From the sequence record NC_129898.1: a stretch of 64,000 nt of DNA; one strand, 5' to 3'. The notes beneath the pieces were generated by a model. It worked only from the letters and a program-made list of their open reading frames with translations, made no database searches and was not told the DNA's origin. This document shows, piece after piece, positions 1 through 64,000 of the stretch (the stretch's first letter is position 1; every line of letters begins with the position of its first letter). The translations under genes and the position numbers were made by a program. This stretch comes from a phage.

Positions 1-1
1 C

Positions 2-505
2 TTTAGAGGCACCATAGATGCAACCGGAGGTACCTTCCGTGGTCGTGTAGAAGCTTCTGTTATCCGCGCTAACCAGTTCGAAGGTGCAATTGTTGCACAC
101 AGGACTTACGGGGATTGTGCTCCAGTATATAACTCCCAGCAAAGGGTTTGCCGTTGGAGGTGGAGATACGTAGATAACGTTTCAGGTCAGGGTAAGAACG
201 TAACATTCTTCTTTAAACTGAATGGTACTCTTGCCAGCTCCCAACTGAATGCATGGATAGCTGGTCATCAGATCCTTGCTGGCAAGAAGTATTTTAACGC
301 TGGCAAGAAGTATTTTAACGACAACAACGGCATGTGTGCGGTAGGGATAACAGGTCTGGGTGAACAAACTATAGACATTGTTATCGAGATTTACACACCG
401 TGGTCAACGTCGAGCGTGACAGGTGTCACAATCTCCTGTCCTACTGTGATAGTAAGTCGTTCAAACTCTAGCTTCCAGGGACCTTGGAACGAGTCTCACG
501 ACTAA
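2..505 (+). CDS. hypothetical protein, C-terminal fragment (5' end lies outside the window)
   Basis: Frame is open from the window edge to TAA at 503-505 and is not in the ORF track because it has no in-window start; followed directly by a terminator hairpin. Confidence 0.45.
   Translation, partial: FRGTIDATGGTFRGRVEASVIRANQFEGAIVAHRTYGDCAPVYNSQQRVCRWRWRYVDNVSGQGKNVTFFFKLNGTLASSQLNAWIAGHQILAGKKYFNAGKKYFNDNNGMCAVGITGLGEQTIDIVIEIYTPWSTSSVTGVTISCPTVIVSRSNSSFQGPWNESHD
278..319 (+). repeat. perfect 21-bp tandem duplication (gctggcaagaagtattttaac x2), in frame
   Basis: Two identical adjacent 21-nt units inside the partial CDS, encoding AGKKYFN twice. Confidence 0.9.
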
Positions 506-512
506 CCTTTAA

Positions 513-540
513 AGCCCCGCTTCGGCGGGGTTTATTTTTA
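513..540 (+). terminator. rho-independent terminator
   Basis: Hairpin gccccgc-ttcg-gcggggt followed by a T-tract; the same hairpin recurs at 26691. Confidence 0.7.
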
Positions 541-548
541 TGCTCAGA

Positions 549-577
549 TTGACTATTGTTACAAAATTTGGTAAAAT
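549..577 (+). promoter_or_regulatory. sigma70-like promoter (TTGACT-17-TAAAAT)
   Basis: Near-consensus -35 and -10 hexamers with 17-nt spacer, followed by RBS GGAGGA and GTG at 611. Confidence 0.6.
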
Positions 578-610
578 ACCTTGTAGAGATTTTCATACCG
601 GAGGAGTGAC

Positions 611-2101
611 GTGGCTAAGTATGGATTGACAGAGGCTGGTTTCGTTATACCAACCCTAAATGACCTAATCGTTGAAACTAAGCAAAGCCTGATCCGTGCT
701 TTTGGCGAAAACTTCAACGTACAAAGTAACTCCGTTGCAGATAAGCTGACCACTATCTTCAACGAGCGAGAGTATCAACTTATTCTTATGGCAGCATCTG
801 TATACGCATCGCAGACGCTGTATGGGGCAGAAGGTATTTACCTTGATGAACTTCTTGGGAGGCAAGGTATTTACCGGAGAGGCCGTTCTAAATCATCAGG
901 TACTTGCCAGTTGACAATTAACACAACTGTCCCGTACAATATGATTTATGATTCCAAAACCTACACGCTGGATAGTGGCAACTTTGTTCTTAGCAGTGAC
1001 GTGCAGGTGGCTGGAAACCTTATTGCTCACAGAATAAACGCTCCAGATCTAAGAATTGGTAAATACAACTTTCAAATTACCAACCAGACGGATGGAAGTA
1101 TCAAAACAAAAAGTCTGGTTTTAACCGATAAGTCTCTGGACTCTTCTGATTTACCAAGCTTTTACGGCGAGATTAAGCAATTCATTGTAGATAATACAAC
1201 CTTGTTGAACGACGATCTAATTCAGATAGATATGTTGACAGGAACGTTGTGGATAGGATACAATTCGAATCTTGATCAAGTTGGGCTTAATAGCAGAGTA
1301 GATTTCAGAGTATCCCCGATTGTAGGTGAAAGAACTATCACCCTGGATGTTATCGCTAACGAGGCAGGTGAGCTGTCAAGAGAGGCAGAAACTGTAACAA
1401 CAATGTCGCCTACTCCAAGCGGATTTATCAAACTTACCAACCGAGAAAGATTCAATGATGGCAGGGATGTTGAGAAGGACTCAGAGTACCGCCTAAGAGC
1501 TTCCAGCACTAAGCAGTTGACATCTAAAGCTACCCGCCCTGCAATCCTTAGCGCTGTGAGCGAAGTGAAAGGTGTTGAGAAAGTAAGAGTGTTCTCTAAC
1601 AACACCGATAAAACGGATGCGAAAGGTATACCACCTTATAAGTTTCAAGTGGTGGTGTTTGGTGGTGCAACAGAGGATATTTGTCAAGCGCTGTATCAAA
1701 CCATAGCTTGCACAAACAGAACTTATGGGAATATCTTCTACGATATTACCACATCAGACGGTCAGACTGAAAGGATTTATTATTCTAAGGCAAACACTTA
1801 CCGCCTGGATATGAGAATTACTTACTCGGGTGCTGCACTTTCCACTACCGAAAAAGATGCCATTACAGAGGCTCTTTTGCAGGTTGTTAACGGCTTGGAT
1901 GTTGCCGACACGTTGTATAATATCCAATTAGTTGGCGCTGCATCGGCTGCTGTGTCAATAGGCAGATTTAACAGACTTGTAATTCAAGTTAAACCTGTTG
2001 GAGCCTCTGACGAAGCTTACACTACAAACGATATTGTTGCAAACATGACCGAGGTGTTTGACCTCGACGAAAGTAATATAACTTTCCAACAAACTATTTA
2101 A
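611..2101 (+). CDS. hypothetical protein, putative virion structural protein (tail/baseplate module)
   Basis: 496-aa ORF with GTG start and RBS GGAGGA; first gene of the tail-fibre-containing operon; no motif recognised. Confidence 0.6.
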   Translation: MAKYGLTEAGFVIPTLNDLIVETKQSLIRAFGENFNVQSNSVADKLTTIFNEREYQLILMAASVYASQTLYGAEGIYLDELLGRQGIYRRGRSKSSGTCQLTINTTVPYNMIYDSKTYTLDSGNFVLSSDVQVAGNLIAHRINAPDLRIGKYNFQITNQTDGSIKTKSLVLTDKSLDSSDLPSFYGEIKQFIVDNTTLLNDDLIQIDMLTGTLWIGYNSNLDQVGLNSRVDFRVSPIVGERTITLDVIANEAGELSREAETVTTMSPTPSGFIKLTNRERFNDGRDVEKDSEYRLRASSTKQLTSKATRPAILSAVSEVKGVEKVRVFSNNTDKTDAKGIPPYKFQVVVFGGATEDICQALYQTIACTNRTYGNIFYDITTSDGQTERIYYSKANTYRLDMRITYSGAALSTTEKDAITEALLQVVNGLDVADTLYNIQLVGAASAAVSIGRFNRLVIQVKPVGASDEAYTTNDIVANMTEVFDLDESNITFQQTI

Positions 2102-2112
2102 GGCGGCGAGAT

Positions 2113-2799
2113 ATGGCAGAGATTAAGTCGGATGTCAACCACATCCACACTCTGCCAGATTTTGTTCAGGGAGGTCTTGACTACCTACCTGGAGATTTTC
2201 TGGCTGAGAAGGTTAATTTAGTCACATTCTTAACCGTGTACCTTAAAAGGTTGGAGAATGTTGATAAGATGCTGGTAGGTTTGGCTGAAGGAAGACTGCT
2301 TAACAATGCCAGCGGAAGATACCTTGACGAAGTTGGTAATCAACTTGGTATTCTTAGGAATGGGCTTTCAGATGCAGATTTTCGTGCTACCTTGGTTATT
2401 CAGCAAGCAGCAGCATCAAGGGGTGGGACTCGCGAAGATGTCATCTCCACCTTGCGACAATTGTTCGGAAGAGACAATTTCGATACGTGGAAAGGGGACA
2501 ACTTCAGGTTTGACATAAACATTAGAAAAACCTGCTTTGACATACTGCAGTCTATCGACCAGATCTTAGATATGCTGCCATTGCCTTGTCATTTGCGTCT
2601 TACAGAGTCGCAAGGGCAAGCTTTTGGTTTTGAAGGGGACTCTACAGCTCTCGGCTTCGGGTCGGTGTGGGAAGAAAACCAGTTCGGTGTTGGAGGGTTG
2701 GCTACTTTGCTATATGTTCCTGACGTAAGACCTGATTGGGACACCACAACTATTTATTGTGAAAGTATTACAGTAAACGCAACTAGACAGGAGGGTTAA
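2113..2799 (+). CDS. hypothetical protein, putative structural
   Basis: 228-aa ORF tightly packed in the structural operon; stop overlaps the next start (TAATG). Confidence 0.6.
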   Translation: MAEIKSDVNHIHTLPDFVQGGLDYLPGDFLAEKVNLVTFLTVYLKRLENVDKMLVGLAEGRLLNNASGRYLDEVGNQLGILRNGLSDADFRATLVIQQAAASRGGTREDVISTLRQLFGRDNFDTWKGDNFRFDINIRKTCFDILQSIDQILDMLPLPCHLRLTESQGQAFGFEGDSTALGFGSVWEENQFGVGGLATLLYVPDVRPDWDTTTIYCESITVNATRQEG

Positions 2800-4871
2800 T
2801 GGCAACAGCTGTTTTTAAACCTTACCGTGATTACTCTACAATGGCTGCACGGTTTCATTACCGCACAGTTCAGGATACTGCAGTTCCAGGTAGGGATTAT
2901 GATCATGTTGAGGGCGATGTAACTATCCCGGTTGGGGCAACCAGTATTGAGATCCCTGTAGAAATTGTTGACAAATTGCCAAACAGGTTGCCAAGAAGCT
3001 TCTTTATGGAGTTTTCATCAAACTCCCAAGGGGTTATGATTGGAACACAAAGAGCAAAATGTACAATAGTTTCAGATGAGAATCTTGACAGAATATCTTG
3101 GGATACCGTTGAGGAGAGAATGTTTCACCCAAGATATTGGGTTACAACCACACAGCAGACTGAAAGCACCTGTATTGTTGCGGATAATAACTGCTGTATT
3201 AACCGTTTAGTGTCAAGAACATATGGAGGCATGGCTGGGTGCATTTGGGAAACAGTTGACAAGTATGACCATTTCGGCATTGGATTTGATGATCACTATG
3301 AGATGAGAAACACCAAGCTTTGGTTCAGAATGTCAATAACTAATGCCAGCAACTTCTCCACCCCTGAAAAGATGATTATGACTGTAGACCTTGTTGATGG
3401 TACAATCATCTATGTTCCTTTAGCTCAATATGCTGTCAGCATCTCAGAGGATAAGAATGTTGCAGAAATTCATATTGATTTCGAGGACTGCGTCGGGATG
3501 GACCAGAACAACAACATGATGGGTGTTGATCCTCGACAGGTGAGAAGGATTCTAATACCACTTATGCCTAAAGATTGGGTAAGTAATAGCACAGACCCAA
3601 GAACGGAAAATGTAGAGTGTGAGTTGCGTCTAGATCTGCTTCAGCCAGACACAGGCTGGAAAATGATGCAACTTAACAATATCCAGGTGAAAGAGCACGA
3701 CGTTGGGATCTGCACAGCATATGACGATATGTGGAACGTATCTCCTTTAAGGGTGTTGAGCAATATCAAGCGTCTGGGCTATACCGGAACCATAAACCAT
3801 TATGTTGGTATGAGCCATTATTATGATTACACATGGTCCGGAACCCAATGGTCTATAAACAGGACAGGGGCTCTAAACGCTGCAGCTTATAAATGGCACG
3901 ATGACTTTATGTATAATGCCAAGCGACATGACTTCGACGTTATGCAGTCTGTAAGCTTTGAGCTTTATAGCGATGCCTGTCCGTTAGAGTGGACCCAGAG
4001 AGATTGGAACGATAACTATGCTAAAACAGGCTATACGCCTTGTAGTTACCTCTTGTCTCCAACCATTGAAGAGGGTATGAATTTCCTTACTGCAGTATTT
4101 AAGAATTTTGCATCAGCCGCTATGAGAAACAACCTGCCAGTAATTATGCAGATTGGTGAACCGTGGTGGTGGTTCAATACCGATACTCGTAAGCCTTGTA
4201 TTTATGACTACCCTACAAAACAGGCGTTTTATGATGAGACTGGTGAATATGCACTAGACATTGGGACTGTTGACGATCCTAAAACTGGCGGTGTTTATGA
4301 CAAGTATGTAGCATTTTGTCGTGGTAAGCTTGGAGCTCGTATTGCAGCTATTTCAAAGGCAATAAAAGCACACGCTGCATCGGCTCAGATGACAGCTTTG
4401 CTGTTTTTTCCGACCATTATGGAAACCGAGCTTACGCAAAAGCTGAACCTTGCTGACCAATATAAAAAGGAAGCAGGTGCTCTTGATTTCTTCTGCACTG
4501 AGTGCTACGATTGGGTGATGCAGGGTGGTATTGAAAAGGCAAAAGAGTCTGTAAACATACCTATCGTTAAGTTAGGTTGGCAACCGTCTGAAATACAATA
4601 CCTTGCAGGGTTCGTTCCTAGCAAAGAGCTTGCTCCGGTATATGGCTACGACCCAACCAGGAATTACCAAGAATTTTTATGGAGATGCATCTGCGGAAAC
4701 ATGGCAACCATAGAGTATAGATACCCTGAGGTAAAACAGTATGTGTGGGCATACCCGCAAGTAATGTCTGACAGCATCACTGTTACCGCTAGGGATTCTA
4801 CCGTGCTTCATATGGGGCAGGTTGCTCTGAAAGGGTATGTAGAAGATGTTGTCCCGCCAGACTTCTCATAA
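2799..4871 (+). CDS. hypothetical protein, putative tail/baseplate structural protein
   Basis: 690-aa ORF translationally coupled to the upstream gene; lies just upstream of the tail-fibre genes. Confidence 0.6.
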   Translation: MATAVFKPYRDYSTMAARFHYRTVQDTAVPGRDYDHVEGDVTIPVGATSIEIPVEIVDKLPNRLPRSFFMEFSSNSQGVMIGTQRAKCTIVSDENLDRISWDTVEERMFHPRYWVTTTQQTESTCIVADNNCCINRLVSRTYGGMAGCIWETVDKYDHFGIGFDDHYEMRNTKLWFRMSITNASNFSTPEKMIMTVDLVDGTIIYVPLAQYAVSISEDKNVAEIHIDFEDCVGMDQNNNMMGVDPRQVRRILIPLMPKDWVSNSTDPRTENVECELRLDLLQPDTGWKMMQLNNIQVKEHDVGICTAYDDMWNVSPLRVLSNIKRLGYTGTINHYVGMSHYYDYTWSGTQWSINRTGALNAAAYKWHDDFMYNAKRHDFDVMQSVSFELYSDACPLEWTQRDWNDNYAKTGYTPCSYLLSPTIEEGMNFLTAVFKNFASAAMRNNLPVIMQIGEPWWWFNTDTRKPCIYDYPTKQAFYDETGEYALDIGTVDDPKTGGVYDKYVAFCRGKLGARIAAISKAIKAHAASAQMTALLFFPTIMETELTQKLNLADQYKKEAGALDFFCTECYDWVMQGGIEKAKESVNIPIVKLGWQPSEIQYLAGFVPSKELAPVYGYDPTRNYQEFLWRCICGNMATIEYRYPEVKQYVWAYPQVMSDSITVTARDSTVLHMGQVALKGYVEDVVPPDFS

Positions 4872-4883
4872 TCAGGAGATAAA

Positions 4884-5924
4884 ATGTCAAAACCTAGTTT
4901 TCCATTAGAGATTTGGGCAGAGGAGGATCAGGTTCTGCCTAACACCCACAGACAGAACAGGCTACGCCCGATTGATGATTTGTGGAGAAAAGGTTGGGAT
5001 CTTGGTCAAAAGCCATCCTGTGAAGAACTTAACTATATTTTCAATATGCTCGGGACTTGGGCAAAATACATTGCTGACGAGCAGATCCCCGCTCAAGAAG
5101 GCCGTTATCTGGTACGTGATAATAACCTGAGTGATCTTTTGAACATCCCTGTTGCCCGTAGAAACCTTGGGATTATTACTAAGGAAGAGGCAGACGCCAG
5201 GTATGTAAAAGTTACAGGTGATACAATGACAGGCCCATTGGGTTTGCAACGTATCAACTTTAAAGCTGCCGAGACAGATAAGGCTTGGATAGAGACAACT
5301 ATCGGCCCAGATAAGACAACCCTTGACTTTGGGTTAAGTGATAATATTGGGGCGTTCGATGATGGTGGCACATCTACAGTAGATGCGTTCCGTTGGAGAT
5401 TCCAGCCAACTCAGCCGAACATTAACCCAGAGTTCACTCTGATGTACCTGAACGCGATCACGGCTAATCGTGCGTTGTTGAAAGTGGTGGGCAATGTTGA
5501 AGTTGTTGATAACATGCGATGTAATAACCTCACCATTAGCAGCGCAGCAACATTCACCAACTGCAATGTAGCTAGTCAGTTGACGGCTGGGTCAGTATAT
5601 GTCAATGGCGGTGCAAGTTGTGACAGTATGGTTGTAAGAAGCCAGCATTGTGTTGTCGGTAACAGAAATGTGGTGCGCTCTGTGAATGGAGTGACGGCTA
5701 ACGGCAACGGAGATGTAACGATCACCATCCCGCAGACAGGTGTACAGGATATCAGAATCGGCGCAAGACTTGTTGATGGTGTTTCTGAATCTCCAGTTCG
5801 CAACGGCTACGTTGTCACAGGTTGGCATTTTGGTGATAAAAAAGAGATGCGTGGCTCAACCTACTGGGCAGGGCCTTTACAGAAACTTGTAAATGGTCAA
5901 TGGATCACTGTTAATTATGCGTAG
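4884..5924 (+). CDS. tail fibre protein (paralog A)
   Basis: 346 aa; contains the tail-fibre motif ARRNLGI...YVKVTGDTMTGPLGL; followed by a tail fibre assembly gene; N and C termini shared with the ORF at 6940. Confidence 0.75.
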   Translation: MSKPSFPLEIWAEEDQVLPNTHRQNRLRPIDDLWRKGWDLGQKPSCEELNYIFNMLGTWAKYIADEQIPAQEGRYLVRDNNLSDLLNIPVARRNLGIITKEEADARYVKVTGDTMTGPLGLQRINFKAAETDKAWIETTIGPDKTTLDFGLSDNIGAFDDGGTSTVDAFRWRFQPTQPNINPEFTLMYLNAITANRALLKVVGNVEVVDNMRCNNLTISSAATFTNCNVASQLTAGSVYVNGGASCDSMVVRSQHCVVGNRNVVRSVNGVTANGNGDVTITIPQTGVQDIRIGARLVDGVSESPVRNGYVVTGWHFGDKKEMRGSTYWAGPLQKLVNGQWITVNYA

Positions 5925-5938
5925 GTCGGAGGACTAGC

Positions 5939-6523
5939 ATGAAAATACTTCAAGAGTTTAAGCTTTACCAGCCGGGATCTGGCGAATACCACACCAACAA
6001 AGGTACCAAGGAGCTGACTCCTCAGGAGGTTGAGGATTACACGGCATACACTGGATATTTTTTACGTAATGATGATGGCGATTGGTATGTGCAATCACGA
6101 ACACTGCGACAAGAAAATCCAGGCTGTATCTTCCTACTTGTTGACGAGAAGGGTATTCTTAAGACATCTACAGAAGAACCTGATGCCTTGTGGCCTGCTC
6201 CAGGTCTTCGTGTGGTTATCGCCAAAAAAGAAGAGGTACCAGAAAACATTATGCTCCACCACGACGCTTTGCGTTTAGTTGGTGATGAATTTGTCACAGA
6301 CAATGAATTCTTTGTTCAACAGGCAGAGGGTGTCATAGAGACAGAACTTGCTTGGGCTACTGCTAGAATTGGTGCCTATCAAGACATGATTGACCTTGAA
6401 TACGATCTTACTGATGACCAAAAACGCAACATCAGAGATTTGAAAATGTACAGGGTAAAACTTCTTGAAATAGATACATCTAAAGCCCCTGACATTTTCT
6501 TCCCGGAACGACCTACCCTCTAA
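5939..6523 (+). CDS. tail fibre assembly chaperone (Caudo_TAP/Tfa-like)
   Basis: C-terminal motif KMYRVKLLEIDTSKAPDIFFPERP resembles the conserved Tfa C-terminus (WKKYRV..NRVDTS.APDI.WP); sits immediately 3' of a tail-fibre gene. Confidence 0.7.
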   Translation: MKILQEFKLYQPGSGEYHTNKGTKELTPQEVEDYTAYTGYFLRNDDGDWYVQSRTLRQENPGCIFLLVDEKGILKTSTEEPDALWPAPGLRVVIAKKEEVPENIMLHHDALRLVGDEFVTDNEFFVQQAEGVIETELAWATARIGAYQDMIDLEYDLTDDQKRNIRDLKMYRVKLLEIDTSKAPDIFFPERPTL

Positions 6524-6534
6524 GAGGAGGTGTT

Positions 6535-6849
6535 GTGGAGTTGGATTTGGCGGCATTGTACGGTATCTGCATGGGTACCGTTGTCCCGATCTGTGTATGG
6601 GCTTTCAACCAGTGGCACACCAAATGGAAAGGCATTTCCAAGAGGCTGGATGAGCTGGAGAAAGACCTCATTTTAGTGAAAAATAGCATGGTTACAAAAG
6701 ATAGACTTGATTCCATTATTGAGACCCGGTTAAGTAAGCTAGAGGCCGATATTAACGACCTTAAGCAAGATGTCAGGACAGATGTCTCCGGTATCAGAGC
6801 AGATGTGCAAAAGATTTTACACATGCTTGTAGAGCATAGTAAAAGGTAA
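6535..6849 (+). CDS. small membrane-anchored coiled-coil protein
   Basis: 104 aa, GTG start after RBS GAGGAGG; N-terminal hydrophobic segment then heptad-like charged region. Confidence 0.5.
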   Translation: MELDLAALYGICMGTVVPICVWAFNQWHTKWKGISKRLDELEKDLILVKNSMVTKDRLDSIIETRLSKLEADINDLKQDVRTDVSGIRADVQKILHMLVEHSKR

Positions 6850-6859
6850 ACAAAGGTCA

Positions 6860-6892
6860 GAACGGCAAGGATGCCGTTCTTGCATTTTGTTC
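6860..6892 (+). terminator. rho-independent terminator
   Basis: Hairpin gaacggca-agga-tgccgttc followed by a T-rich tail. Confidence 0.6.
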
Positions 6893-6908
6893 TCTAAAGT
6901 GTTAAAAT
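6880..6908 (+). promoter_or_regulatory. sigma70-like promoter (TTGCAT-17-TAAAAT)
   Basis: Hexamers with 17-nt spacer overlapping the terminator tail, upstream of the second tail-fibre gene. Confidence 0.45.
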
Positions 6909-6939
6909 AGTCCTTAAGGAATTTTCTCAGGAGAACGTG

Positions 6940-7983
6940 ATGACTAAACCAGTTATCCCTCTTGATATTTGGGCCAATCAGGATGTTGTGCTTGAAAATA
7001 CAGGAGAGTTGAACAAATCTCAACCGAACAAAGAAGAGAGATTGAAAGGTTGGGATATGACACAAAGGATAGCATGTGAAGTTGTTAACTTTGAACTCCA
7101 CATGCTCTCTGCGTGGCTAAAGCATTTAACAGAAGATGTTGTCCCAGGATGGGATAATAGATTCTTAATGGTCACTAATAATCTGGCAGACGTTCCAGAC
7201 AAAGCTGCTGCACGTCAAGTTCTCAATGTATACTCGCCTGAAGAAATGGATGACCTTTATGTTGACAAGGCTGGAGACACAATGATCCAGACTCAAACTT
7301 TAGGTCTTCAAAGAATCGAGTTTGCATCCGCGTCAACAGACAATGCGGCGATATACACCACCATAACTTCAGACAAGACGATGATGGATTTCTGGATTAT
7401 GGACAACATCGGTGGTGCTGACGGCACAGACCTTGATGATCCCTCTCACCAAATAGACGGTTTCCGTTGGAGATTTCAACCTTCCGGTGGGCAGCCTGTG
7501 TTTTCGGCTATGAAGCTCAATGCTATAACTGCCAACCGTGCAAGACTAGCTATCCAAGGAAATCTTGAATGCAATGATGCAAAAAGTTCCTCTGCAAATG
7601 CTAATGCGGTAACGATACCTAGAGCCACTGTTAATGGACAACAATCCTGCGGCAGCGCTCAAATAGGTGGAAGAGTAGATTGTAACGATAAAACCGCCAG
7701 GGGTCAATATGCAACAGTTGGTGGAAGAAACGTGGTCCGCAGGGTAAATGGCAGTAGCGCAGACAGTAGTGGTAACCTTACTATTCCTATGCCTAGTAGA
7801 GGTGTTGAAGATGTAAGGATAGCAAACCGTTTCAGAACCACCTACAGAGAATCAAGAGTATACCCTGGGCATGTAATGTGCTCCGGCAATTACGCCTATA
7901 AACACCCGTATCAGGGTGACTATTGGACTGGAGCTATTCAAAAATTTGTAAACGGTCAATGGATCACCATATCTTATGCTTAA
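6940..7983 (+). CDS. tail fibre protein (paralog B)
   Basis: ATG at 6940 follows RBS AGGAGA (the track starts at GTG 6937); N-terminus IPLDIWA and C-terminus KFVNGQWITISYA match paralog A; central region divergent. Confidence 0.7.
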   Translation: MTKPVIPLDIWANQDVVLENTGELNKSQPNKEERLKGWDMTQRIACEVVNFELHMLSAWLKHLTEDVVPGWDNRFLMVTNNLADVPDKAAARQVLNVYSPEEMDDLYVDKAGDTMIQTQTLGLQRIEFASASTDNAAIYTTITSDKTMMDFWIMDNIGGADGTDLDDPSHQIDGFRWRFQPSGGQPVFSAMKLNAITANRARLAIQGNLECNDAKSSSANANAVTIPRATVNGQQSCGSAQIGGRVDCNDKTARGQYATVGGRNVVRRVNGSSADSSGNLTIPMPSRGVEDVRIANRFRTTYRESRVYPGHVMCSGNYAYKHPYQGDYWTGAIQKFVNGQWITISYA

Positions 7984-7992
7984 AGAGGGTAA

Positions 7993-8259
7993 ATGAAATT
8001 AACTCAGTTTTTATGGGGACTGGTTGCAGCATCTGATGACCCTACAAAAGTGTCCCAATCTAAGCTATGGTCAAACATAGGCATGGCAGTGATGACTGGG
8101 GTGTTTATTCATATGGGGTACAATGATACGCTTCCTGAATGGTATGCGTGGATATACGCACCTTCGGTAGCCTGCCCCCAGCTTATTAGCAAATTCATCT
8201 CGCTCCGGTGGGGTTGCCAGCACCCTGACCACGTTAAAAACGAAGAGCAAAAAGCTTAA
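7993..8259 (+). CDS. hypothetical protein
   Basis: 88-aa ORF downstream of tail-fibre paralog B; hydrophobic stretch present. Confidence 0.45.
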   Translation: MKLTQFLWGLVAASDDPTKVSQSKLWSNIGMAVMTGVFIHMGYNDTLPEWYAWIYAPSVACPQLISKFISLRWGCQHPDHVKNEEQKA

Positions 8260-8268
8260 GGAGAAATC

Positions 8269-10014
8269 ATGGCGCAAGACATGACAAGCTTTGAGCAGGC
8301 GGTAGATCAAGTAATTGTTGATTCTGAACGTTTGCACCTGATTGTCAACGGTAACGCTGTGGATGAAGTTGTCGTAGAGGATGGTACCACTATCCCTACG
8401 GTACGAAAAGCCATGCTTGACACCCTTTATTTTAAAACGCCACCAATCCCTTGGGCGTATGGTGCATCCACAACAGTTTTTAACCAGCTGTATGAGTTTA
8501 AAGGAGACACAGGTCCCCAATGGTGGTACGCTCCAGCAGCATCAAAATCTAATCCGGTGAGGATGCCAGCAGATCCTTCACAATCTCCGAACTGGAGATT
8601 ATATACCGATTCTGCAGTAATGGCAAAATACTACGCAAAACTTAACAGCCCAAGATTCGAAGGTGACCCGAGAGTACCTACACCTCCAATGGACGATAAG
8701 TCCGAGTCTATAGCAAACACAGAATTTGTTGTTGACTATGTGGACAGCATATTTAAAGCCATGGAGGGGATGAAAGTTACTGTAGGGTCTTTGGTGGTAA
8801 AAGGTCTTACAGAACTTGCTAACACCATAGTTGGTGGCACCCTTACCATACACGGGCCTGTTAATGGAGCGGATTCTACTGCACGCTTCAGGAACCTAAT
8901 CCTTACTGCAAATACTTCTACACTAACTTTTGCGTGGAGCGATCCTAAGCATGCAGACTGGAGAAGCACAGAGCTGCAACCTCATGAAGTGGTCACCCAC
9001 AGAGTTATAGCTGACACTATAACTTCTGGGAAACCAGTGGCTAATAACAACGATGTGCATTTTGATGGTCTAGGTAATAACTTTTTTGACTACGTGTACA
9101 TTCGTGGTAATGCCATGAAGGCAGCAACCGAACCGACATTGCAGGTTGATGGGACCACCAGGGTTAAGAACCTTGAGGTGACAGGTACCGTTACAGGGAT
9201 AACCTACTCTGTAGATGGCACCATGATCTACCCTAGCTATATTGAAAGCACTGGAGATGCACTGATCAATGGAGATTTAGAGGTTGGCGGATCTATAGTC
9301 ATTCGTGGCACAGCATCCGTTCAGAACATATCTTTAAATACTCTGAGGGTGAATGAGCGTGCCACTTTTGAAGGAGAAGGGCTTACAGCCAACAAAGGTG
9401 CAATTACCGAGCTGACAACCACTACTCTAACTGCAACAACTGCAAACTCTGAAAACTGCAACGTTACCCGCAACTTGCAGGTAAATGGAGATGTTAGTTT
9501 AAACGCAGCAGGTACCGGAACCACTTATCTTCACAACCTTGAAATATCCGGCACGGTGACTGGGTGGCTGCCAGACTTCTCTAATGTTAACTTTGTCTGC
9601 AACGGCATTAACTCCAGTGGTAAGATAACCACCTCTCAAGAAATTGAGGCTGGTAAAACTATTACTGCCCCTACTTTCCACGCAGGGAAGGTAGATTTTG
9701 ATTTAGAGGAGGTTGACGCATCTAGTGGGACATGGACACCTAACGGGCAGGCCAGCATGTATGTTGTCCACGCGAAAGGGGATTTTACAATAGGTCAATG
9801 GCCTGGAACATCGGCTGAAGATAAACCTTACCCGTTTACTGCAATCATCTATGTCATTCAAGATGCTGTAGGCCACAACGTGACTTTGCACGATAAATAT
9901 GCCATACTGTCGGCTACCCCTGTCATTAACAACAAAGCCAACAGTGTTACCTTGCTACAATTGACATATTGTGGTGTTGGTGATATTGTGGATGTGGTTA
10001 TTGCACAACGTTAA
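8269..10014 (+). CDS. putative tail fibre / receptor-binding protein
   Basis: 581 aa, rich in Thr/Gly/Asn with repeated VTGTVTG-like segments typical of fibrous beta-structure proteins; in the fibre locus. Confidence 0.55.
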   Translation: MAQDMTSFEQAVDQVIVDSERLHLIVNGNAVDEVVVEDGTTIPTVRKAMLDTLYFKTPPIPWAYGASTTVFNQLYEFKGDTGPQWWYAPAASKSNPVRMPADPSQSPNWRLYTDSAVMAKYYAKLNSPRFEGDPRVPTPPMDDKSESIANTEFVVDYVDSIFKAMEGMKVTVGSLVVKGLTELANTIVGGTLTIHGPVNGADSTARFRNLILTANTSTLTFAWSDPKHADWRSTELQPHEVVTHRVIADTITSGKPVANNNDVHFDGLGNNFFDYVYIRGNAMKAATEPTLQVDGTTRVKNLEVTGTVTGITYSVDGTMIYPSYIESTGDALINGDLEVGGSIVIRGTASVQNISLNTLRVNERATFEGEGLTANKGAITELTTTTLTATTANSENCNVTRNLQVNGDVSLNAAGTGTTYLHNLEISGTVTGWLPDFSNVNFVCNGINSSGKITTSQEIEAGKTITAPTFHAGKVDFDLEEVDASSGTWTPNGQASMYVVHAKGDFTIGQWPGTSAEDKPYPFTAIIYVIQDAVGHNVTLHDKYAILSATPVINNKANSVTLLQLTYCGVGDIVDVVIAQR

Positions 10015-10023
10015 TATATCTGA

Positions 10024-10049
10024 CCGCTCCTGACGGGGCGGTTTTCTTA
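10024..10049 (+). terminator. rho-independent terminator
   Basis: Hairpin ccgctcc-tgac-ggggcgg followed by ttttcttat. Confidence 0.6.
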
Positions 10050-10062
10050 TCTGGAGAACACA

Positions 10063-13000
10063 ATGCTTCCAATCCCTTTGCTAAAACTTGGTCGTCATTT
10101 CCTCGATAAGAGGGGTGGAGTTAAGGAACTTGCTGTTCTGTCATACCCAATAGACAACAGTGACGGTACAAGCACTACAGTAGCCTATGTAAATAGCTTA
10201 GCTATACTTTTTGACAATGGTCAGCTTAATATTACGGGTTATAACAAATTCGGGGAGTGTCGCACTGGGGATAGTGACCCTATAAACTACCCTAGCGAAA
10301 CAGCCTGGAATGTTGATCATGTGTGGAGAGCAGACCGTGCGTTTGTGATCCGGACTTTTGATAACCAGTTTTTCTACATCGGCTGCACTGCAGGCCTTAT
10401 CGGGTCAACTGCGGCAGGTGGTAATGATGTTTGCGTAAACGAGTGGACACCTCTTCCTGAACAGATTGTTAAAGGGTTGCACCTTGATACCCACCCAGAG
10501 CGCCTTGTTGAGGTGATGGGCGGTATTAACAACACTATCTGGGTTATTGCAGAGGCAGAAGGCACTGGAATACTGAACCTGTACGGATCGGGTAACAACA
10601 CCTACGGATCTTTGCATGTAGATAAAAACCAGCATGCAACTCCTGTAAAGATTGGTGAAACATCAGAAAATCCTGAAACAGGTCCTTGGAAAAACCCAAG
10701 CATTAACTGCGAGGTGCATGATAACTCTGTTATTTTCGGTGGCCCTAGAGGTTTCTGGATTGCTGGATATGACTTTCTGAGAAATAATAGCAGAAACACT
10801 CTCGTTTGGCCCCCTGCTCAGATTACCCGTGACGATTTGAGGGGCATTCCTACAGATGAGGAGTGGAAAGGGTTCATGTGCGGTCCGAACGGGGCAGTGG
10901 TTGTAACACAAAGAATGCACAGACCTGATGACCAGCAACTTGTTAACGTATTCTACGGGCAAGATGTTTGGGGAGATGATACGTGGCGTGCCTTGAATAT
11001 CACCTACACCCATGAGGTAATAATGGCTCGTGGGTACGGCACAAGTGGCATTTTCTTCAACAATGGTACTAAGCAGTACCGTGGATTCTCTCGCAACTTG
11101 TGTAATGATATTGGTGCACAATCTGCAAACAATAGCCCTAGGGCTAATTTTATCCACTATCAGGCTCTTGCTACAGCTAAATATGTTGAGCAACGCCTGC
11201 CAGTTAGCTGGACAGAGAGTGTTTATTTCCAAGGCATCCACAGGGAAGGTTTCTTAGGAACCTTTACTGTTGTTAATGGCAAACTTTGGTGGTCAGGCAT
11301 CCCAAGAGGAAGTTTTGCAGGTTCTAACAACCTGTTTGGCGGCAGACTTAACAGTCAGGGGTTCACAGAGGTTCCTGAGAATTGGTATAAAAATGTCCCG
11401 GTAGATAGTTGGGGTGTTGAGGATATTTTCGACGTTAACGGTGTTAGCAGCGTTAGCAATATTTACATTGGTGACACGGTCAAGATGAAATTGAAGCCTC
11501 AGCCAGAGGGGGCTACGTTCATTATTGACAAGGTTGAACTGGTAAATGCTGCAGGCACGGTTGTTACAGATGCAAATTACCAATTCTCCACCAACTGGAA
11601 CCACGGTGGGGCCAACGAAGTTATTGTTACTCAGTATAACAGGAATGTTAACAGGCGTGGCCTGTACTCTGTAAAAATAACCTATCATGACAAACATGGT
11701 ACAGGCAGGACCCACACAACAAGGACTTTGAACTGGAACACTATTGTTCCGGCGTATCCGTCTGATGGTAAATGGCATACTGTCGGTAGAAACAAACAGT
11801 TCCATGTTAATGACACTGTATACTTTGGACTGAATGGGGCTCAGCCTGCAGTAGAAGGGGATACATCGTATATGGTCAGACTCCATAGAATGGATGCTGG
11901 ATCAGTAACTTATGATGTTACCCAAGAGATTTATGATCAGCGACGAAATACCTACAATAACTTGGTGCAGACGCAGGCCTTATGGGAGTTCAACCCCAAC
12001 GGCAGAGGTGGTAAAATGCTGCAGATCAACGAACAAAATGGGACATCGTTGACTGTTCACGAACACTCAGACCCGTGGCCTGATCCCGGAAAACCTCACC
12101 CAGGTGCTCGCACACTAAAAATTGTCAGCCATGACGTAGGATATTTCGGAATACGCTGGGAAGCAACGGTAAGATATGCCGACGGGACGACAAACAATAT
12201 AGGGATCACTCTTGGTGGAACCAGTGAGGATAACTCGCTGAAAATTGCCTACACACCCAGAGGCATCTCTATTGATAGTATGGATGTTGTTCGCAACGGT
12301 TACGGGGATGTGAACATCAAAGTTACTCTTGGTGAACATCTTGGCGGGGAAAGGATCATCATGTATGCCTTTGATCATGACCCTCGCACCAATGGAACAT
12401 ATGCAGACCAGGCGTGGAGCTACCTGATAAGCGCACCTGAGCCAAATACTAAAGAATTCTACTACGGTATGAAGCGAGATGTGTGCAAGAAAACAGGGAC
12501 ACATGACTGGATTGCGATCTGTGTTAAAGATGAACGTACCGCTTGGAACGAGCCTGTTAACAGATGGTTCATAGGTATTCCCACCCGAAGTGATAAATAC
12601 GTTGAAGAATATATTGTGTGCATGGGCGGCACCAACCTTAATATGTGTTGGAACGAGGATGCAAACAACAAATACTCTGATTATGACTATATGCGGGACT
12701 ATTCTTGCAATCAGTGGTTTAACCAACCTGGATATGCTGATCGACAGGCAAGAGTGAATCCTGCAATCTTCACAGATACTCAGGTTTTCTTGACAAAACA
12801 GGCTAACGAGGTTCAGACCTTCAAGAACAAATACGATCCTAACAAGTGGTTTTATAACTGTTATGGCGCATTTTTCTGGGGTCCTGGCGAACTACCTAAT
12901 GGAGGATCTTGCTTCGAGGCTGCAACTTACGCCAGTGACAGGTTTATGGGGCAGGTTAAGAAGTACAAGATAATCCCTGGTCCTGAAACTCTGGGCAATG

Positions 13001-15699
13001 CCGTTGACCCTTATATCGTCATGACCGTGCTGAGATCAAACATGGATGGGACATCCATGTCTATGCAAGTTCCAGTAACAAACGGGTACAAACGTGTTGT
13101 GATGATCATTAAGTGCGACTTAATAGGTAAGCAAGTTCTTGCAGAAAACGGAACCTCAACACATTTATTCGAGACTGCTCTGCATTATCAGTTTGCTGAT
13201 TCACCTTTTGCAGGGGATAAGAGAATATCTGATACAGACAATGCTCGATGCAAGAAATTTATGCTTGGTGGTGGATGGTGGTGGTATGAATTTGATTTAA
13301 CAGACAAATTCACCGACACGTCTAAAGTGGTGACAGGGCTTCGTCTAGATCTTGGCGAAAACATGCACAAAAGTGTTTGTGATGGCACCTACGGTGACCC
13401 AACAATCTACTTAAAGTATGTTTCTTTTGAGCACCCAGAGGATGTCGTTTATGGTCCAAAACTGAGACTGTTTGGCAATTGGATTGCTAAAGACAGGGCA
13501 GGTATGGGTAAAAAGGTGAGAGGGTTCTTAGTTGATGCAGGAACAGAAGACATGTTGGTTAATGCAGTGTGGCCTGAATTACCGGGAACTCAGTGGGACA
13601 ATTCTGCTAAGTCTATAAACTGGTTCAATATCCACAGAGCTATGTGGGCAACTAACTGCTATCTGTGGAAAGAGTTGAATGACGGCGCTTTCGGGTTTAC
13701 TGGTGGCAGAAGAATGGCAATCATTTGCTGGACAACGCTGCAGAGATGTTATGACCATGACTACGAGATTGGAGGCAGGGCATGGAAAAATATAAGGGAT
13801 AGAATCATAACTAACTTTGCAGATCCTAACGGTGGCGGGGCGTATGGTTTCGACTGCAGCAGGCTTATCCATTTGAACGGATCTTCGGCCTATAAGAAAG
13901 AAGGCTACTCTGGGTCCATGATTGAATGGGGCTTGGTAAAAGATTCTCGTGTGTTGATGGGTCAGCAACTTGCTGCTGCAATAGGACCGAACGCAGTACA
14001 ATCTGTTAAACCAGCATGGTTCGATATCCCATTATGGTCCTCTGGAACACCAGGAACTGCTGCAATCAACCCTACCACTGGGGATCTGGAAATCTCCTGG
14101 GAGGACCTGAAGCAGGTCGGTGGCTGGGATAAGACAGGGTACCAGGTGCAATGGTGGAGATCTGACGGATCATTGGCGGCTGATGAGTTTGTTAAGGACA
14201 ATTTCTACACCATGTCCTCTGCAAAAGCACAGCAATTGTTTGGTCAGGCCACTCCGTCAACGATCACCATGTCCATGTGCTGTAAAGACACCAGGACTGG
14301 AGCTCTGGGGCCAAGGGTTGCTAAAGTTTTCTCAGGTATTAAATGGAATCTCCCTGTTCAAAGTGTTTCATGGAAGCAAATAGGTGATAACAAGCTGCTG
14401 GTTACCCCAGCTTGTCAGTTCAACGCAACTCTTAACGTTGATCCTGCTGTTGCGGCAAACTCAGCTAAAGCTTCTGACTTCTCTGTGTCTAACACTGCTA
14501 TGGCAGATGTGAGGAAGATTGACACGCTGAACGCCAGAATTACCTGTAAAAACACTTATGGCACATTCCAGATCATCAACAACTTCACAGATGCTGATTC
14601 TAAGGTAGTGAGGACAGCAAGCCAAACTCTGAGTTTAGGAACTCTGGCCTACGCGGCCCTGATCACTGAACAGTCGGCAACACTCCAAGGAGGCGGTGTA
14701 GGCAAGTCCATTGCAACACCTGTGTGGAAGCCAAATGAGTGGGTTGTGTTTGATTTAACTGTGGACTTCTCCAGCGATAATAACTGGACATGGGTAAGGA
14801 ATTGCTTGTCACAACTGATGGGTGGTCCAAACTCCGTTAGTGATAGCCAAGACTCCACTGACCCGAGTGTGTTTCAGGTGGGTAAAACTCACCCAGAAAC
14901 TGGGGCACCGTTGCCTGACAGGAAGTATGCTTTGGTTTGCATCTCTTACGGAAAAGCAGATGTAACCTTCTCAGGGACACACACATATAACGGCACTTAC
15001 AACTTCTCTAAAAAGTACAGCCTCAAGGCAGGTAACATTGTAGACGAGGTTGGTGCGTTGTATAATCCAGGAAACGGGATAGGGATTGTAGGTGGTAAAC
15101 TGCAGATGCAGGAACCTTCTATTACCCCTTCCAACGTAGCCGGGATTAGAAAGACTTGGGAAAGTAGTAATACCAACATTGCAACAGTGGATGCTACCAC
15201 AGGACTAGTAACATTTAAAGCTCCTGGCAATGTCACTATAACGTTTGTAGCTACTGATGATGCAGGGCGCAAAACGTCTTCAACATCTTTTACTGTCAAA
15301 CAGATGACACCACAGTGGAGAATGTGGATAGGTACAGCAACAAACGGGGCATATCCTAATCCGGCAGGGACTTCTGGTATGAAGACTTTCTCTACAAGCA
15401 AGCCGATGGAGTACGGCAGCGGTCCTAAGGTAGGGCAGATGGTGTACTTTGGTGCGTATATTCCTGAAATTATAGGGCTTCCGAGAAGTCAGCTTCAGTT
15501 GCTGTTTGGGGCTGGTGTTGACGATCTTGCCACTTTCGGGTATAGAGACAACATCGATGCTGCAAGGAGTTCAGGATGGGTAGGGTTCAGAATGGAGTCT
15601 GGAAAGGAAGGCAGGATTCTAGGGACAGCCTCTATAGGTGTTATGTTCCCTGGTGACCAGCAGTATCGTCTAGAAGCCTACGCAACCTTTTCTCGTTAA
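10063..15699 (+). CDS. giant virion protein with Big_2 (bacterial Ig-like) domain, putative tail fibre/adhesin
   Basis: 1878-aa uninterrupted ORF; near the C-terminus the segment ITPSNVAGIRKTWESSNTNIATVDATTGLVTFKAPGNVTITFVATDDAGRKTSSTSFTVK resembles a Big_2 domain. Confidence 0.75.
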   Translation: MLPIPLLKLGRHFLDKRGGVKELAVLSYPIDNSDGTSTTVAYVNSLAILFDNGQLNITGYNKFGECRTGDSDPINYPSETAWNVDHVWRADRAFVIRTFDNQFFYIGCTAGLIGSTAAGGNDVCVNEWTPLPEQIVKGLHLDTHPERLVEVMGGINNTIWVIAEAEGTGILNLYGSGNNTYGSLHVDKNQHATPVKIGETSENPETGPWKNPSINCEVHDNSVIFGGPRGFWIAGYDFLRNNSRNTLVWPPAQITRDDLRGIPTDEEWKGFMCGPNGAVVVTQRMHRPDDQQLVNVFYGQDVWGDDTWRALNITYTHEVIMARGYGTSGIFFNNGTKQYRGFSRNLCNDIGAQSANNSPRANFIHYQALATAKYVEQRLPVSWTESVYFQGIHREGFLGTFTVVNGKLWWSGIPRGSFAGSNNLFGGRLNSQGFTEVPENWYKNVPVDSWGVEDIFDVNGVSSVSNIYIGDTVKMKLKPQPEGATFIIDKVELVNAAGTVVTDANYQFSTNWNHGGANEVIVTQYNRNVNRRGLYSVKITYHDKHGTGRTHTTRTLNWNTIVPAYPSDGKWHTVGRNKQFHVNDTVYFGLNGAQPAVEGDTSYMVRLHRMDAGSVTYDVTQEIYDQRRNTYNNLVQTQALWEFNPNGRGGKMLQINEQNGTSLTVHEHSDPWPDPGKPHPGARTLKIVSHDVGYFGIRWEATVRYADGTTNNIGITLGGTSEDNSLKIAYTPRGISIDSMDVVRNGYGDVNIKVTLGEHLGGERIIMYAFDHDPRTNGTYADQAWSYLISAPEPNTKEFYYGMKRDVCKKTGTHDWIAICVKDERTAWNEPVNRWFIGIPTRSDKYVEEYIVCMGGTNLNMCWNEDANNKYSDYDYMRDYSCNQWFNQPGYADRQARVNPAIFTDTQVFLTKQANEVQTFKNKYDPNKWFYNCYGAFFWGPGELPNGGSCFEAATYASDRFMGQVKKYKIIPGPETLGNAVDPYIVMTVLRSNMDGTSMSMQVPVTNGYKRVVMIIKCDLIGKQVLAENGTSTHLFETALHYQFADSPFAGDKRISDTDNARCKKFMLGGGWWWYEFDLTDKFTDTSKVVTGLRLDLGENMHKSVCDGTYGDPTIYLKYVSFEHPEDVVYGPKLRLFGNWIAKDRAGMGKKVRGFLVDAGTEDMLVNAVWPELPGTQWDNSAKSINWFNIHRAMWATNCYLWKELNDGAFGFTGGRRMAIICWTTLQRCYDHDYEIGGRAWKNIRDRIITNFADPNGGGAYGFDCSRLIHLNGSSAYKKEGYSGSMIEWGLVKDSRVLMGQQLAAAIGPNAVQSVKPAWFDIPLWSSGTPGTAAINPTTGDLEISWEDLKQVGGWDKTGYQVQWWRSDGSLAADEFVKDNFYTMSSAKAQQLFGQATPSTITMSMCCKDTRTGALGPRVAKVFSGIKWNLPVQSVSWKQIGDNKLLVTPACQFNATLNVDPAVAANSAKASDFSVSNTAMADVRKIDTLNARITCKNTYGTFQIINNFTDADSKVVRTASQTLSLGTLAYAALITEQSATLQGGGVGKSIATPVWKPNEWVVFDLTVDFSSDNNWTWVRNCLSQLMGGPNSVSDSQDSTDPSVFQVGKTHPETGAPLPDRKYALVCISYGKADVTFSGTHTYNGTYNFSKKYSLKAGNIVDEVGALYNPGNGIGIVGGKLQMQEPSITPSNVAGIRKTWESSNTNIATVDATTGLVTFKAPGNVTITFVATDDAGRKTSSTSFTVKQMTPQWRMWIGTATNGAYPNPAGTSGMKTFSTSKPMEYGSGPKVGQMVYFGAYIPEIIGLPRSQLQLLFGAGVDDLATFGYRDNIDAARSSGWVGFRMESGKEGRILGTASIGVMFPGDQQYRLEAYATFSR

Positions 15700-15710
15700 C
15701 AAGGGGGTAA

Positions 15711-15745
15711 ATAAAAAAGGGGCCAAACGGCCCCTTTCTTTTTAT
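15711..15745. terminator. bidirectional rho-independent terminator between convergent operons
   Basis: Hairpin aaaaggggcc-aaac-ggcccctttt with A- and T-tracts on both sides. Confidence 0.75.
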
Positions 15746-15747
15746 AG

Positions 15748-15948
15748 TTAGTAATACTCCCAACATGCCCCATCTTCAGACGGCTTGACGCGCTTACCTT
15801 TATGGTCAACATAGGTATAGCCACAACCTTCACAAATAACAGGTGCTGCATAGCCTTCCTTCCACTGATCCTCAGTGATCAGACCTTCCAAATCTTTGCA
15901 GTCAAAGCCAAACAACTCTTCAGAGCAATCTTTACAAAAATCAGCCAT
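15748..15948 (-). CDS. small zinc-ribbon-like protein
   Basis: 66 aa with CxxC pairs (CKDC and CEGC). Confidence 0.5.
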   Translation of the reverse strand: MADFCKDCSEELFGFDCKDLEGLITEDQWKEGYAAPVICEGCGYTYVDHKGKRVKPSEDGACWEYY

Positions 15949-15951
15949 TTC

Positions 15952-16434
15952 TCAGTCCTCGCATTTAACAAATTTTTCTACAGATCCGCCAAGCACAGCT
16001 TGTTGCTTGATGGCACTTCCTTCATCATAGTGGATAGATTTATGCTCCGTTCCACCAAACTTCCCTGTGTGGAAGGTGTGCACCCAAATCTCTTTGGGAA
16101 GGGATTTATTCTCTTCTCCCACCAATTCCCACATACCCCACAAGTGATCTGTGATATCTCTGATGAAATATCCCTCACCGAGGTTTGTATTCACACTATA
16201 GGCCGATTCGTGATCTCCGTGAGTATAACGGAAGGCAGTGTACTCTTTCCCCGGTGTGAAGTGGGTATCCATCAGTATAGCTGTTAGAGAATTAGGGTCT
16301 CGAAAGCCCAAGAACTTTAGTTTAACAATTTCTACGTTTACACTTGCAAGATTATCCATGACAATCTCCTCTGTTGGGTTGGTGAGATAATCATATATAA
16401 ATCTGGTGTTAGTGTCAAGCTTAATTTTAAGCAA
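15952..16434 (-). CDS. hypothetical protein
   Basis: 160-aa ORF; several His/Asp residues but no motif assigned confidently. Confidence 0.5.
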   Translation of the reverse strand: MLKIKLDTNTRFIYDYLTNPTEEIVMDNLASVNVEIVKLKFLGFRDPNSLTAILMDTHFTPGKEYTAFRYTHGDHESAYSVNTNLGEGYFIRDITDHLWGMWELVGEENKSLPKEIWVHTFHTGKFGGTEHKSIHYDEGSAIKQQAVLGGSVEKFVKCED

Positions 16435-16522
16435 TTTGAGAGGGTATTTTATTCAGAAGGGTAATCGCACATAGGTAGGAAGTTTATGAAGGCACAGGCC
16501 TCGTTTGAGGCCTTAAAATCGA

Positions 16523-16975
16523 TTATGACACTTTGACGTAGCGCTCTGACAAAGCTGGAAAGCCAACAGCAGTACCTATGCTGCCGTATGCTATCCACCA
16601 TTGAAGTTCATCGTGACACCATTTTCCGATCAGAAAGGTGCTGGGGTAGCGAGTCAGTATTTTGGCATAAGCTTTAGGGTCTGCATCCTCTGGGATAATG
16701 ATGCTTGGAGCATCTTTGTTATGACCACAGCAGCAGTTTATAGTTTTCAATCCTGCCGCCCATAGACTCATGATAGGCTTAGCCATGCACTTATCAAGGC
16801 ACACACGTTTTTTTGCCGTCACGGAGCTTTTTAGGCACATCAACGATAACATTTGGATGCTTGGCACCTTTAACTTTCCAATTATAGGATTTACACTTGC
16901 ACATTTAATCAGTCTCCATTTAGAAATACACACTATTACGTTTTTGAGGCATACCTTACTTAAAGTCTTTGTCAC
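16523..16975 (-). CDS. hypothetical protein (start uncertain, possibly internal)
   Basis: 150-aa ORF; N-terminal part is low complexity, C-terminal part is protein-like. Confidence 0.35.
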   Translation of the reverse strand: MTKTLSKVCLKNVIVCISKWRLIKCASVNPIIGKLKVPSIQMLSLMCLKSSVTAKKRVCLDKCMAKPIMSLWAAGLKTINCCCGHNKDAPSIIIPEDADPKAYAKILTRYPSTFLIGKWCHDELQWWIAYGSIGTAVGFPALSERYVKVS

Positions 16976-17126
16976 CTATTACGATTGCACGAATCCACTC
17001 ATTGTGATGCTTAATGGCGGTAAGGTGTAACATAATGTAGTGATTGTCATTACCAAACACGGCGCGATAAGCTTTAGCAGCACCATGGTATAACTTCCAC
17101 ATCAAGTAATGGTATCTTCGTTTCAT
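16956..17126 (-). CDS. small hypothetical protein (56 aa)
   Basis: ATG overlaps the upstream stop (ATGA); below the ORF-track size cut-off; found by manual translation. Confidence 0.3.
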   Translation of the reverse strand: MKRRYHYLMWKLYHGAAKAYRAVFGNDNHYIMLHLTAIKHHNEWIRAIVIGDKDFK

Positions 17127-17602
17127 GGCTCTTTCTCCGGTTCAGGGTCTGGGTAATCTTCAATAATAAAGGGCCATCCATTACGCTTAGCGTCAGACTT
17201 ATACTCAATTTCCTTCATTGCAAATTCTAGCTGATTCTTAGCTGGAATGCAAGCTGGAGAATCATCAACCCAGATGTCCGGGTAGATATCAAACTGAGCC
17301 AGATAAGCGGCCTTCTGAACACCTACAGTATAAAACACTCCAACATCAAGCTCCTTGCGCCAGTATTCAATGTCCACATTATCTTGAGTGATGAACCGAA
17401 AAGTCACAAGGTAGACTGTCCACCCTTCCTTCTTCAGGTCCTTAATCAAGCGGGAGAAGATGAAAGGGCTCGCATTAAACGTTCCATCAAAGTCAATGGC
17501 GATGATATGCGTGCCGTGGCGAGTCTCATATGGATTGCTCGTGGTAAGATTGCTGTAGTTAAAAGGCACTTCTTCCCCGCAGTAGCTGTAGTCCATATTC
17601 AC
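17123..17602 (-). CDS. HAD-superfamily phosphatase
   Basis: HAD motif I IIAIDFDGTF (DxDGT) and a downstream WVDD acidic motif. Confidence 0.65.
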   Translation of the reverse strand: MNMDYSYCGEEVPFNYSNLTTSNPYETRHGTHIIAIDFDGTFNASPFIFSRLIKDLKKEGWTVYLVTFRFITQDNVDIEYWRKELDVGVFYTVGVQKAAYLAQFDIYPDIWVDDSPACIPAKNQLEFAMKEIEYKSDAKRNGWPFIIEDYPDPEPEKEP

Positions 17603-17874
17603 ACCTTCTCGTTGATAAATTTACGGGCGGTTTGGTGAGTTGTTTCCGCTGTCTTCAGGATAATATCGATCTTGTTGTCAAGATCCGCCATTTCAGCAGT
17701 AAGCTCAGGAATCTCTCCGGCATGCATGGTGAAATCATACATAGGCATGCCAAGAATCTCATTGATGCGGCGGTTGCATTCTGCAGCACGCTGGTTCATT
17801 TTCCACGCTAACACCAAAGCCTCCTGTGTGGCTTCTAATGCAAAGTCTAATACGTCGGCCTCTTCTTTCGTCAT
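17599..17874 (-). CDS. hypothetical protein
   Basis: 91-aa ORF coupled to neighbours. Confidence 0.5.
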   Translation of the reverse strand: MTKEEADVLDFALEATQEALVLAWKMNQRAAECNRRINEILGMPMYDFTMHAGEIPELTAEMADLDNKIDIILKTAETTHQTARKFINEKV

Positions 17875-17929
17875 CTCAGTCTCTCCTGTTTATTGTTGAT
17901 AGGTGCATGAATACCTTATAACTAACTCT

Positions 17930-18496
17930 TTATTCAAATTGCAATAGCAAGTCCACCACCGCGCTAGGTCTGTCAACAAACTCACCAGGTCCACATGCCC
18001 ACAGAGGGTATCCGTCCACATACCTCCATATCCAACCTGAAGTGTGGAGCTCAAGAAGGGCAGTGCCGTCCTTACTGTCAACCACTCTTTCCCACAGTGT
18101 TGGGCAGCGAAGCTTGAGGATCGGATCCCCGCCCTTATACCCATCCATGTAGATACCCATTGCAAAGTTCAGCATCATCTTTTTGTGCACTGACCTCTTG
18201 CTGAGGGTGCTCATCACTTCCTCTTTGTGGATGTTTGTAAGCTTCTCCTTGGCTACCCGCAGATCGTTGCAGCCATTGCTCAGAAGATCTTCCAGACACT
18301 TGACCCGAAGGTCGTGAATATCTTTGTCGTGCACCGTTGGTACAGGGTCGTAGCGATATAGCACTGTTGATACAAGGTTGCTAGGGTGTGGGTCTGACAG
18401 CAACCCATAACCCCAATACTCTTCTGTATCTGAAAGGACAAGACACCCAATATCTCTATCAAGCTTTCCTGTGTTGTAAGCCACATTGACCGCCAT
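17930..18496 (-). CDS. hypothetical protein
   Basis: 188-aa ORF. Confidence 0.5.
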   Translation of the reverse strand: MAVNVAYNTGKLDRDIGCLVLSDTEEYWGYGLLSDPHPSNLVSTVLYRYDPVPTVHDKDIHDLRVKCLEDLLSNGCNDLRVAKEKLTNIHKEEVMSTLSKRSVHKKMMLNFAMGIYMDGYKGGDPILKLRCPTLWERVVDSKDGTALLELHTSGWIWRYVDGYPLWACGPGEFVDRPSAVVDLLLQFE

Positions 18497-18498
18497 AA

Positions 18499-18744
18499 TT
18501 ATAGCTCCACTAGCAAAGTGCTTTCAAAATGCCTCTCATGCAGACCGCTATAAGGAACCACTTCCACAACACCGTCTCGGATATATGGAGTCATCATGGC
18601 AACATAATCACCGAATGGGTTGGCATTATCACTAACCACAACCACATGCTGCCCCTCCTTGGCAGAGTGCCAGATAGATCTGCATTTCATCATGTGTTCG
18701 AGAGCGCCAGGTAAAATCTTGTTACGTTCTTTACGGGTCTTCAT
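18499..18744 (-). CDS. hypothetical protein
   Basis: 81-aa ORF. Confidence 0.45.
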   Translation of the reverse strand: MKTRKERNKILPGALEHMMKCRSIWHSAKEGQHVVVVSDNANPFGDYVAMMTPYIRDGVVEVVPYSGLHERHFESTLLVEL

Positions 18745-19190
18745 AACAGGTATAGCTCCTTATGAAAGTGGGCTTTCAATTTCTCACCGAGAAACTTCTT
18801 GATACCTTCCTCTAAGGTGTTTTCGATGTAGTCCAGCTTAACTGCTTCGATGGACATATCATAGATCGCCAGCTCTAAGCTGTCAAGTCCCATCATAGCA
18901 TGAACCATAAGATTTTCATCTTCAGATACATTCAGGGGACTGCCTATAACATCCGTGGGCAGAATAGTTTCCCAATTATTCTGGGTGGTAGATCTCTCGC
19001 CATCCACCTTACGTCGCAGCTCGAAGGTGTTTTTAGTGTAAAACACTTCATAAGAAACGATACGACTGTCGCTCTCGTAATAAACGAAGTTCAGGTAGGA
19101 GCCGAGCCGTAGTCGGCAAACTTCTACTCCAAACCATTGTTTCTTATAAGAATTCAGGCTGATGCTTTCGCATTCACGTTTGCTCAACAC
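18741..19190 (-). CDS. hypothetical protein
   Basis: 149-aa ORF; start overlaps the upstream stop. Confidence 0.5.
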   Translation of the reverse strand: MLSKRECESISLNSYKKQWFGVEVCRLRLGSYLNFVYYESDSRIVSYEVFYTKNTFELRRKVDGERSTTQNNWETILPTDVIGSPLNVSEDENLMVHAMMGLDSLELAIYDMSIEAVKLDYIENTLEEGIKKFLGEKLKAHFHKELYLL

Positions 19191-19207
19191 GGCTCTCTCT
19201 CCTTTTG

Positions 19208-19477
19208 TTAATCTTCGTAAATCAGGATCTCTGCTTTAGGTTTTCGTGCTTTCAGGTCCAGCTCTATCCAGTGCACCACAGCTGTTTCAAGAAAAACAGC
19301 CTGTATACATCCGTCTTCAGCGTGTCCTACCAACATAACAAGATCTTCACCTTCGTCATCTTCATCACGAACATACAGAATCTCTCCGGGTTCAAAATCT
19401 TTCACAGTTTGATTGTTGGACAACTTACGAATTCTTGCCATATTAGAAACCCTCCACGAAGCTCTTGTAGAAAACAA
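19208..19477 (-). CDS. hypothetical protein
   Basis: 89-aa ORF. Confidence 0.45.
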   Translation of the reverse strand: MFSTRASWRVSNMARIRKLSNNQTVKDFEPGEILYVRDEDDEGEDLVMLVGHAEDGCIQAVFLETAVVHWIELDLKARKPKAEILIYED

Positions 19478-19706
19478 TCTCAGTATCTACACCAGTCACG
19501 ATCTTGTCGTTCCTGATTTCATCTGTAAGATAGGTGTCAAAACGCAGAACCTGTGTGGTGTTGTCACACATCCACTCGGCTGTGACCATGGCGAAAATCT
19601 TAGCATCCTCATTGTCCGGTGTGAATGTTACCACCTCACCGCATTTAAACTTTTCGATAGGTTGCGTGTTAGCTTTCGGTTCTGCAATGGTGATTTTTGT
19701 GGTCAT
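19443..19706 (-). CDS. hypothetical protein
   Basis: 87-aa ORF. Confidence 0.45.
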   Translation of the reverse strand: MTTKITIAEPKANTQPIEKFKCGEVVTFTPDNEDAKIFAMVTAEWMCDNTTQVLRFDTYLTDEIRNDKIVTGVDTEIVFYKSFVEGF

Positions 19707-19972
19707 TGCTCTTCCTCCATAGTTTCACCAAATACTTCGATACGAGCGTCAAGCTCTGTTGCTTTCAGTTCTCCAACAAAATCTTTCAGTTCTTTCTCGT
19801 CAAGATCATATGCCCACACACAAGATGAGCATGCAGATTTCACGATTAGCAGTGTAGATACACGTCCTGACTCTGTAATCATGCTCACAATGGTTCCTAC
19901 AGGGAACGTGTTGATAGCTTTTTTAACTGGGCGTTCAGCCTTAATTACTACTTCTGTTGCCATAAATAACAT
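19703..19972 (-). CDS. hypothetical protein
   Basis: 89-aa ORF. Confidence 0.45.
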   Translation of the reverse strand: MLFMATEVVIKAERPVKKAINTFPVGTIVSMITESGRVSTLLIVKSACSSCVWAYDLDEKELKDFVGELKATELDARIEVFGETMEEEQ

Positions 19973-19978
19973 CCTCTC

Positions 19979-21460
19979 TTATTTAGCGTACTCGATTAAT
20001 TCTACAGTTTTCCCAAAGCTTGGGATATAATTTTTATTATACCCTTCGGTGAGAACCCATAAAGTATCGTACTTTTTCCACTTGTTGTCAACAGCCTTTT
20101 GTTCAAAGTTATGCTCAAAGTATAGGTCGGTCAGGACGATGACATCTTTTGCATTTGGTATGTTAGCGTCCAGATACTCGAACACGCAAGCGGCTGTTGT
20201 TCCCCATGTTGAGTGGACCTCATAGTTGATCATCTCGTCGATGTTCCCGCGAGTGTATACTTTAACCTCTCCAACCTCAGTTGACCAACAGAACATCGTA
20301 ACCTTGAACTCTTTATACAGATTGCACAACCCAGTGATCTCATTGAACATTTTCTTTAAAGTTCTTTGGGAGATCGATCCAGAAACGTCTAGAGCCACCA
20401 CAATATCTATAGTGTTTTCCGGATTACGACCTGGAACAACAACGTGCTGATTCTTGTTTATAGCCCCAACTTTTCGCATTGTGCTGGTCAAAGACCCAGA
20501 TCGGCGACCGGGTTTTCTATAGGTTAGTTCAGCCTTTCGTTTAGACAGCATACGTTGCTTAATGATGTCTATATAATTGATTACAGGCTTACCTCTGTTC
20601 TTGACAAACTCACGCACAGCCTCAGGGCAACGACCTCCGGAAGCCTGCATTGCTGCTTCCAACATGTCACCAGAGTCCTGCATAGCTTGATCTTTATCAG
20701 ATTGACTGATCACTGGTTGTGGCTGATCATACCCCATCGCCTTTCCAAGATCATCACTAGTGCCACCGTTACCACTCATGTGATCATCGGTTTGTCGTTT
20801 ATCTCCTTGAGAGTTCTCGCCTTTACCGTTCTTACTTTTACCGCTATTCTGATCTCTTTGCTTATCAAGAACCGCATAGACGTTCTCAGCAATCCATCCA
20901 TGGAACCTCATGTCACAGTAGCAACTAGCTAAGAAGCCAAAAGGCTTACCTTTTACAAACGTAGTGCTTTTCCCCTTCGGGAAGAAAACACAAGGTGGCT
21001 TGCTAAAGTCAACCACAAGACCTGTGTTGATAACATGATCACAGGCAATATTGAACAGTTCCGGCTCAAAGCTTTTACCACGGACCAGATGATCACAGAT
21101 AATATGCCCCACCTCATGCGATAGAAGAAATGCCACCTCTTTCACAGATTTGGGGGAATAGAAAACCTCAGCCATCTCAAACTGCTTGTCAGTCAAAGAT
21201 GCCTTAAGAATGGTTTTGCGCTCATCAGCCAATCCCATAACGAACTCAGGACTGTAATAAATGCGTTTATGATCTGTTGCCATGGTGGAGCACCATGTGT
21301 GGTTTTCTACGAACTGCAACCCTGACAACAGTGTGCCATAAAACGGCAGTTTTTCAAGAAGATACATACGTGCTGCCTGCAGCATTCGCAAGGCGTCATC
21401 TTTTTGTGCGGCAATGATTTCTGAACTTCTGCTATCCATTAAAGCTCCAGAAGGGGCCAA
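19979..21460 (-). CDS. vWA-domain protein with N-terminal putative zinc metallopeptidase domain
   Basis: HExxH motif (HEVGHIICDH) in the N-terminal half; C-terminal vWA MIDAS motif DVSGS (IVVALDVSGSIS); Gln/Ser/Gly/Asp-rich linker. Confidence 0.7.
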   Translation of the reverse strand: MAPSGALMDSRSSEIIAAQKDDALRMLQAARMYLLEKLPFYGTLLSGLQFVENHTWCSTMATDHKRIYYSPEFVMGLADERKTILKASLTDKQFEMAEVFYSPKSVKEVAFLLSHEVGHIICDHLVRGKSFEPELFNIACDHVINTGLVVDFSKPPCVFFPKGKSTTFVKGKPFGFLASCYCDMRFHGWIAENVYAVLDKQRDQNSGKSKNGKGENSQGDKRQTDDHMSGNGGTSDDLGKAMGYDQPQPVISQSDKDQAMQDSGDMLEAAMQASGGRCPEAVREFVKNRGKPVINYIDIIKQRMLSKRKAELTYRKPGRRSGSLTSTMRKVGAINKNQHVVVPGRNPENTIDIVVALDVSGSISQRTLKKMFNEITGLCNLYKEFKVTMFCWSTEVGEVKVYTRGNIDEMINYEVHSTWGTTAACVFEYLDANIPNAKDVIVLTDLYFEHNFEQKAVDNKWKKYDTLWVLTEGYNKNYIPSFGKTVELIEYAK

Positions 21461-21472
21461 AGGCCCCTGTCA

Positions 21473-22528
21473 TTATTTAACGTGCTTGAAAATACCAGCC
21501 AACTCGGTCATCGTCATGCGAGTGGTCTTCATAAGGTCTGTCATAGCCTTCTCCATGATTGGAGATACTACCATAAAGTTACCTTTGGTGAAACCTTTAT
21601 TCCAGTCGGTTACTAATAGTGGTTTAAGTCCGGTACCGAGACGCTCACCAGTTAAAGCACAACATTTTCTAATGTACGTGCTCTTAAATTGACTGAATGA
21701 CAGATCAACTTTCATACCTGCATCGTAGAACGTCTGGCAATAGAAAGTGTAAGCTTTGGCAATCTCAACATCGTCAGGCAGTGCAGGAACCTCTTCTGTG
21801 AGCTCTTCTTCGGCCCCTTGAGGCTCTTTTTCCTCTTCGTGATCCTGTTGCATCATTTCTTCAATCTCTTCTGTTACAGGCTCGTTTACAATGTCAGAAA
21901 TGTGCTTGTTGGCTCCACGATTAGCCATGAAGTTTTTAAAATCCTGCATTGGTGACATATCTTCCTCCCATTCTTCGTCAAAGAGTGCTAGTTTATCCTC
22001 TTCAGTTCCATATTGCAAGATGAAATCTTCAAAAGTGTAATCACCTTTCAATTTCTCCATACGCTCTTCGCTCAGGTGGAGCATCATCTGCTGGACAATT
22101 TTTCGATCAGTTTTGTCTTTAATCAAGATTGCGGTCTTTTTATCTACCAGGCAGTCTTTCAGAGAGTTACACCTCAATCCTACCACACAACAGTTATCAA
22201 TTGCGTAAGGACCTTCATCATCTATCCGCTCCAGAGATGGGTAGAAAGGATTCCCCAGCCCGTTTTCATCTGTGTGCATGTCGAAAGGTATAAGGGTATA
22301 GTCGCATACCCCCTCTCCTAAAAGTTTTTTACCAAATAGGAGGTATTCTTCCCATGACAGGTTGAACTCTATATCTCGTTTCCGTGCATTATTTTGTTTG
22401 CGTCTGTATTTTTTGAGCAGGCGCTCTAACTCTTCTGGTGTATAATATTTTTCAAGATTCATGAGTTGTCTCTTGTGCTCTGTAGGTGGAGAAATCTTAT
22501 CAAGCACCTGGGAATATGTCAACCTCAA
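21473..22528 (-). CDS. tandem HNH-like (His-Me finger family) domain protein, putative homing-endonuclease relative
   Basis: Two copies of a motif set (RKRDIEFNLS...C.YT...PSLERIDDEGPYAIDN and KVDLSFSQF...CALTGE...VTDWNKGFTKGNFMVV) flank an acidic linker. Confidence 0.4.
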   Translation of the reverse strand: MRLTYSQVLDKISPPTEHKRQLMNLEKYYTPEELERLLKKYRRKQNNARKRDIEFNLSWEEYLLFGKKLLGEGVCDYTLIPFDMHTDENGLGNPFYPSLERIDDEGPYAIDNCCVVGLRCNSLKDCLVDKKTAILIKDKTDRKIVQQMMLHLSEERMEKLKGDYTFEDFILQYGTEEDKLALFDEEWEEDMSPMQDFKNFMANRGANKHISDIVNEPVTEEIEEMMQQDHEEEKEPQGAEEELTEEVPALPDDVEIAKAYTFYCQTFYDAGMKVDLSFSQFKSTYIRKCCALTGERLGTGLKPLLVTDWNKGFTKGNFMVVSPIMEKAMTDLMKTTRMTMTELAGIFKHVK

Positions 22529-22535
22529 AAACGTG

Positions 22536-22564
22536 TTGACTTTACTCTAAATCCACGATATAGT
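22536..22564 (+). promoter_or_regulatory. sigma70-like promoter (TTGACT-17-TATAGT) in divergent intergenic region
   Basis: Hexamers with 17-nt spacer upstream of RBS AGGAG and ATG 22605. Confidence 0.55.
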
Positions 22565-22604
22565 TCACCCATTCGAAAGAAAACGAACACAGGAGTACTT
22601 AATC

Positions 22605-23504
22605 ATGGCAAATCTTAACAGCTTTAGCACTCGATGGAAACAAGATATCACAACTAATCTCTCTGCAGGCGATATCCTTTCTGCAATTTACGAGGCTTTG
22701 GATGATAAAGCTACTTCAAAATCGGTTTGTACCAACCCGTTAATTCCTATGGTAATGAAGGTGATTGAGCGTAGGTTGGTATCCGGATCTGATAAGTGGA
22801 CATATCTGGATAATGGAGGCCACACTTACTCCAACGGATATGTCGATATAAAAGTAGAATATGCGGTATCATATCGCCGGAGCGGCTCTGTAACTTTCAA
22901 CTTCTCTGGTGGTTTCCGATCTTTGGCAACTTCACCTTTTGTTTCCTCAGAGGAGAGGTTTGAACTTCCGTTCCTTTGGATGATGGCTAACGCGACAGGC
23001 AAAACCCCTGTAAGCATTCGCGTAAAATACAACTACAACGGATCTAGTAAGATCTATGCCGAGAGTGTCTCAGCAAGTTTTTATTTTGTGATGGGGGATG
23101 GAATCCTCAAACATATAAAGATGTGCGATATGCATGATGTTATAAATGAAGTGACTGATAAGAATGTTCTGGTGAAGGATCTCAACAATTTTTATACACC
23201 GGGAGACTATTACGTCAACCGTCCACTGTGCATCTTTAATGCTGTACACCCTTTAGGTGAGTATTTGATCGCCAATAGTGATATTGCCAATAACCGCTTC
23301 GAGGTAGCAAGAGTACAGAATGAGGTATTGACATCTTGCAAGAGTGGTGATAAGTTTACCGAAGAAGAGCTGGGTGTTTTAGAAATGATGGGATATAAGT
23401 GCAGTCTTTGGGTAGATGAGGTGTTTAATGACGGCATCTACGGACAGGATATTTACCCGTTAAAGAAGTATACTGATTCCAGTTTAATTTACGCGGAGAT
23501 TTGA
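22605..23504 (+). CDS. hypothetical protein
   Basis: 299-aa ORF, first gene of the plus-strand early block. Confidence 0.55.
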   Translation: MANLNSFSTRWKQDITTNLSAGDILSAIYEALDDKATSKSVCTNPLIPMVMKVIERRLVSGSDKWTYLDNGGHTYSNGYVDIKVEYAVSYRRSGSVTFNFSGGFRSLATSPFVSSEERFELPFLWMMANATGKTPVSIRVKYNYNGSSKIYAESVSASFYFVMGDGILKHIKMCDMHDVINEVTDKNVLVKDLNNFYTPGDYYVNRPLCIFNAVHPLGEYLIANSDIANNRFEVARVQNEVLTSCKSGDKFTEEELGVLEMMGYKCSLWVDEVFNDGIYGQDIYPLKKYTDSSLIYAEI

Positions 23505-23779
23505 CTATGATGAAGGCATGTGGTAGTGTATACTATGTGGGTGAAAATGTTCAGGCAGACAGTGTGTGGAAATCCATTAAGTCCACCACCGATGATGCCT
23601 TCTTGAGCGGGTTATGTTTCCCCAATCCTGGAGACATTCTCCCTCACCCTGGGGATTTTGTTGTTAACAAGACAGATGGTTATACTGTGTGCCTGATGGT
23701 TGAAAAAATCTTTTTAGACACTAGACACAATCACCGTCTTGTGTTAAGATTTCAAGAATGTAAAATGACAGTTGCCTAA
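23501..23779 (+). CDS. hypothetical protein
   Basis: 92-aa ORF coupled to the upstream gene. Confidence 0.45.
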   Translation: MTMMKACGSVYYVGENVQADSVWKSIKSTTDDAFLSGLCFPNPGDILPHPGDFVVNKTDGYTVCLMVEKIFLDTRHNHRLVLRFQECKMTVA

Positions 23780-23791
23780 GGAGGCCTACCA

Positions 23792-24148
23792 ATGTCTAAA
23801 GTTACTTATCGTGCAGCTATTTACTGCAATGAGCAACCAATCAATAGTGATGGTCACTGCTTTTTTAAAGAAAATCAGTTGGGCTGTATTGCCCTCCTTG
23901 ATGAAGGGGAAGGTTATATGATTGCATTGACAGGGTTTGAGCCTGAAGCCTTGGAAGCCAATCTGGACTACCTGGTAGAGAAGGGTGCTGCAGACTTGGT
24001 TGCCAATGGCCTCTCCATAAGCCTTGAAGAAGTGGAGCGCTTCATGGGCAACTACCGTGTAGTGCGTGAGTTTACTATCGAGGTGGAAACTCCAGAGTGG
24101 GGTAGCACCGAAACTAATGCTGAAGAAAAAGAAGAGGAGACAGAATAA
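23792..24148 (+). CDS. hypothetical protein with acidic C-terminus
   Basis: 118-aa ORF after RBS AAGGAGG. Confidence 0.5.
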   Translation: MSKVTYRAAIYCNEQPINSDGHCFFKENQLGCIALLDEGEGYMIALTGFEPEALEANLDYLVEKGAADLVANGLSISLEEVERFMGNYRVVREFTIEVETPEWGSTETNAEEKEEETE

Positions 24149-24405
24149 TGAAAGTACAGATCTTGACTAATGCCGAGAAGATGTTTATTGAAGATACGCC
24201 TTTTGAAACTGGTGAGCTACAGTTTGTATATTTTGTTGACTTAGATAAGGTTTTTCCTGCGCTTAATCTGGGTTTGGAGAAAGTACCTTATAAAACTCTA
24301 TGCCAGGTTGTCCGTGCCTTAGCAGCAGATGGAGAGTTCCACACCCTTGAAGATATCCAGACCTATGGGTATCTTGAACTGCAACGAGAAGAAGAGGTAG
24401 ACTGA
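24148..24405 (+). CDS. hypothetical protein
   Basis: 85-aa ORF with ATGA overlap. Confidence 0.45.
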   Translation: MKVQILTNAEKMFIEDTPFETGELQFVYFVDLDKVFPALNLGLEKVPYKTLCQVVRALAADGEFHTLEDIQTYGYLELQREEEVD

Positions 24406-24407
24406 TA

Positions 24408-24788
24408 ATGGCCCAGTGGAAGACAACAGTTGACCTTCATGATCAGTGGTTAGGACGCATAACTGAGGACGGGAAACTGGTAGAGTGGGACAACAAGCAT
24501 GTTAGCGAGTTGGCAAGTATTGTGGCTGGCAAGTTACGCTCCAAGTTCCCTGAACAGCTGGATCCTGATAGTTCAAAGTTCGATCCTGAGTTGGAGGATG
24601 TTGTATACTACTTCGATACCGTTGATGACTACGACGCGTGGTTTGCAGCACGAGAGCTTTACCCACAAGGCTCTGCTATGCGCCAGATGGAAGAAGATTA
24701 TCCTCCGTGTGAGCAATTCAATAGTGCAATGACTTGCCTCTATGATTGGGCAGATAAGAACCTTGTCTGGATTCGGACTGCATTTTAG
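24408..24788 (+). CDS. hypothetical protein
   Basis: 126-aa ORF. Confidence 0.5.
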   Translation: MAQWKTTVDLHDQWLGRITEDGKLVEWDNKHVSELASIVAGKLRSKFPEQLDPDSSKFDPELEDVVYYFDTVDDYDAWFAARELYPQGSAMRQMEEDYPPCEQFNSAMTCLYDWADKNLVWIRTAF

Positions 24789-24832
24789 TGGGTAGGGATG
24801 GCGGCAAGGATGCTGCTTAAGGAGTAGTAGAG

Positions 24833-25102
24833 ATGTTATACCAGCAGTACGAACTTCGTGCAGAAAAAGAATTAAATTTTGACAAAGATATTCACAGATA
24901 TTATTATGGGAAAGTTAGAGGGCAAGCAAGAAAGTGTACTCCAACACTTTTTTATGCCAGCAGACGACTAGCGCCAGAAGAGGCAACAGCAGAAAGGGTT
25001 GCATATGGCTGGAGAGTTGCGTATGATATTGACAGATCCGATGTGATGTCTGTTTTGGAAAACTTTGAAAACACTTACACACAAGTAGAGGACTTTTACT
25101 AA
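24833..25102 (+). CDS. hypothetical protein
   Basis: 89-aa ORF; stop overlaps the MoxR start. Confidence 0.45.
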   Translation: MLYQQYELRAEKELNFDKDIHRYYYGKVRGQARKCTPTLFYASRRLAPEEATAERVAYGWRVAYDIDRSDVMSVLENFENTYTQVEDFY

Positions 25103-26286
25103 TGTCAAGAAACGTATTCGAAAGTGGTCAAATCACTGTCCGCGAGTTGCCAGCTATTATTCAATTTGCCCAGCGTCATAACCGATCCGTCCTGATTTTA
25201 GGACCGATGGGTGTGGGGAAGAGTCAGGTGATGAAGCAGATTGCTGATAATATGTTCGGTGAGCGAGATGACAACCTGGTTGACGTGCGGTTGTCAGATA
25301 AAGATCCTGCTGACTTATCTGGACTGCCTATCCCTGTGGAGGCAGATGGAACTACACGTACCGTGTTTGCAATTCCAGAATTTTGGCCTGCGGACTCGGA
25401 CTGGAGCGGAATTATCTTTCTGGATGAGCTTACTCATGCAGATAACTACCTGCAGAAGGTTGCAATGCAAATTATGCTCGACCACAAGTGCGGCACCTAT
25501 GCATTTCCTAAGGGCTCTGTTTTTGTAGCTGCAGGTAACCGTGCTACAGACGGTGCTGTTCTTTCGGCACTCGAAGCTCCTCTAGCTAACCGCTTTATCA
25601 TTGTAGAAGTTACAAGCAATGCAGAGGTGTTTATTGAGGACTATGCATTCCTTAATGGGGTGCACTCCTCGGTAATTGGATATCTGAAAAGAGTCCCATC
25701 AGCCATCGATAATTATGAGGCCATGGCTGAGATTAATTGTCCATCTTTTGCTACACCGCGATCTTGGGTTGCTGCATCTGACATCCTGCACGATTTTGAC
25801 AGCGGTATTATTTCTGACGCTATGGCTCGTGTTCTTCTGCAAGGCGCTATCGGTCACACTGCAGCGGTAGAAATCTGGACCTACCACACCAAGAAACGAA
25901 ACTTGCCAGAAATCGGTCGGATTATGGCAGGGGGTTGCAAAGAGTATGTAGGTCCTAAGCAGCCAGACATCTTGTGGATTCTGGGGTCTGAAGGTTGTAT
26001 CGCTATTCGTAACATGATGGAAAATGCAAGTATCTCCGACGAAGATCTTGTCAGCTGTGTGGCAAACTTCCTTGATTTCCTTTGGGAAAATTTCAAGGAT
26101 GAGAACCGAGACTTTGTATTCTCAGTCTTTATGGCAATGATGAAACCCAACGCCCTAGGAAATGCCTTACTTATTGGTAAAGGTCGGGACAAGATCGTTG
26201 CTCAGCTGATCAAAGCATACCCAAACCTGATGAAGATTGTAAAAGAGTTTGGTGAAGAGTTTAGCGCCATTTTAGCTAAAGCTTGA
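25102..26286 (+). CDS. MoxR-family AAA+ ATPase (CbbQ/NorQ/CobS-like)
   Basis: Walker A LILGPMGVGKSQ and Walker B IIFLDELTHA at spacing typical of AAA_5/MoxR proteins. Confidence 0.75.
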   Translation: MSRNVFESGQITVRELPAIIQFAQRHNRSVLILGPMGVGKSQVMKQIADNMFGERDDNLVDVRLSDKDPADLSGLPIPVEADGTTRTVFAIPEFWPADSDWSGIIFLDELTHADNYLQKVAMQIMLDHKCGTYAFPKGSVFVAAGNRATDGAVLSALEAPLANRFIIVEVTSNAEVFIEDYAFLNGVHSSVIGYLKRVPSAIDNYEAMAEINCPSFATPRSWVAASDILHDFDSGIISDAMARVLLQGAIGHTAAVEIWTYHTKKRNLPEIGRIMAGGCKEYVGPKQPDILWILGSEGCIAIRNMMENASISDEDLVSCVANFLDFLWENFKDENRDFVFSVFMAMMKPNALGNALLIGKGRDKIVAQLIKAYPNLMKIVKEFGEEFSAILAKA

Positions 26287-26295
26287 GGAGGTTGT

Positions 26296-26676
26296 ATGGC
26301 TAAAGTAGGTAAGCGGGGAAACTACCTGGTGGTATTGACCGAGGAGCCGGAAAAGGAGTACGAATGCAGCTCCACTTGCGTGATCGATATCCGAGAAAAA
26401 GATGTAGATGAAATCTGGTTTAAAATATTGGACGCTTGCGACAGCAGTGACTATTTCTTCATCTATGTCAACGATAAAGCGGGGTTCTTCCATGACGATG
26501 GAGAGTTACCGTATGAAATCTATGAACTTGTAGAGGCTTGCCATCGTGGAGATGCGGAGTTGTTTGGTCTACGGCTGAAAAGTGGTAAGTTCTTCTACCA
26601 AGACGAATGCATGAATCTTCACAACTTCGTAGAGGGAACTTGCAACGATGGAGAGATTCTGGCACACTACGACTAA
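26296..26676 (+). CDS. hypothetical protein
   Basis: 126-aa ORF after RBS GAGGAGG. Confidence 0.5.
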   Translation: MAKVGKRGNYLVVLTEEPEKEYECSSTCVIDIREKDVDEIWFKILDACDSSDYFFIYVNDKAGFFHDDGELPYEIYELVEACHRGDAELFGLRLKSGKFFYQDECMNLHNFVEGTCNDGEILAHYD

Positions 26677-26688
26677 TTTCTAAGACCA

Positions 26689-26718
26689 CCCCCGCTTCGG
26701 CGGGGATTTTCTATTTGG
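26689..26718 (+). terminator. rho-independent terminator
   Basis: Hairpin ccccgc-ttcg-gcgggg plus T-tract; same hairpin as at 515-533. Confidence 0.7.
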
Positions 26719-26725
26719 AGTTATT

Positions 26726-27226
26726 GTGAAAATTAAAATCTTTGCTATTATTTTGAGCGCATTTTTATCGCTGCCTGTTGTTGCAGCACCAAAACAAAAA
26801 GTATATCACACCTGCAAGCCATCGGATACTAAGGAGAACATTCTGGCATGCAATATCTACAGGGAAGCCAGAGGAGATGGCACGATGGGTATGTTGGCAT
26901 CTGGGTTTGCCACACTGAACAGGAAATCTCACCCTAAATACCCAGACACTATAAGAAAGATTGTCTACCAACCTAACCAGTTTTCGTGGACAAACCACGG
27001 CAAAACTTTTAAGGTGACAGAAAAAGATTCATGGGATCACGCTAAAAGTCTTGCAAAGATGCTTCTAAAGGTCTATAATAACAACCATGTTGCATACATG
27101 GCTATGGATATAACAGGTGGAGCAACACACTATCATACAACAAAAGTACGACCGGAATGGGCAAAAAAGATGCAGAGGACAGCTCAATTCGGGAGTCATA
27201 TCTACTACAAGGAGCGCAATAAATGA
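26726..27226 (+). CDS. SleB-type cell wall hydrolase (Hydrolase_2 family) with N-terminal signal peptide; candidate secreted endolysin
   Basis: N-terminal MKIKIFAIILSAFLSLPVVAAP signal-like segment; motifs NIYREARGDG and YQPNQFSW match the SleB family signature. Confidence 0.65.
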   Translation: MKIKIFAIILSAFLSLPVVAAPKQKVYHTCKPSDTKENILACNIYREARGDGTMGMLASGFATLNRKSHPKYPDTIRKIVYQPNQFSWTNHGKTFKVTEKDSWDHAKSLAKMLLKVYNNNHVAYMAMDITGGATHYHTTKVRPEWAKKMQRTAQFGSHIYYKERNK

Positions 27227-29205
27227 TTGTAAACAGTAATGAAACTAAAGCAGTGCTAACTGGGAATATGGAGGTCACAAGGGGATCAATTTCTCTGAAT
27301 AAAGAGACTTTTGGGTTAATCATTAAAGGGATTTATGAAGATAAGGTGCTGGCAAGCTGCCGTGAACCAATCTTCAATGCTGTAGACTCCCATGTTGAGT
27401 CTGGACGGAGTGATGTACCGATCATTATTCACTCTCCTACAGATCTTGAACCATACTTCTTTGTGCAGGACGTTGGCCTAGGCATGTCAGAAGAGATGGT
27501 CCGCAACACCTTCATGAACCTCGGTGAGTCAACCAAGCGCAATAGCAACGCTCTGGTTGGTAATAAGGGTGTTGGTTCAAAGGCCCCGTTCAGCATGGTA
27601 GACACTTTCGATGTAATCAGTGTGCACAATGGTGTGGAAAGCACATATCTATTGTTCTTGGATCAGGGCATCCCAAATGTCACCAAGATCCGTGAGCGGA
27701 AGACTGAAGAGCACAACGGGGTAAAAGTTCAGTTTCATGTTAAGAAAGAGCATGTTCTGAAATATCGCACTGCTATTGCATCATGTTTGCGCTATGCAAA
27801 ATTTCCGTTCACTGTCACCGATCCGATGACGAGCAAGATGCTGGAGGGAGACAAAGTAGAGGCGCAGTATTATTATGAAAAAGATGGTTGGAAGATGACC
27901 ATCCTGAAGGGCTATACCAGTTCTGACGAGAGTCGTGTGGTAATGGGTCACCAACCTTACCGTTCTAAGTTCCTGGAAACACTAACAGATTATCCTGCAA
28001 TTTGTGTAGAGATCCCTATCGGAGATTGCAATATTAACCCAGGGCGTGAATGGACCATAGAAGGTCACGATGATGGTGGATTCCAAGAGCGTTTGGAAGC
28101 TTTTGTCAAAGAAGGCATTCGCCTTCGTGGAGCAGAAGTTGTTGCAGAACTAGAGACAGCAAAAACATCCTCAGAAGCACGCGAGATGATGAAGAACAGT
28201 GGAGTGTTCGGGCACATCTTCGGTAAGAATTTTATGTATGACCGCTGGGAAGAAACAGGGCTAGGGAATTTGGGGGACTGCGAGATCTTCGCTGGCGGCT
28301 TAAATAAAGGCCGCATAGGTTACGCCTGCTACGGAAAGGTAGAATTCTTACGGGGAGTTTATTTAGTATTTAACGACGGAGACGGCAAATATAACCGGAA
28401 TAAGTGTAACTACTTAAGCGAGATCACCGGACGCAACGTTTTCTATTGCCGTAACACGGATCTGGTGAAAGAGTTTAAAGAGGCGGCACACCATCCGTTT
28501 TTTGCAGATACGGTCAAATTGTTATCAGAGCTCCCTCGCCGACCTGTGAAGAAAGGTGAAACAAAAACTCGTTATGAGCCCGGTTATTGGGTTAAAAAAC
28601 TTGAGAAGGATGGTTACTTCCGTCGTGAGCGTATTACCAAGGCAGAGTTCAGGAAGATTAAGCACTGCATACCGTATGAGGGGGATATCCAACGCGGAAG
28701 TTGTTGGCTAGGGCAGATGAGTAACATCTACCAGCAAAATTATGACCGTGTGCGTGCGGCACTCCAGATCCCTGAAGGTGAAGATCTGTACCTGGTATCA
28801 GAATCTCGTCTGCTTTGGACTGATCCTAATTGCCAATATGTTACAGAGAAGAATGTGGAACATTTGCTGAAAGAGGATGCTTGGAAATTCTTACTGACTC
28901 GCGCAGCAAATGAAACTTCATATGACAGCCTGTACAGACAGTTAGGTAAAATTATACCCATGCAGGATTTTGGAAATTATCAGCCACATTTCCACAAGTG
29001 GGAAGGTAGCACCACGTGGAAGTATGGTGAGCTGAATCATCGTGCCAAAGTCTTAATCGCCAACCGAGTTAAGTGCGGGAAGGCCTATATTGCAAGATTG
29101 GAAAAGAAATATCCACTTTTAAAGCATGTAGGCTTGAAATATTGGGACACCCCTGCTATGATTGAATACCGTGAACTGATCGATACAAAGAATAACATCA
29201 AATAA
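27223..29205 (+). CDS. GHKL-type ATPase domain protein, possibly rIIA-like
   Basis: N-terminal Bergerat-fold motifs: N-box EPIFNAVDS, G1 box QDVGLGMS, G2 box VGNKGVGSKAPFS; 660 aa; followed by a candidate rIIB-like gene. Confidence 0.55.
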   Translation: MIVNSNETKAVLTGNMEVTRGSISLNKETFGLIIKGIYEDKVLASCREPIFNAVDSHVESGRSDVPIIIHSPTDLEPYFFVQDVGLGMSEEMVRNTFMNLGESTKRNSNALVGNKGVGSKAPFSMVDTFDVISVHNGVESTYLLFLDQGIPNVTKIRERKTEEHNGVKVQFHVKKEHVLKYRTAIASCLRYAKFPFTVTDPMTSKMLEGDKVEAQYYYEKDGWKMTILKGYTSSDESRVVMGHQPYRSKFLETLTDYPAICVEIPIGDCNINPGREWTIEGHDDGGFQERLEAFVKEGIRLRGAEVVAELETAKTSSEAREMMKNSGVFGHIFGKNFMYDRWEETGLGNLGDCEIFAGGLNKGRIGYACYGKVEFLRGVYLVFNDGDGKYNRNKCNYLSEITGRNVFYCRNTDLVKEFKEAAHHPFFADTVKLLSELPRRPVKKGETKTRYEPGYWVKKLEKDGYFRRERITKAEFRKIKHCIPYEGDIQRGSCWLGQMSNIYQQNYDRVRAALQIPEGEDLYLVSESRLLWTDPNCQYVTEKNVEHLLKEDAWKFLLTRAANETSYDSLYRQLGKIIPMQDFGNYQPHFHKWEGSTTWKYGELNHRAKVLIANRVKCGKAYIARLEKKYPLLKHVGLKYWDTPAMIEYRELIDTKNNIK

Positions 29206-29215
29206 GGAGACCAAG

Positions 29216-30421
29216 ATGATTTTCATCTACGAACATTTCAAAACCCGTAAAGAAGCACGAGACCGCCGTGCAGAACTTGAGAAGAAAGGTTTCACATGCG
29301 CTATTGAGAAAGGTGACACAACCTGGACACTGGCAGTGGGTGCCCCAGAGGTGTTCGATCCTGACCGTGACAGCGTCTGCTACACCCGTGAGGATTTTGA
29401 AACCCGTGAAGAGGCCCGTTTATTTCGATATGGGTTGGAAGATAACGGTAAGTACGCCATGATCCTAGACTTAGGCGAAGGTTCCGTTAAACGTTGGGGC
29501 GTGGTATACCCACTGTGTGTTGTTCACGGTGTGGGGTTCACTGGGGTAGCAGTTAAGTCAGAAGAACCTTCGGTAGAAGTCAAAGACCCGGTGCTGGAGG
29601 TGGTGAGCAGTGTGTCTCAGCAACAGACTCGAAGCATCGAGCCTTTGGTAGTTATTTGCGGAGAACTCCTCCAGATCACCTGCAACGAAGGTATTTTTGA
29701 AATTCGCCGTAGCGAAAGTGAGGAAGTTTACCAGAAAGTCTTCGACCATATCTCTGTTCAGGAATATGATGAGGCAATTGGTGAAATCCTTATCTGGCTG
29801 GAACGCAAGAATGAGTTCACTACACTGACAGACAACCTGATTATGAAAGATGGTAAGCTCTACTACTACGGTGTAGAGATGCGATCTACCATTGCAAAGA
29901 AAATTGAGAAAGATTATGCAGATGGAACACTGGATGACCGCTATGTGAAATTCCTAGTTCGCCTGTTACGCAATCCGTCTGCAAAATCTGTAAACATGCT
30001 CTACGATTTTATGCAGGCAAACGACATTCAGATTGCAGAAGATGGTCGAATCATTTGCTACAAAGGGGTTCAGTTTAACGGCGACAAGTGGGTGGATTGG
30101 CACAGTGGTAAAGTCCCACAATACCAGGGTGCTTTTGTATCCATGCCTCGTAACTTTGTAGAGGATGATCCGGAAGCTGCATGCTCTTATGGTCTGCACT
30201 GTGCCAGCAAAGAGTGTGCAAAGAGCTACGGCACTGTGATGACGGTTATGGTTGACCCTGCTGATGTAGTCAGTGTACCTTACCAACACAACAGCGCTAA
30301 GTGCCGTGCATGCCGCTACGAAATCGTAGTAGCTCCAGAATCGCGCAAAGATGGAGACCCAATCGAGTACGTGGTTGACCGCGACGGCAACACTATCGAC
30401 ATTATCTACGAGGAGGCGTAA
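29216..30421 (+). CDS. hypothetical protein, possibly rIIB-like partner
   Basis: 401 aa; C-terminal region SYGLHCASKE...VMVDPADVVSVP...CRACRYEIV resembles what I recall of the rIIB C-terminus; recall-based. Confidence 0.4.
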   Translation: MIFIYEHFKTRKEARDRRAELEKKGFTCAIEKGDTTWTLAVGAPEVFDPDRDSVCYTREDFETREEARLFRYGLEDNGKYAMILDLGEGSVKRWGVVYPLCVVHGVGFTGVAVKSEEPSVEVKDPVLEVVSSVSQQQTRSIEPLVVICGELLQITCNEGIFEIRRSESEEVYQKVFDHISVQEYDEAIGEILIWLERKNEFTTLTDNLIMKDGKLYYYGVEMRSTIAKKIEKDYADGTLDDRYVKFLVRLLRNPSAKSVNMLYDFMQANDIQIAEDGRIICYKGVQFNGDKWVDWHSGKVPQYQGAFVSMPRNFVEDDPEAACSYGLHCASKECAKSYGTVMTVMVDPADVVSVPYQHNSAKCRACRYEIVVAPESRKDGDPIEYVVDRDGNTIDIIYEEA

Positions 30422-31791
30422 TGGAAAAAGGGCAGTACGATGTAGGCACAGATGCTGCCCTTGTTGCAATCATGAGTGGTGAGAATGTCTTCGTAAGTGG
30501 ACCGGGTGGAACCGGGAAGACATATCTTATCAACATGATCCAGTCTATGTATGGAGACTCTTGTATAACGGTTGCCCCGACAGGGGTAGCCGCTTTAAAC
30601 GTTAATGGAGCAACAGCACACCGAACTTTCGATCTTGCCGCAGGTGTGAGCATGGAGTCAGACTGGACAGCAATAAGGGCAAAAACAGCAAAGCCTCTGA
30701 AAAGCAAGGCATTTACCATCCTAATTATCGATGAAATCTCTATGATCCGTGCTGACAAGTTCATAGAGATGGACAGAAAACTCCGCTTTCTTCGGAAAAA
30801 TGACAAACCTTTCGGAGGCATTCAGGTGTTATTGTTTGGAGATTTCTACCAAGCGCCTCCAGTTGTCTCTTCCATGGAGAAAGAAGCCTACTTCAACTTC
30901 TACCACACAGATCTGTGTTGCTATACAGAATCTTGGGAGGATCTTAATCTTCACAATATAGCCTTAGTAGACCAGTTCCGTCAGGAATCTGTTCGCTTCG
31001 CCACAATGTTGAACTGTGTTCGTGAAGGTCGTCGCATAAAAGAGGTTGTAGCAGAGCTTAACACTCGTTGCTATCATGGCGGTGTCCCAACAGATGCCTT
31101 GACCATCTGTGCCACCAATAAGCAAGCAGAGGAGGTGAACAGACGTTTCTATGATGCCATCAAGGCCCCAGAGAAGACCTACATTGGTAAAATGAAGGGT
31201 AAGTTCCCTTCCACACTGCCTGTGGAGCAGGAAATGAGGCTGAAGATAGGGATGAAGGTTATGATAACCTCAAACGATGTTGACCCTACTCACAAAGTTC
31301 CGTATTATGTCAACGGGACACGTGCCACAGTGGTAAAATTCAAGACCAAATCCGTGGTAGTTGAGCTAGAAGATGGGGCACAGGTTGAAATTGAGCCGAG
31401 ATTGTGGGAGAATAACGAGTACAAACCTTCCCAGAGGTACAATATTGCCGAAAGGAAGATGGAGAAGTTCATAGAGAGGGTTGTGATCGGGTCTTATGAG
31501 CAACTCCCTTTGAAATCGTGGTACGCAGTAACATCGCATAAAAGTCAAGGACTTACACTAGATTGTTACAACCTGGACCTCGGAAAGAACGGAGCTTTCT
31601 CTCCCGGAATGACGTATGTTGCCTTGAGTCGGGTTAAGACGATACAAGGAATAAACTTGTTGCGTCCATTAAGAGAGGTGGATATTATTGTTGACCCGCG
31701 AGTCGTAGAGTTTTATAATACAACTTTCCCTGGCTTAGACGAGAAAGTCAGGAAAGATTTTGAAACTAGAGTAGAAAAGGGGGACGTATGA
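30421..31791 (+). CDS. Dda/PIF1/RecD-like superfamily 1 DNA helicase
   Basis: Walker A GPGGTGKT, Walker B LIIDEISM, motif LLFGDFYQAPPV and C-terminal SHKSQGLTLD. Confidence 0.8.
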   Translation: MEKGQYDVGTDAALVAIMSGENVFVSGPGGTGKTYLINMIQSMYGDSCITVAPTGVAALNVNGATAHRTFDLAAGVSMESDWTAIRAKTAKPLKSKAFTILIIDEISMIRADKFIEMDRKLRFLRKNDKPFGGIQVLLFGDFYQAPPVVSSMEKEAYFNFYHTDLCCYTESWEDLNLHNIALVDQFRQESVRFATMLNCVREGRRIKEVVAELNTRCYHGGVPTDALTICATNKQAEEVNRRFYDAIKAPEKTYIGKMKGKFPSTLPVEQEMRLKIGMKVMITSNDVDPTHKVPYYVNGTRATVVKFKTKSVVVELEDGAQVEIEPRLWENNEYKPSQRYNIAERKMEKFIERVVIGSYEQLPLKSWYAVTSHKSQGLTLDCYNLDLGKNGAFSPGMTYVALSRVKTIQGINLLRPLREVDIIVDPRVVEFYNTTFPGLDEKVRKDFETRVEKGDV

Positions 31792-32126
31792 GTTTGTGGA
31801 GAAATATAGTTAACTACGTGTGTGGCAATCCAAATCCTGAAGAGAAGGCTGTTGTGATTCACGATTTTACTAAAAGATCTCGTGAAAAAGACCTCCTGCT
31901 AACAAAGGTGATCGATAAAGACCCTGTAGGGGACTGGGCAGGGTTTGCGTTTACATCTGACAAATACACCTTTAACAAAGGTGACTACCTTGTTGTGGAT
32001 TTTAACGAAGACATCGAGGGTGCTGAACCTTACTATCAGACCCTTATCGTTGCGGAGTGTGTTGAGCTATCTGCAAACATGCACAGTTTGATTCTTTTTG
32101 AGCTTGACTCTGAAGACCTTCAGTAG
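31788..32126 (+). CDS. hypothetical protein
   Basis: 112-aa ORF coupled to the helicase gene. Confidence 0.5.
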   Translation: MSLWRNIVNYVCGNPNPEEKAVVIHDFTKRSREKDLLLTKVIDKDPVGDWAGFAFTSDKYTFNKGDYLVVDFNEDIEGAEPYYQTLIVAECVELSANMHSLILFELDSEDLQ

Positions 32127-32149
32127 TTAGTAAGACGTGAGTATAAAGG

Positions 32150-32167
32150 GGAGGAACTCCTCCCCAC
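32150..32167 (+). promoter_or_regulatory. intergenic hairpin (ggggagg-aact-cctcccc) upstream of the methyltransferase gene
   Basis: Perfect 7-bp stem with no T-tract; function unknown. Confidence 0.35.
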
Positions 32168-32190
32168 AAAACTGGGGAGAGCACCAAACG

Positions 32191-33531
32191 ATGAGCAAAA
32201 CCAAATTAGAGCTTACCTGGACAGGCAAAAACGAGCGAAAAAAGTTAGATCCGTGCATTTTGTTAGAAGATACGAGCAAGTCTTATCACGCCAGTCAAAA
32301 GGTTACCGAAAACGATATTTTTGATAATAAACTGATTTTTGGCGATAACTTACTGGCATTGAAGGCACTAGAGCAAGAGTATGCAGGCAAAGTGAAGTGT
32401 GTTTACATAGACCCACCATTCAATACCGGAAGGGATTTTGAGCACTACGATGATAGCCTGGAGCACTCCATTTGGCTGGGCTTAATGCGGGACAGGTTAG
32501 AAATAATTCGTAATCTGCTAAGCGATGATGGAGTAATATTCGTTCACCTAGATGACTGCGAAATGGCTTATTTAAAAGTTTTGATGGACGAGATTTTTGG
32601 TCGTGCAAATCAGTTAAATACCATATCGATGACCACGAACTGTCCTTCGGGCTTTAAGGCAACAGGAACTACAGTTTTCTCCACAGCAAACTTTTTGCTT
32701 GTATATGCAAAAGATCGTACCAAGAAGCCGCTTAACAAAATCTATATACCTAAAGGATATGATACGGGATATAACAAATATCTATTAAACCCGGATGACC
32801 ATTATAAAAGTTGGACGTGGTGCGGTATTGCCGATGCGTTTGCAAAGGCCAATGGCTATAAAGATACAAAAGAGGCCAAGAAAAAACTGCCTGATACATT
32901 TGATGATGAATTAGCACAATTTGCAATTGATAATGCAGAACGTGTATTTCAATCCGTTGCAATTGGCGGCGGTGCTAAGATAAAGAGAAAAGAAACTATC
33001 GAGAAGTCAAAGAAAGACAGGGATAAGGTTTATGTACATCCAAATGAGGATGTCGAAGGCTTTTATATCGTAAATGGTAGGCAAATGGTATTTTACTCTA
33101 ATAGGCTTTTGGAAATTGACGGTGAGATGCAGCCTGCTGAACTAATAACTGATGTTTGGACTGACATTAGTTGGAATGGAATAGCAAATGAAGGAGGCGT
33201 TAGTTTCAAAAATGGGAAAAAACCTGAAGCGCTTTTAAAGCGGATTTTCGAAATGTGTACGCGAGAAGGGGATTTAGTCTTGGATTCGTTCGGCGGTTCA
33301 GGAACTACTGCTGCTGTAGCTCACAAGATGAAAAGACGTTGGATCTCGGTCGAGCTAGGTGATCATTGTCATACCCATATCATCCCGCGCTTGCAAAAAG
33401 TGATCGATGGCGAAGATCAAAGTGGTATTTCTAAATCTGTAAACTGGCAAGGTGGCGGCGGCTTTCGCTATTACAAACTTACCCCGAACTTAGTTGTGAA
33501 AGATAGGTTTGACTCAGAAGAAGATTTATAG
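32191..33531 (+). CDS. beta-class N6-adenine or N4-cytosine DNA methyltransferase (N6_N4_Mtase family)
   Basis: Motif IV DPPF (VYIDPPFNTG) N-terminal and AdoMet motif I LDSFGGSGTT C-terminal; ATG 32191 chosen after RBS GGGGAGAG (track begins upstream at 32137). Confidence 0.75.
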   Translation: MSKTKLELTWTGKNERKKLDPCILLEDTSKSYHASQKVTENDIFDNKLIFGDNLLALKALEQEYAGKVKCVYIDPPFNTGRDFEHYDDSLEHSIWLGLMRDRLEIIRNLLSDDGVIFVHLDDCEMAYLKVLMDEIFGRANQLNTISMTTNCPSGFKATGTTVFSTANFLLVYAKDRTKKPLNKIYIPKGYDTGYNKYLLNPDDHYKSWTWCGIADAFAKANGYKDTKEAKKKLPDTFDDELAQFAIDNAERVFQSVAIGGGAKIKRKETIEKSKKDRDKVYVHPNEDVEGFYIVNGRQMVFYSNRLLEIDGEMQPAELITDVWTDISWNGIANEGGVSFKNGKKPEALLKRIFEMCTREGDLVLDSFGGSGTTAAVAHKMKRRWISVELGDHCHTHIIPRLQKVIDGEDQSGISKSVNWQGGGGFRYYKLTPNLVVKDRFDSEEDL

Positions 33532-33590
33532 TAATATTTAAAACATCGAAGGGGAGGTCTACTCTCAGCCCGAGATAAGGAGAACACCGA

Positions 33591-33896
33591 ATGATGAAGC
33601 GTTATAAACCCTACACTTTTGAAATCGATTTCGAACTTGACGATATGCTCACTGTAGAGGCTCAGGCAGTTGTCCAGCTGCCAGATCAGGAGTGCTGTGA
33701 TTCTGATGTTGATTATTATGGATTTAGACAAATTACTGATGTGCATGTTTACCACAACGGAGAAGAGGTGGATTTTCACCAGCTGCCAAACGATCTGCGC
33801 CACTCGATTTACAAACGTGCAGCACGTGAACTAGAGTCCTATTTGGATGCAGCAACAACAGCAGCAGCATTTGCTGAAGAAGTAGGAGGCTTCTAA
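33591..33896 (+). CDS. hypothetical protein
   Basis: 101-aa ORF after RBS AAGGAGA. Confidence 0.5.
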   Translation: MMKRYKPYTFEIDFELDDMLTVEAQAVVQLPDQECCDSDVDYYGFRQITDVHVYHNGEEVDFHQLPNDLRHSIYKRAARELESYLDAATTAAAFAEEVGGF

Positions 33897-34294
33897 TGAT
33901 TACAGATGTGAAGATTATTCAATACCACTTAACCAAATTGGAAGATGCTGAAAAAGAGCTTGCAGAAGTTCTGAATAGTGGGTATACTTTACTTACATGC
34001 TCCTGTTCAGACACATACATTGTGTGGACACTTGCTAAGAAGGAAGAACCAGCAGGAATCTTGGTGCCAAACCCTAAGATTATTAGTGAGGTGGACGACT
34101 ACTCTCAGGATGGCCTGCCAGAAGGCTGGGAAGCATGGGAAGGTGGTGAAAACCCTGCACCAGGTAAGTGGGTAAAATACAAGCTGCGGAGTGGTACACA
34201 ACATGCTTACTACTCTGATGATCTGGACTGGGGTCACTCTTCACCAGATTCGTTTGAAAGTCAATATGATATCGTTGCTTATCAGGAAGAATAA
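33896..34294 (+). CDS. hypothetical protein
   Basis: 132-aa ORF with ATGA overlap. Confidence 0.5.
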   Translation: MITDVKIIQYHLTKLEDAEKELAEVLNSGYTLLTCSCSDTYIVWTLAKKEEPAGILVPNPKIISEVDDYSQDGLPEGWEAWEGGENPAPGKWVKYKLRSGTQHAYYSDDLDWGHSSPDSFESQYDIVAYQEE

Positions 34295-34306
34295 GGAGAT
34301 AGTGTT

Positions 34307-34789
34307 ATGTCAGATTTCATGTGGAAGGTAGGCTATGCTTCTCCTGAAATGTGCGAGGCCTGCTTTGTGAAAATAGGTCGAGAGGATATCGATAAAGTGA
34401 TCCTTAAGTTTCGTGATGTGGCTGTAATCGGCAACCGAGTGCTTAAGCACTTAAAGAATCTGAAGCTCACCAAAAAGAAGTTCTTTGGGCTTTTCGAAGA
34501 GAAAGTTGATGCTTGGACCCATTGCATTCAGGAAGCTAAATCTCACTACAGTGCTATCGTTACCCCAGAACGGGTAGCTAAGATGGAAGGATTCATCAAC
34601 AGCACAGAGTTTGAGTGCCTAAAGGCTGCCCTTGATAGCTATCCAAAGTGCCTCAAACACCTTGACAAGTATGTGGAAAAAGATGGGGAAATGTATCTCA
34701 CCCTGGATGCATACTATGAGATGCAAGAAATTTTAAATTTAGATTTGACATTGGTATCCACCGAGTATACAATAGGTATCCGGGTTTAA
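34307..34789 (+). CDS. hypothetical protein
   Basis: 160-aa ORF after RBS AAGGAGA. Confidence 0.5.
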   Translation: MSDFMWKVGYASPEMCEACFVKIGREDIDKVILKFRDVAVIGNRVLKHLKNLKLTKKKFFGLFEEKVDAWTHCIQEAKSHYSAIVTPERVAKMEGFINSTEFECLKAALDSYPKCLKHLDKYVEKDGEMYLTLDAYYEMQEILNLDLTLVSTEYTIGIRV

Positions 34790-34793
34790 CACT

Positions 34794-34823
34794 AGGCCCT
34801 GCCCGAAAGGGTGGGGCTTTTTG
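34794..34823 (+). terminator. rho-independent terminator
   Basis: Hairpin gccctgccc-gaaa-gggtggggc plus T-tract; near-identical copy at 45915. Confidence 0.65.
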
Positions 34824-34840
34824 CATTAGGAGACAGCAAA

Positions 34841-35605
34841 TTGAAATTTATCTACAAAGAACACTACCACAAAGGTGTTGTGTGGAGTCTATTTGACGGG
34901 TCTGGTGGTGCAGTTATTGACTGGGCAAAAGCTGGATATCTGTGCCTGTGCTTTAACGCAGAAGGCGCTGACCATGGCAGTTATGCAGAGGTGATAACCG
35001 ATCATCCAAACATTCACTACGTGGATTATTGGATTGACCCGTGGTTTCCTCAAGAAACTTTTTGCATGTACCCAGCTCCAGACTTTATTCTTGCATTTCC
35101 TCCGTGCACGCATTTAGCAGTATCAGGTGCTGCACATTTTAAGAAAAAGCTGGCTAAGGATCCTCTGATTCAAATTAATGCTGTAAAAGATGCTCGGGTT
35201 GCAGAAGAGTTAGGAGAGATTTACGATTGCCCGTGGCATGTGGAGAATCCTGTGGGAGTTATGTCCACACTGTGGCGAAAACCTGATTACCGTTTTCATC
35301 CTTCAGATTATGGCGGGTATTTACCGGAGGATGATGTAAACCCGTGGTTTCCTGAATTTATAGCTCCACGTGATGCCTACCCAAAAATAACTTGCGGTTG
35401 GATAGGCAATGGATTTATAATCCCAGCCACAAAACCTGTTCCGCAAATAGTAGATGCGGTTAGTGGTTATTCTATGCAACACGCTAAGCTAGGTGGAAAG
35501 AGTGCAAGGACGAAGATGATTCGAAGCCTTACACCACGTGGCTGGGCTAAAGCTGTATTCTTAGCAAACGAGCCTGCAGTAAGGAGCAGAATTAATGGGC
35601 AGTAA
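34841..35605 (+). CDS. compact cytosine-5 DNA methyltransferase-like protein
   Basis: Motif I SLFDGSGG, motif IV-like FPPCTHLAVSGA, motif VI HVENPVG; TTG 34841 chosen after RBS AGGAGA (track starts at GTG 34811 inside the terminator); no obvious target-recognition domain. Confidence 0.55.
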   Translation: MKFIYKEHYHKGVVWSLFDGSGGAVIDWAKAGYLCLCFNAEGADHGSYAEVITDHPNIHYVDYWIDPWFPQETFCMYPAPDFILAFPPCTHLAVSGAAHFKKKLAKDPLIQINAVKDARVAEELGEIYDCPWHVENPVGVMSTLWRKPDYRFHPSDYGGYLPEDDVNPWFPEFIAPRDAYPKITCGWIGNGFIIPATKPVPQIVDAVSGYSMQHAKLGGKSARTKMIRSLTPRGWAKAVFLANEPAVRSRINGQ

Positions 35606-37673
35606 ATTCATGGCATCTGCATACAACCGTTTCGGTGAGCCAAACCCGAAAGCAACCAAATATAAAAGTGGGGGGAGTGTGAAACGAGACTATCGTGATG
35701 AAAAAGAGGTCGAAACTGTAGAGACTGTTTTAGAAAATACTAAAATTGTCCCTGTCCCACAACAAAATATCGGACTAATGGCTGCACAATACTTTGGTGT
35801 GCGATCAGCATTGTCTCAAGAAGATGGGGTAACGGTCACTGCAACATATTTCCCATATTACGACCGCTACGGTAATCTATCTGGCTTTAAAAAGCGCGAC
35901 TGGACAATCCCTAAAGAGCAAAGAGGCCATTTCTCAGTTGTTGGCATAGTAAAGGCCAACTCTCAGATGTTTGGTCAAAAGCTGTGTGCATCCTCCAACA
36001 ACCGCAAGCAGATTAACGTTTGTGAGGGGGAAGGGGATGTTATTGCAGCATGGCAAGCTGCATATCAGATACAAGTGAAAGGTATTCTCACCAATGCTAA
36101 AGCCCCCGCGAAGGTGAAGCAGTGGGCTAAAGAAGTTCAGGATGGGATCGATGCAGTTATCAACGGCGGCGATCTGGCAGGAAAACCCTGCCTGCCTTTT
36201 GTTGGAATTAACTGCGGGTGTGCAAACGCCGTAGATACTTTTGCTAACAATGAGAAATTTATCCGTAGCTACGGAACAGTGGTCCTTGCAATGGACAACG
36301 ATGCAGCTAACGAGGTAGAGAAGCAAAAACACGTTATCAAAGGTGTTGAGGCCACACATAATATCGCAGCATTTTTGATGGCTGATAACGTTTACCACGT
36401 GGAATACCCAGGTGAGGTAAACGACCCTGATGGTGTAAAAGATATTCGTGACATGCTGAAGGCTAAAAAGCTGGAAGATATTGTCAACATGTTCCGTCAC
36501 CCAGTTAAATATGTGCCCGATGCTGTATCTGATTTAGAAGACTTCTCCATTGAGTCTCTTCGTAAGAAGACTTCCAATGGCGTGGATATCAGTGCGGAGT
36601 TCCCTAAATTGCAGAAGATGCTGAAAGGGCTCCACAAAGGCACCTTGATGATGCTGACAGGTCCATCTGGCGGTGGTAAAACAACTGTAGCCAAGAAGCT
36701 GGAACACTGCATCGCAAGATACTTGATGGATCCAACATGCCCTAAAGCTGATGATTATGAAGAGGATGATCGCCTGTGTCTGATTCACCTTGAAGAGGAT
36801 CCTGAGGAAGCAATCAACTCTCTGTACGCTAACCAGTTGGGGTTTGATGTTAAAGAGTTTGTTGAAGACCCTAGTCAGTTCCTGACCGACCAGGAGCACG
36901 CTGAGATTCATCAATCTTGGGCCAAGGCCGGAAAAATCAAAGTGTTCAAGCATTTCGGCTCCATCCCTGTGGATGAGCTGATCACTAAGCTTAAACAAAT
37001 GGTGTGCCTGTATCACTGCCGTTACATTGTGCTGGATCACTTGTCTATGGTGATTTCAGGGCTTAATGTTAAGGATGAGCGCAAAGAACTTGACATGGCT
37101 ATGACCCAACTAGCTGCGTTCTGTAAGCAGTTTAATGTGTTTATCCTGGTGATTGCTCACCTGAAACGTACAGAGATTGTACCTCCTAAGGATAAGGATG
37201 GGAATCCGTTGCCTTTCTGGTACCCTGTACGAAAAGAGAACCTTCGTGGTAGTGCCGGATTGGAGCAACTCAGCTGGGTAGTTGTTGGGGTAGAAGCAGA
37301 AGAGATGGTGGATCGTTCTCGTGGGCGTGTCCGTCTAGTAGGTCTTAAAAACCGTCCAGCAAAAACGTTAGGTATTGCGGACACTTTAGTTATGGATCCG
37401 CACACAGGCAAGTTCCACGATGCCAGCAATTGGTACTGGGATAAAGAAATGCAAATGTTTACAGACGGAGAAGGTGGGGAGGTTGTTTGGAGACCTCAGG
37501 CTATGTTTGAGGATCAGGATCATGCAGTTGTGGAAACACCTATGGGCAAGGTTGTGGCTGATAAGGTTGTAACTCCTACTGTTACCCCAGTTGACACACA
37601 GGAAGACCTTCAGTATGATGATCCGTCCTCTAACCACGTTCCTGGTTTTGAAGACGACGAAACACCTTTTTAA
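35595..37673 (+). CDS. bifunctional primase-helicase (Toprim primase plus DnaB-like helicase, T7 gp4-like)
   Basis: Toprim acidic motif VVLAMDNDAANE, Walker A MLTGPSGGGKTT, Walker B-like YIVLDHLSMV. Confidence 0.75.
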   Translation: MGSKFMASAYNRFGEPNPKATKYKSGGSVKRDYRDEKEVETVETVLENTKIVPVPQQNIGLMAAQYFGVRSALSQEDGVTVTATYFPYYDRYGNLSGFKKRDWTIPKEQRGHFSVVGIVKANSQMFGQKLCASSNNRKQINVCEGEGDVIAAWQAAYQIQVKGILTNAKAPAKVKQWAKEVQDGIDAVINGGDLAGKPCLPFVGINCGCANAVDTFANNEKFIRSYGTVVLAMDNDAANEVEKQKHVIKGVEATHNIAAFLMADNVYHVEYPGEVNDPDGVKDIRDMLKAKKLEDIVNMFRHPVKYVPDAVSDLEDFSIESLRKKTSNGVDISAEFPKLQKMLKGLHKGTLMMLTGPSGGGKTTVAKKLEHCIARYLMDPTCPKADDYEEDDRLCLIHLEEDPEEAINSLYANQLGFDVKEFVEDPSQFLTDQEHAEIHQSWAKAGKIKVFKHFGSIPVDELITKLKQMVCLYHCRYIVLDHLSMVISGLNVKDERKELDMAMTQLAAFCKQFNVFILVIAHLKRTEIVPPKDKDGNPLPFWYPVRKENLRGSAGLEQLSWVVVGVEAEEMVDRSRGRVRLVGLKNRPAKTLGIADTLVMDPHTGKFHDASNWYWDKEMQMFTDGEGGEVVWRPQAMFEDQDHAVVETPMGKVVADKVVTPTVTPVDTQEDLQYDDPSSNHVPGFEDDETPF

Positions 37674-37731
37674 TGTTTAACCAAGAGTGGGAGGGGTAGT
37701 ACAACCGCCTCCCCTTTAAGGAGAACTGTAT

Positions 37732-40155
37732 ATGAGTATGTGGTCTTTCGATCTGGAGGCCTCTGGCTTGCTGGAAGATCCAGATCTTTATTATCACTGC
37801 GGTTTGTTTAAAGAGCTGAATAAGAACCGTTTTATGCTGTTCCTTCCTCTAAATGACCGCACACACTACTCGGAAGAGGATGTAGAGAAGGCTAAGAACT
37901 TTATTCTGGCAAAGAGAACTCTTTATAAAGATTTTGAGGTTCGCATAGCAGATTTTTCAGAGTTGGAAGGTTGGCTTACAGGCAACTCAGACTGGTCACC
38001 TACGGCTTTGAACTGTCATAACTGCTACAGCTATGACTTTATGCTGATGGAAAGATTATCCGGTGTTCATTTTGATATGTTCCGTGATCCTAAATGTATG
38101 GGGACTATTAACGACCACCAGGTTAATCTGTTTGATACGTTGGCGATGAGTCGAATCTTGTGGCCTGACCGCCCTTTGCCAAAAGGTTGTCCGGACGCAG
38201 TATTCAATCCAGTTACCAAGAAAATGCAGCCTGTTGGGCCTCATGGCCTTATGGCATGGGGCTATGCCCTTGGTAACCAGAAAGTTCAAATCGATGACTG
38301 GCGTGAGCTTCCGCTGTGGAAGTATGTGGATCGTGTGTTCGAGGACGTTATCATCCAGGAGTTGCTCTGGAAAGAGTTGGTAGCGGAATCAAAAGGTGTA
38401 TTCTACGGCAAATCTGACATGCAGAACTTTATGTATGACCCTGCCAAAGAGAAGCCTAAAGGATTCAAGAAGATTACCTGGAAGAATGCATTACGCCGAG
38501 GCATGCTGCAGCATTTCCTGATGGAGCTGCAGGCTCGACAGGGTGTGTATTTCGACATAGATGGGGCTATTGCTTTACGTGACCGCTGCGATGCGTGGAT
38601 GAAAGAGATCGCTGATCGTGTTGAACCACAACTTCCTTTAAAAGAGTTATCAATGTCTCAGCGGCCTAAGTTCCCTGAAAAGCCGTTTAACCAGGATGGG
38701 ACAATCTCCAATAATGGTTGGAAATGGTTAAAAGACAAGCTTGGCTATCCTGTGGATATGAGCGCTTTAGAGTTCAAAGCTCCTCCTAAGCGAGCATTTA
38801 CCTCCACAGGGGATGTCAGTAAAATGGGGATAAAATGGTGTGAAGAGATGGGCTGTAAAGACCCAGATAAGATGGCTGATTTCTTGAGAGGGTATATCAA
38901 AGGAACTTCTACACCACACCCTTTACCTAAAGAGCTAATGGATCAGGCAATAAGTGACCTACAGCAGAAGCGAATGCCTGACTGCAAGATACCTATGAAA
39001 ATCAGCAATCAGGACGACATCAAGCGATACCTGATCAGTGCTGGTTGGCTCCCAACAATGTGGAGAACTAAGGATGTAACTAAAGACAGCAAGAAGAAAG
39101 CTCTGCCTGATGCTGATGTTGATGCACGAGTATATGCATATATGGACGAGCTTTTAGAGTCAGAGTATTGTGACCTAATTATCAACTTCTGGAACAAAAC
39201 TGATGCTAAGTTTCAGACAACCGTGCACAAGTTCCGAAGCTTCCCTAACTCAGAAAGGATTAAAAAGGAAGTGTTTGGGAAGATACGTAGAAAAGCCAGA
39301 GCGCTTATTACTTCTCCGCAACTGAAAGATACGTTTGGACACCTATGTCCGAATCTTGAAAAGTTGAACGGAGAGATGGCTAAAGATATCGTCTTGTGGT
39401 TATCCTTGCGAAACCGTAGATCGGTCCTTGATCCAATCAAGGAGGATAAGGTTGATACTGGTCTTCTTAATCATCCACGTTTGAAGATTGACCATAAGCT
39501 TCCTGCTAAAAGTTCTGGATTAACAAACACTTCCAGACAGAAACACAGCATTTGTGCAAACATGCCTAAACCATCTCCTAAAGTGGTTATGGGTAAAGAG
39601 ATGCGTAGTCTGTGGGGTGTTCCTCCAGGATACTTTGAGATCGGTATTGACGGGTCCAACTTAGAGCAGCTTATCGGGGCTTGGGGTGCCTTTGAGTTCG
39701 ACAACGGCCTGTACTATGATGTTGTAAGTAACGGGGACGCGCACCAAAACAATGCTGAGGCATATACAAAGGTAGCAGGTAGGGAGGTGTCTCGTAACGA
39801 TGGTAAACCTATCACGTATGGGGTTATGTATGGGGCACAAAAAGATAAAGTTGCAGATATGCTGGATATCTCTCCAGAGCTGGGGCAGAGAGTAATCGAT
39901 GCTCTCTGGGATGCCAACCCAGGCCTTAAGGGGCGTAAAGAGGATCTGGAGAAATTCTGGGAAGCAACAGGTAAGAAATTTATCTACTCTTTTGACGGTC
40001 ATGCCATTTGGACCCGCTCTAAACACTCTTTGCTTAATGCATATCAGCAAAATGGCGGTGCATCGTTGTGCGACTTGGTCGGAATCCTCATGCACCACCA
40101 AATGGTGAAGCGTGGATGGTATGATGAGGGTGTTCGTCGTATTATTTATTACCAT
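37732..40155 (+). CDS. family A DNA polymerase, exon 1 (3'-5' exonuclease and most of polymerase domain)
   Basis: Exo I motif FDLEASGL; motif A-like IGIDGSNLEQL; motif B RNDGKPITYGVMYG; frame as annotated stops 1 codon after the proposed splice site, before motif C. Confidence 0.8.
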
Positions 40156-40483
40156 AAATAACATTGTGGCTTCGTGCAGTGATGCACGTCGAAAACCTCT
40201 TTAATTGACGGGAAGGCTAAGTTGACTTTTACACCTAAACATGGTAAAAGCTCAATATGCTAATCCGCAGCGAAGCATCCGAGAGGATGAACGTTCAGAG
40301 ACTATCGAAAGCATAGCTCCAACACAGTTTGGGGTGAAGAAGCGAGTAGAGTAGGCCAGCAAGTGCGGTCGAAATGAGAGGTGCCTTGGTAACAAGGCAG
40401 TGAGATAGTCCGATCCATACGGGAAACTGTATGGCTATGCACGTAATGGTGCGGGGTAGCTTAACGACCTACCTGAACTATTG
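40156..40483 (+). ncRNA. group I self-splicing intron in the DNA polymerase gene, no internal ORF
   Basis: Conserved core elements P (aattgacgggaagg 40203), Q (aatccgcagc 40262), R (gttcagagactatc 40303), S (gagatagtccg 40402); 5' exon ends in U, intron ends in G; guide-like gtgg at 40167 pairs with exon end ccau. Confidence 0.7.
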
Positions 40484-40837
40484 GATGAGTACCAACTTCA
40501 AGTCCCTGACACACCTAAGTATAAAACTGTATACACCTTCGACACAATTGAAGAGCTGGAAACATTTAAGTCCCAGCAGGAGGCTAAACTTCATGTGTTC
40601 GACGGTCATAAGTACAAAAAGGCACGCAAGGATGAAGAAGGAAACGAAGTAGTTGACAGTGATGGAAATACGGTATACGATCCTATCTTGAACGATGACG
40701 GAAAGCTTGAACTTATCTGGAGCCCTGTGGGCGAAATGGTGGTACATTGCTTCTGGCAAGCTTCTAAAATGATGGGCGTTCCGTTCCAGATCACAGGTGA
40801 ATACTTGTGTGGACGTAACTGGGGCGATTGTCACTAA
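40484..40837 (+). CDS. family A DNA polymerase, exon 2 (motif C and C-terminus)
   Basis: Joining to exon 1 gives IIYYHDEYQLQV (motif C HDE); C-terminus GRNWGDCH matches the NWxxxH end of Pol I-type enzymes; frame open from 40460. Confidence 0.7.
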   Translation, partial: DEYQLQVPDTPKYKTVYTFDTIEELETFKSQQEAKLHVFDGHKYKKARKDEEGNEVVDSDGNTVYDPILNDDGKLELIWSPVGEMVVHCFWQASKMMGVPFQITGEYLCGRNWGDCH

Positions 40838-40886
40838 TGTAAACTATCAACACACGGAAGTGTTGTTAGACAGAGAGGAGACTTTT

Positions 40887-41171
40887 ATGGTAGTAGAACC
40901 GACAAAAACATTCACCTCCATGACTATTCCTGTTATTATGCAGGTAGAGTGCGTTCAGGTGTCCCAAGTGTGGCCAGGTACTAAAATTCCAACAGGGCCT
41001 GATTTCTTCCAGGTTGGAAAGGTGTACAATGTATGGAAGGCACCGGATTGTTACCCTTTCATTAAAGATGACCGTGGAATGTTATGGTATCTAGGAAATG
41101 ATTTGACACTGCATCTTGGAAATGCTATTATTGCAGTGTTCCGGCTCAACAAGAAGGAGACAGATCAATGA
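40887..41171 (+). CDS. small protein, paralog family member 1
   Basis: ATG 40887 after RBS GAGGAG; shares pattern FxxGxxY...KDDxGxxW with the next two ORFs. Confidence 0.5.
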   Translation: MVVEPTKTFTSMTIPVIMQVECVQVSQVWPGTKIPTGPDFFQVGKVYNVWKAPDCYPFIKDDRGMLWYLGNDLTLHLGNAIIAVFRLNKKETDQ

Positions 41172-41395
41172 CAACTTTGGTTAAAGCTACGTTTGTAGAA
41201 GAAAAGATGACAGGCTTGTCATTCTTTAAAGAAGGAAAGACCTACAAGGTTTATTACGATAAGGATCGCGGAAACAATATGATCGAAGACGAGGAAGGTA
41301 TTTCCTGGTATATCTCTCACCTGGCAAATGGTGAGTATCATATCTATGGAACCACCCTACTTGCCAAGTTTGTAGCTGTTGAAGAGGATCTATGA
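41168..41395 (+). CDS. small protein, paralog family member 2
   Basis: 75 aa; FKEGKTYKVY...IEDEEGISWYI. Confidence 0.5.
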   Translation: MTTLVKATFVEEKMTGLSFFKEGKTYKVYYDKDRGNNMIEDEEGISWYISHLANGEYHIYGTTLLAKFVAVEEDL

Positions 41396-41586
41396 AAGTA
41401 AAGTATCTGGCTGAAGGTATGAGTAGGTATTTTACCCTTGGAGAAGAGTATTGGCCCTTTACGGAAAATGGAGATGTATACGTGAAGGATGACCAAGGTG
41501 TGCCGTGGTTTCTGCACCATAATGGGTTGGGGTATTCCATCTACTGCGGTGCAGTGAACAACACAACCCTTGCAGAGTTTGTCTAG
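41392..41586 (+). CDS. small protein, paralog family member 3
   Basis: 64 aa; FTLGEEYWPF...VKDDQGVPWFL. Confidence 0.5.
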   Translation: MKVKYLAEGMSRYFTLGEEYWPFTENGDVYVKDDQGVPWFLHHNGLGYSIYCGAVNNTTLAEFV

Positions 41587-41596
41587 AGGAGGCAGA

Positions 41597-41968
41597 ATGT
41601 TAGTAAAAGGTACCCACACAGTCAAGCAACGTATTGAAGTTGAGATCGATGATTGTGAGCTGAAGCATATTTTACGGTCATGCTCCAACGTTTTGCTCCT
41701 TAGTATTCTCCAGGAGCGAGCGGAGAGCGAGTTCCTAAATGCACTAGCAGGCCGTCCTGGGGACTTCTGTGTGCGTAAGCGTGAAGATCATAAGTCATGG
41801 TTGTGGGAAATCGATGCCGACTGGGATTACCACAAAAATGAGGGCATAGATGAGCCTATTCGTGAATTGACAGATAAAGAGATTCAGATGTACAATGAAG
41901 TTTGTCATTGGGCAAAACGCCAACAAATTTACCTCGACCCTGTGTGGATGATTGAAAATAGCCATTGA
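41597..41968 (+). CDS. hypothetical protein
   Basis: ATG 41597 after RBS GAGGAGG (track begins at 41570). Confidence 0.5.
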   Translation: MLVKGTHTVKQRIEVEIDDCELKHILRSCSNVLLLSILQERAESEFLNALAGRPGDFCVRKREDHKSWLWEIDADWDYHKNEGIDEPIRELTDKEIQMYNEVCHWAKRQQIYLDPVWMIENSH

Positions 41969-42044
41969 CAAGAAGTAAGATTGGATATAAGATGCTTCAC
42001 ACAAACAGAGAGTTGATTTTTAAATAATTGAGGAGACTGCTAAG

Positions 42045-42299
42045 ATGCAAATCACTTTGAAGCCAGAATGCGTTGCAAATGACCGAGCTTTTAAAGATTG
42101 CACAATCGGTGCAATTTATGAAGCAGAGTTTTGTGAGAACCCTCTGGTAAAAGCTCTTCTGGAAGAAGGGACCTATTTATCACAAGAAGAACTTGATGAG
42201 TTGGAAAACTCAGCCCAGTGCCTTACCTTTAAAGATGATGAAGGAGATTCTGTCTGGTGCACCGTTAACGAAGTAGTTTTTGTAAAACCTGAGCATTAA
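42045..42299 (+). CDS. small protein, paralog family member 4
   Basis: 84 aa; DRAFKDCT...KDDEGDSVWCT shared with the ORF at 42363. Confidence 0.5.
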   Translation: MQITLKPECVANDRAFKDCTIGAIYEAEFCENPLVKALLEEGTYLSQEELDELENSAQCLTFKDDEGDSVWCTVNEVVFVKPEH

Positions 42300-42362
42300 T
42301 ACTTGACAACAGCGATAGGGCCTAATATAATGGTCCTATCAAAACGAAAGGAGACCACAACA

Positions 42363-42635
42363 ATGACCAAACAGTATCAACGAATTAAAGCCAAGGTTAA
42401 GCCAGACTACTTGGAGAAGGACTCTGCTTTTCGAGACTGCACCGCAGACAAAGTTTACACAGGTGCCGTTCTGTTAAACGACGAATTTGAAGTGGATGTG
42501 CTGGGTAAAGAGGCTACTATCAAGGACGACCAGGGAGATTATGTTTGTTGCACCACCAGAGAGCTGGAGGTATTAGAATACTTCGGTGAAATCTTCACCT
42601 CTCTTGATGATTACTTAGATGACGAGGAAGAGTGA
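42363..42635 (+). CDS. small protein, paralog family member 5
   Basis: ATG 42363 after RBS AAGGAGA; DSAFRDCT...KDDQGDYVCCT; acidic C-terminus. Confidence 0.5.
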   Translation: MTKQYQRIKAKVKPDYLEKDSAFRDCTADKVYTGAVLLNDEFEVDVLGKEATIKDDQGDYVCCTTRELEVLEYFGEIFTSLDDYLDDEEE

Positions 42636-43036
42636 TGAAAAACATTTGGGATATTAATATCTTTGAAGCCTCTGAGCTTGACGGTGCCGATGGTGTTATT
42701 ATAGTTTCTGATGGAAAGGTAACATTGACCTCTGGACTGACCTACTATGACACTACCTACGTATTGGGCGATCTTGCCTTGTTGAAATCAACAGGCGACT
42801 CTCTGGAAGAACGTCTGCAAGGATTTGCCTTTAAAGAAGGCACAAACACCACACTGATGTGCACTACACGCACTGTTCAGTTGGGCAACGGGGTATATAT
42901 GGTCATTGCAGTGTGCCCCAAATTCAGCAACATTAATAAAGATGATGCTGACGCTGTCAACGACGTGGTTGTCCTCTTCGTGGGTGACGCTATGGCAGAT
43001 CTGATGAATGCAGGAGAAGCAGCAAATGAAGACTGA
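42632..43036 (+). CDS. hypothetical protein
   Basis: 134-aa ORF with ATGA overlap. Confidence 0.5.
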   Translation: MMKNIWDINIFEASELDGADGVIIVSDGKVTLTSGLTYYDTTYVLGDLALLKSTGDSLEERLQGFAFKEGTNTTLMCTTRTVQLGNGVYMVIAVCPKFSNINKDDADAVNDVVVLFVGDAMADLMNAGEAANED

Positions 43037-43328
43037 AAACATTACACCAGAAGGATTCCTGAAAGTATACCGTGAACTATTGTATACCACAGAGGATAGT
43101 GTTCTAGAGTACCCAGAATATCTTTTGCTGTATAAGTATCTGCAGGAAGCTGGTGAAAATCTTCCAATTAGCGCAGAAGGTGGTCCAAACTGGGTCTACA
43201 GTGCATGGAGAAAGGTTGACATTCTCCCAGATCCCGGTAAAGATATGGTAGTTTGGCAGCTTATCAACAACATCGGGATTCCAATCTTTGATGAAGCTGT
43301 TAAAATCTATTTTGAACTTGACGATTAA
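43026..43328 (+). CDS. hypothetical protein
   Basis: ATG 43026 after RBS AGGAGA (track begins at 43008). Confidence 0.5.
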   Translation: MKTENITPEGFLKVYRELLYTTEDSVLEYPEYLLLYKYLQEAGENLPISAEGGPNWVYSAWRKVDILPDPGKDMVVWQLINNIGIPIFDEAVKIYFELDD

Positions 43329-43344
43329 TATCAGGAGACTTAAG

Positions 43345-43590
43345 ATGGCTGAAGTAGTTGCTCGTGCAGGACAGAAAGTGCGTTGTGTTGAAGTGGGTTT
43401 TGGTGGCAAAGGGTGTCAAAACTTGACTCAAGGTAAGGAATACACTGTTATTTCTGGCGGTGGTGACGAAAGTATTGTGTTCGATGATCATATTCTGGAT
43501 GCTGAAAACTTTGAAATAATTGACGATGATGGTGATCCGATCACCTGCCTGCTGAACGGGAGTTGGGGAACTTTCGAAGTAATTGGCTAA
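43345..43590 (+). CDS. small protein, possible distant member of the paralog family
   Basis: ATG 43345 after RBS AGGAGA; GKEYTVISGGGDESIVFDD pattern. Confidence 0.45.
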   Translation: MAEVVARAGQKVRCVEVGFGGKGCQNLTQGKEYTVISGGGDESIVFDDHILDAENFEIIDDDGDPITCLLNGSWGTFEVIG

Positions 43591-43627
43591 CAAATACCTG
43601 TTGTAATTTACAGAAGGAGATGCTAAA

Positions 43628-44038
43628 ATGGTGTCTCCTTTATGTTGTTCAAATAAAATCGGAGATTCCACAATGGAACAAATGAACGATCAAGCGTCGG
43701 TTGCGATGAACGAGCAAGAACAACCTCAAGACTTTTTCTTAGGGTTAAGCAAAGATCAAGTGTCTCTTCTGTTGGTACTTTCTTCTTTCATGGGGAGACT
43801 TCAGGAGCTTACACAACAACCGGAGGCTGAACAGTTATTTCAGGCCCTGCGTGAAGAAGAAAAATATCGTCGTTTGGATTATGCCTTAGGTTGGGTAGCT
43901 CAACAACGAGATATGCTAATGGCCCTTTCTGGGACAACAAGTTTTGCAATGGGACTGTTGGCTCAAGTCCAGGACAAATTAATTCAGGCAGGGTTTGCAA
44001 ACACAGCGACCACTAACGAAGAACAAGGAGACAAATAA
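43628..44038 (+). CDS. hypothetical protein
   Basis: 136-aa ORF after RBS AGGAGA. Confidence 0.5.
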   Translation: MVSPLCCSNKIGDSTMEQMNDQASVAMNEQEQPQDFFLGLSKDQVSLLLVLSSFMGRLQELTQQPEAEQLFQALREEEKYRRLDYALGWVAQQRDMLMALSGTTSFAMGLLAQVQDKLIQAGFANTATTNEEQGDK

Positions 44039-45309
44039 TGAGCGTTATTCAACAATTCACCAACCCGATGAATCCGCGTGAAACTGTTTTACTGGCTCAC
44101 GGTATGATTAAACGTGTCAGCATCAAGCCTATCAAAGGTGCTGATCCTACAACAGGTATTAAAACCACTGTGTGGCAAGGTAAGAAAATCGAGTCCAGTC
44201 ACACCATCTCTTTACTGATTTCTGAACTGGATTCTTCTGATAACCTACTTCAAGGTGGTGAAGAAGTTTGGATCAGCATGGGTGATAAATTGCTCAAACC
44301 CGGTCATCAAGATTCCGTCTCTGTTAAAATTGATGACAAGTGGGAAACAGTAACGCCAGGATGGATCGTAAATATCCCTTTAAAGGCAAATGAGCATAAC
44401 GGTAAGACCTACTACAAAGGCTCATTGGCTAAAATGGTTAAGCTGGGGGCAGGAGATGCTCCAGCAGCCCCACAGCAACAAAAACAGCAACAAGGCACAC
44501 AATCACAAGGCCAGAAGCAGAAACCTCAGCAGAATGCCAATCAGGACGTTTTACGCATCTATGGTGATGTGACTCAGATTGTTGGTAACGTGGTTACTGT
44601 CAATGACCACAAGATTGGCGAAGGTGCTATGGTTGTCTCCGATGAGCAGCTTAAAGACCTGGTGGTTGGCGGTCGTGTTGCAGCTATTGTTGACAAAGAC
44701 ACCGGGAATATTATCAGCGGCTTCAAGGCCTACCCGCCTAAAGCAGAGAACGGTACACAAGGTTCTGGTGGTAAGCGTAAATCCTCTTACGACCCCATCG
44801 GTGTAGAGACAGGGCACAGTATCAATGCGTTGCAGATCATTCTGGATCGCGGGTTTAAGATTGACAGTCCTTTAGATGTGGCTAAAACACTGCACGTGGT
44901 CACCATCGAGCTTAAGAAAGAGTACGCTCAAGCCACCAACCGAACTGAAGATGAAGTAGGTGCCAGTGTTGGTAATGCGGTATTGAACGCTTGTCGCCGT
45001 ATTGACAAGAAGACGAAAGTTGATGATTTTGCAGTAGCAATTACTGCAGAGGCAAAAGATGTCTTGACTAATCTTGCTGAACCGTTGTATGATTGGATCA
45101 AGAACGGTGCTGGAGCCACTGACCATCAAGAGCCTCAAGCTGCCAAACAGGAAGCCTCCCCACAGCAAAACACTGTAGACGCCCCTCCTGTAGATGATGC
45201 GGAAGATGACCCAATGGATCAGAATCCAGCACAGTATGACTTCTGTGATGACATACCTTTCGCTCCGGTGGGTTTGCAATATGGCAAAAGTAGAATCCAC
45301 GCATTGTAA
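44038..45309 (+). CDS. putative DNA-binding protein with Gln-rich linker and SSB-type acidic tip motif (DDIPF)
   Basis: 423 aa; low-complexity [25 protein letters not shown] linker; DFCDDIPF at 45247-45261 resembles the SSB C-terminal tip but is followed by 15 more codons. Confidence 0.35.
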
Positions 45310-45904
45310 GAGGTGCATCAAGTGCGGAGAGGTGAAAAACCTCTCCGAGTTCTACAAACACCCAAAGATGTCTGACGGTCATCTTAATAAGTGCAAAGAG
45401 TGTTGTAAGAAGGCCAGTAGGGAGGCTGACCAGTTTTCCCACGACTCTTCAGAAAAAGGTGTAATACGCGTGTTGTACAAGGCTCAAAAGTGCAACAGCA
45501 AGCAAAGAGGTCACCCTCCTCCGACTTACACCAAAAAAGAGTTTAAGGAGTGGCTATACCTGAACGGTTACAAAGAGTTGTATGACCAGTGGGTAGCCAG
45601 CGGATACGACAAAAGGAAAAAGCCCTCTTGTGACAGGATAGATGATTTCAAAGGGTACTCTTTTGATAATATCCGTTTAACGACCTGGGGAGAAAATAAA
45701 GACAAGCAGACGGAGGATATTCTGTTGCATAGAAGCACCAGCGGTAGACGGTGTAAAAATGTAAGGAGGTTGGACATGAATGGCAACGTTCTTAAAGAAT
45801 GGGTATCCCACAATTCTTGTAGAAGAGAAACCGGAATATGTGTTGATTACTACATTCATGAAAAAATTCCAGCTCCCGATGGATACCTCTATGAATACTT
45901 TTAG
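45281..45904 (+). CDS. HNH-family homing endonuclease-like protein
   Basis: ATG 45281 (track begins at 45194); N-terminal CxxC...CxxC cluster; motif [25 protein letters not shown]; overlaps the 3' end of the upstream gene. Confidence 0.55.
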
Positions 45905-45914
45905 CACCTAACTG

Positions 45915-45945
45915 ACATAGCCCTGCCCGAAAGGGTGGGGCATTT
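45915..45945 (+). terminator. rho-independent terminator
   Basis: Hairpin gccctgccc-gaaa-gggtggggc plus T-tract; duplicate of the element at 34794. Confidence 0.65.
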
Positions 45946-45966
45946 TTGTATAAGGAGATCTGAAAA

Positions 45967-46383
45967 ATGACATTAGAAGATATCATTGTTAAACCTGAGA
46001 ACTATGACCAATACAATCTATCAACTCAATCTGTGGACCTTGGATGCGCTACGGTCAGTGCGTGGCTGGTTAACGGAAAAGAGCTGGATAAATGCTTAGA
46101 AGCTCACATGACTGTGAACAAGTTCCTTGATGAAAATACTCACTGGCTTGAGGGTGCAGGCGTATATGCTTCATGGTTGGAGAGTATGGGATTCGACTAC
46201 CAATCTGAAGAGGGGTGGTGGAGCTATTTAGCTATCTGTCCAGAGACGCTACAATGCTTCATGAAATATTCTGAAGATTTGGAGTACCGGGCGAGGGTTG
46301 ATAGTGCTATTGCCCGTTATAGCCGTAAACCTTTTTCCCACGACATTAAAACTGTGGAAGAATTTGTTGAAGTTTTCTGTTGA
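45967..46383 (+). CDS. hypothetical protein
   Basis: 138-aa ORF. Confidence 0.5.
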   Translation: MTLEDIIVKPENYDQYNLSTQSVDLGCATVSAWLVNGKELDKCLEAHMTVNKFLDENTHWLEGAGVYASWLESMGFDYQSEEGWWSYLAICPETLQCFMKYSEDLEYRARVDSAIARYSRKPFSHDIKTVEEFVEVFC

Positions 46384-46479
46384 CACAGATTGAAAGGTGT
46401 GCAATTATAACTTCATAGAACGGGAGGACGTGATGAACGAAGAAAACTGGGATGTATAACTAACAGGAGGCCACTGCCC

Positions 46480-46677
46480 ATGATTTATCGAATCCGTGTA
46501 AGAGAAGATGCACCAGGCTGTTACTTTGACTGGCGTGGGTGGTGGTTTCTCCACCCGATGGATGGACTCACAGATAGAATGCTGGATGCTGCCCTTTATA
46601 CAGATACCGACATAGAATATAATCTCTATCTGAAGGACGGTATAGATAACGGTCTATTTGAAGCAATTCCTGTGTAA
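46480..46677 (+). CDS. hypothetical protein
   Basis: 65-aa ORF. Confidence 0.4.
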   Translation: MIYRIRVREDAPGCYFDWRGWWFLHPMDGLTDRMLDAALYTDTDIEYNLYLKDGIDNGLFEAIPV

Positions 46678-46745
46678 GAGGATGTGATAGCCATGTTTTA
46701 TGATCTTCCTATAGCGCCACCACCTGTTGAACACGGAGAACTAAG

Positions 46746-47171
46746 ATGACCTATGAAATGCCAAAACTGATTCGTGATGATGCCCAAAACGCTCACACCA
46801 TTATTATGGGCAAACGCATGGATATTATTTGTCATAAAGATTTCTGGGAAGGAAGTTACTTCACAGAGTATTTTGGTAAACTGGACAATGGTCTGCTGAT
46901 CCAGTTCTACACCGATGCGGAAAACAACATTCACTGGGAGTTCGAAACTGAAGATATCCATAAACTTTTCACCTTCCTCGGTATCAAGGTTGAGGCCAAG
47001 TTTGAAGAAGGTGAGTGCGACGATTGTGGATTCTACGAGGTAACAGATTTCTATCTTCCGAGTGGTGAGAACCTTTACTATGAAAGCCACTTCGGTAACT
47101 CTAATATGCCACAGAGCTGGACTGAGTTTTTTGAAATTGTGGAAGAGGAGCTGGCATATCGTGATTATTGA
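46746..47171 (+). CDS. hypothetical protein
   Basis: 141-aa ORF; stop overlaps the macro-domain gene start. Confidence 0.5.
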   Translation: MTYEMPKLIRDDAQNAHTIIMGKRMDIICHKDFWEGSYFTEYFGKLDNGLLIQFYTDAENNIHWEFETEDIHKLFTFLGIKVEAKFEEGECDDCGFYEVTDFYLPSGENLYYESHFGNSNMPQSWTEFFEIVEEELAYRDY

Positions 47172-47619
47172 TACTGTAGAGGGAGATTTAATCTCCCTTT
47201 TTAAGAGCGGCACTGGTCACCTGATCCACGGTTGTAACTGCTTCCACACAATGGGTAAGGGTGTAGCAAAACAGATTGCCCGTGAGTTCCCTCAAGCATT
47301 GGAAGCTGATAAAACGACTACCTACGGTTGCCTAAGTAAGCTAGGTGCGTTCTCTCGGTGGGAGCACTTATCTCCGAAAGGTATTGTATACGGAATCAAT
47401 CTGTACACTCAGTTCTACCCAGGGCCTAATGCTGAATATTTCTCAATTCTGAAAGGCTTTGAGCGAGTCAATGAGATATTTAAGGGATCGACTTTACCAT
47501 TCTACATCCCTAAGATTGGGTGCGGCATAGGCGGCTTGAAGTGGGGACACGTGGAGGACGTTATTAACCTTGCCACTTTTGATATAGATATTATCGTGGT
47601 GGAGTACAAAGAGTGTTGA
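47161..47619 (+). CDS. macro-domain protein (ADP-ribose binding / ADP-ribosyl hydrolase fold)
   Basis: GTG 47161; EGDLISL...LIHGCNCFHTMGKGVAKQI aligns with macro-domain N-terminal motifs (GD..., AAN...GGGV); IPKIGCGIGGL matches the phosphate-binding loop. Confidence 0.6.
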   Translation: MIIDTVEGDLISLFKSGTGHLIHGCNCFHTMGKGVAKQIAREFPQALEADKTTTYGCLSKLGAFSRWEHLSPKGIVYGINLYTQFYPGPNAEYFSILKGFERVNEIFKGSTLPFYIPKIGCGIGGLKWGHVEDVINLATFDIDIIVVEYKEC

Positions 47620-47673
47620 CAGCAGGATTTTGAGGTGGTATAGTCACCACAACGACTAAGACAGGGGAACACT

Positions 47674-47868
47674 ATGGAGACTAAAATCTTAATTCTAGCT
47701 GTGATAGATACAACAGAAGGAGCCATGTTTGAATCTGCAGGAGGGTATTTCTACCTGCCCTCTGGAAAAAGAACTTCCGAGCCGAGTAAAGATTCAATCC
47801 TTAAAGTGTTCCCGTGTGCTTTCTGGCTGGAGATTCTGATAGAGGATTGCAGAGGATTGGGGAGATAA
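47674..47868 (+). CDS. hypothetical protein
   Basis: 64-aa ORF. Confidence 0.4.
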   Translation: METKILILAVIDTTEGAMFESAGGYFYLPSGKRTSEPSKDSILKVFPCAFWLEILIEDCRGLGR

Positions 47869-47870
47869 TT

Positions 47871-48065
47871 ATGAGAAACAAGAAAGAGCTTTACTCTGGA
47901 GAGTGGATCAACGATCAACAGGTCGGAGAGGTAACCTGCTTCCGGTGCTTTACTCGGTACAATCTTAAAACTGCACCAAAAAGTGTTCCAAAGACTGATG
48001 GTTATTACATAAAAGAACCTCATTGCCCAAAATGCAAATGCCGATTATACTGGAGTAACCTGTAA
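47871..48065 (+). CDS. small zinc-ribbon protein
   Basis: ATG 47871 after RBS GGGGAGA; CxxC...CPKC motifs. Confidence 0.5.
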   Translation: MRNKKELYSGEWINDQQVGEVTCFRCFTRYNLKTAPKSVPKTDGYYIKEPHCPKCKCRLYWSNL

Positions 48066-48128
48066 AAGGTTGACATCTGAAAACTGCAGTATATAATACA
48101 AACATAGACTAGCAGAGAGGAACAAATT

Positions 48129-48320
48129 ATGGTAATTTTTAATCGAGACGGTATCATAGTTAGACAGCACCCATTCCTTGAATACTATCAAATTGAGCAA
48201 TGGTGTTACGGAGATTGCAGTCACTCCTATGGGCAAAGTTGGGGATATCGCACAGTTTTTGAATCAACAGATCTTGATAAAGTAAAACAGAAAGTTTTAG
48301 AACTTCTTAACAACAAGTGA
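48129..48320 (+). CDS. hypothetical protein
   Basis: 63-aa ORF. Confidence 0.4.
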   Translation: MVIFNRDGIIVRQHPFLEYYQIEQWCYGDCSHSYGQSWGYRTVFESTDLDKVKQKVLELLNNK

Positions 48321-48330
48321 GTATTATACT

Positions 48331-48663
48331 ATGGTAACATTAGAAAGACGTAAAGCTATCGCCGCCACACTGGCAGACATCTTTTGGGATTGTAATTTAA
48401 AAGATACCCGATATTGCGGCGCATCTATAGATGTATTATTCCCACGGCCCACCATTGTTGCAATGGGTAGCCTACTGGGCGTAGTTGCAGGTGCATGGGA
48501 TAAGGAAGGCGGTTTCTATATCTGGCAGCCTGACTACGGGACCTGGAAAGAAGTAAGAGGTGCTGAGGACTTTGGACCTGCAGCTGCTAAGATGGATGGC
48601 TGGGAAATTTATGTTGGAAACGACATGAAGCTGAAAGGCGAGATTGTTTACTGGTTACCTTAA
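48331..48663 (+). CDS. hypothetical protein
   Basis: 110-aa ORF. Confidence 0.5.
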   Translation: MVTLERRKAIAATLADIFWDCNLKDTRYCGASIDVLFPRPTIVAMGSLLGVVAGAWDKEGGFYIWQPDYGTWKEVRGAEDFGPAAAKMDGWEIYVGNDMKLKGEIVYWLP

Positions 48664-48683
48664 GAAAGTGCAGGAGATAAAGT

Positions 48684-48929
48684 ATGAACAAAGGGTGGAC
48701 ATTCGTAGACGGCGTTGAAAACATGCCTCTTGGAAAGTATATCGTAGCCATGGCTGACGAGAATGGCAATGTAGATTTCGGAGCTTGCGAGGTTGTTCTT
48801 GCAGGATCTGGTGACTATGTGCACAAAACTGGGGTAATTAATGGTCAGTTCTACTTTGATCACAACCCTGTTGTAGCGTATACGGCTATGCCAGAGTTCA
48901 AGTTCCCAAAGGAGGGTGCCGATGTTTAA
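48684..48929 (+). CDS. hypothetical protein
   Basis: 81-aa ORF after RBS AGGAGA. Confidence 0.45.
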   Translation: MNKGWTFVDGVENMPLGKYIVAMADENGNVDFGACEVVLAGSGDYVHKTGVINGQFYFDHNPVVAYTAMPEFKFPKEGADV

Positions 48930-49116
48930 GCTTAAATCTGCATGGAACATTGCTGTAGGTGATGAGATCCGCATTCCGGGTGGGAAGACCGTTATGAAGA
49001 TATCTCGTATTGAATACGAAGGTGACCGTGTATTCCACATTTTTGCAAAAGATGGTCGAGAAATTTATATACAGGCAGGCTCACACATCTATATTCGTAA
49101 AGGGGATGACAAATGA
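48916..49116 (+). CDS. hypothetical protein
   Basis: 66-aa ORF. Confidence 0.45.
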   Translation: MPMFKLKSAWNIAVGDEIRIPGGKTVMKISRIEYEGDRVFHIFAKDGREIYIQAGSHIYIRKGDDK

Positions 49117-49454
49117 CAGAGATCATCATTTCAACTGCAGGGTATGTATTCCTGACAATCATTGCGCTGATCATCTTGGTGGTGGTGTATGGATTTGTTA
49201 TCCTGCCTATTCTTGAGACATTTAGTTTGTGTCGGTGTTGGAGAAAGGCTTACGGACCACAGCCGTGGAAAGACTGGCCTCATCTGTTACGCATAGCGTT
49301 CTCCTATGCCTATGATCACTCCAGCAGTGCATGCATAACTGGGTACCACGCCCACAATTGGAACTGGGAAGGGTTGGGGAGATGGAATGTTACAAAGACT
49401 ATACCTCTACGCATGTACAAAGGAAAAGGTGGGATTGATGGGAATACCTGTTAA
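49113..49454 (+). CDS. membrane protein
   Basis: 113 aa with N-terminal transmembrane-like segment YVFLTIIALIILVVVYGFVILPIL. Confidence 0.45.
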   Translation: MTEIIISTAGYVFLTIIALIILVVVYGFVILPILETFSLCRCWRKAYGPQPWKDWPHLLRIAFSYAYDHSSSACITGYHAHNWNWEGLGRWNVTKTIPLRMYKGKGGIDGNTC

Positions 49455-50082
49455 AGACAGAAAAGTATGTGGTCGTGGAGTAAACGATTTAAAAGACAAA
49501 GTCCCAATGTACCAATCTGTTAATGGTAAGAGAGTACCAGAACCCCACTATGCTACATGGAAAGCATTATTCCAGAGGTGCTACGGCGATAACTCAAAGT
49601 ACCATACAGGTTGTGAAGTTGTAGAAGATTGGTGGTTGTTCTCAGAATTCTGGAAATGGATGGATACACAAGAGTGGAAAAGAGACGCTAAGAAGTTCAC
49701 TCTTGACAAAGATCTGAAAATCCCTGGAAACAGAATATACTCCCCAGAAACATGCATGTTTGTTCCACCACAAATAAACACCCTATTTGGCATAAGACAG
49801 GCAGCACGAGGGGATTTACCTTTGGGTGTGACACTTAGAAAAGATGTAAACAAGTATCTCGTGCATTGTCATCGAGATGGAAAAATTGTTCATGGCGGTC
49901 ATTTCGATGATCCACAGACAGCACACAAGGTGTGGCAAGAAATGAAACTTGAGGAGATGAAACTTCAGGCTATTAAAAACAAAGATGAGATTTGGCTGTT
50001 CGCCATTAAACGTGCAATAACTATCCTTGAGAATGATTTGAAAAATAATAAGGAGACTATAACATTGGTGAAATTTATTTAA
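49438..50082 (+). CDS. AP2-domain protein, putative HNH-AP2 homing endonuclease
   Basis: ATG 49438; C-terminal GVTLRKDVNKYLVHCHRDGKIVHGGHFDDPQTAHKVW resembles the AP2 DNA-binding domain; N-terminal W..F..RCY...GC.V...W.FSEFWKWM motif. Confidence 0.5.
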   Translation: MGIPVKDRKVCGRGVNDLKDKVPMYQSVNGKRVPEPHYATWKALFQRCYGDNSKYHTGCEVVEDWWLFSEFWKWMDTQEWKRDAKKFTLDKDLKIPGNRIYSPETCMFVPPQINTLFGIRQAARGDLPLGVTLRKDVNKYLVHCHRDGKIVHGGHFDDPQTAHKVWQEMKLEEMKLQAIKNKDEIWLFAIKRAITILENDLKNNKETITLVKFI

Positions 50083-50411
50083 GATATTTATGGTAGTATT
50101 TATTTTAAAATTATAAAAATTTTAGGCGATGAGGGAAAATATGTAATGGATTTTCCCTTATTTATCAGATATTTGCAGATATTTGGAAATCCTTAGAAAA
50201 TCAGAAAATGGATCGAAAACTAAAATGGATTTTTTCAAGACAGGCACGATAAGCTGCGCTGCTCATTCTATCGTTCGCACCGTACTTCAAATCACCATTC
50301 CAGATTTTCCGCACATACTCTCACCCCTCTGCCAGAACTTTCCCAACTTACCTTCAGCCTTTTATGACAATAAGTTAATTATTATCAGTAAGTTTTGATA
50401 CATCTCTCTCA

Positions 50412-50495
50412 GTACTCGATCTGTTTTTCATTTCAAAGATTGGATTTTCTGAAAATTTTTCTCGATAAATTTTTCGGTACTCGATCTGTTTTTCG
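50412..50495. repeat. 18-bp perfect direct repeat pair (gtactcgatctgtttttc) in an AT-rich non-coding block
   Basis: Copies at 50412-50429 and 50478-50495; further short repeats (aaatggatttt, ttttcgttttc) nearby. Confidence 0.85.
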
Positions 50496-50730
50496 TTTTC
50501 TGAATCGGATTTTCTTGAAATTGGTCCAGCACCAGATCTAAAATTTTTGGGAACGAAAGCGATTTTTCGTTTTCAGAAATGGATTTTTAAAATTTCTATA
50601 TGGGAATATTTTATGAGGTATTATTTTATATAGAATTGTCACGGTAGGTAATTAGCATGCTAACTAAATTTATGAAATGCGAAAAGTTCTCATTTAGAAT
50701 TTTGAATGATAATCATTCTCGTTTGCAGAA

Positions 50731-50906
50731 TAACGGGCACCCCCGGTGATTGTCTCCCGGCCCCTACTGCCCCGGCTTGTTATTATAGTATCACACAGGA
50801 CAAAGAAAGCAAGAAGTTTTTGCATAAATTTTTAGACGATAATGATAATCGTTCTCATTTCATGCAGCGCCCATCCCCGGTGGTTGTCTCCCCCGTCACC
50901 GGTGCC
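50731..50906. repeat. two direct copies of a roughly 45-70 bp dyad-containing repeat unit
   Basis: acgggcacccccggtgattgtctcccggcc at 50731 and cccatccccggtggttgtctcccccgtcaccggtgcc at 50870; inverted copy at 59118-59160. Confidence 0.85.
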
Positions 50907-51064
50907 TGCCGTCCTTTCGATATGTATATTGTGCCACCTGGCGGGGCCGCTGTCAACACTTTTCAAAAAAATTCTAACCTGATGCGCTAACCGTTGCAAC
51001 CTGGCGGGGCCAGCCTGGTGGGCCTATGCTATAGGATAGTAACAATTGAAGAGGAGGTACAAAA

Positions 51065-51181
51065 ATGGAAGGTAATATGATCCCCCTGGAAAATGTAGCT
51101 ATTAATGACGCTGAGGCTATCGCCCTGGTTGAAAAGGCTATGGCGGGAGCGTTGGAACATAAAGAAGAGTACGAAAAATGA
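51065..51181 (+). CDS. small hypothetical protein (38 aa)
   Basis: ATG after RBS GAGGAGG; below the track size cut-off. Confidence 0.35.
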   Translation: MEGNMIPLENVAINDAEAIALVEKAMAGALEHKEEYEK

Positions 51182-51243
51182 CGGTTAACCTGGCAGGGGC
51201 GGCGGCTGGGGAATTTTGCCCAAAAAATAATTTTAACTAGTGG

Positions 51244-51272
51244 TTGACAGCTCGGACAGTTTTTGTTATTCT
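51244..51272 (+). promoter_or_regulatory. sigma70-like promoter (TTGACA-17-TATTCT)
   Basis: Consensus -35 with 17-nt spacer. Confidence 0.5.
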
Positions 51273-51325
51273 TATCCTCGCAAGGTGAACAACACCACAC
51301 TAATTAACAGAGAGGATAAAAAATC

Positions 51326-51523
51326 ATGAACGCCTACGGAATCAAAGTACGTCGCAGCACTCGCCAGGTGGTCACCGATCAAATGATTTGCCAGGTGGAT
51401 GTGACCATCAACAACGGGCAAGGCCTTTATAAATTCCGTCGCGGTCAGAGCTATACCCGGCAACAGCTTAATCGTTGCGCCCTGACAAAAGGCCAGATCA
51501 ACCACTGGTTTAATAAAAAATAA
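51326..51523 (+). CDS. hypothetical small basic protein
   Basis: 65 aa after RBS GAGAGGA. Confidence 0.5.
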   Translation: MNAYGIKVRRSTRQVVTDQMICQVDVTINNGQGLYKFRRGQSYTRQQLNRCALTKGQINHWFNKK

Positions 51524-51526
51524 GTA

Positions 51527-51555
51527 TTGACATATAGGCCGACACCAAATACACT
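51527..51555 (+). promoter_or_regulatory. sigma70-like promoter (TTGACA-17-TACACT)
   Basis: Hexamers with 17-nt spacer upstream of the ORF at 51588. Confidence 0.5.
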
Positions 51556-51587
51556 AAAAGCACAAAAGACACTGAGAGGATAAAATC

Positions 51588-51986
51588 ATGAAAACCACCA
51601 CCTTTAATTTTGATAATGCGGACTTTTCTTTTTCTGATGTCAAAAACTGCCGCCGTGATCGTGGATTTTACAAGGCCTATAATCTGGTGGGCCTGGACGA
51701 TGACAATAATTTGCACGAAGTAGCTGAGATCCGGTATTATGCCGCCGCCAGCGGGAACACTTACTACTGCGTTTTTTGGATACACGACAACAAGAACAAT
51801 AAGTACGGCTATACTGGCGGCAAGGCGAGCGGTCACGGTTACGATAAAGCTAACGCAGCACTTGAGAGCGCATTAAATGCTATGGGGATCACTGCCGACG
51901 GCTGGATCTACGAAGAAGAGTTTTTGTCGGCACTTGCTGCCCATCTAGGGTATAAAAAGCACATTGTGACATGTGCCCACGAATAA
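51588..51986 (+). CDS. hypothetical protein
   Basis: 132 aa after RBS GAGAGGA. Confidence 0.55.
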   Translation: MKTTTFNFDNADFSFSDVKNCRRDRGFYKAYNLVGLDDDNNLHEVAEIRYYAAASGNTYYCVFWIHDNKNNKYGYTGGKASGHGYDKANAALESALNAMGITADGWIYEEEFLSALAAHLGYKKHIVTCAHE

Positions 51987-51991
51987 AAATC

Positions 51992-52048
51992 ATTGACACG
52001 CTGCAAAATTCAAGTAAACTAGACACAAAAGGCGGGAATGTTTCCCGC
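51992..52048 (+). promoter_or_regulatory. promoter plus 5'UTR stem-loop cassette (TTGACA ... ggcggg-aatgtt-tcccgcc)
   Basis: -35 TTGACA at 51992, -10-like aaacta, perfect stem-loop at 52030-52048, then aacacaaa and RBS. Confidence 0.5.
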
Positions 52049-52068
52049 CAACACAAAGGAAAAAGATC

Positions 52069-52473
52069 ATGAATAAGAACGTACGCCGCATCATGAACGA
52101 GTTGGCAAACGATGAAAAAATTATTGACATGCATTTGATCAACATTTGCCGCCGTTGTGTAACATATAACAACCGCGCCGCAAAAGCGCGTGAGATGAAC
52201 GCAAAAGGCACCTTAAAGCCATTCCAGGTGGTGGTAAAGGCCATTAAAAATGTAACTAATACGGCAAACCAGGTACAGGGGAACACCAACGAGAGTACCA
52301 ATATTGATCCGGCTTACATCATGAAACGGATCCGGACCTATAAGAACAAAGAGCAAGTGTATAATGTTATAGACTGGTTGGATTCTATGGGCGACGTGGT
52401 GTACAATAGATTCTCGGCAGCTATTGAGATCCAGCTTGACAGGTTGGACGGTAAAGTACTGAAAACTTATTAA
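52069..52473 (+). CDS. hypothetical protein
   Basis: 134-aa ORF. Confidence 0.55.
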   Translation: MNKNVRRIMNELANDEKIIDMHLINICRRCVTYNNRAAKAREMNAKGTLKPFQVVVKAIKNVTNTANQVQGNTNESTNIDPAYIMKRIRTYKNKEQVYNVIDWLDSMGDVVYNRFSAAIEIQLDRLDGKVLKTY

Positions 52474-52484
52474 GTTTATTTTTA

Positions 52485-52508
52485 GATGGCCTTGACTCTA
52501 GGGCCATC
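52485..52508 (+). repeat. conserved hairpin element gatggccttgactctagggccatc (copy 1 of 4)
   Basis: 7-bp stem with TTGACT in the loop; preceded by tttatttttag and followed by aataaagtaaac; copies at 53107, 53437 (variant), 56829. Confidence 0.8.
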
Positions 52509-52553
52509 AATAAAGTAAACTAGTCTCAACTAAGCGAAAAAGGGGGCTTTAAG

Positions 52554-52673
52554 ATGAGCACTACACGCCAATACACAAAGGTAACTATTATCGTTTGCGT
52601 TGTCGGTTACATCCTGGCGCAAATGTTAATGAGTAGCGCCAACAGTTTTGCAAAATTTTTCTTAAATTTTTAA
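52554..52673 (+). CDS. small hydrophobic peptide (39 aa)
   Basis: ATG after RBS AAGGGGG; central hydrophobic segment. Confidence 0.4.
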   Translation: MSTTRQYTKVTIIVCVVGYILAQMLMSSANSFAKFFLNF

Positions 52674-52730
52674 TTGACAAGTAAATCTCAATAAGTATAC
52701 TTAAACACGTAAACGGGAAAACTTCCCAGA
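52674..52730 (+). promoter_or_regulatory. promoter plus stem-loop cassette, copy A (TTGACA-16-TATACT, degenerate stem-loop)
   Basis: Nearly identical over about 55 nt to the cassette at 54512-54568. Confidence 0.55.
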
Positions 52731-52752
52731 ACACACAAAAGGAGAAAACACC

Positions 52753-53094
52753 ATGACTACTATGACCGCCGCAGAAAAAGCTATGCAGATCGCCGCGCTG
52801 AAAAAACAGATCGCAGACCTTGAGAACAAGATCGATAACTTTGAAATCGACGAGGACAAGTACGACGAAAACTATAATGAATGGCTAGACGAGATCCACG
52901 GCGAAATTATGATCGGTAACATTTCTTTTCTTCCGTCGCGTATCCTCAAAGAGTTAGATCCTATTGCTTACCGCTGCGGATTTAGCGATTACATCGATAG
53001 CCTGGATATTGAGGACGATGAAGAGTACCAAGAATTGCAGATAGAGCTGGGAGAAGTGAAAGAGGAGCTTTCAAAGCTGGAAGAGAACGAGTAA
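52753..53094 (+). CDS. hypothetical acidic protein
   Basis: 113 aa after RBS AAGGAGA. Confidence 0.55.
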   Translation: MTTMTAAEKAMQIAALKKQIADLENKIDNFEIDEDKYDENYNEWLDEIHGEIMIGNISFLPSRILKELDPIAYRCGFSDYIDSLDIEDDEEYQELQIELGEVKEELSKLEENE

Positions 53095-53106
53095 AATTTA
53101 TTTTTA

Positions 53107-53130
53107 GATGGCCTTGACTCCAGGGCCATC
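53107..53130 (+). repeat. conserved hairpin element (copy 2)
   Basis: gatggccttgactccagggccatc with the same flanks. Confidence 0.8.
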
Positions 53131-53181
53131 AATAAAGTAAACTTTACACTGTTAACACTGAACTAATGAGGAGTTAAAACT

Positions 53182-53427
53182 ATGGCAGCACTAATCACCA
53201 AATATTATGCGCCTACCAACACAAAAAGCGCCCGTATCATGGTAAAAGGCTTCGGACGTAAAAAGGTTTACGCCTGGGACTATTCCCTAGATATGGAAGA
53301 CAATTATACCAACGTAATGACCGATTTTATTAATGATCTGAATAAACAGATCTTAACCGACTACAAAGTGACCGATATTGCTTACATAGGTGAAGGCGGG
53401 ATCTGTTTTGTAGGCATTGTGAAATAG
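53182..53427 (+). CDS. hypothetical protein
   Basis: 81 aa after RBS GAGGAG. Confidence 0.5.
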   Translation: MAALITKYYAPTNTKSARIMVKGFGRKKVYAWDYSLDMEDNYTNVMTDFINDLNKQILTDYKVTDIAYIGEGGICFVGIVK

Positions 53428-53436
53428 TTATTTTTC

Positions 53437-53460
53437 GGTGGTCCTGGTTGCAGGGCCATC
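53437..53460 (+). repeat. conserved hairpin element (copy 3, variant)
   Basis: ggtggtcctggttgcagggccatc with a similar 5' flank. Confidence 0.6.
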
Positions 53461-53502
53461 TATAAAGATAATTTATTAACACCATGAAAGGAGAAAGTAC
53501 AC

Positions 53503-53856
53503 ATGATCAGCGGGGCTAGTTTTATTATTGGCGCTATTGCTACGGCTTTAATTGTAAACAAGATCCAGGATAAAAAGGAAAGAGGAAGTACCGCCCTTGC
53601 AGAATATCCATTTTGGACATTTAACGATAACGAAGATTATATTATAAAGTATAAAAATAAAGAAGGCGACCAAGTAACACCGCGACCGATCCCGGCTTAC
53701 AAAATGCAGGAAACACTATACCGCTTGGAGGCGGGGGGCGCAAAAATTGTTGACTTTTGGGGATACGACCACACAGATCAGGAAGTTATAAAGCGCCGTA
53801 TCCGGGCTATTCAGGCCAATATTGAGGTTAACAAGGGGGGAATATATGAAAATTAA
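53503..53856 (+). CDS. hypothetical protein with N-terminal hydrophobic segment
   Basis: 117 aa after RBS AAGGAGA. Confidence 0.5.
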   Translation: MISGASFIIGAIATALIVNKIQDKKERGSTALAEYPFWTFNDNEDYIIKYKNKEGDQVTPRPIPAYKMQETLYRLEAGGAKIVDFWGYDHTDQEVIKRRIRAIQANIEVNKGGIYEN

Positions 53857-54043
53857 TTTCGAGAAAATTGTAAAGCGCCCTCATGATTCCGAAGAGTTGC
53901 CAGAACGCCGACAGCGCAACAATAAACTGAATAAGCCAAAAAGGTTTGGGAAGATCTGGCGGAATCATTATGATCGTAAATTGCCCGGCCTACTTTTGGA
54001 ACGTGAACGACAGGCAGAACGATACCGCCATAAAGACAAATAA
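53846..54043 (+). CDS. small basic protein
   Basis: ATG 53846 after RBS AAGGGGGG (track begins at 53822). Confidence 0.45.
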   Translation: MKINFEKIVKRPHDSEELPERRQRNNKLNKPKRFGKIWRNHYDRKLPGLLLERERQAERYRHKDK

Positions 54044-54049
54044 CAACCA

Positions 54050-54080
54050 ACGCCCCGCCATTGTGCGGGGCTTTTTATTT
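54050..54080 (+). terminator. rho-independent terminator
   Basis: Hairpin ccccgc-cattgt-gcgggg followed by ctttttattt. Confidence 0.65.
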
Positions 54081-54201
54081 CTATCCTACGAATAGCGCCC
54101 CTGGTTGGCCCTGTAAGCGCCAAAAAGGCCCCCACCTATGCAATCGCCCCCTTTAACCTGAAAACATCGCTCAGGGCCGTTTTATAGCGTTAAAAATATC
54201 A

Positions 54202-54229
54202 TTGACATCGTCAACAGGTTAGCTATACT
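54202..54229 (+). promoter_or_regulatory. sigma70-like promoter (TTGACA-16-TATACT)
   Basis: Upstream of RBS AAAGGAG and the ORF at 54262. Confidence 0.5.
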
Positions 54230-54261
54230 AACCACATCAAAGAGAGAAAGGAGTAAACGCC

Positions 54262-54522
54262 ATGCGTAAATTAAAAAATTTTGATAAAGTTGATGTTATC
54301 CTGAATAATTTTTACTACTGCAACAACAAGGCTATTTGGTGGCGGGATAGTTCCACCGATAAAGTCAAGGCGCGCTTTCTTCAGGGGCACTGGCAAGGCC
54401 GCCCAGTGATTAAAATCATGGGGCAATTGGTAGCGTTTAAAAATTGCCGCCGTGTTGATGACGTTGAGGAGATTTTAAACATTTTGCGCCACAATAATTT
54501 AAAAAATAGTGTTGACAAGTAA
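54262..54522 (+). CDS. hypothetical protein
   Basis: 86-aa ORF. Confidence 0.5.
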   Translation: MRKLKNFDKVDVILNNFYYCNNKAIWWRDSSTDKVKARFLQGHWQGRPVIKIMGQLVAFKNCRRVDDVEEILNILRHNNLKNSVDK

Positions 54523-54568
54523 ATCTCAATAAGTATAATTAAACACACAGGCGGGAAAACTTCCCGCC
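54512..54568 (+). promoter_or_regulatory. promoter plus stem-loop cassette, copy B (TTGACA-16-TATAAT, ggcggg-aaaact-tcccgcc)
   Basis: Consensus promoter then perfect stem-loop at 54550-54568; duplicate of the cassette at 52674. Confidence 0.6.
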
Positions 54569-54596
54569 ACTAACAAAGAAAACAGGAGAAAATATC

Positions 54597-55220
54597 ATGA
54601 CCACCGTTAACATTACCACAGGTTACAATTTATCTTTCGACGTGCTGACCGACGAACAAAAAGAAAAAGCCATTGAAATGGTCCGCGAAAGAGAAGAACG
54701 CAGCGGGGATGATTTTTTCGCAGAAAATGTAATTGATTACTACAAAGAATATATCTTTCCAGAGTACGGCCTTGAGGATACCGAAGTACATTGGTCCGGC
54801 TTTTGGTGTCAAGGCGATGGCGCATCGATTAGTGCTGAAAATGTAGACTTAGAAAAATTCTTGCGTAAAGTCAAGGCCCTGACCAAGTTCAGATCAATTC
54901 GTCACTTGTTCGGCACAATGCACGATGGCGAACTATCCGCCAGTGTTGAACGCGACAAGTACAGCCATTACAGCCATGAAAACACTGTAAGCGGGTACAT
55001 TGATACCACTTGGATAGATCTGACCGCCAAACAAGAAAACAAAGTGGAAGATCTGGAAGAATTGATCACCGAGACGGTACGGGAGCTATCCCGCAAGGTT
55101 TACGTAGACCTTGAGGAGGCCTATCTAGAACAGTTCACCGCAGAAAACCTGATCGGCCTTATTCAGGCCAATGATTGGCGGTTTGATGTCGATGAATATG
55201 GTGAGATGACTTTTTCATAA
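54597..55220 (+). CDS. hypothetical protein
   Basis: 207 aa after RBS AGGAGA. Confidence 0.55.
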   Translation: MTTVNITTGYNLSFDVLTDEQKEKAIEMVREREERSGDDFFAENVIDYYKEYIFPEYGLEDTEVHWSGFWCQGDGASISAENVDLEKFLRKVKALTKFRSIRHLFGTMHDGELSASVERDKYSHYSHENTVSGYIDTTWIDLTAKQENKVEDLEELITETVRELSRKVYVDLEEAYLEQFTAENLIGLIQANDWRFDVDEYGEMTFS

Positions 55221-55228
55221 ATAAAGTG

Positions 55229-55289
55229 TTGCAATAACCTAAAAACCTGCTATATTAAAACTCAAGGCGGGCGAGACGTTTGCCCGCCA
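55229..55289 (+). promoter_or_regulatory. promoter plus stem-loop cassette (TTGCAA-16-TATATT, ggcgggcgagacgtttgcccgcc)
   Basis: Stem-loop at 55267-55289 followed by aacacaaa and RBS AGAGGA. Confidence 0.5.
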
Positions 55290-55313
55290 ACACAAAACAA
55301 AGAGGATAACATC

Positions 55314-55694
55314 ATGAAAAATACTACCAAGGCTATTGACACCGTTATGTTTAACCTGGTTACATTCCGTGAAGATATGAAAGATCTTCCGCGTGAAACA
55401 GTGTGCGACCATATCGAAAACTATCGCAAACTAATCAAAGAGTTGCCTTTAAAACGTGATCAATATGCGGCTAACGCCATGCTTAATGCCATGATCAAAA
55501 AGATGATCCAGTGTGATTTAACCCTGGCCTATGATTATGCAGGCGGTCGTTTTGCAGTATACAATCAGCCCGTGCCCGGTATGAGTACCACCGAAGAATT
55601 GCACGCGCTCAATCTAAAACAGGACGTGTGGGATAGTATGCCTCGCGTGGTGGTATGGGTAGAAAGCGGAAAGATTTACGGCGATAATTTTTAA
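55314..55694 (+). CDS. hypothetical protein
   Basis: 126-aa ORF. Confidence 0.55.
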   Translation: MKNTTKAIDTVMFNLVTFREDMKDLPRETVCDHIENYRKLIKELPLKRDQYAANAMLNAMIKKMIQCDLTLAYDYAGGRFAVYNQPVPGMSTTEELHALNLKQDVWDSMPRVVVWVESGKIYGDNF

Positions 55695-55758
55695 TCAGGT
55701 AGCAGGCGGCATATTTGCCGCCTTATTGTTGATCAGAACTGCAAAAGAGGTACATAGA

Positions 55759-56130
55759 ATGGAATTTATTATTTTGGCTGTATTGGTTGCCTTATTTAAC
55801 GCCTGGATCGCTGGCAAGATGGGAAGATCCGCCTTTTTATGGTTTATTATATCTATTTTCCTGGGGGTGGTTGCAACTATTGTATTGGTTATCCTTGCAA
55901 TTGTTGACAAGGGGAATAATAGAAAGGGTAAAGTATTTTCAGACCTGTACGACGCTCAAACTTTTGTTAACGCCTATTATAGTGATCTCCCAGTCTCCCT
56001 ACGTTGCAGCCTTGCACAACAGGTTTTCGATGAAGCTAAAACCAGAGACCACGCCCATGAGATTTGTTTAACTGAGGCGGATCGCTTATTTGAGAGGAAT
56101 AGAAAATATGTGGGCCAGCCGTTTAAATAA
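55759..56130 (+). CDS. membrane protein (two predicted TM segments)
   Basis: ATG 55759 after RBS AAGAGG (track begins at 55726); hydrophobic helices. Confidence 0.5.
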   Translation: MEFIILAVLVALFNAWIAGKMGRSAFLWFIISIFLGVVATIVLVILAIVDKGNNRKGKVFSDLYDAQTFVNAYYSDLPVSLRCSLAQQVFDEAKTRDHAHEICLTEADRLFERNRKYVGQPFK

Positions 56131-56329
56131 TACCACGTTAATTAATCCATTTAGTGAAGATTTGAGGCCAGCCGCCTGGCGGGATGGATTCAATAACGAA
56201 AAATTTACTTTTAGGCCTGATCTTGAGGAATTTTATAACAATGGATCGAACAACGACAGAGATAATTTTTCTTGCGGTGTGTGTCGTGATCGGACTACTG
56301 GGAGCCATTGCAAACCACGTAACCGCTAA
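56108..56329 (+). CDS. hypothetical protein (alternative frame 56241-56366 also possible)
   Basis: ATG 56108 after RBS GAGAGGA; overlaps a second plausible small TM ORF in another frame. Confidence 0.3.
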   Translation: MWASRLNNTTLINPFSEDLRPAAWRDGFNNEKFTFRPDLEEFYNNGSNNDRDNFSCGVCRDRTTGSHCKPRNR

Positions 56330-56349
56330 CAGAAGGAAAGGGGGAGACG

Positions 56350-56469
56350 ATGACACCCAAGGATAAGCCCCGCACCGATAAGGCGCGCCGTGTTATGGTA
56401 TGGCTGGAGATCATCGCCCTTGAAATATTGTTAGGCGTAGGGATGTATTTTATCGCCGTACGTACCTGA
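56350..56469 (+). CDS. small membrane peptide (39 aa)
   Basis: ATG after RBS AAGGGGGAG; hydrophobic C-terminal half; terminator follows. Confidence 0.45.
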   Translation: MTPKDKPRTDKARRVMVWLEIIALEILLGVGMYFIAVRT

Positions 56470-56473
56470 TAAC

Positions 56474-56506
56474 GGCCCCCGATCCCTGGGGGCCTGACTT
56501 TTTTCA
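56474..56506 (+). terminator. rho-independent terminator
   Basis: Hairpin ggccccc-gatccct-gggggcc followed by tgacttttttc. Confidence 0.65.
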
Positions 56507-56528
56507 AAAAAATTTTTCTTCCGGGGTG

Positions 56529-56582
56529 TTGCAATCCGGTCCGGGATATGGATAATAACAATCAACGGGGAGACACTCCCCA
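56529..56582 (+). promoter_or_regulatory. promoter plus stem-loop cassette (TTGCAA-16-GATAAT, ggggag-acac-tcccc)
   Basis: Shares the spacer core atatggataataa with the cassette at 57347. Confidence 0.5.
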
Positions 56583-56615
56583 CCACACAGACAAAGTTCC
56601 AAAAGGAGAAACAAA

Positions 56616-56816
56616 ATGAGCAACAATATCCGCGTTATTAATTTCAAAAAAGAAGAAAAAATCGCTGTGCTGGTTGATGGTCAAGAAATATTCAAGGGGT
56701 ATTATGAAGATCATCAGGCGGCGATCAGTATTACCCGCGTAATTGGTTACCATAATTTTTACCCTCAAGGCGCTGAGGCAGCAGTAAAACGAATTAAAGA
56801 GATCGTAGGCCTGTAA
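56616..56816 (+). CDS. hypothetical protein
   Basis: 66 aa after RBS AAGGAGA. Confidence 0.5.
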   Translation: MSNNIRVINFKKEEKIAVLVDGQEIFKGYYEDHQAAISITRVIGYHNFYPQGAEAAVKRIKEIVGL

Positions 56817-56828
56817 AATTTATTTTTA

Positions 56829-56852
56829 GATGGCCTTGACCCCAGGGCCATC
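56829..56852 (+). repeat. conserved hairpin element (copy 4)
   Basis: gatggccttgaccccagggccatc with the same flanks. Confidence 0.8.
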
Positions 56853-56902
56853 AAATAAAGTAAATTTAAACCCTGCTAAAATAATCAGTGCAAAAAGGAG
56901 CA

Positions 56903-57208
56903 ATGATCATGTTTATACCCGCCAATAATCTTTATTTCTTTGATGGTCAGATCGTAGACGGCGTGGAAGTTGAGATCACTGGATGTCAAGGCGGCCAGGT
57001 AATGATCTTCCGCAATAGTGCCTTTAACGATCATTTTATTACAATGACTGTGGAAGTTAAAAAGCTGGATGATAAGAAAACACTCATTGACTATTCCGTG
57101 AAAGATCATCCAGACTACCACATGATCTATGGTGATTTGTGCATTGTTGACCGTGACAAGGTGGGCGGCATTGTGATCGCTATTGTGAACGATGTTTTCT
57201 CTGAATAA
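56903..57208 (+). CDS. hypothetical protein
   Basis: ATG 56903 (or 56909) after RBS AAAGGAG (track begins at 56888). Confidence 0.5.
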   Translation: MIMFIPANNLYFFDGQIVDGVEVEITGCQGGQVMIFRNSAFNDHFITMTVEVKKLDDKKTLIDYSVKDHPDYHMIYGDLCIVDRDKVGGIVIAIVNDVFSE

Positions 57209-57346
57209 TTCCGGCAAATGATGCAAAATAAGGCCCATGGCAGGGCCTGCAGCGATATAATCACACAAAGGCTATGCGGTTGCATGGCCTTTTTTATTTT
57301 AGCGCTACAGCGGCCCCCAAGGCGTTTAAAAAATTTTTAAAAGTAC

Positions 57347-57398
57347 TTGCATCAAGTCCGACAATATGGATAATAAGACTTATCAGGGGGCGGCCCCC
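57347..57398 (+). promoter_or_regulatory. promoter plus stem-loop cassette (TTGCAT-16-GATAAT, gggggcggccccc)
   Basis: Hexamers with 16-nt spacer, stem-loop at 57384-57398, then RBS and ATG 57431. Confidence 0.5.
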
Positions 57399-57430
57399 AA
57401 TCATTAACCGGATAGATAGGAGTTAAAATC

Positions 57431-57715
57431 ATGGCTATTGTTACTGTTGGCGATGTAGTAGAAATGGAAGCAAAATACTTAAAAGCGGGTATGCATATCC
57501 TACGCAACGATCTTGAACTAGTCCTGACAATGGTCGACTATAATCCCGGTCAGGATTATCCAAGCATCGACTACTTTTTCCAGTATGTTGATGAAGAATT
57601 AAAAGAGGATGAGGCTTATCAGGGTGAATTTTGTAATTTCTTTTGCCCTGACGAGATTGTAAAAGTTATCTATCAACCTGGCGTACCTTTCCCGTTGCAC
57701 GCCATCAATAAATAA
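57431..57715 (+). CDS. hypothetical protein
   Basis: 94 aa after RBS TAGGAG. Confidence 0.55.
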   Translation: MAIVTVGDVVEMEAKYLKAGMHILRNDLELVLTMVDYNPGQDYPSIDYFFQYVDEELKEDEAYQGEFCNFFCPDEIVKVIYQPGVPFPLHAINK

Positions 57716-57778
57716 GCCTGGCGGGGCCGAAAAAGGCCCCTCCTGAAAATATGAAAAAATAAAGATAGGTGAATCATC

Positions 57779-58012
57779 ATGATGGAACAAATTAAACGCG
57801 CTGAGGCTATTAATGGTAATGTGATCTATTTTGTCAGCAAAAACGAAAAAGGCGTACCCTATGCGGCGGTAATAGTACAGCCTGACGGCGATTATTGGTG
57901 CACTGTGTACGGCGCTTATTCTTTTGGGCGTCCAGTGCATGATAAAATTTTGAAAGTAGCGAACCCTACCGGGAAAAATATCACAGCAGAAAAATTTTTT
58001 GAAAATAGTTGA
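57779..58012 (+). CDS. hypothetical protein
   Basis: 77-aa ORF. Confidence 0.5.
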   Translation: MMEQIKRAEAINGNVIYFVSKNEKGVPYAAVIVQPDGDYWCTVYGAYSFGRPVHDKILKVANPTGKNITAEKFFENS

Positions 58013-58076
58013 CAACAAACAACAATCTAACAAAGCATAATACATAAGGCGGCAATGATGCCGCCAACATGACAGA

Positions 58077-58340
58077 ATGAGAAACATCATTTACAGACTG
58101 ACAAAACGCAACATTATGATCGCCACCGTGATCGCTTGCCTTTTCGCTTTCGTGAGTAACGCAACGTTTAACGCCGTGGGCGGGGCGATGTTTAATGCTG
58201 GCAGCGTTTCAACAGCTAACACAATGATCGATTGTTTGCAACTTTTCTTTTATGTTGCCTTTCGTTTAAAAATAGCTTGCAAGGTAGACCGTTTTGATTT
58301 ACCTTTCATTTGTGGCGGCGTGATCGCTATCGTATGTTAA
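58077..58340 (+). CDS. hypothetical hydrophobic protein (start uncertain)
   Basis: 87 aa; preceded by a TTGACA promoter-like site and stem-loop ggcggcaatgatgccgcc; weak RBS. Confidence 0.35.
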   Translation: MRNIIYRLTKRNIMIATVIACLFAFVSNATFNAVGGAMFNAGSVSTANTMIDCLQLFFYVAFRLKIACKVDRFDLPFICGGVIAIVC

Positions 58341-58507
58341 GGATCAGAAGATGGGAAAACTCTCAATTCTGTTGTTTTATCAAAAACCTTGACAATATCA
58401 GAATGTACAGACGGTTAAAAATAATTGTTGACACCAGGCGCGGATCTGGTAAAGTGTACGACATAGGGCGGGGCAATAAGGCAACGCCCATTAATGATGG
58501 TGGAATC

Positions 58508-58612
58508 ATGTTAGAAAAAATTTTCACGGTTGTAGTAGTTGGCATGGCATTATCGGTTGGAGTGGTTGCAACTATGGCTAACATGATCCTATCTTCCCAC
58601 GGTATCGGGTAA
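58508..58612 (+). CDS. small membrane peptide (34 aa)
   Basis: Internal ATG of track ORF 58310-58612; the region upstream of it carries promoter-like sequence, so the longer ORF is unlikely. Confidence 0.3.
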   Translation: MLEKIFTVVVVGMALSVGVVATMANMILSSHGIG

Positions 58613-58613
58613 G

Positions 58614-58838
58614 GTGAAACAAATGATCACGAACAAAACAGGGAAAACGGAATTTTTACGCGGCTTGCAAATAGGCAAGCCTGAGATCTGGCATTGCACT
58701 AAAACACCACGTGACGAAATGAAAGACTTTACCGCCACGCTGAAGCGGGTAAAAATATCCATTACGCAGAAAAAAGCCTTGATAGTGGTGGAAGGTGAGA
58801 TCCCTCAAACCGTTGTTATTGTTGAGCGTACAGCATAG
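58614..58838 (+). CDS. hypothetical protein
   Basis: 74-aa ORF. Confidence 0.45.
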   Translation: MKQMITNKTGKTEFLRGLQIGKPEIWHCTKTPRDEMKDFTATLKRVKISITQKKALIVVEGEIPQTVVIVERTA

Positions 58839-58927
58839 TTTAATCTATACCGTACGCCCCATTGACTAACAAAGCATAAGCAGGCGGCGGTGACCGCCTT
58901 GAACGCAACAGAAAGAGAATAGAAAAC

Positions 58928-59062
58928 ATGAGAAAGATAATTATTACCATGGGGATCGTGGCGGCAATGTTGGCGATCTTTCCCTTTATGGTTAGGTATG
59001 TGCTGATCAGTGTTGTCCTGATAGGCAGTGATCTATTGGAAACGGTTGGCAACTGGTTTTAA
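58928..59062 (+). CDS. small membrane peptide (44 aa)
   Basis: Manual ORF, strongly hydrophobic; preceded by a promoter-like site and stem-loop ggcggcggtgaccgcc. Confidence 0.35.
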   Translation: MRKIIITMGIVAAMLAIFPFMVRYVLISVVLIGSDLLETVGNWF

Positions 59063-59117
59063 GATAATAAACAGGGCTTGAAATGGTCCTGTTTTTTGTT
59101 ATACTTATCTCACGGGT

Positions 59118-59160
59118 GGCACCTGGCGACGGGGGGAGACAATCACCGGGGGTGCCCGTT
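59118..59160. repeat. inverted copy of the 50731/50870 dyad repeat unit
   Basis: gggagacaatcaccgggggtgcccgtt is the exact reverse complement of 27 nt at 50731-50757; the extended match resembles the 50870 copy. Confidence 0.85.
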
Positions 59161-59182
59161 ATATAAAAAACTATAAAAACAG

Positions 59183-59211
59183 TTGACATCTGCCAGGTGG
59201 TTAGGTAACAT
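59183..59211 (+). promoter_or_regulatory. sigma70-like promoter (TTGACA-17-TAACAT)
   Basis: Followed by short stem-loop ggggcaaaagtgccc and RBS GAGAGGA before ATG 59266. Confidence 0.5.
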
Positions 59212-59265
59212 TTATCTTGAAGGGGCAAAAGTGCCCACACAACAACCGGAAGAGAGGAAAACATT

Positions 59266-59538
59266 ATGTCAAGCTGGATTAATCAAGAAATCGAATCACG
59301 TTTTAATGCTATTTGGGATCTCATCGAAAAAGAGGACGGAACATCAAGCCCTTATCTCAATAACCTGGAATTTCATTTTGTGGAAGCGATGAACGCAGAA
59401 CATGATCACGAAGGTGGCGCGGATGAGTTCGCTCAAGGGTATGGCTTCAACAATGCCAACGAAATGATTGAGGCGGTTGTACTTCAGGCTGAGGAAGATT
59501 ATCAATTAAAAACACTTGAATTTTGCCGCCGTAAGTAA
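59266..59538 (+). CDS. hypothetical acidic protein
   Basis: 90-aa ORF. Confidence 0.55.
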   Translation: MSSWINQEIESRFNAIWDLIEKEDGTSSPYLNNLEFHFVEAMNAEHDHEGGADEFAQGYGFNNANEMIEAVVLQAEEDYQLKTLEFCRRK

Positions 59539-59599
59539 TAAGATAATGACACTGGCCAAAAGGCCCACCAAACCAGAACCCCATAAAGAGGAAAACATC

Positions 59600-59863
59600 A
59601 TGAAACGCCTTGATCAGCTCAAACTAGTTCAGTACATGGCCTACAAAGTTATTGAAGTCCAAAAAGGTAGTAAAAAGGAGGTTTGCGAGAAAGCGTACAA
59701 GATCTTTACTCGTAAAAAAGATGATTGGATGTTGCGCCAGACCAAAAAGGCTGATATCCTGGGGTACCTGGAAGAAGAGATCCGGCTTGAAGAGCAAGAA
59801 GAGATCCGCCGAAGTGAGGCAGATTATCAGGCAGCTTGGGAAAGCTGGATGAGCAACAAATAG
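59600..59863 (+). CDS. hypothetical protein
   Basis: ATG 59600 after RBS AAAGAGGA (track begins at 59516). Confidence 0.5.
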   Translation: MKRLDQLKLVQYMAYKVIEVQKGSKKEVCEKAYKIFTRKKDDWMLRQTKKADILGYLEEEIRLEEQEEIRRSEADYQAAWESWMSNK

Positions 59864-59875
59864 TACAACATTATC

Positions 59876-59910
59876 AAGGGGCCTTAAGGCCCCTTTCTTT
59901 TTTGTTTTCT
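59876..59910. terminator. rho-independent terminator ending the plus-strand early block
   Basis: Hairpin aaggggcc-ttaa-ggcccctt followed by tcttttttgtttt. Confidence 0.7.
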
Positions 59911-60510
59911 CTTTTCCTACCATAAACGGCCCCGCCTGGCAAGTGGAATAATTAACGAGCCATCAATCCCGCACACTGTACAAATATACATGTAAAATAG
60001 TTATTGCATAACCTTTCATTGTGTGGTAGCGGTGCTATTTTTACCTGTTTTCTCTCCCAAAATTGCACGTAATGCAGCTATTGCACAAAATTTAACCTGA
60101 TGCACATCTTCAGTATACTGTCAACAATTAAAAACCCTTATAAGTCATACACTTACACAAACCAAAAAGCGCGTCCTACGTGAAAAATCGGGTGTAACTA
60201 TAGCCGACAGATCTCAGAATCCACGTACGATCACCATTCTATAGCCTGCAAAGTATTTATTCCAACCACAGAATAACGGAATAGTCAATACCTGTACAAA
60301 ATAATTATTCGTACAAACTGCATAACATAAACCTGCCCAGGTGTCAACATTTTTCGTAAACAGTTAGAAATTGTCACGATAGGTTACTATAATCAGAGAA
60401 ATATTTAGTCGTCTAATGTTTACTGTACATAACTATACTGACTGGAATCATTAGATGACTAAGAGAAAGATAAGAAATAGTTAACAATGTAATTGTTTTA
60501 CCTGTAACAA

Positions 60511-60707
60511 TAAGGCAACTATGCAAACGAATGGCATGGCGCGACGGAGTCGCGACATAATATAAAAGCAGTAACAATCACCCCCGTGATAGTTTGTCTG
60601 CAATCTATTAATCAGATCATAGTTGCCTTGTATTTAGTTAATCATGACATAACAAGCAAGGCAACTATAGATCTTCTAATAGTTGCCCTGCTTTTATATT
60701 ATGTCAT
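60511..60707. repeat. nested inverted repeats (18-bp gacataatataaaagcag pair; 12-bp atagttgccttg pair) in the non-coding region
   Basis: Perfect 18-bp inverted repeat at 60555-60572 and 60690-60707 encloses a 12-bp inverted repeat pair (60620 and 60656); related copies at 60513 and 60678. Confidence 0.8.
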
Positions 60708-60761
60708 AGAAACGCCCGAAGGGGTGACCTAGTCACCTGGCATAGCCAGCGAAATATTATT

Positions 60762-60824
60762 AACTTGTTAATTGTCAGCTTGTTGGCTGTTAGCTTGTCA
60801 ATTGTTAACTTGCTAATTGTTAAA
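60762..60824. repeat. four tandem copies of a 15-bp unit (agcttgtYaattgtt)
   Basis: acttgttaattgtc agcttgttggctgtt agcttgtcaattgtt aacttgctaattgtt read directly. Confidence 0.8.
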
Positions 60825-62459
60825 CTCGGGAGCATAGCCCTCGTCTCAAGGGTGTTATCATGCAAACGAATGTCATGGCTTATCATCTATGCGTAAACTG
60901 TCAGGGTGTAGACTATTCAGGCGTAAACAGTCTATGCGGGAACAATCTATACGTGAACAGTGAAATATGAAATAATAACAGTCGTTATTGTATCGAAAGT
61001 GTATAAGGTGTCAGATTATGGCATATTGTGTGACATTGTGTCAGACAAGTTTTTCTCCTCTTTGTCAAGTGCTGCATGGAAAATTTACAATCTGGTATGG
61101 TAGCATTTTTGCGGCCCTGTTTACATTCAGGAGTGTATGTATAACCCTTGTTGTGTGGGCGTTTAGACGTCTGGACGGTCAGAAGTCTGCAGGTTAATAT
61201 CTAATCTATTGGTCGCTAACTATATCCCCCACAAATAATAAGAAATGCAATTGTTATATGCGTAAACAGTAACTCATGTTATCAATCCCTGTATGTATCG
61301 CCAGTGGTGCGCATAATGGGTATTATGTTAAATTGCCCGTAATGATAACAGTTCTCACAATGATAGGTATTCTCATTCACCCCCACAAAATAGATTGCAA
61401 ATGTTGTGCCACTGTGTGAACGGCCTCGCCTATTAATTTGCCTCACTGCTCCGATATTTGAGAATTGTTATAAGAATGAGAAGTATTCCCATTTCGTCCG
61501 CCTGGCAGCGCTCCTGTAGGTCAGGTCAAAATCGTGGTAGAACTGGACCCCTTCAGATATTTCTAGCTGACTCTTCAGGCCTGTGTGGGAAAAGCCAACC
61601 TCTCCGGCGGGGCAGGGGGGTCAATTAAAAAATTTACGTAGGGTACGAAGCGCTCTTCAGGTAAGGCATGTATTAGAGGATGAAACCCTCTTCAGGTGAT
61701 GATATTTGTGGGTGTGATATTTGCTGGAAAGCCAGATATGACGGGACTACCGGCGGGGATGGGGTAGTATAGGCAGGGAAAATGTGGAGAATGTGGTTGG
61801 TAAATTTATCAGGCAGGTAGAGTATGGGATATGTTACAGGTATGTTAAATATGGAGGTAGGATATTTGTAAGATTTGTGTGTAAAATCAAAGACTTAAGT
61901 GGTGTTGTGGTATTTTCTATAAATAATTCAAGTTTAATAGGTAATATTTGTCTCTATCCACTTTGTGGGGTAAACAGATTCTAATTGAATTGGTTTACAA
62001 GTGTATATAAAGTATACAAATTAAAGATATAAGAAACCCCCCTCCCCCTTCGGCTACCATTCACCTTTTCCTCTGACTGGTACTTAAACACTTATTCAGA
62101 CTCTTCAGGTTATCACCCATATACTATATGGCAGTGACTGGTGTCCTCTGGCCCCTCTTTCGTCACCCGTCCGCTTCGCCATGCTAATGCCATAGCTAAA
62201 GGTTCGGTTGTTCACCCTGTTCACTCAGGTGTATCTCCATACCCCTTCAAACCGAAGAGAACAGAAAACCCGAATTACTCGGTAAAAGAAAAGAGAAGAA
62301 CTTAATTTTATCAGGATAGGCAAGAATGTCAAGGCATGACTGCTCACTAAACAAGCAAACAGTCATGTGTGGGAGGTAAGTGATTGTGGTGGTAGGAAAT
62401 TTAGTTGAAAGATGTGTTATAGGTGCTTCCAGCACTTTAGCCGGGCAGCTAATTGTGTG

Positions 62460-62675
62460 TCAGTCCAGCGGTTCATCCTCTACTTCACTGAAATCGATGT
62501 TCAGGGTCTCTTCCCAACCATCGATCTCAGCACAAGAGTGGAGTTCTTTAGGGTTTACTCCCAAAGCCTCAGCAACAGCGTCTATATTTAACACCTCTGG
62601 CAGGTATGATTCATCAAATTCAAGGTAAATCAGGCCACGAGTGTTGTCAGCTCCACCAAATATTTCTATCTTCAT
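62460..62675 (-). CDS. hypothetical acidic protein
   Basis: 71-aa ORF, first gene of a minus-strand block. Confidence 0.5.
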   Translation of the reverse strand: MKIEIFGGADNTRGLIYLEFDESYLPEVLNIDAVAEALGVNPKELHSCAEIDGWEETLNIDFSEVEDEPLD

Positions 62676-62795
62676 AAAATCTCCTCTGGAAATGAGAGTG
62701 TGAACAGGGTTATACGTTCCAATGCGCAGGAATTTATATACGTTTGCCTCTTCAGGCCATGCTTTAGCATGATAAACTTATGTGGGCTCGGTGCT

Positions 62796-63185
62796 TCATA
62801 GTCTGCCACCTCTGAACTCTTCGTGCTCAGGCAGGATAGATAACCAGATGTCTAAGATGTCTTCCCACGTCAGGTCATCAGCCTCAGGATCCACCTGAGA
62901 CGGAGATAAAGAATCCTCAGAATTGAAGTTTTCCTCTGTAGTCACTTCTTCAGATGACTCTTTAGGTGCATGTGTGTTGGTCATGTTCCACCCGTTAGTA
63001 TTCCGGCAACAGCTGCTATGGACGTAATGATCATCAGGATCACCACCAAAACCTCGGACAATGTTTTCATTGCGTATTCCATATTCTCCAAACGATGTGT
63101 GGATACTATCACAGGAGCTGTAATGTGTCAACAGAAACACCGCGAGGGTTTGGTTAAAATCCGAGCGTATGGTGATTTGGGTCAA
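62796..63185 (-). CDS. hypothetical protein
   Basis: 129-aa ORF. Confidence 0.5.
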   Translation of the reverse strand: MTQITIRSDFNQTLAVFLLTHYSSCDSIHTSFGEYGIRNENIVRGFGGDPDDHYVHSSCCRNTNGWNMTNTHAPKESSEEVTTEENFNSEDSLSPSQVDPEADDLTWEDILDIWLSILPEHEEFRGGRL

Positions 63186-63344
63186 AACGGACGTGCGTTC
63201 TCGCCACGCTCGAAATAGAGAGTTGTTTGCAGACCGCTCTTAAACGCTCTGTAGCGAGATTATTCATCTAAGGTATGCAATCGTGCACCAGATAAAGAAA
63301 AGGACGCCACAGAGCGTCCTAGGTGTCTTAAATTTGATATTTTG

Positions 63345-63656
63345 CTATACCCATGAGGGCTTATCAAGGTTGGAGTAGCTAAAAGGTGTCAAAAGGTGAC
63401 TGTCAAAATCTTTCAAACTATCCAAATCTTTTTCCTCGTCCTGACACCATCTGTGCCTACATTTATTGTTGTAGTGCATGGAATGCATAGCGTTCTGCAA
63501 TTTAACAGGCACAAGTGATTCAGGAGTAGATAGTATTGTAGGGTATGCCAGAACCACCTCAAACAGTGGAAACACATCGAAACTAAAGTCTACCTCTGCA
63601 GAGGTTGATGGCATATAGGAGTATTTAGCCGCCTTTGTAGACATAATCCACCTCAC
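63345..63656 (-). CDS. hypothetical protein
   Basis: 103-aa ORF. Confidence 0.5.
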   Translation of the reverse strand: MRWIMSTKAAKYSYMPSTSAEVDFSFDVFPLFEVVLAYPTILSTPESLVPVKLQNAMHSMHYNNKCRHRWCQDEEKDLDSLKDFDSHLLTPFSYSNLDKPSWV

Positions 63657-63979
63657 ACAGGTTTGATAATACCTTTACCGAATAACTCTTCGTATCTAAT
63701 CTTATCCGGATCCCACTCCTGGATAATTTCGAAGACAATATCTAACCCAGGGATAATCACTTCTCCAGTGTCAAGTTTGGCAAGAACAAAACCAGAAGGC
63801 TGAATGGTTTCCCAGTTGCGACGATTGGAATAGAAGACCTCAAAAATATCACCGACCTCGATCTGTTGATCAAGATGTTCAAGATTCTCTTTCATACGGA
63901 CGCAGCGGATTTTTCGTGCAGGCCATAGACCACCTGCATCACGTTCATTCAACTCTTTTACAGTGATCGGTATACCCAT
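63653..63979 (-). CDS. hypothetical protein
   Basis: 108 aa; RBS AAGGAGA upstream on the minus strand; ATGA overlap with the downstream ORF. Confidence 0.55.
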   Translation of the reverse strand: MGIPITVKELNERDAGGLWPARKIRCVRMKENLEHLDQQIEVGDIFEVFYSNRRNWETIQPSGFVLAKLDTGEVIIPGLDIVFEIIQEWDPDKIRYEELFGKGIIKPV

Positions 63980-64000
63980 CTCAAATCTCCTTCATAGATA

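Follow-up and report, generated by a model that had tools for sequence, protein, structure and literature searches.

The closest described counterpart of the gene studied here is tk.4 of phage T4. In a T4 transposon library grown under DarTG2, tk.4 was the single significant gene, being depleted (HIDEN-SEQ, bioRxiv 10.1101/2025.11.20.689424), and a clean tk.4 knockout made T4 DarTG2-sensitive, the gene being named adfM for anti-DarT factor Macrodomain (bioRxiv 10.1101/2025.11.20.689424, 2025). This finding fills a gap left by the earlier observation that T4 lacking adfA and adfN is still DarTG2-resistant (Johannesman et al., PMC11825919). The evidence on T4 tk.4 is genetic and comes from a preprint. 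A second phage protein of the same name, AdfM of chimalliviruses (PhiKZ gp104), is a stand-alone macrodomain and belongs to the DarG-like class; it clears DarT2 ADP-ribose from DNA and protects the phage from DarTG2 (PMC13309987). In bacterial systems, the macrodomain of EPEC DarG, even without its C-terminal domain, removes ADP-ribose from ssDNA and can rescue cells from DarT (PMC7003065), while SCO6735 of Streptomyces coelicolor, a cellular, DNA-damage-inducible protein, rescues E. coli from DarT, acts faster than DarG and TARG1 on DarT-modified (thymidine-ADPr) ssDNA and ignores guanine-ADPr (PMC9411070). Its Q85A and N27S substitutions abolish dT-ADPr hydrolysis (PMC9411070). The AdfN proteins, NADAR orphan antitoxins against DarTG1 that are present in some Vequintavirinae (Bas60-62), likewise represent an antitoxin enzyme half carried by a phage without the toxin, but they have an unrelated NADAR fold, are guanine-ADPr-specific and are inactive against DarTG2 (PMC11825919). 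That phage macrodomains can counter DarT2 is already known from work published in 2025-2026; what we add here, a glutamine-type active site across the Tk.4 family and evidence for cassette exchange, is modestly new.

The genome analysed is that of a Vequintavirus (an rV5-like E. coli myovirus), of which we studied one stretch of 64,000 nt (NC_129898.1), referred to as the window. The locus is matched by 119 phage records, most of them at 90–96% identity. Sixteen unannotated 'Campylobacter phage' records (MG065635-MG065677, host Campylobacter jejuni) are ~93% identical to E. coli vequintaviruses at this locus, and their host and organism labels look doubtful. The features that define the gene and its start are as follows.

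47161–47619, + strand: stand-alone macrodomain gene, 152 codons plus stop, with GTG start and TGA stop; orthologue of T4 tk.4/adfM, rV5 gp204 and bas54_0092
46746–47171, + strand: upstream gene encoding a very acidic protein of 141 aa (PHROG 8157; pI 4.3, net charge −20)
47145–47150, + strand: Shine-Dalgarno-like GAGGAG, as read from the sequence, 10 nt 5' of the GTG and within the end of the upstream gene
47161–47171, + strand: GTGATTATTGA, the 11 nt shared by the start of the macro gene and the end of the upstream gene (stop TGA, 47169–47171), a likely site of translational coupling

The mechanical open reading frame opens further upstream, at 47062. We assign the start to the GTG at 47161 because the GAGGAG element lies just 5' of it, because GTG is the start codon in 8 of 8 vequintavirus orthologues examined, because the resulting N-terminus aligns residue for residue with that of T4 Tk.4 (MIIDTVEGD and MIVKYIKGD, respectively), and because GenBank records, annotated independently, carry the same gene boundaries. 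The sequence-only reading of this DNA had proposed a 152-aa protein here, and our translation agrees with it, including the three motifs that it had singled out (EGDLISL at residues 7–13, NCFHTMGKGVAKQI at 26–39 and IPKIGCGIGGL at 116–126). As to its further claim that the gene is coupled to its upstream neighbour, the overlap is present, and is likewise annotated in HMD-6, I29, rV5 and the BASEL phages, and since the start of one gene overlaps the stop of the other, translational coupling itself is plausible.

The encoded protein is a complete, confidently folded macrodomain, well beyond chance. The Pfam Macro profile (PF01661) matches it at 27.4 bits, above the cutoff of 22, over residues 22–53 only (32 residues). 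A partial domain, as this short span might suggest, was ruled out by full-length profile and structure searches: PHROG 335 matches over the full length (E 2e-59), and the family profile aligns with solved macrodomains, likewise from end to end, with E-values from 1e-15 to 5e-18. The AF2 model (pLDDT 96.2, pTM 0.91) shows a three-layer α/β macro fold with two glycine-rich loops along the ADP-ribose cleft, and its best Foldseek match is human TARG1 (TM 0.78–0.85). The macro-domain identity suggested by the sequence-only reading is therefore borne out by profile searches and by structure prediction alike, and the glycine-rich loop on which it relied is kept on alignment (P117–G125). Both in sequence and in structure the protein is nearer to the ALC1/TARG1-like class (TARG1, DarG, SCO6735, BT1257, Poa1p) than to the MacroD, viral and PARG classes, and DarG was the sole match among 5,027 PADLOC models (E 7e-13) and also among 18,950 NCBIfam models. 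Searches of BFVD returned giant-virus (Marseillevirus-like) macrodomains, A0A481YV05 and A0A481YRS7, at 38% identity and TM 0.93. These are fused to SNF2-type and uracil-DNA-glycosylase modules, a DNA-repair or chromatin setting that is consistent with DNA-linked substrates for this class of macrodomain.

Four segments of the gene encode the predicted ADP-ribose cleft and active site.

47227–47238, + strand: codons of H23-G24-C25-N26; the counterparts of H23 and N26 in SCO6735 are H24 and N27, and that of N26 in T. aquaticus DarG is Asn22 (PMC9411070; PMC13309987)
47251–47262, + strand: codons of M31-G32-K33-G34, the first glycine loop (MGxG) of the ADP-ribose cleft; G34 is invariant, M31 and G32 nearly so
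47398–47412, + strand: codons of N80-L81-Y82-T83-Q84; Q84 is invariant and lies in the column of DarG K80, TARG1 K84 and SCO6735 Gln85 (PMC9411070)
47509–47535, + strand: codons of P117-K-I-G120-C-G122-I-G124-G125, the glycine-rich phosphate-binding loop; G124 lies in the column of TARG1 Asp125

While the asparagine is shared with T. aquaticus DarG, where Asn22 is catalytically important, the column of the catalytic lysine (K80 in T. aquaticus DarG, K54 in the EPEC protein) is occupied by Gln84 in every alignment. Across 77 diverse homologues neither Q84 nor N26 varies, and H23 is conserved to at least 90%; Q84 and N26 are also invariant across seven phage lineages, an N-x-[YI]-[TG]-Q motif being common to T4, Pakpunavirus, Felixounavirus, Certrevirus, a Cellulophaga phage, a Klebsiella jumbo phage and a Lysinibacillus phage. 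This pattern aligns with H24/N27/Q85 of SCO6735 and its relative BT1257, indicating an active site that is SCO6735-like rather than DarG-like, despite an overall identity of only ~25%. The mobile loop of SCO6735 and BT1257 is five residues longer than that of DarG and TARG1, and the inserted residues (HGMKT) are absent from our protein as well as from the Tk.4 proteins of T4 and Krischvirus. Because the phage proteins lack this insertion, the alignments suggest that Tk.4-type proteins form a subgroup of their own. By analogy Q84 would have a catalytic role, the glutamine mechanism being modelled on a Streptomyces enzyme of 25% identity whose five-residue mobile loop extension the phage proteins do not share.

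T4 Tk.4 (155 aa) aligns with our protein over its full length with 40% identity and 64% similarity (pairwise E 1e-41), and T4 tk.4 is tagged phrog=335, the same PHROG as the 47161–47619 product. The T4 gene order regB-vs.1-vs-tk.4-tk.3-tk.2-tk.1-tk confirms that the matched T4 gene is tk.4. The two proteins share the active-site motifs HGCNCFHTMG, NLYTQ and P-[KR]-IG-x-GIG, and both genes are non-essential on K-12. They differ in that the T4 gene belongs to the Straboviridae and ours to the Vequintavirinae, in that ours is coupled to the acidic upstream gene and not to vs, and in that an anti-DarTG2 phenotype has been demonstrated for the T4 member only. The nearest relative outside the vequintaviruses is Krischvirus Tk.4, which occupies the slot after regB and vs. 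Since this protein bridges the two, with 67% identity to ours and 44% to T4 Tk.4, the vequintavirus protein falls inside the diversity of T4-like Tk.4 proteins. Among existing annotations, the rV5 RefSeq record labels the orthologue "tk.4: phosphatase" and an Aeromonas phage 25 homologue is explicitly labelled tk.4, while other labels read "macro domain protein", "O-acetyl-ADP-ribose deacetylase" or "Poa1p-like". Of 50,697 phage records, 2,821 contain a homologue by tblastn; some of these, near the E-value limit, may be more distant macrodomains.

The same comparisons separate the protein from the better-known antitoxins. In DarG2 (T. aquaticus, M. tuberculosis and EPEC; PDB 5M31, 5M3E and 5M3I) the macrodomain is followed by a C-terminal DarT-binding domain, which is absent here, and a catalytic lysine stands in place of Gln84. 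Against the DarG equivalog model NF048014 the protein scores 43.3 bits, with a cutoff of 250, matching positions 3–143 of the 338 in the profile, and instead of a darT gene its neighbours are small phage open reading frames. On these four grounds (score, lysine, C-terminal domain and neighbourhood) we rejected its classification as DarG. Human TARG1/OARD1 belongs to the same class and also cleaves T-ADPr DNA and U-ADPr RNA, but it is a eukaryotic enzyme with protein-Glu substrates, and its Lys84/Asp125 dyad is replaced by Q84/G124 in the phage protein. PhiKZ AdfM differs in another way, since it keeps the DarG-type pair N23/K78 (PMC13309987) where our protein has glutamine at the lysine position, and since it is imported into a phage nucleus, a structure that V5-like phages do not possess. 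Because of this difference between the N23/K78 pair and the glutamine of the Tk.4 type, T4-type and chimallivirus AdfM probably go back to separate captures, differ in chemistry and have come to share one name.

Comparison of related genomes shows a gene under purifying selection, with dN/dS ~0.1 among vequintavirus orthologues. At the same time it is dispensable on K-12, which lacks DarTG: in Bas54 the orthologue bas54_0092 tolerated transposon insertions at 31 of 31 TA sites, and the clinical-isolate comparison covered here reports no significant change for it. In phage V18 (KY683736.1, 1916-2670) the macro gene is reduced to a pseudogene by internal deletions of ~65 nt and ~150 nt; the second takes out the glycine-rich loop, and both the upstream gene and the promoter downstream of the macro gene have stayed intact. 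Another 135-kb contig encodes P0017, a truncated fusion of the upstream and macro proteins. The macro gene thus behaves like an accessory gene, under selection yet dispensable. Relative to rV5, it forms an island of divergence, with ~78% nucleotide identity (74–86% over 47161–47760) between flanks of 93–100%, with a boundary that coincides exactly with the start codon. For the macro gene, dS between vequintavirus subgroups reaches ~1.2, compared with ~0.2 for the adjacent upstream gene. A sharp boundary and a high dS, combined with low dN/dS, suggest replacement by a divergent allele, that is, cassette exchange, rather than relaxed constraint.

The surroundings of the gene provide information on its expression. 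It lies in a same-strand run in which rIIB, helicases, primase and DNA polymerase are followed by dozens of small open reading frames, and two promoters lie just downstream.

47616–47644, + strand: sigma-70 promoter TTGACA-17-TATAGT (11 of 12 consensus positions, extended −10 TG), overlapping the macro stop codon; kept in V18
48070–48097: near-perfect sigma-70 promoter TTGACA-16-TATAAT between small genes; kept in V18

The first of these marks the 3' boundary of the macro unit and probably drives the small genes downstream. Promoters of this type suggest that the whole small-gene block is transcribed by the host RNA polymerase; many sigma-70 promoters of the same kind are annotated in rV5. From gene order and promoter type, expression of the macro gene would be early or middle. 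A small protein encoded at 47814–48065 (probable ATG at 47871) contains the PF23903 phage zinc-binding domain (E 2e-22), and the curators of rV5 noted that the zinc-binding protein, Tk.4 and two neighbours all resemble proteins of RB49, a Krischvirus. It seems that vequintaviruses and Krischviruses draw on a shared pool of accessory genes. Compared with rV5, the phage has an inserted 231-aa HNH homing endonuclease frame (49387–50082; PHROG 953, E 5e-65); the alignment of the two falls to 15–48% identity over it, and I29 annotates no gene of similar size there. On the other side of the macro gene, an endonuclease VII-like or homing-endonuclease frame (45194–45904; PHROG 1035, E 2e-41) overlaps by ~116 nt the 3' end of a 423-aa gene (44038–45309) whose orthologue bas54_0087 (PHROG 4477) scored as essential in HIDEN-SEQ.

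The acidic upstream protein has invariant C29, C91-x2-C94 and His residues. It has no match in Pfam, PADLOC or NCBIfam, its sole family match being PHROG 8157, and its AF2 model is unusable (pLDDT 44). The gene is confined to vequintaviruses and Krischviruses, and the Krischvirus copy (36% identity) is unlinked to tk.4. We considered it as a functional partner of the macrodomain, for example as a substitute for the DarT-binding domain, and rejected this on the lack of a family match, the unlinked Krischvirus copy and the different neighbour of the nearest macro homologue outside the vequintaviruses. The coupling is specific to this lineage, and the upstream gene is not a conserved macro partner; one may speculate that its product is a DNA mimic, a host-takeover protein or an anti-defence protein.

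Together with the published results on T4, these observations make it likely, in our judgement, that the protein is an orphan, antitoxin-like ADP-ribosyl glycohydrolase, a member of the Tk.4/AdfM family, and that it frees replicating phage DNA from the marks of DarT2. The macro gene would be expressed together with early and replication genes. Host DarT2, of the DarTG2 system, writes ADP-ribose on thymines of ssDNA (within a TCT/TTT motif in E. coli). The macro protein would bind the thymine-attached ADP-ribose in single-stranded phage DNA and cleave the mark off, most likely by the lysine-independent SCO6735 route, in which Gln84, held by Asn26, would position the distal ribose and a backbone-activated water would do the chemistry, in contrast to the lysine mechanism of DarG. 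The cleaned DNA could again be replicated and transcribed, and the phage would escape the abortive defence. Both T-ADPr ssDNA as the substrate and an anti-DarTG2 phenotype of this phage are what we infer, and as with EPEC DarG, a lone macrodomain would be sufficient for the reaction. The sequence-only reading had raised the reversal of DarT-type ADP-ribosylation as something that a phage macrodomain could do, an idea now supported by Tk.4 orthology and by the SCO6735-type site. Phage T5, the standard DarTG2-sensitive phage, has no macro homologue by tblastn or profile HMM, in searches whose positive controls worked; this is consistent with an antidote model, as an anecdotal case.

Several points weigh against an antidote. 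Identity to T4 Tk.4 is only 40%, and the protein is slightly acidic (pI 6.2), its overall composition having no obvious basic, DNA-binding character. Members of this class are also promiscuous, acting on Glu/Asp-ADPr proteins, U-ADPr RNA, O-acetyl-ADPr and ADPr-1''-phosphate, and a survey has made the case for small ADPr derivatives as the main targets of phage macrodomains (PMC9503650).

In the most probable of the alternatives, the enzyme would process small molecules, as an ADPr-1''-phosphate phosphatase like Poa1p, as an O-acetyl-ADPr deacetylase acting downstream of a phage Sir2-like enzyme, or as a degrader of ADPr-derived immune signals. Poa1p is among the top matches of our protein and has a very similar N-terminal motif; when the names of the Poa1p mutants (H23 and S30, PDB 6lfs and 6lft) are mapped onto the alignment register, H23 is present and the serine is replaced by T30. 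The Poa1p-like phosphatase idea is also the source of the legacy 'phosphatase' annotation. Elsewhere in its genome, rV5 carries genes for a Sir2-like protein, an RNA ligase and a pyrophosphohydrolase, and some macro homologues adjoin NAD-salvage genes. In rV5 (NC_011041.1) the Sir2-like gp080 is clustered with the RnlA-like RNA ligase gp078, the nucleotide pyrophosphohydrolase gp081 and the phosphoesterase gp076 (68070–68831 and neighbours), which may constitute an NAD/ADPr or RNA-repair module. However, in rV5 the Sir2-like gene is unlinked to the macro gene, with ~50 kb between them, and the T5 genome contains Sir2-like genes but no macro homologue, so a Sir2 partnership is not supported; moreover, the matches listed for the 64,000-nt window include no other ADPr or NAD domain. 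Degradation of Thoeris or other signals has no support; the macro domain of ThsA is distant. Overall, we regard a small-molecule substrate as rather unlikely.

It is more improbable still that the protein acts on ADP-ribosylated protein or RNA, removing Glu/Asp-linked protein marks, or uracil- or phosphate-linked RNA marks, made by host ADP-ribosyltransferases or defences other than DarT2 or by phage enzymes. TARG1, the best Foldseek match, and SCO6735 hydrolyse Glu/Asp-ADPr proteins, and both of them as well as DarG reverse uracil-ADPr on RNA (PMC13036486). Yet the Lys84/Asp125 dyad that TARG1 uses for protein substrates is missing, and when DNA and protein compete, SCO6735 strongly favours DNA. 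The mRNA ADP-ribosyltransferase system CmdTAC is reported to restrict T-even phages robustly despite the Tk.4 of T4, so the Tk.4 family does not neutralise the CmdTAC RNA mark. Nor did a phage ADP-ribosyltransferase from which such marks could come turn up in the window: no such domain is among the 25 families listed for its 72 open reading frames of at least 80 aa (Pfam E ≤0.001), on which ground we also rejected regulation of a phage-encoded transferase by the macro protein.

Finally, a non-catalytic role, in which the protein would bind and block DarT2 or another transferase, or sense or sequester ADP-ribose, is very improbable: the canonical catalytic lysine is missing and the dead variants SCO6735 Q85A, DarG K80A and TARG1 K84A are each able to inhibit DarT in vitro, SCO6735 most strongly (PMC9411070), but H23/N26/Q84 and both glycine loops are kept across very distant phage lineages, as expected of an enzyme, and toxin sequestration by EPEC DarG resides in the C-terminal domain that is absent here, its macrodomain binding DarT weakly (PMC7003065).

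Returning to the removal of DarT2 marks from phage DNA as the likely function, a broader picture can be tentatively drawn, one that we consider possible without favouring it. The PHROG-335 macrodomains, found in ~2,800 of 50,697 phage genomes, might constitute a distinct group of lysine-independent, short-loop, glutamine-type base de-ADP-ribosylases, set apart from chimallivirus AdfM and DarG2 and traded as cassettes between lineages in an arms race with DarT2 variants, with an activity range that might reach uracil-ADPr RNA. That T4-type AdfM would work without the DarG lysine matters for the design of inhibitors and for the annotation of thousands of phage "phosphatase" genes. If the function is confirmed, V5-like phages carry a ready antidote to DarTG2, and since these phages are popular candidates for biocontrol of E. 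coli O157 and for phage therapy, its presence would help to foresee which DarTG2-positive pathogenic E. coli they can infect.

Follow-up and report, generated by a model that had tools for sequence, protein, structure and literature searches.

In the stretch of rV5-like coliphage (Vequintavirus) DNA analyzed here (64,000 nucleotides, hereafter the window), positions 50178-51064 are a conserved non-coding control region of about 0.9 kb that is found in rV5-like phages. An earlier sequence-only reading had singled out a block at 50083-50700, now found to be the upstream two-thirds of this region, and had proposed that it holds a replication origin or a cluster of regulator binding sites. A cis-acting protein-binding array organized around three iterons is well supported by our sequence comparisons, because no conserved gene was found and the repeats are kept in relatives; sequence analysis does not separate an origin from regulator sites. 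We tentatively propose that the region is a composite, transcription-coupled replication origin, a reading that we place somewhat below even chances. Neither an origin nor an early regulatory switch is yet known for rV5-like phages, which are used in biocontrol and therapy. The array appears to be new for this phage group, as the literature searched describes neither these iterons nor Fur boxes in rV5-, PVP-SE1- or phi92-like phages. It provides a delimited, testable cis element with a fixed three-iteron geometry across genera in which the neighbouring proteins are unrelated, and an origin at this position would enable replicon mapping and engineering of rV5-like phages.

The flagged block was found to be AT-rich and free of genes, as had been claimed, with 68.3% AT compared to 56.2% for the window. 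The non-coding stretch continues to position 51064 and comprises about 980 bp (50083-51064). A conserved gene, which had been named as evidence against the earlier proposal, was not found within it. The ORFs annotated by relatives within 50083-51064 are disrupted by 1-2-nt indels, and the annotation varies by record, with GenBank records in conflict on both strand and extent. In an alignment of 10 close relatives both candidate ORFs (50183-50398 and 50706-50990) were found to contain frameshifting indels (+1, -1, and -2 nt) as well as a poly(A) tract that varies in length; their coding potential was dismissed on account of the frameshifts. ORF 50183-50398 (FV3_00183-like), which had no match in PHROG or Pfam, is mostly covered by a variable spacer at 50238-50400, the least conserved segment of the region and one that bears 1-2-nt indels, and is therefore not a conserved gene. 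The 94-aa ORF 50706-50990 matches phrog_14993, a family that probably rests on such ORF annotations in rV5-like genomes. The view that the block encodes protein (FV3_00183- and FV3_00182-like ORFs), or that its repeats are neutral duplications, draws on this match and on the GenBank records that annotate ORFs here. Against it stand the frameshifts and the variable poly(A) inside both ORFs, the disagreement between records, and a layout that is kept across genera where the flanking proteins are not, and we give it next to no credence.

One Klebsiella phage record labels the box region as tRNA-Met; this was rejected, as ARAGORN found no tRNA there or in the window. Rfam gave no match at E <= 1 for the window segment and four related loci. 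The sequence GATC (the Dam site), a component of the iteron core, occurs 315 times window-wide compared to 240 expected, and its enrichment was dismissed since there is no local excess. The region did not resemble plasmid origins, the only match (CP057073) being an rV5-like genome deposited as a plasmid. At its downstream end (50957-51064, plus strand), 5' of the first small gene (ATG at 51065), it contains a poly(A) tract of varying length and CCTGGCGGGGCC repeats, and relatives carry a 45-50-bp insertion within the equivalent segment.

The three iterons are co-oriented on the plus strand. Their 40-bp cores lie at 50409-50448 (TCAGTACTCGATCTGTTTTTCATTTCAAAGATTGGATTTT), 50474-50513 (TCGGTACTCGATCTGTTTTTCGTTTTCTGAATCGGATTTT), and 50548-50587 (TGGGAACGAAAGCGATTTTTCGTTTTCAGAAATGGATTTT, with a degenerate left box), and the consensus over about 40 bp is GGnTCTCGATC-TTTTC-TTC-ATCGnATTT. 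The 18-bp perfect direct repeat GTACTCGATCTGTTTTTC noted before is real and was located at 50412-50429 and 50477-50494, one base away from the 50478 first given for the second copy. It is part of a three-copy family of about 47 nt (50402, 50467, and 50541) with 74-77% identity and spacings of 65 and 74 bp; by simple arithmetic, the chance expectation for an 18-mer repeat within 100 bp is about 1e-4. The shorter units described before were also recovered, the ttttcgttttc(t/a)gaa type as TTTTTCGTTTTCWGAA at 50489 and 50563, and the aaatggatttt type as AATGGATTTT at 50145, 50224, and 50578. GGATTTT-type boxes sit left of the iterons; GGATTTT occurs 17 times in the 64 kb, five of them within 450 bp here and all five on the plus strand. 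Alignment and repeat lists further identified an upstream short-repeat block at 50166-50237 (plus strand), composed of two tandem copies of CAGATATTTG followed by AGAAAATCAGAAAATGGATCGAAAACTAAAATGGATTTTTTCA, which is almost invariant in 10 Vequintavirus genomes. Judged by eye and from repeat lists, this block resembles the short-period (11-12 bp) GATTT-type arrays located 5' of the iterons in CR3, POP18, and ChuuTotoro. A promoter-like TTGAAA-18-TAAAAT at 50515-50544 (iteron 2) was set aside, as relatives do not conserve it. When the sequence collection was scanned for TCTCGATCG cores in pairs, most matches were attributable to chance, and many came from GC-rich bacterial genomes.

The earlier reading had also held that absence of the repeats from close relatives would speak against it. 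The repeats were found in these relatives, and their architecture extends to all Vequintavirinae lineages sampled. The three-iteron layout recurs with a spacing of 52-78 bp, the individual values being 65/74 bp in this phage, 74/67 in Mydovirus, 76/67 in GAP31, 78/63 in CR3, 76/52 in POP18, and 66/65 in ChuuTotoro. The distance from the first iteron core to the second of the Fur-like boxes described below (box 2) was 286-296 bp in five loci, and that between box 2 and the third iteron fell into two classes of 113-116 and 143-155 bp, about 31 bp apart. The flanking proteins are not conserved between genera, whereas the adjacent DNA segment with box and hairpin is 80-88% identical. A small leftward gene of the GAP31 and phi92-like loci has no homologue in the window. 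Two phi92-like contigs were examined, of which L020 has a different repeat sequence at a spacing of 77/67 bp and L004 a spacing of 48/90. Since a phi92-like coliphage contig has three copies at like spacing but of another repeat sequence, the iteron binder is probably phage-encoded.

The different repeat at the same position in the phi92-like contig also argues against a shared host factor, and so bears on whether H-NS or Fis nucleates on curved AT-rich DNA here with no dedicated phage binder. An exact TCGATAAATT is present at 50462-50471, in a segment nearly invariant among the aligned Vequintavirus genomes, and the iteron cores start with TCGAT. We take this motif to be the H-NS high-affinity consensus (Lang et al. 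2007). It was spotted post hoc, and nucleation of this kind appears highly unlikely to us.

Each repeat unit could alternatively act as a weak terminator, the tandem units together forming an insulator in which plus-strand hairpins with U-tracts stop transcripts of the upstream operon before they reach the regulated promoters. Read from the sequences, units 1 and 2 of GAP31 and Mydovirus can form AU-rich hairpins followed by UAUUUUUU, and a scan marked 50543-50580 of the window as terminator-like. The stems are, however, AU-rich, with three G-C pairs out of 17 in the window, and units 1 and 2 of this phage lack a convincing hairpin. Moreover, it is primary sequence that is conserved, with CTCGATC identical in nearly all iteron units, and not a covarying stem. 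We consider an insulator of this type very unlikely.

To the right, the iterons adjoin an AT-rich spacer (50583-50650, 78% AT) that is a candidate unwinding element. The 100-bp segment starting at 50578 was found to rank second lowest in duplex stability across the 64 kb, with -110 kcal/mol compared to a mean of -133.8 (sd 5.6). Of the six 100-bp segments with the lowest stability in the 64 kb, four fall in 50022-50677, and the lowest of all lies in the homing-endonuclease gene (HEG) insertion. Equivalent regions are among the least stable in the Mydovirus and phi92-like loci, while the signal is weaker in other genera; the AT-rich spacer itself is less pronounced in Seunavirus and Mydovirus. 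The perfect 12-bp palindrome TTAGCATGCTAA, to which the earlier proposal had in part appealed, is present at 50652-50663 (start 50652, not 50653) but is statistically unremarkable, since the window contains 19 perfect 12-bp palindromes compared to 14.4 ± 3.6 in Markov simulations. By alignment the palindrome is intact in seven of 10 Vequintavirus genomes and broken by an uncompensated A>G in the other three, and it grows to 18-20 bp in some relatives. It has no statistical weight on its own and adds none to the case for an origin or a regulator-site cluster.

The most informative elements, namely Fur-type boxes, a hairpin, and convergent promoters, are located at or just past the right boundary of the block as first drawn. 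The plus-strand hairpin at 50741-50761 contains the 18-mer CCCCGGTGATTGTCTCCC, and its stem covaries across genera, G-U pairs included; a second copy of the hairpin module (CCCCGGTGGTTGTCTCCC...CACCGG) lies at 50875-50905, also on the plus strand. On the minus strand, a leftward sigma70-like promoter TTGCTT-16-TACTAT (50785-50812) is predicted to read toward the iterons, crossing hairpin, boxes, and AT-rich spacer, and a second one, TTGACA-17-CACAAT with a TG, is located at 50928-50956. A leftward promoter of the form TTGnnn-16/17-TAnnnT was found in 18 of the 19 module copies, covering all genera sampled, with a variable spacer sequence. Each rightward promoter candidate is accompanied by a facing leftward promoter and a plus-strand hairpin, and this unit is present in two copies, at a distance of 134-144 bp that varies with the element compared. 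Sigma70-like matches are dense in the small-gene module (34 compared to 19.8 expected). A G-quadruplex/R-loop reading of the G-rich leftward transcript was dropped because the G-runs, read from the sequences, are not conserved in other genera.

Fur-like box 1 (AATGCGAAAAGTTCTCATT, 50676-50694) is degenerate and lies 29 bp from box 2 (AATGATAATCATTCTCGTT, 50705-50723), which falls inside the segment with 80-88% nucleotide identity in other genera. Box 2 overlaps a candidate rightward GATAAT (50708-50713) or sits in the spacer of TTGAAT-18-CAGAAT (50702-50731). Box 3 (50841-50859) overlaps the predicted GATAAT of a plus-strand rightward promoter candidate, TTGCAT-18-GATAAT (50820-50849), the two together spanning 50820-50859. 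Compared to the 19-bp Fur consensus GATAATGATAATCATTATC, 50838-50856 (box 3) matches at 17 of 19 positions, where 0.01 matches are expected by chance at <=3 mismatches, and 50702-50720 matches at 15. Boxes 2 and 3 each fit the 7-1-7 form at 12/14, and nine Fur-like 19-mers are present in the window compared to 0.7 expected. Direct comparison found positions 50709-50724 at box 2 (ATAATCATTCTCGTTT) to be identical over 16 consecutive nt to the E. coli K-12 fhuA promoter, a stretch that is presumably the reported Fur box of that promoter.

Judged by the consensus and the fhuA match, the phage boxes appear to be Fur operator-type sites, and their overlap with predicted -10 hexamers is a further likeness to the Fur boxes of iron-uptake promoters such as fhuA of E. 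coli. Unlike the latter, they occur in a virulent phage and in arrays of one to four at 28-29 bp (38 bp in one CR3 interval). Extra boxes, where present, occupy the spacer and do not lengthen it. The phage boxes also prefer GAGAAT/ATTCTC over GATAAT/ATTATC, so a different binder with similar specificity is possible. A bolder reading is an iron-gated hub shared by two virulent Enterobacterales phage subfamilies. Host Fur-Fe2+ bound to genuine Fur operator arrays would control the early promoters that fire rightward and also the leftward transcription by which an iteron-organized origin is activated. The iron status of the host would then adjust early phage expression or replication; alternatively, phage DNA would sequester Fur as it amplifies, and iron uptake by the host would be derepressed. 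We regard such a hub as unlikely. The box matches do give a concrete lead toward Fur-type operators over the early promoters of a strictly lytic phage family, and were the Fur reading correct, the outcome of infection would be tied to gut iron availability.

In the transcription-coupled origin that we propose, the co-oriented GGATTTT-type boxes and the three iterons of about 40 bp would bind a sequence-specific protein. The array adjoins DNA that melts more readily than any other conserved segment of the window, and one or two conserved leftward sigma70-type promoters, located 130-300 bp further right, would transcribe toward that DNA. This transcription could supply activation or a primer for the T7-like primase-helicase and the PolA-type polymerase. 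Fur-box-type palindromes are interposed between the leftward promoters and the AT-rich DNA and overlap the predicted rightward promoters of the small-gene module. Because the boxes lie over or between promoters, an occupied box would be expected to repress rightward initiation and could block leftward transcription as well. The sequences directly show the repeats with their conservation and geometry, the lack of coding function, the low duplex stability, the matches to promoters and Fur boxes, and the covarying hairpin; from these we infer that a protein binds, what kind of protein it is, that Fur occupies the boxes, and that replication starts here.

Support for the proposed origin comes from the non-random iterons, the low-stability DNA, and the conserved promoters firing toward the iterons. 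As expected of an iteron-type origin, three direct repeats are found in one orientation (50409, 50474, and 50548), next to a candidate AT-rich unwinding element (100 bp from 50578). The layout resembles that of pSC101- and RK2-type origins in its short-period repeats, its iterons, and the palindromic operator-like sites that overlie a promoter. The likeness to iteron origins in general (lambda ori; pSC101, RK2, and P1 oriR) includes co-oriented repeats beside easily melted AT-rich DNA, flanked to one side by repeats of short period and to the other by sites like palindromic operators over a promoter, a repeat sequence that drifts between lineages while number and spacing are kept, and a promoter that fires toward the repeats. 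The primary origin of T7, with phi1.1A/B and an AT-rich stretch, also offers a parallel, as two predicted tandem leftward promoters face the AT-rich 50583-50650 (up to three in GAP31, by eye). A gp4-like primase-helicase is encoded as well (35595-37673 matches phrog_239, primase/helicase), together with a Dda-like helicase, and a PolA-type polymerase is encoded according to the rV5 paper (PMC3606486). The parallel ends with the promoters, which are here of the host sigma70 type because the phage lacks its own RNA polymerase, and with the iterons and Fur-type boxes, which have no counterpart in T7.

Other observations fit the proposed origin less well. The repeat units of classical iteron origins are 17-22 bp long and either contiguous or about two helical turns apart, whereas those found here measure about 40 bp and are spaced at 52-78 bp. 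Consensus sites for DnaA (TTWTNCACA) or IHF (WATCAANNNNTTR) were not found in 50.08-51.06 kb. Searches of PHROG and Pfam with the neighbouring small ORFs and the replication module identified no Rep-, O- or DnaA-like protein and gave only families of unknown function or non-initiator families, and unlike in lambda ori and the plasmids the repeats do not appear to lie in or beside an initiator gene. The third-position GC skew of co-oriented genes changes from +0.04 (23-49 kb) to -0.09 (51-60 kb; p = 0.006), which is a polarity opposite to that of a classical bidirectional origin, in a weak signal with left-arm variation nearly as large. The rV5 authors found no origin by skew analysis, and their genome paper lists no promoter or terminator in the equivalent stretch (PMC3606486). 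The repeat-rich non-coding DNA at 59.9-62.4 kb is a competing origin candidate, where a contiguous 15-bp x 4.5 array occurs in DNA of low stability that also has one DnaA box and an IHF site.

Much of the same evidence would suit a transcriptional switch with no role in replication. The iterons and GGATTTT boxes would then be operator or enhancer sites of a phage regulator, about 115-290 bp upstream, which, possibly held in helical phase, bends or loops the DNA to turn the convergent promoters on or off (the Fur-box-overlapped rightward P1/P2 against the leftward antisense promoters) and so times the small-gene module. The array lies directly upstream of the promoter candidates that lead into this module, and the duplicated unit of facing promoters and hairpin, like the extra Fur-like boxes that leave the spacer length unaltered, is compatible with such a switch. 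The gap of about 31 bp between the two classes of iteron-to-box-2 distance, corresponding to about three helical turns, would keep the helical phase and suits promoter regulation as well as it does an origin. A/T tracts such as GAAAAAATTTTT within the units of other genera suggest bending. The OR and OL regions of lambdoid phages have three operators each, with the spacing kept and the sequence diverged, and this pattern fits the three units found here. A likeness to the coliphage 186 pR/pL and phi29 p4/p6 switches is seen in the convergent predicted promoters less than 100 bp apart that share a hairpin, and in an A/T-tract array that could bend DNA; here, however, there is no lysogeny decision and the antisense RNA is putative. 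At least eight boxes in the same orientation over 450 bp are more than most promoter regulators use, and no regulator was identified. The flanks at 41-50 and 51-60 kb are both rich in sigma70-like promoters, and the region therefore marks no obvious temporal boundary. A switch would also leave the very low duplex stability unexplained. We regard it as a possible but doubtful alternative to the origin.

The region could also be read as a signal for DNA entry or packaging. It would then be an injection-stop or entry-pause region of the T5 type, situated about 10 kb away from an end of the genome, or else a pac-type terminase recognition site. Headful phages need a pac site, and Vequintavirus genomes have been reported as permuted or headful. 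We know of no two-step injection in this phage group. One Vequintavirus was called headful by PhageTerm (PMC13211470). In T5 the injection stop region is likewise large, untranslated, and rich in repeats; it shows higher conservation than the ORFs around it and is found about 8% from the genome end, and in some relatives an HNH endonuclease gene interrupts it (bioRxiv 10.1101/866236). Our region shares with it the large untranslated repeats, a conservation higher than that of the flanking ORFs, an HNH endonuclease gene at the edge in a subset of genomes, and maybe a position about 7-8% of the genome from the end. It differs in having no paired DnaA boxes, no 10-kb or other long terminal repeat, and no large inverted repeats. 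The Mydovirus KPP-1 has a 514-bp direct terminal repeat (PMC9862379), which lies between convergent genes and, as placed through a box match in the related KB57 and not by direct mapping, would be about 9-10 kb from the equivalent of our element. As the KPP-1 termini are elsewhere, the element is not the cleavage site there. Starts of GenBank records were enriched neither here nor at 60-62 kb, and we find a role in entry or packaging quite improbable.

At the left edge, the HNH homing-endonuclease gene (49387-50082, plus strand, 231 aa; phrog_953, E = 5.4e-65) is an insertion relative to FV3/rV5-type genomes, and its 3' flank (50083-50177, 95 bp) substitutes for about 80 bp of ancestral sequence. 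Left of 50178, only YP-6 and 241Ecol014PP align. The leftmost 95 bp of the flagged block are thus outside the conserved element; they arrived with the HNH insertion and are found only in these two genomes. They contain a terminator-like hairpin at 50133-50157 (plus strand), identified as an inverted repeat and by alignment, with the structure GGGAAAAT-N9-ATTTTCCC followed by a T-rich tail, and the loop holds the first AATGGATTTT box. In relatives without the homing endonuclease a comparable hairpin, GGAGGA...TCCTCC+TTTT, is present, and its loop likewise carries this box.

Nucleotides 49900-51400 matched 121 phage records, many of them Vequintavirus genomes, led by YP-6 at 96% and FV3 at 97% (the latter aligned from window position 50178 rightward), both Escherichia phages. 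These matches indicate that the window is part of an rV5-like virulent myovirus. Genes for rIIA/rIIB, a Dda-like helicase, DNA methyltransferases and a gp4-like primase-helicase were found upstream of the non-coding region, and a PolA-type polymerase is described for the rV5 group (PMC3606486). No tRNA was detected across the window. One rV5-like genome, CP057073.1 (PLSDB, 137,565 bp; E. coli isolate from cattle faeces), is filed as a non-mobilizable 'plasmid', which suggests a carrier state or culture contamination.

The sequence-only reading had described 50083-50700 as gene-free. The right limit of the gene-free region is an ATG at 51065, and its left edge carries a free-standing HNH homing endonuclease gene (49387-50082, phrog_953) only in the window, YP-6 and 241Ecol014PP. 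Since the alignment to other relatives begins only at 50178, 50083-50177 belongs to the HNH insertion. Duplex stability across the window reaches its minimum within this insertion (start 50074 for a 50-bp window, 50022 for a 100-bp window). The FV3 record annotates two ORFs in the region (FV3_00183 and FV3_00182), while other records have no ORF or differing ORFs on either strand. In a ten-genome alignment both ORFs contained a poly(A) tract of varying length as well as indels of +1, -1 and -2. A homology search gave no conserved gene: a 71-aa ORF had no match in PHROG or Pfam, and the sole match of a 94-aa ORF was phrog_14993, a function-unknown family that probably rests on such ORF annotations. 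A protein-coding reading was rejected because of the frameshifting indels in both ORFs and the inconsistent annotation among records. The region is thus non-coding, and the feature is genuine and has clear boundaries; that it is coding or neutral sequence is hardly credible.

The block is AT-rich (68% AT compared to 56% for the window), and the TTTTTCGTTTTCWGAA pair and AATGGATTTT boxes were found as previously described. The perfect 18-bp direct repeat was recovered at 50412-50429 and 50477-50494, as part of a three-copy family (50402, 50467 and 50541) with 74-77% identity over 47 nt and spacings of 65 and 74 bp. GGATTTT occurs 17 times in the 64 kb; five of these sites fall in a 450-bp stretch here, each on the plus strand. 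The perfect 12-bp palindrome is also present, starting at 50652, but is not exceptional (19 observed in the window versus 14.4 ± 3.6 expected) and is broken without compensation in three of ten relatives; it adds little as evidence. Between iterons 1 and 2, two of the three same-orientation cores of ~40 bp (50409, 50474 and 50548), an exact TCGATAAATT, which we take to be the H-NS high-affinity motif, is located at 50462-50471 in a segment near-invariant among the aligned Vequintavirus genomes.

In the Vequintavirus ten-genome alignment 50195-50237 was near-invariant, 50238-50400 was the most variable part, the iterons were conserved blockwise, and 50676-50960 was almost invariant with scattered substitutions only. 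The repeats are present in close relatives and the three-unit layout in other genera. Beyond the genus, a sensitive search gave nucleotide matches only at ~50666-50813, with 80-88% identity in Seunavirus, Mydovirus, Certrevirus, Pectobacterium and Serratia phages and ~70% in one phi92-like phage. The layout recurred in all related loci read, with three same-orientation units (consensus nnGGnTCTCGATCnnnTTTTCnnnTTCnnnATCGnATTT) followed by one to four palindromic boxes, mostly 28-29 bp apart, and then a GC-rich hairpin. Unit spacings were 74/67 bp in Mydovirus, 76/67 bp in GAP31, 78/63 bp in CR3, 76/52 bp in POP18 and 66/65 bp in ChuuTotoro, and the distance from the first core to the main palindromic box was 286-296 bp in five loci. 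Of two phi92-like contigs, L020 has a different repeat sequence spaced 77/67 bp, and L004 has a spacing of 48/90. CR3, POP18 and ChuuTotoro carry an additional upstream array of GATTT-type boxes with an 11-12-bp period, resembling window 50145-50237 by eye. No conservation of the flanking proteins on either side was detectable between the window and the other-genus loci. The conserved geometry, a repeat sequence that tracks lineage and the different repeats of two coliphage groups argue for units that would be bound by a phage-encoded sequence-specific protein. Nucleation of a nucleoid protein is considered very improbable.

Three Fur-like palindromes follow the iterons (box 1, 50676-50694; box 2, 50705-50723; box 3, 50841-50859). 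For box 3, 50838-50856 agrees with the Fur consensus GATAATGATAATCATTATC in 17 of 19 positions (0.01 matches expected per window at ≤3 mismatches). At box 2, 50709-50724 has a 16-nt identity with the E. coli K-12 fhuA promoter, in what is presumably the fhuA Fur box. Both have the 7-1-7 form, with 12/14 each. The window contains nine Fur-like 19-mers versus 0.7 expected, with clusters in this region and in the non-coding block at 61.3-61.5 kb. The exact box-2 sequence TGAATGATAATCATTCTC was also found in viral contigs unrelated to rV5 (L008, L012-L015, L022-L024, L027 and L032; IMG/VR), in several just upstream of an apparent gene start as read from the sequence, and in L032 as a tandem array with 44-bp spacing. 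This recurrence fits a host factor as binder, and many phage genomes may carry Fur-type operators. Since the phage boxes prefer GAGAAT/ATTCTC, the predicted binder could also be a different protein of Fur-like specificity. No description of Fur boxes in the rV5-like group was found in the literature searched.

Box 3 lies over the -10 of a predicted promoter, TTGCAT-18-GATAAT (50820-50849), and box 2 lies over GATAAT or fills the spacer of a predicted TTGAAT-18-CAGAAT. Each box is followed downstream by a hairpin with CCCCGGTGRTTGTCTCCC (50741-50761 in module copy 1, 50875-50905 in copy 2). The plus-strand hairpin was 87.5% paired across 12 diverse sequences compared to 72.9 ± 3.2 when shuffled (0/500), with double changes in four of six pairs and many G-U pairs; no equivalent fold was predicted for the minus strand. 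Because of this covariation and strand bias, the sequences support rightward transcription through the hairpin. That the region represents tandem terminators is quite unlikely. A predicted leftward sigma70-like promoter faces each hairpin (50785-50812 and 50928-50956), and 18 of the 19 module copies, drawn from every genus sampled, carry leftward TTGnnn-16/17-TAnnnT with variable spacer, which is the signature of a real promoter. The Vequintaviruses have no leftward protein gene at this site, and the leftward promoters therefore either make an RNA product or act through transcription itself, which would run toward the AT-rich spacer and iterons. A third copy of the module of sigma70 promoter and GC hairpin, without boxes (59078-59151), is oriented opposite to those at 50.7-50.9 kb, along the gene direction. 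Its predicted RNA would be complementary to the copy-1 18-mer (50741-50758) over 18/18 nt, and antisense pairing with the copy-1 hairpin in trans is possible.

The block had been proposed to be an origin or a cluster of regulator sites. We tentatively place a composite replication origin slightly ahead of pure transcriptional regulation. An origin is favored by the composite repeat arrays, the gp4-like primase-helicase and low duplex stability: of the six 100-bp windows with the lowest stability in the 64 kb, four lie in 50022-50677, with comparable minima in other genera. Tandem promoters facing AT-rich DNA, here predicted, are a likeness to the T7 primary origin, and the overall layout presumably resembles pSC101- and RK2-type origins. 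However, the units are long and widely spaced, scans for DnaA and IHF consensus sites found none in the region, and no initiator was identified. Among co-oriented plus-strand genes (23000-60000) the GC3 skew, although noisy, changed sign across the non-coding region, from +0.04 on its left to -0.09 on its right (p = 0.006), a polarity wrong for a bidirectional origin; the cause could be the polarity of replication, or the small-gene module could have a different origin. An array acting in transcriptional regulation only is possible, as it lies just upstream of the promoter cluster, has two distance classes ~31 bp apart, and the cassette of promoter, hairpin and antisense promoter is duplicated as one unit.

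Also against an origin here, a gene-poor block of 2.5 kb that separates convergent transcription units (59930-62400) competes as a candidate for either the origin or the genome ends. It contains a tandem array of 4.5 copies of a 15-bp unit (60756-60823), several other repeats and further Fur-like boxes at 61359 and 61475. A single DnaA box overlaps an IHF consensus at 61878-61897, and the DNA near 61.9 kb is of low stability. In Mydovirus KPP-1, a block with a similar position between convergent genes is reported to carry a direct terminal repeat of 514 bp. In rV5, skew analysis gave no origin, no promoter or terminator was listed in the equivalent stretch (about 116.5-117.6 kb), and one 'non-coding' box was marked (PMC3606486). 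Because of its skew coordinates (104.4-105.5 kb), this box probably corresponds to window 60-62 kb, and so to the 59930-62400 block, and not to the iteron region.

The T5 injection stop region, likewise untranslated, repeat-rich and conserved, offers the closest documented analogy; in some T5 relatives an HNH gene splits untranslated repeat regions, in parallel to the insertion at 49387-50082. However, the DnaA-box pairs that define it are absent from the window region, and a DNA-entry or packaging signal is regarded as unlikely. An iteron-plus-operator control region of Vequintavirinae was undescribed in the literature searched. As an iteron or operator array it is of a known kind; its geometry is unusual, and its link to Fur-type sites is unexpected.

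Some related loci of Seunavirus, Mydovirus and phi92-like phages (L006 1660-1810 and equivalents in L003, L004 and L005) contain an extra, highly conserved block of ~100 nt (…CTACCGGCGATCCACCTTCC…GCCGTGGGGTGGCG), with a leftward sigma70-like promoter of its own and a small leftward gene ahead of it. The block is not in the window, had no Rfam match and may be an undescribed structured RNA. In the Klebsiella phage OY978796.1, 10972-11044 (L003 1504-1576) is annotated as tRNA-Met/tRNA-Ile/tRNA-Lys over the region of the Fur-like box and hairpin; this was rejected, being without ARAGORN support, and the tRNA feature coordinates are probably shifted.

Follow-up and report, generated by a model that had tools for sequence, protein, structure and literature searches.

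Inverted GC-rich repeats around a small-gene block of an rV5-like coliphage: candidate promoter-proximal control elements

Copies of a GC-rich repeat, two in direct and one in inverted orientation, lie around an 8.3-kb block of about 25 tiny genes in the genome of an rV5-like coliphage (NC_129898.1; the whole 64,000-nucleotide stretch that was analyzed is termed the window). Do these repeats define a unit of recombination, inversion or acquisition, as the original prediction proposed, or do they serve in the control of transcription? A repeat search of the 64-kb window identified inverted arms at 50730-50758 and 59134-59162 that are 100% complementary over 29 nt, and a third copy at 50875-50891. 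The three predicted units were therefore confirmed, with an exact arm of 29 nt in place of the 27 nt given earlier. When the 18-nt core CCCCGGTGATTGTCTCCC was searched with ≤3 mismatches, three matches were recovered in the 64 kb, at 50741 (+ strand, no mismatch), 50875 (+ strand, one mismatch) and 59134 (- strand, no mismatch), compared to 0.05 expected from shuffled sequences (n = 100), none of which reached three matches. The complete genome of the close relative FV3 (136,947 bp) has exactly the same three copies. Neither the window nor the complete FV3 sequence has any further copy, and in both the repeats occupy two intergenic loci only. Unit B is a tandem paralogue of unit A located 134 nt downstream, and the left part of unit C is identical to unit A over 29 nt (Table 1). 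The repeats do not flank the entire small-gene region, as had been supposed: small ORFans (FV3_183-205) extend upstream for about 9 kb, and another two are situated past C.

Table 1. Features at the two repeat loci and the genome terminus of the window.
Feature	Position	Strand	Details
Two Fur-box-like palindromes beside unit A	50676-50694, 50705-50723		TTGAATGATAATCATTCTC, 15/19 of Fur consensus
Weaker rightward promoter-like site at A	50702..50731	+	TTGAAT, 18 nt, CAGAAT; 8/12
Unit A	50730..50778		Invariant 17-mer 50741-50757; CCCCGGTGATTGTCTCC on +, GGAGACAATCACCGGGG on -
Leftward promoter-like site into unit A	50785..50812	-	TTGCTT, 16 nt, TACTAT, TG before
Fur-box-like palindrome beside unit B	50838..50859		GATAATGATAATCGTTCTC, 17/19 of Fur consensus GATAATGATAATCATTATC
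Unit B	50866..50908		17-mer variant CCCCGGTGGTTGTCTCC at 50875-50891; hairpin CCGGTG/CACCGG
Leftward promoter-like site into unit B	50928..50956	-	TTGACA, 17 nt, CACAAT, TG before; 10/12
Intrinsic terminator ending upstream early genes	59069..59094	+	10-bp stem, then T run
Rightward promoter-like site into unit C	59078..59105	+	TTGAAA, 16 nt, TATACT, TG before; 10/12
Unit C	59113..59162	inverted	17-mer 59135-59151; hairpin ACGGGUGGCACC...GGUGCCCGU read on +
Second promoter-like site past unit C	59183..59211	+	TTGACA, 17 nt, TAACAT
Terminal-repeat region	61044..61502		Homologous to 459-bp terminal repeat annotated in Gotham
Three more palindromes of the same family	61341, 61359, 61475 (61341..61493)		Inside terminal repeat

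The notion that the 8.3-kb block is flipped or moved by a site-specific inversion or excision system, with crossover at the inverted repeats, is prompted by the exact 29-nt inverted repeat around ORFans, the dyad inside copy C, and the fact that the copies do exchange sequence. Gin/gix, Hin/hix and Cin/cix likewise involve short inverted repeats around a multi-kilobase segment. Unlike those systems, the segment here consists of early ORFans and not of alternative tail-fiber genes, no invertase gene is annotated, and no second orientation is evident in any relative. In 6/6 genomes that possess all three copies, A and B share a strand and C lies on the opposite one, so that the synteny comparison suggested with the original prediction goes against recombination. 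The simulated A-C inversion junction, when used as query, was covered by none of 146 matched related records, and the annotation of FV3 lists no serine or tyrosine recombinase, integrase or invertase at any position. Ten module proteins gave no informative Pfam or PHROG match. Moreover, the longest exact run shared by A and C is only 14-23 nt in FV3, Gotham, slur16 and CM1, and the exact 29-nt identity is thus specific to the lineage of the window. Inversion also would set about 25 co-directional early genes against flanking transcription. The inversion reading is therefore largely refuted and can be retained only as a very remote prospect. The other possibility raised earlier, generic terminators, does not hold either, as each genome has only three of the units and no U tract comes after any of them.

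Exchange between the copies proceeds by short gene-conversion patches only. Copy C matches A over 29 nt exactly in the window, but matches B over 34 nt exactly in MiataMamis, and a cacC/cagG polymorphism is common to A and C in different phages. Mosaic breakpoints recur at window positions 59062/59069, just left of copy C at the left edge of the terminator, and at other cassette edges. The cassette comprising copy C and the terminator-promoter begins exactly at this point, where relatives have inserted or replaced cassettes. In the phi92-like phage PD06, copy C has moved together with neighbor genes of 90-95% identity, and the gene that follows it is now a different one. Thus, the suggestion that the repeats are boundary or processing elements survives in a weaker sense, as promoter-proximal elements with a cassette start at C.

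Promoters and start sites were predicted as consensus matches, with hexamers scored out of 12, in the window, FV3, Gotham, L006, L039, CR8, POP18, R7, ChuuTotoro, Phapecoctavirus copies and L119. In each copy, the invariant 17-mer GGAGACAATCACCGGGG is positioned 22-36 nt past the -10 box of a sigma-70 promoter-like site on the same strand (22-30 nt from the end of the box, or 36 nt for B). Every true copy has such a site on the GGAGACAA strand, with a score of 9-11/12, or 7/12 with an extended -10; the TG extension is frequent. The leftward site at unit A is overlapped by a perfect TATAAT at 50782-50787, and has counterparts that score 9-11/12 in every other lineage (CR8, POP18, R7, ChuuTotoro, L006, L039 and L119). 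Unit A is placed between this site and the weaker rightward site, which face each other. The latter is overlapped by a Fur-like palindrome, and its predicted start coincides with the first bases of unit A. Its hexamers are identical in POP18, R7 and L119, and TTGAAT with CAGAAT also is present in CR8. The second site past unit C comes after an A-rich tract and ahead of a gene at 59266-59538. No leftward ORF is present in the region read from A and B, and transcripts from these units therefore would be non-coding. An ORF at 50706..50990 (+ strand), annotated as a CDS in FV3 (FV3_00182) and Gotham, was judged to be spurious, as it spans 7, 13, 26, 83, 92-96, 109 or 132 codons in relatives, lacks an SD, and has its ATG inside a palindrome.

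The internal dyad noted earlier is real for copies C and B (CCGGTG/CACCGG), but only C folds better than shuffled sequence: z was -2.7 for the - strand and between -1.1 and -1.6 for the + strand, and the hairpin of C gave values of -2.5 to -2.7. The CR8 orthologue yielded z = -2.9. Folding of units A and B was no better than that of shuffled sequence and metagenomic copies had no significant structure (z about 0), so that a conserved RNA hairpin alone cannot explain the invariant 17-mer. The asymmetry of G-U versus A-C pairs in the stems, checked by hand, favored neither strand. A GC-rich hairpin begins no more than about 10 nt downstream of each of the strong + strand promoters at 51993, 54512, 55229, 58428 and 59183, and unit C behind the 59078 promoter is the strongest promoter-proximal hairpin of the module (-23 kcal/mol). 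Stem-loops at 5′ termini stabilize mRNAs, as in the ompA 5′ UTR and phage early transcripts. Unit C and at least five other module promoters resemble these in having a GC-rich hairpin a few nt past the predicted start. However, a stabilizer needs no conserved loop sequence, whereas the 17-mer is invariant, and A, B and the metagenomic copies have no significant hairpin.

Unit A is orthologous to an element conserved across the Vequintavirinae and Stephanstirmvirinae, where it is located between face-to-face promoters and adjoins Fur-box-like palindromes. Within 50300-51100, only the palindromes, the promoter and the start of unit A are conserved across genera (80-88% over about 76 nt). In genera other than Vequintavirus, a hairpin with three G-U pairs and a U/C-rich tract follow ~205 nt downstream of the rightward promoter and fold only on that strand; the window lacks this downstream block and terminator. 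Among metagenomic sequences, 16 of 115 exact 17-mer matches are accompanied on the opposite strand by a perfect TATAAT at a distance of 22-24 nt, with a second TATAAT at 33 for two of the matches. The lineages with TATAAT include some with unrelated flanks (L229/L248, L245, L272 and L338). In bacterial genomes, none of 48 17-mer matches has TATAAT and the matches are scattered over random taxa.

On balance, these patterns are probably best accommodated by a promoter-proximal cis-regulatory element of which the three units are paralogous copies, and not by recombinase targets. Each unit lies just past a sigma-70 promoter-like site on the strand reading GGAGACAATCACCGGGG, and thus A and B would be read leftward and C rightward, all out of the block. 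The 17-mer would fall at roughly +16 to +32 of the A transcript and a bit further downstream for C and B. The element is probably transcribed as the 5′ leader of these RNAs, a role that is clearest for C with its predicted stable 5′-terminal hairpin like those after the other early promoters of the module. Alternatively or additionally, a putative sequence-specific factor may bind at the unit and so control transcript output or stability. Unit A would be the ancestral copy, set between face-to-face promoters of which the weaker rightward one is overlapped by operator-like palindromes; B would be a tandem duplicate of A, and C a dispersed copy that was placed behind a terminator-promoter cassette. 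The inverted arrangement would then exist because of where the copies landed, and gene conversion may maintain their near-identity. By analogy with promoter-early stem-loop (PeSL) cassettes of T4-type phages, the conserved intergenic cassettes may be homology linkers for cassette shuffling by general recombination.

PeSL cassettes (Arbiol et al., 2010, PMC2839356; PMC4122927) consist of strong sigma-70 early promoters and G/C stem-loops; they flank ORFans and bring about shuffling. The present units, and the window repeat families D1, D3 and D4 of the same type, similarly are repeated intergenic cassettes with a strong sigma-70-type early promoter and a G/C-rich stem-loop in a hyperplastic region of small ORFans, and resemble patches of homology at which cassettes are inserted, deleted and replaced with no dedicated recombinase. 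The -35 of the 59078 promoter-like site is in the loop of the preceding terminator (59069-59094) and breakpoints are at cassette edges, also as in PeSL. The differences are that the phage belongs to the Vequintavirinae, that the units share an invariant asymmetric 17-mer past the -10 box which is conserved in unrelated phages, that two of the units are directed away from any gene, and that one is part of a locus with face-to-face promoters and operator palindromes.

The motif AATGAGAA-N3-TTCTCATT, allowing up to three mismatches, was observed six times in the window versus 0.56 expected, and all six palindromes are located either next to A and B or within the final 160 nt of the terminal repeat. 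The palindrome at unit B has an expectation of 0.01 by chance; none accompanies copy C. The whole FV3 genome has the same two clusters and one weak single match. In Mydovirus KPP-1, with a terminal repeat established from coverage and PhageTerm (PMC9862379), the clusters are in and next to the terminal repeat and at an A-type locus 8.3 kb away. The sites match the Fur box consensus GATAATGATAATCATTATC (PMC4506495) at 15-17/19 positions, form tandem arrays of 2-6 copies and extend over the -35 and spacer of a promoter, as do Fur boxes. Unlike these, they reside in a virulent phage, the half-site is consistently TTCTCATT and not TTATCATT, and some are in the terminal repeat, which has no evident promoter. 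Their ligand could be Fur or a phage protein.

The opposite strand of the units also bears a consistently placed weaker promoter (8/12) under operator-like palindromes, and the hairpin and U/C-rich tract outside Vequintavirus fit a rightward RNA starting at the unit; these observations, the non-coding nature of A and B leftward transcripts and the insignificant folding of A, B and metagenomic copies count against the promoter-proximal element. PrrF1/PrrF2 and RyhB are Fur-regulated small RNAs, tandem pairs included. The units may similarly be conserved 5′ ends of Fur-controlled small RNAs on the CCCCGGUGAUUGUCUCC strand that expose a C-rich, anti-Shine-Dalgarno-like loop, although this is rather unlikely. 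A and B, a tandem pair, each would be a gene with its own Fur-type operator, and C would produce an RNA of roughly 95 nt ending at a bidirectional terminator (59069-59094). Fur-consensus matches are directly upstream of A and B, whereas C has a poor -35 and no Fur-like box. TTGAAT and CAGAAT, 18 nt apart, are consistently placed, with the -10 box ending 9-12 nt before the core CGGTG, but these promoters are weak and B has no acceptable -35. Cross-genus conservation encompasses operators, promoter and the first ~25 nt of the putative RNA, which is a typical 5′-end seed pattern, yet in the metagenomic lineages this strand lacks a promoter and the other one has perfect extended -10 boxes. The distal hairpin in other genera forms on this strand only, but its block and terminator are missing from the window, and no convincing terminator exists for A or B. 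In favor of this reading, C on the - strand has the best folding z-score (-2.7), and the loop in PD06 reads ACCUCC.

It is more doubtful still that the palindrome clusters and GC-rich units at 50.7 kb are DNA-level sites, either a leading-segment boundary or an origin-type element. A dimeric protein, either host Fur or one encoded by the phage, would bind the clusters, which would denote the genome terminus and a site about 10 kb inside. The site might be a T5-like injection-stop signal, or an origin at which the leftward promoter provides a G-rich primer or R-loop RNA by AT-rich repeats; RNA from the leftward promoters is rich in G runs, but GC skew gave no origin signal in this region. The clustering of the overrepresented palindromes at the A/B locus and terminal repeat, in FV3 and KPP-1 also, is consistent with this reading. 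However, the argument is purely positional, copy C has no adjoining palindrome, and the terminal-repeat palindromes are on the far side of the repeat here and on the near side in KPP-1. The region 61044..61502 marks the physical genome end, at a distance of about 1.9 kb for C and about 10.3 kb for A. The A/B locus is about 10.3-10.8 kb (7.5-7.9% of the genome) from the end, and 50400-51060 is non-coding, repeat-rich and 36% GC. The T5 injection-stop signal comprises repeats, inverted repeats, palindromes and boxes for a host DNA-binding protein (Heusterspreute et al., 1987; Davison, 2015; as summarized in PMC13250531), and vequintaviruses are daunorubicin-sensitive like T5-like phages (PMC13250531). 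The window locus is similar in these elements, in being non-coding, in its distance of about 8% of genome length from the end and in bounding a block of tiny early genes. T5 differs in possessing 10-kb terminal repeats and DnaA boxes, in place of a 459-bp repeat and Fur-like boxes. The tiny early genes of the window are transcribed toward the terminus, and T5 pre-early genes are oriented likewise.

The inverted repeat that had been proposed to enclose a module of small genes is real: positions 50730-50758 and 59134-59162 are exactly complementary over 29 nt. An 18-nt core occurs three times in the 64 kb compared to 0.05 occurrences expected by chance, and the complete FV3 genome possesses the same three copies with no further ones. 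The part common to units A, B and C is the 17-mer CCCCGGTGATTGTCTCC. Past this 17-mer, A diverges from the other two units, both of which form the hairpin CCGGTG(A)/(T)CACCGG around the loop UUGUCUCCCCCCG. Unit C alone among the three folds better than shuffled sequences (z = -2.7 on the - strand; -1.1 to -1.6 on the + strand). Its hairpin behind the promoter at 59078 is the largest of the module's promoter hairpins (-23 kcal/mol, z = -2.5 to -2.7), with A and B no better than shuffles, and the CR8 orthologue also shows significant hairpin stability. A homopolymeric A run at 50961-50967, downstream of unit B, is A7 in the window and A13 in FV3, with other variants in close relatives.

Between 50300 and 59400, the window shares 96.5% identity with FV3 across 99% of the segment, and 249 phage records match; it is from a Vequintavirus, an rV5/FV3-like virulent coliphage, and maps to FV3 from 29729 backwards via the record start to about 102.7 kb. 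The + strand carries all genes from ~23 kb to 60 kb, namely rII, helicase, primase and DNA polymerase, followed by ~50 small genes without assigned function. The suggestion that the repeats flank the small-gene region was correct insofar as they enclose ~25 annotated small genes, but the region as a whole is not bounded by them. Vequintaviruses are broad-host-range coliphages that widely are proposed for therapy and biocontrol.

The original prediction also offered the module as a possible unit of recombination, inversion or acquisition; no evidence was found for a recombination or inversion module. That the units are crossover sites of site-specific inversion is barely credible: no serine or tyrosine recombinase, integrase or invertase is present among the 223 annotated features of FV3, and when the A-C inversion junction was simulated and searched in 50,697 phage records, each of its halves was matched separately in 146 of them, with no record spanning the join itself. 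Comparison of relatives for inversion of the segment revealed a single orientation, A+, B+, C-, in all six genomes from which all three copies were extracted. Ten proteins encoded by the block gave no informative match in Pfam or PHROG, with PHROGs of unknown function the only hits. The units are best read as regulatory cassettes and not as recombination sites. Gene conversion was the sole kind of recombination seen between copies. The exact run shared by A and C is 29 nt in the window, 14 in FV3, 17 in Gotham, 23 in slur16 and 14 in CM1, whereas C and B of MiataMamis have a 34-nt exact run in common. Unit C starts with ataACGGGCA, as A does, in the window and FV3 and with atGACAGGCA in the other phages, and a cacC/cagG polymorphism is present in A and in C in different phages. 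These shared variants indicate that the inverted copies do recombine, as short conversion patches, and the exact 29-nt repeat appears to be a recent conversion event.

On the strand that reads GGAGACAATCACCGGGG, a sigma-70 promoter-like site lies ahead of every true copy of the unit at a nearly constant distance. The sites at B and C match 10 of the 12 positions of the -35 and -10 hexamers and that at A matches seven, all with a TG extension; scores in other lineages are 9-11. Transcription was assumed to start ~7 nt past the -10 box, that is after TACTAT (50785), CACAAT (50928) and TATACT (59105) on the GGAGACAA strand. Relative to these predicted starts, the 17-mer falls at about +16 to +32 for A and the metagenomic copies, and further downstream for C and B. 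The leftward promoters that lead into A and B are stronger and more consistent than the rightward ones, but the predicted transcripts of A and B would then be non-coding. The leftward and rightward promoters at A face each other, with the GC-rich unit occupying the ~46 nt between their predicted starts; the rightward promoter is weak, yet bears the operator palindromes. Overall, the units probably, if narrowly so, are promoter-proximal leader or operator elements with PeSL-like linker behavior.

Positions of the repeat units, promoter-like sites, cassette families and KPP-1 palindromes (window coordinates unless stated otherwise)
Feature	Position	Description
Unit A	50730-50778	
Unit B	50866-50908	
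Unit C	59113-59162	
Promoter-like site, C (window)	59078-59105	TTGAAA, 16 nt, TG-extended TATACT
Promoter-like site, C (relatives)		TTGCAA replaces TTGAAA
Promoter-like site, B	50956-50928	TTGACA, 17 nt, TG-extended CACAAT
Promoter-like site, A	50812-50785	TTGCTT, 16 nt, TG-extended TACTAT; perfect TATAAT overlaps
Promoter-like site, lineages L006 and L039		TTGACA, 16 nt, TATTAT; 11/12, TG-extended
Promoter-like site, CR8 and POP18		TTGCAA, 17 nt, TATATT
Promoter-like site, R7 and ChuuTotoro		TTGATC, 16 nt, TATTAT
Promoter-like site, lineage L119		TTGACC, 17 nt, GATAAT
D1 cassettes	52461-52521, 53083-53143, 53413-53473, 56805-56865	
D3 cassettes	52674-52739, 54512-54577	
D4 cassettes	52031, 54550, 55270	
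Palindromes, KPP-1 (L340)	116713-117441 and 125152-125181 (record)	

Exact matches to the 17-mer were sought in 185,579 species genomes and in metagenomes. The genomes yielded 48 matches in random taxa, none with a perfect -10 box nearby. This number approximates the chance estimate made here for a 17-mer in a database of that size and includes no match in Enterobacterales, and the element therefore is not host-derived. The metagenomes produced 115 matches; in 16 of them, a perfect TATAAT is present on the opposite strand at a distance of 22-24 nt, and in two of these cases a second TATAAT was reported at 33. The 16 include four Vequintavirus-like contigs and several lineages with unrelated flanks (L229/L234/L248, L245, L272 and L338). 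One of these contigs possesses four copies of the 17-mer and has no nucleotide similarity to any deposited phage; for the contig of L022 and L033, there is no nucleotide match among deposited phages. That an asymmetric 17-mer stays invariant in phages otherwise unrelated points to a specific factor that recognizes it. If the promoter-proximal reading is right, the 17-mer past the -10 box of three promoters is a specific, testable cis-element whose factor could be fished out. In an unrelated phage lineage, that of metagenomic contig Ga0255090_1000022 (L248:3820 and L229:1993), the 17-mer runs directly into GGGGTAGCGTG or GGGGCAGCGTG, after which comes a T run. These sequences are one or two bases removed from GCGGTAGCGTG, the last 11 nt of the ops element GGCGGTAGCGTG, which recruits RfaH. 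The likeness may be coincidental and, as it is confined to one metagenomic lineage, the ops element was dropped as the identity of the units.

Promoters elsewhere in the module follow a similar plan. The strong ones on the + strand at 51993, 54512, 55229, 58428 and 59183 each are followed within ~10 nt by a GC-rich hairpin, the terminator at 59069-59094 holds in its loop the -35 box of the promoter at 59078, and repeat families D1, D3 and D4 also consist of promoter-plus-stem-loop repeats. In D1, the -35 box TTGACT is positioned inside the loop of the stem ATGGCC...GGCCAT. Judged by layout, the D1, D3 and D4 cassettes between the small genes look like PeSL. In T4-type phages, PeSL comprise strong sigma-70 early promoters and G/C stem-loops that flank ORFans, and mediate modular shuffling via homologous recombination without a dedicated recombinase (PMC2839356). 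The architecture here resembles that described for these cassettes: the repeated motif includes a site like a strong sigma-70 early promoter and is intergenic in a variable ORFan region with cassette-bounded insertions, deletions and replacements, in which none of the ten tested module proteins has a known function. A G/C-rich stem-loop of significant stability adjoins the promoter at C; the stems of A and B do no better than shuffles. Comparisons with HMD-6, FV3, Gotham, MiataMamis, slur16 and CM1 revealed mosaic breakpoints that recur at 57222, 58002/58014, 58924/58941 and 59062/59069, consistent with PeSL-type shuffling. The last of these marks the left edge of the terminator-promoter-unit C block where relatives have 220-580 nt extra. 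In the phi92-like phage PD06, which has its own A-type copy, a C-type copy was gained together with neighboring genes (90-95% protein identity) and precedes a different gene. When PD06 (L041 1517-4771) was compared with window 57779-59062, five or six early genes were common, with 71-95% protein identity and a rearranged order. As PD06 belongs to a different subfamily, early cassettes seem to have passed between subfamilies recently. The genes that adjoin each copy have no downstream gene family in common. If the PeSL reading is correct, promoter/stem-loop cassettes organize and shuffle the early ORFan region as they do in T4-type phages, and the PeSL principle extends to another large phage group.

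Conservation beyond the genus within the 800 nt of non-coding DNA at 50300-51100 is limited to 50676-50760 (80-88% over ~76 nt), with homologues in Certrevirus, Mydovirus, Seunavirus, Serratia and Pectobacterium phages, and Phapecoctavirus (Stephanstirmvirinae). This segment contains 2-6 tandem palindromes (consensus GAAATGAGAATCATTCTCATTTC), an overlapping rightward promoter that is weak (TTGAAT, 18 nt, CAGAAT; 8/12) and the first bases of unit A. To judge from this conservation, copy A belongs to an old control locus. The Fur consensus is GATAATGATAATCATTATC (PMC4506495), and is matched at 17 of 19 positions by 50838-50856 (0.01 expected) and at 15 of 19 by 50702-50720; matches of 14-17/19 adjoin the unit in 12 of 14 other loci scanned. 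The Fur-like palindrome at A overlaps the TTGAAT-18-CAGAAT promoter. At B there is no acceptable promoter of that polarity. The phage half-site consistently is TTCTCATT and not TTATCATT, and the palindromes are candidate sites for host Fur or a phage protein. Immediately left of unit A, in a non-coding stretch of 36% GC, three ~47-nt tandem repeats spaced by 65-74 nt (50402-50587) contain TACTCGATC, with the related motif TTCTCGATCGA at the equivalent place in other genera, and a 17-bp hairpin is present at 50543-50580. A CDS at 50706-50990 that spans A and B (FV3_00182 and copies elsewhere) was rejected as coding because ORF length is not conserved, and its dismissal removes a spurious CDS that was propagated through many annotated genomes.

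Other identities for the units were set aside. Searches of Rfam 15 with the window (E ≤1) and with six loci from other genera (E ≤5) gave chance-level matches only, none on the units, and ARAGORN detected no tRNA there. ARAGORN did not detect the tRNA-Met and tRNA-Ile that are annotated in the corresponding region of a Klebsiella phage (OY978796.1, L047:3004-3157), and both are considered spurious; for tRNA-Met, this is because none of the six tRNAs annotated at that locus was detected. Generic intrinsic terminators were rejected as no T run follows any unit on either strand and there are three copies per genome; none of 25 terminator-like sites in 49800-60500 coincides with a unit. Type I toxin-antitoxin loci were dropped for want of a small ORF that is conserved, and Chi sites, sigma-54 promoters, T7-type promoters and a preQ1 riboswitch tail were dismissed by eye. 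A BLAST search for the unit in 5,426 E. coli genomes returned nothing, which is weak evidence because matches ≤17 nt are invisible at E ≤10 in 28 Gb. The literature search turned up neither these repeats nor Fur boxes in rV5-like phages, and no transcriptome for the group.

Outside Vequintavirus, the conserved block continues for ~330 nt, up to a terminator-like hairpin, CGUUAGCCCCGC...GUGGGGUGGCG, with UUUUCUCUUCUGU after it. Because three of its pairs are G-U, this hairpin folds on the rightward strand only, which suggests a candidate non-coding RNA of ~205 nt, produced from the palindrome-controlled promoter and matched by no Rfam family. The block is more conserved than the neighboring genes and includes CTACCGGCGATCCACCTTCC (L170:757-962, L040:6000-6212, L173:760-966 and ten other loci). 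In GAP31 and Mydo, a small leftward DUF7170 gene is situated just past it. The window lacks the ~330-nt block and has the A/B duplication in its place. It is unlikely that the units themselves are core-sense small RNAs under Fur-type operators. Inspection by hand of G-U versus A-C mismatches in A-type and C-type stems gave no consistent strand preference. Covariation and alifold analyses of this block as it occurs in other genera yielded no compensatory pairs, as its stems hardly vary.

A 459-bp terminal repeat annotated in Gotham corresponds to window 61044-61502 (95% identity), which places the physical genome end ~1.9 kb right of C and ~10.3 kb right of A. The palindrome AATGAGAA-N3-TTCTCATT with ≤3 mismatches occurs six times in the window compared to 0.56 expected, three times beside A/B and three times at 61341-61493 inside the terminal repeat, and the whole FV3 genome has palindromes in the same two clusters. 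The copy nearest the terminal-repeat boundary is 9 nt away. In Mydovirus KPP-1, a 514-bp terminal repeat is backed by read coverage and PhageTerm (PMC9862379), and palindrome clusters are present in and next to the terminal repeat and at the A-type locus 8.3 kb away. The T5 injection-stop region is repeat- and palindrome-rich non-coding DNA that bounds the pre-early genes ~8% from the entering end; the A/B locus is ~10.3-10.8 kb (7.5-7.9% of the genome) from the end, and its position and repeat content fit a T5-type region. It is quite improbable that the units and palindromes serve, together with those at the terminus, as a boundary or origin element at the DNA level, and whatever likelihood the named readings leave falls to some other explanation.

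Returning to regulation, the units and palindromes possibly, although this is tentative, make up a control locus of phages like rV5 and phAPEC8 that has not been described before, with Fur-type operators, face-to-face promoters and the 17-nt element between them. The operator palindromes would be confined in the whole genome to this locus and the DNA terminus, and use of the 17-mer by unrelated uncultured phages at the same distance from the -10 box would imply a shared host or phage factor. Such a locus could tie the early program, DNA entry or replication of these virulent phages to host iron status. If so, the most conserved non-coding locus bears host-Fur-box-like sites that are repeated at the genome end, and iron-dependent or end-coupled control of infection is directly testable. 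There is nothing unusual in the cassettes as such; what is unexpected, and easily tested, is the conserved 17-mer and the sharing of Fur-like palindromes between the locus and the genome end. The 2.2-kb gene-free region before the terminal repeat also has runs of short direct repeats at 60755-60830 and 60880-60960, comprising TTGTTAAC, TTGTCAAT and TTGCTAAT units and then three motifs of the form GCGTAAACAGT.
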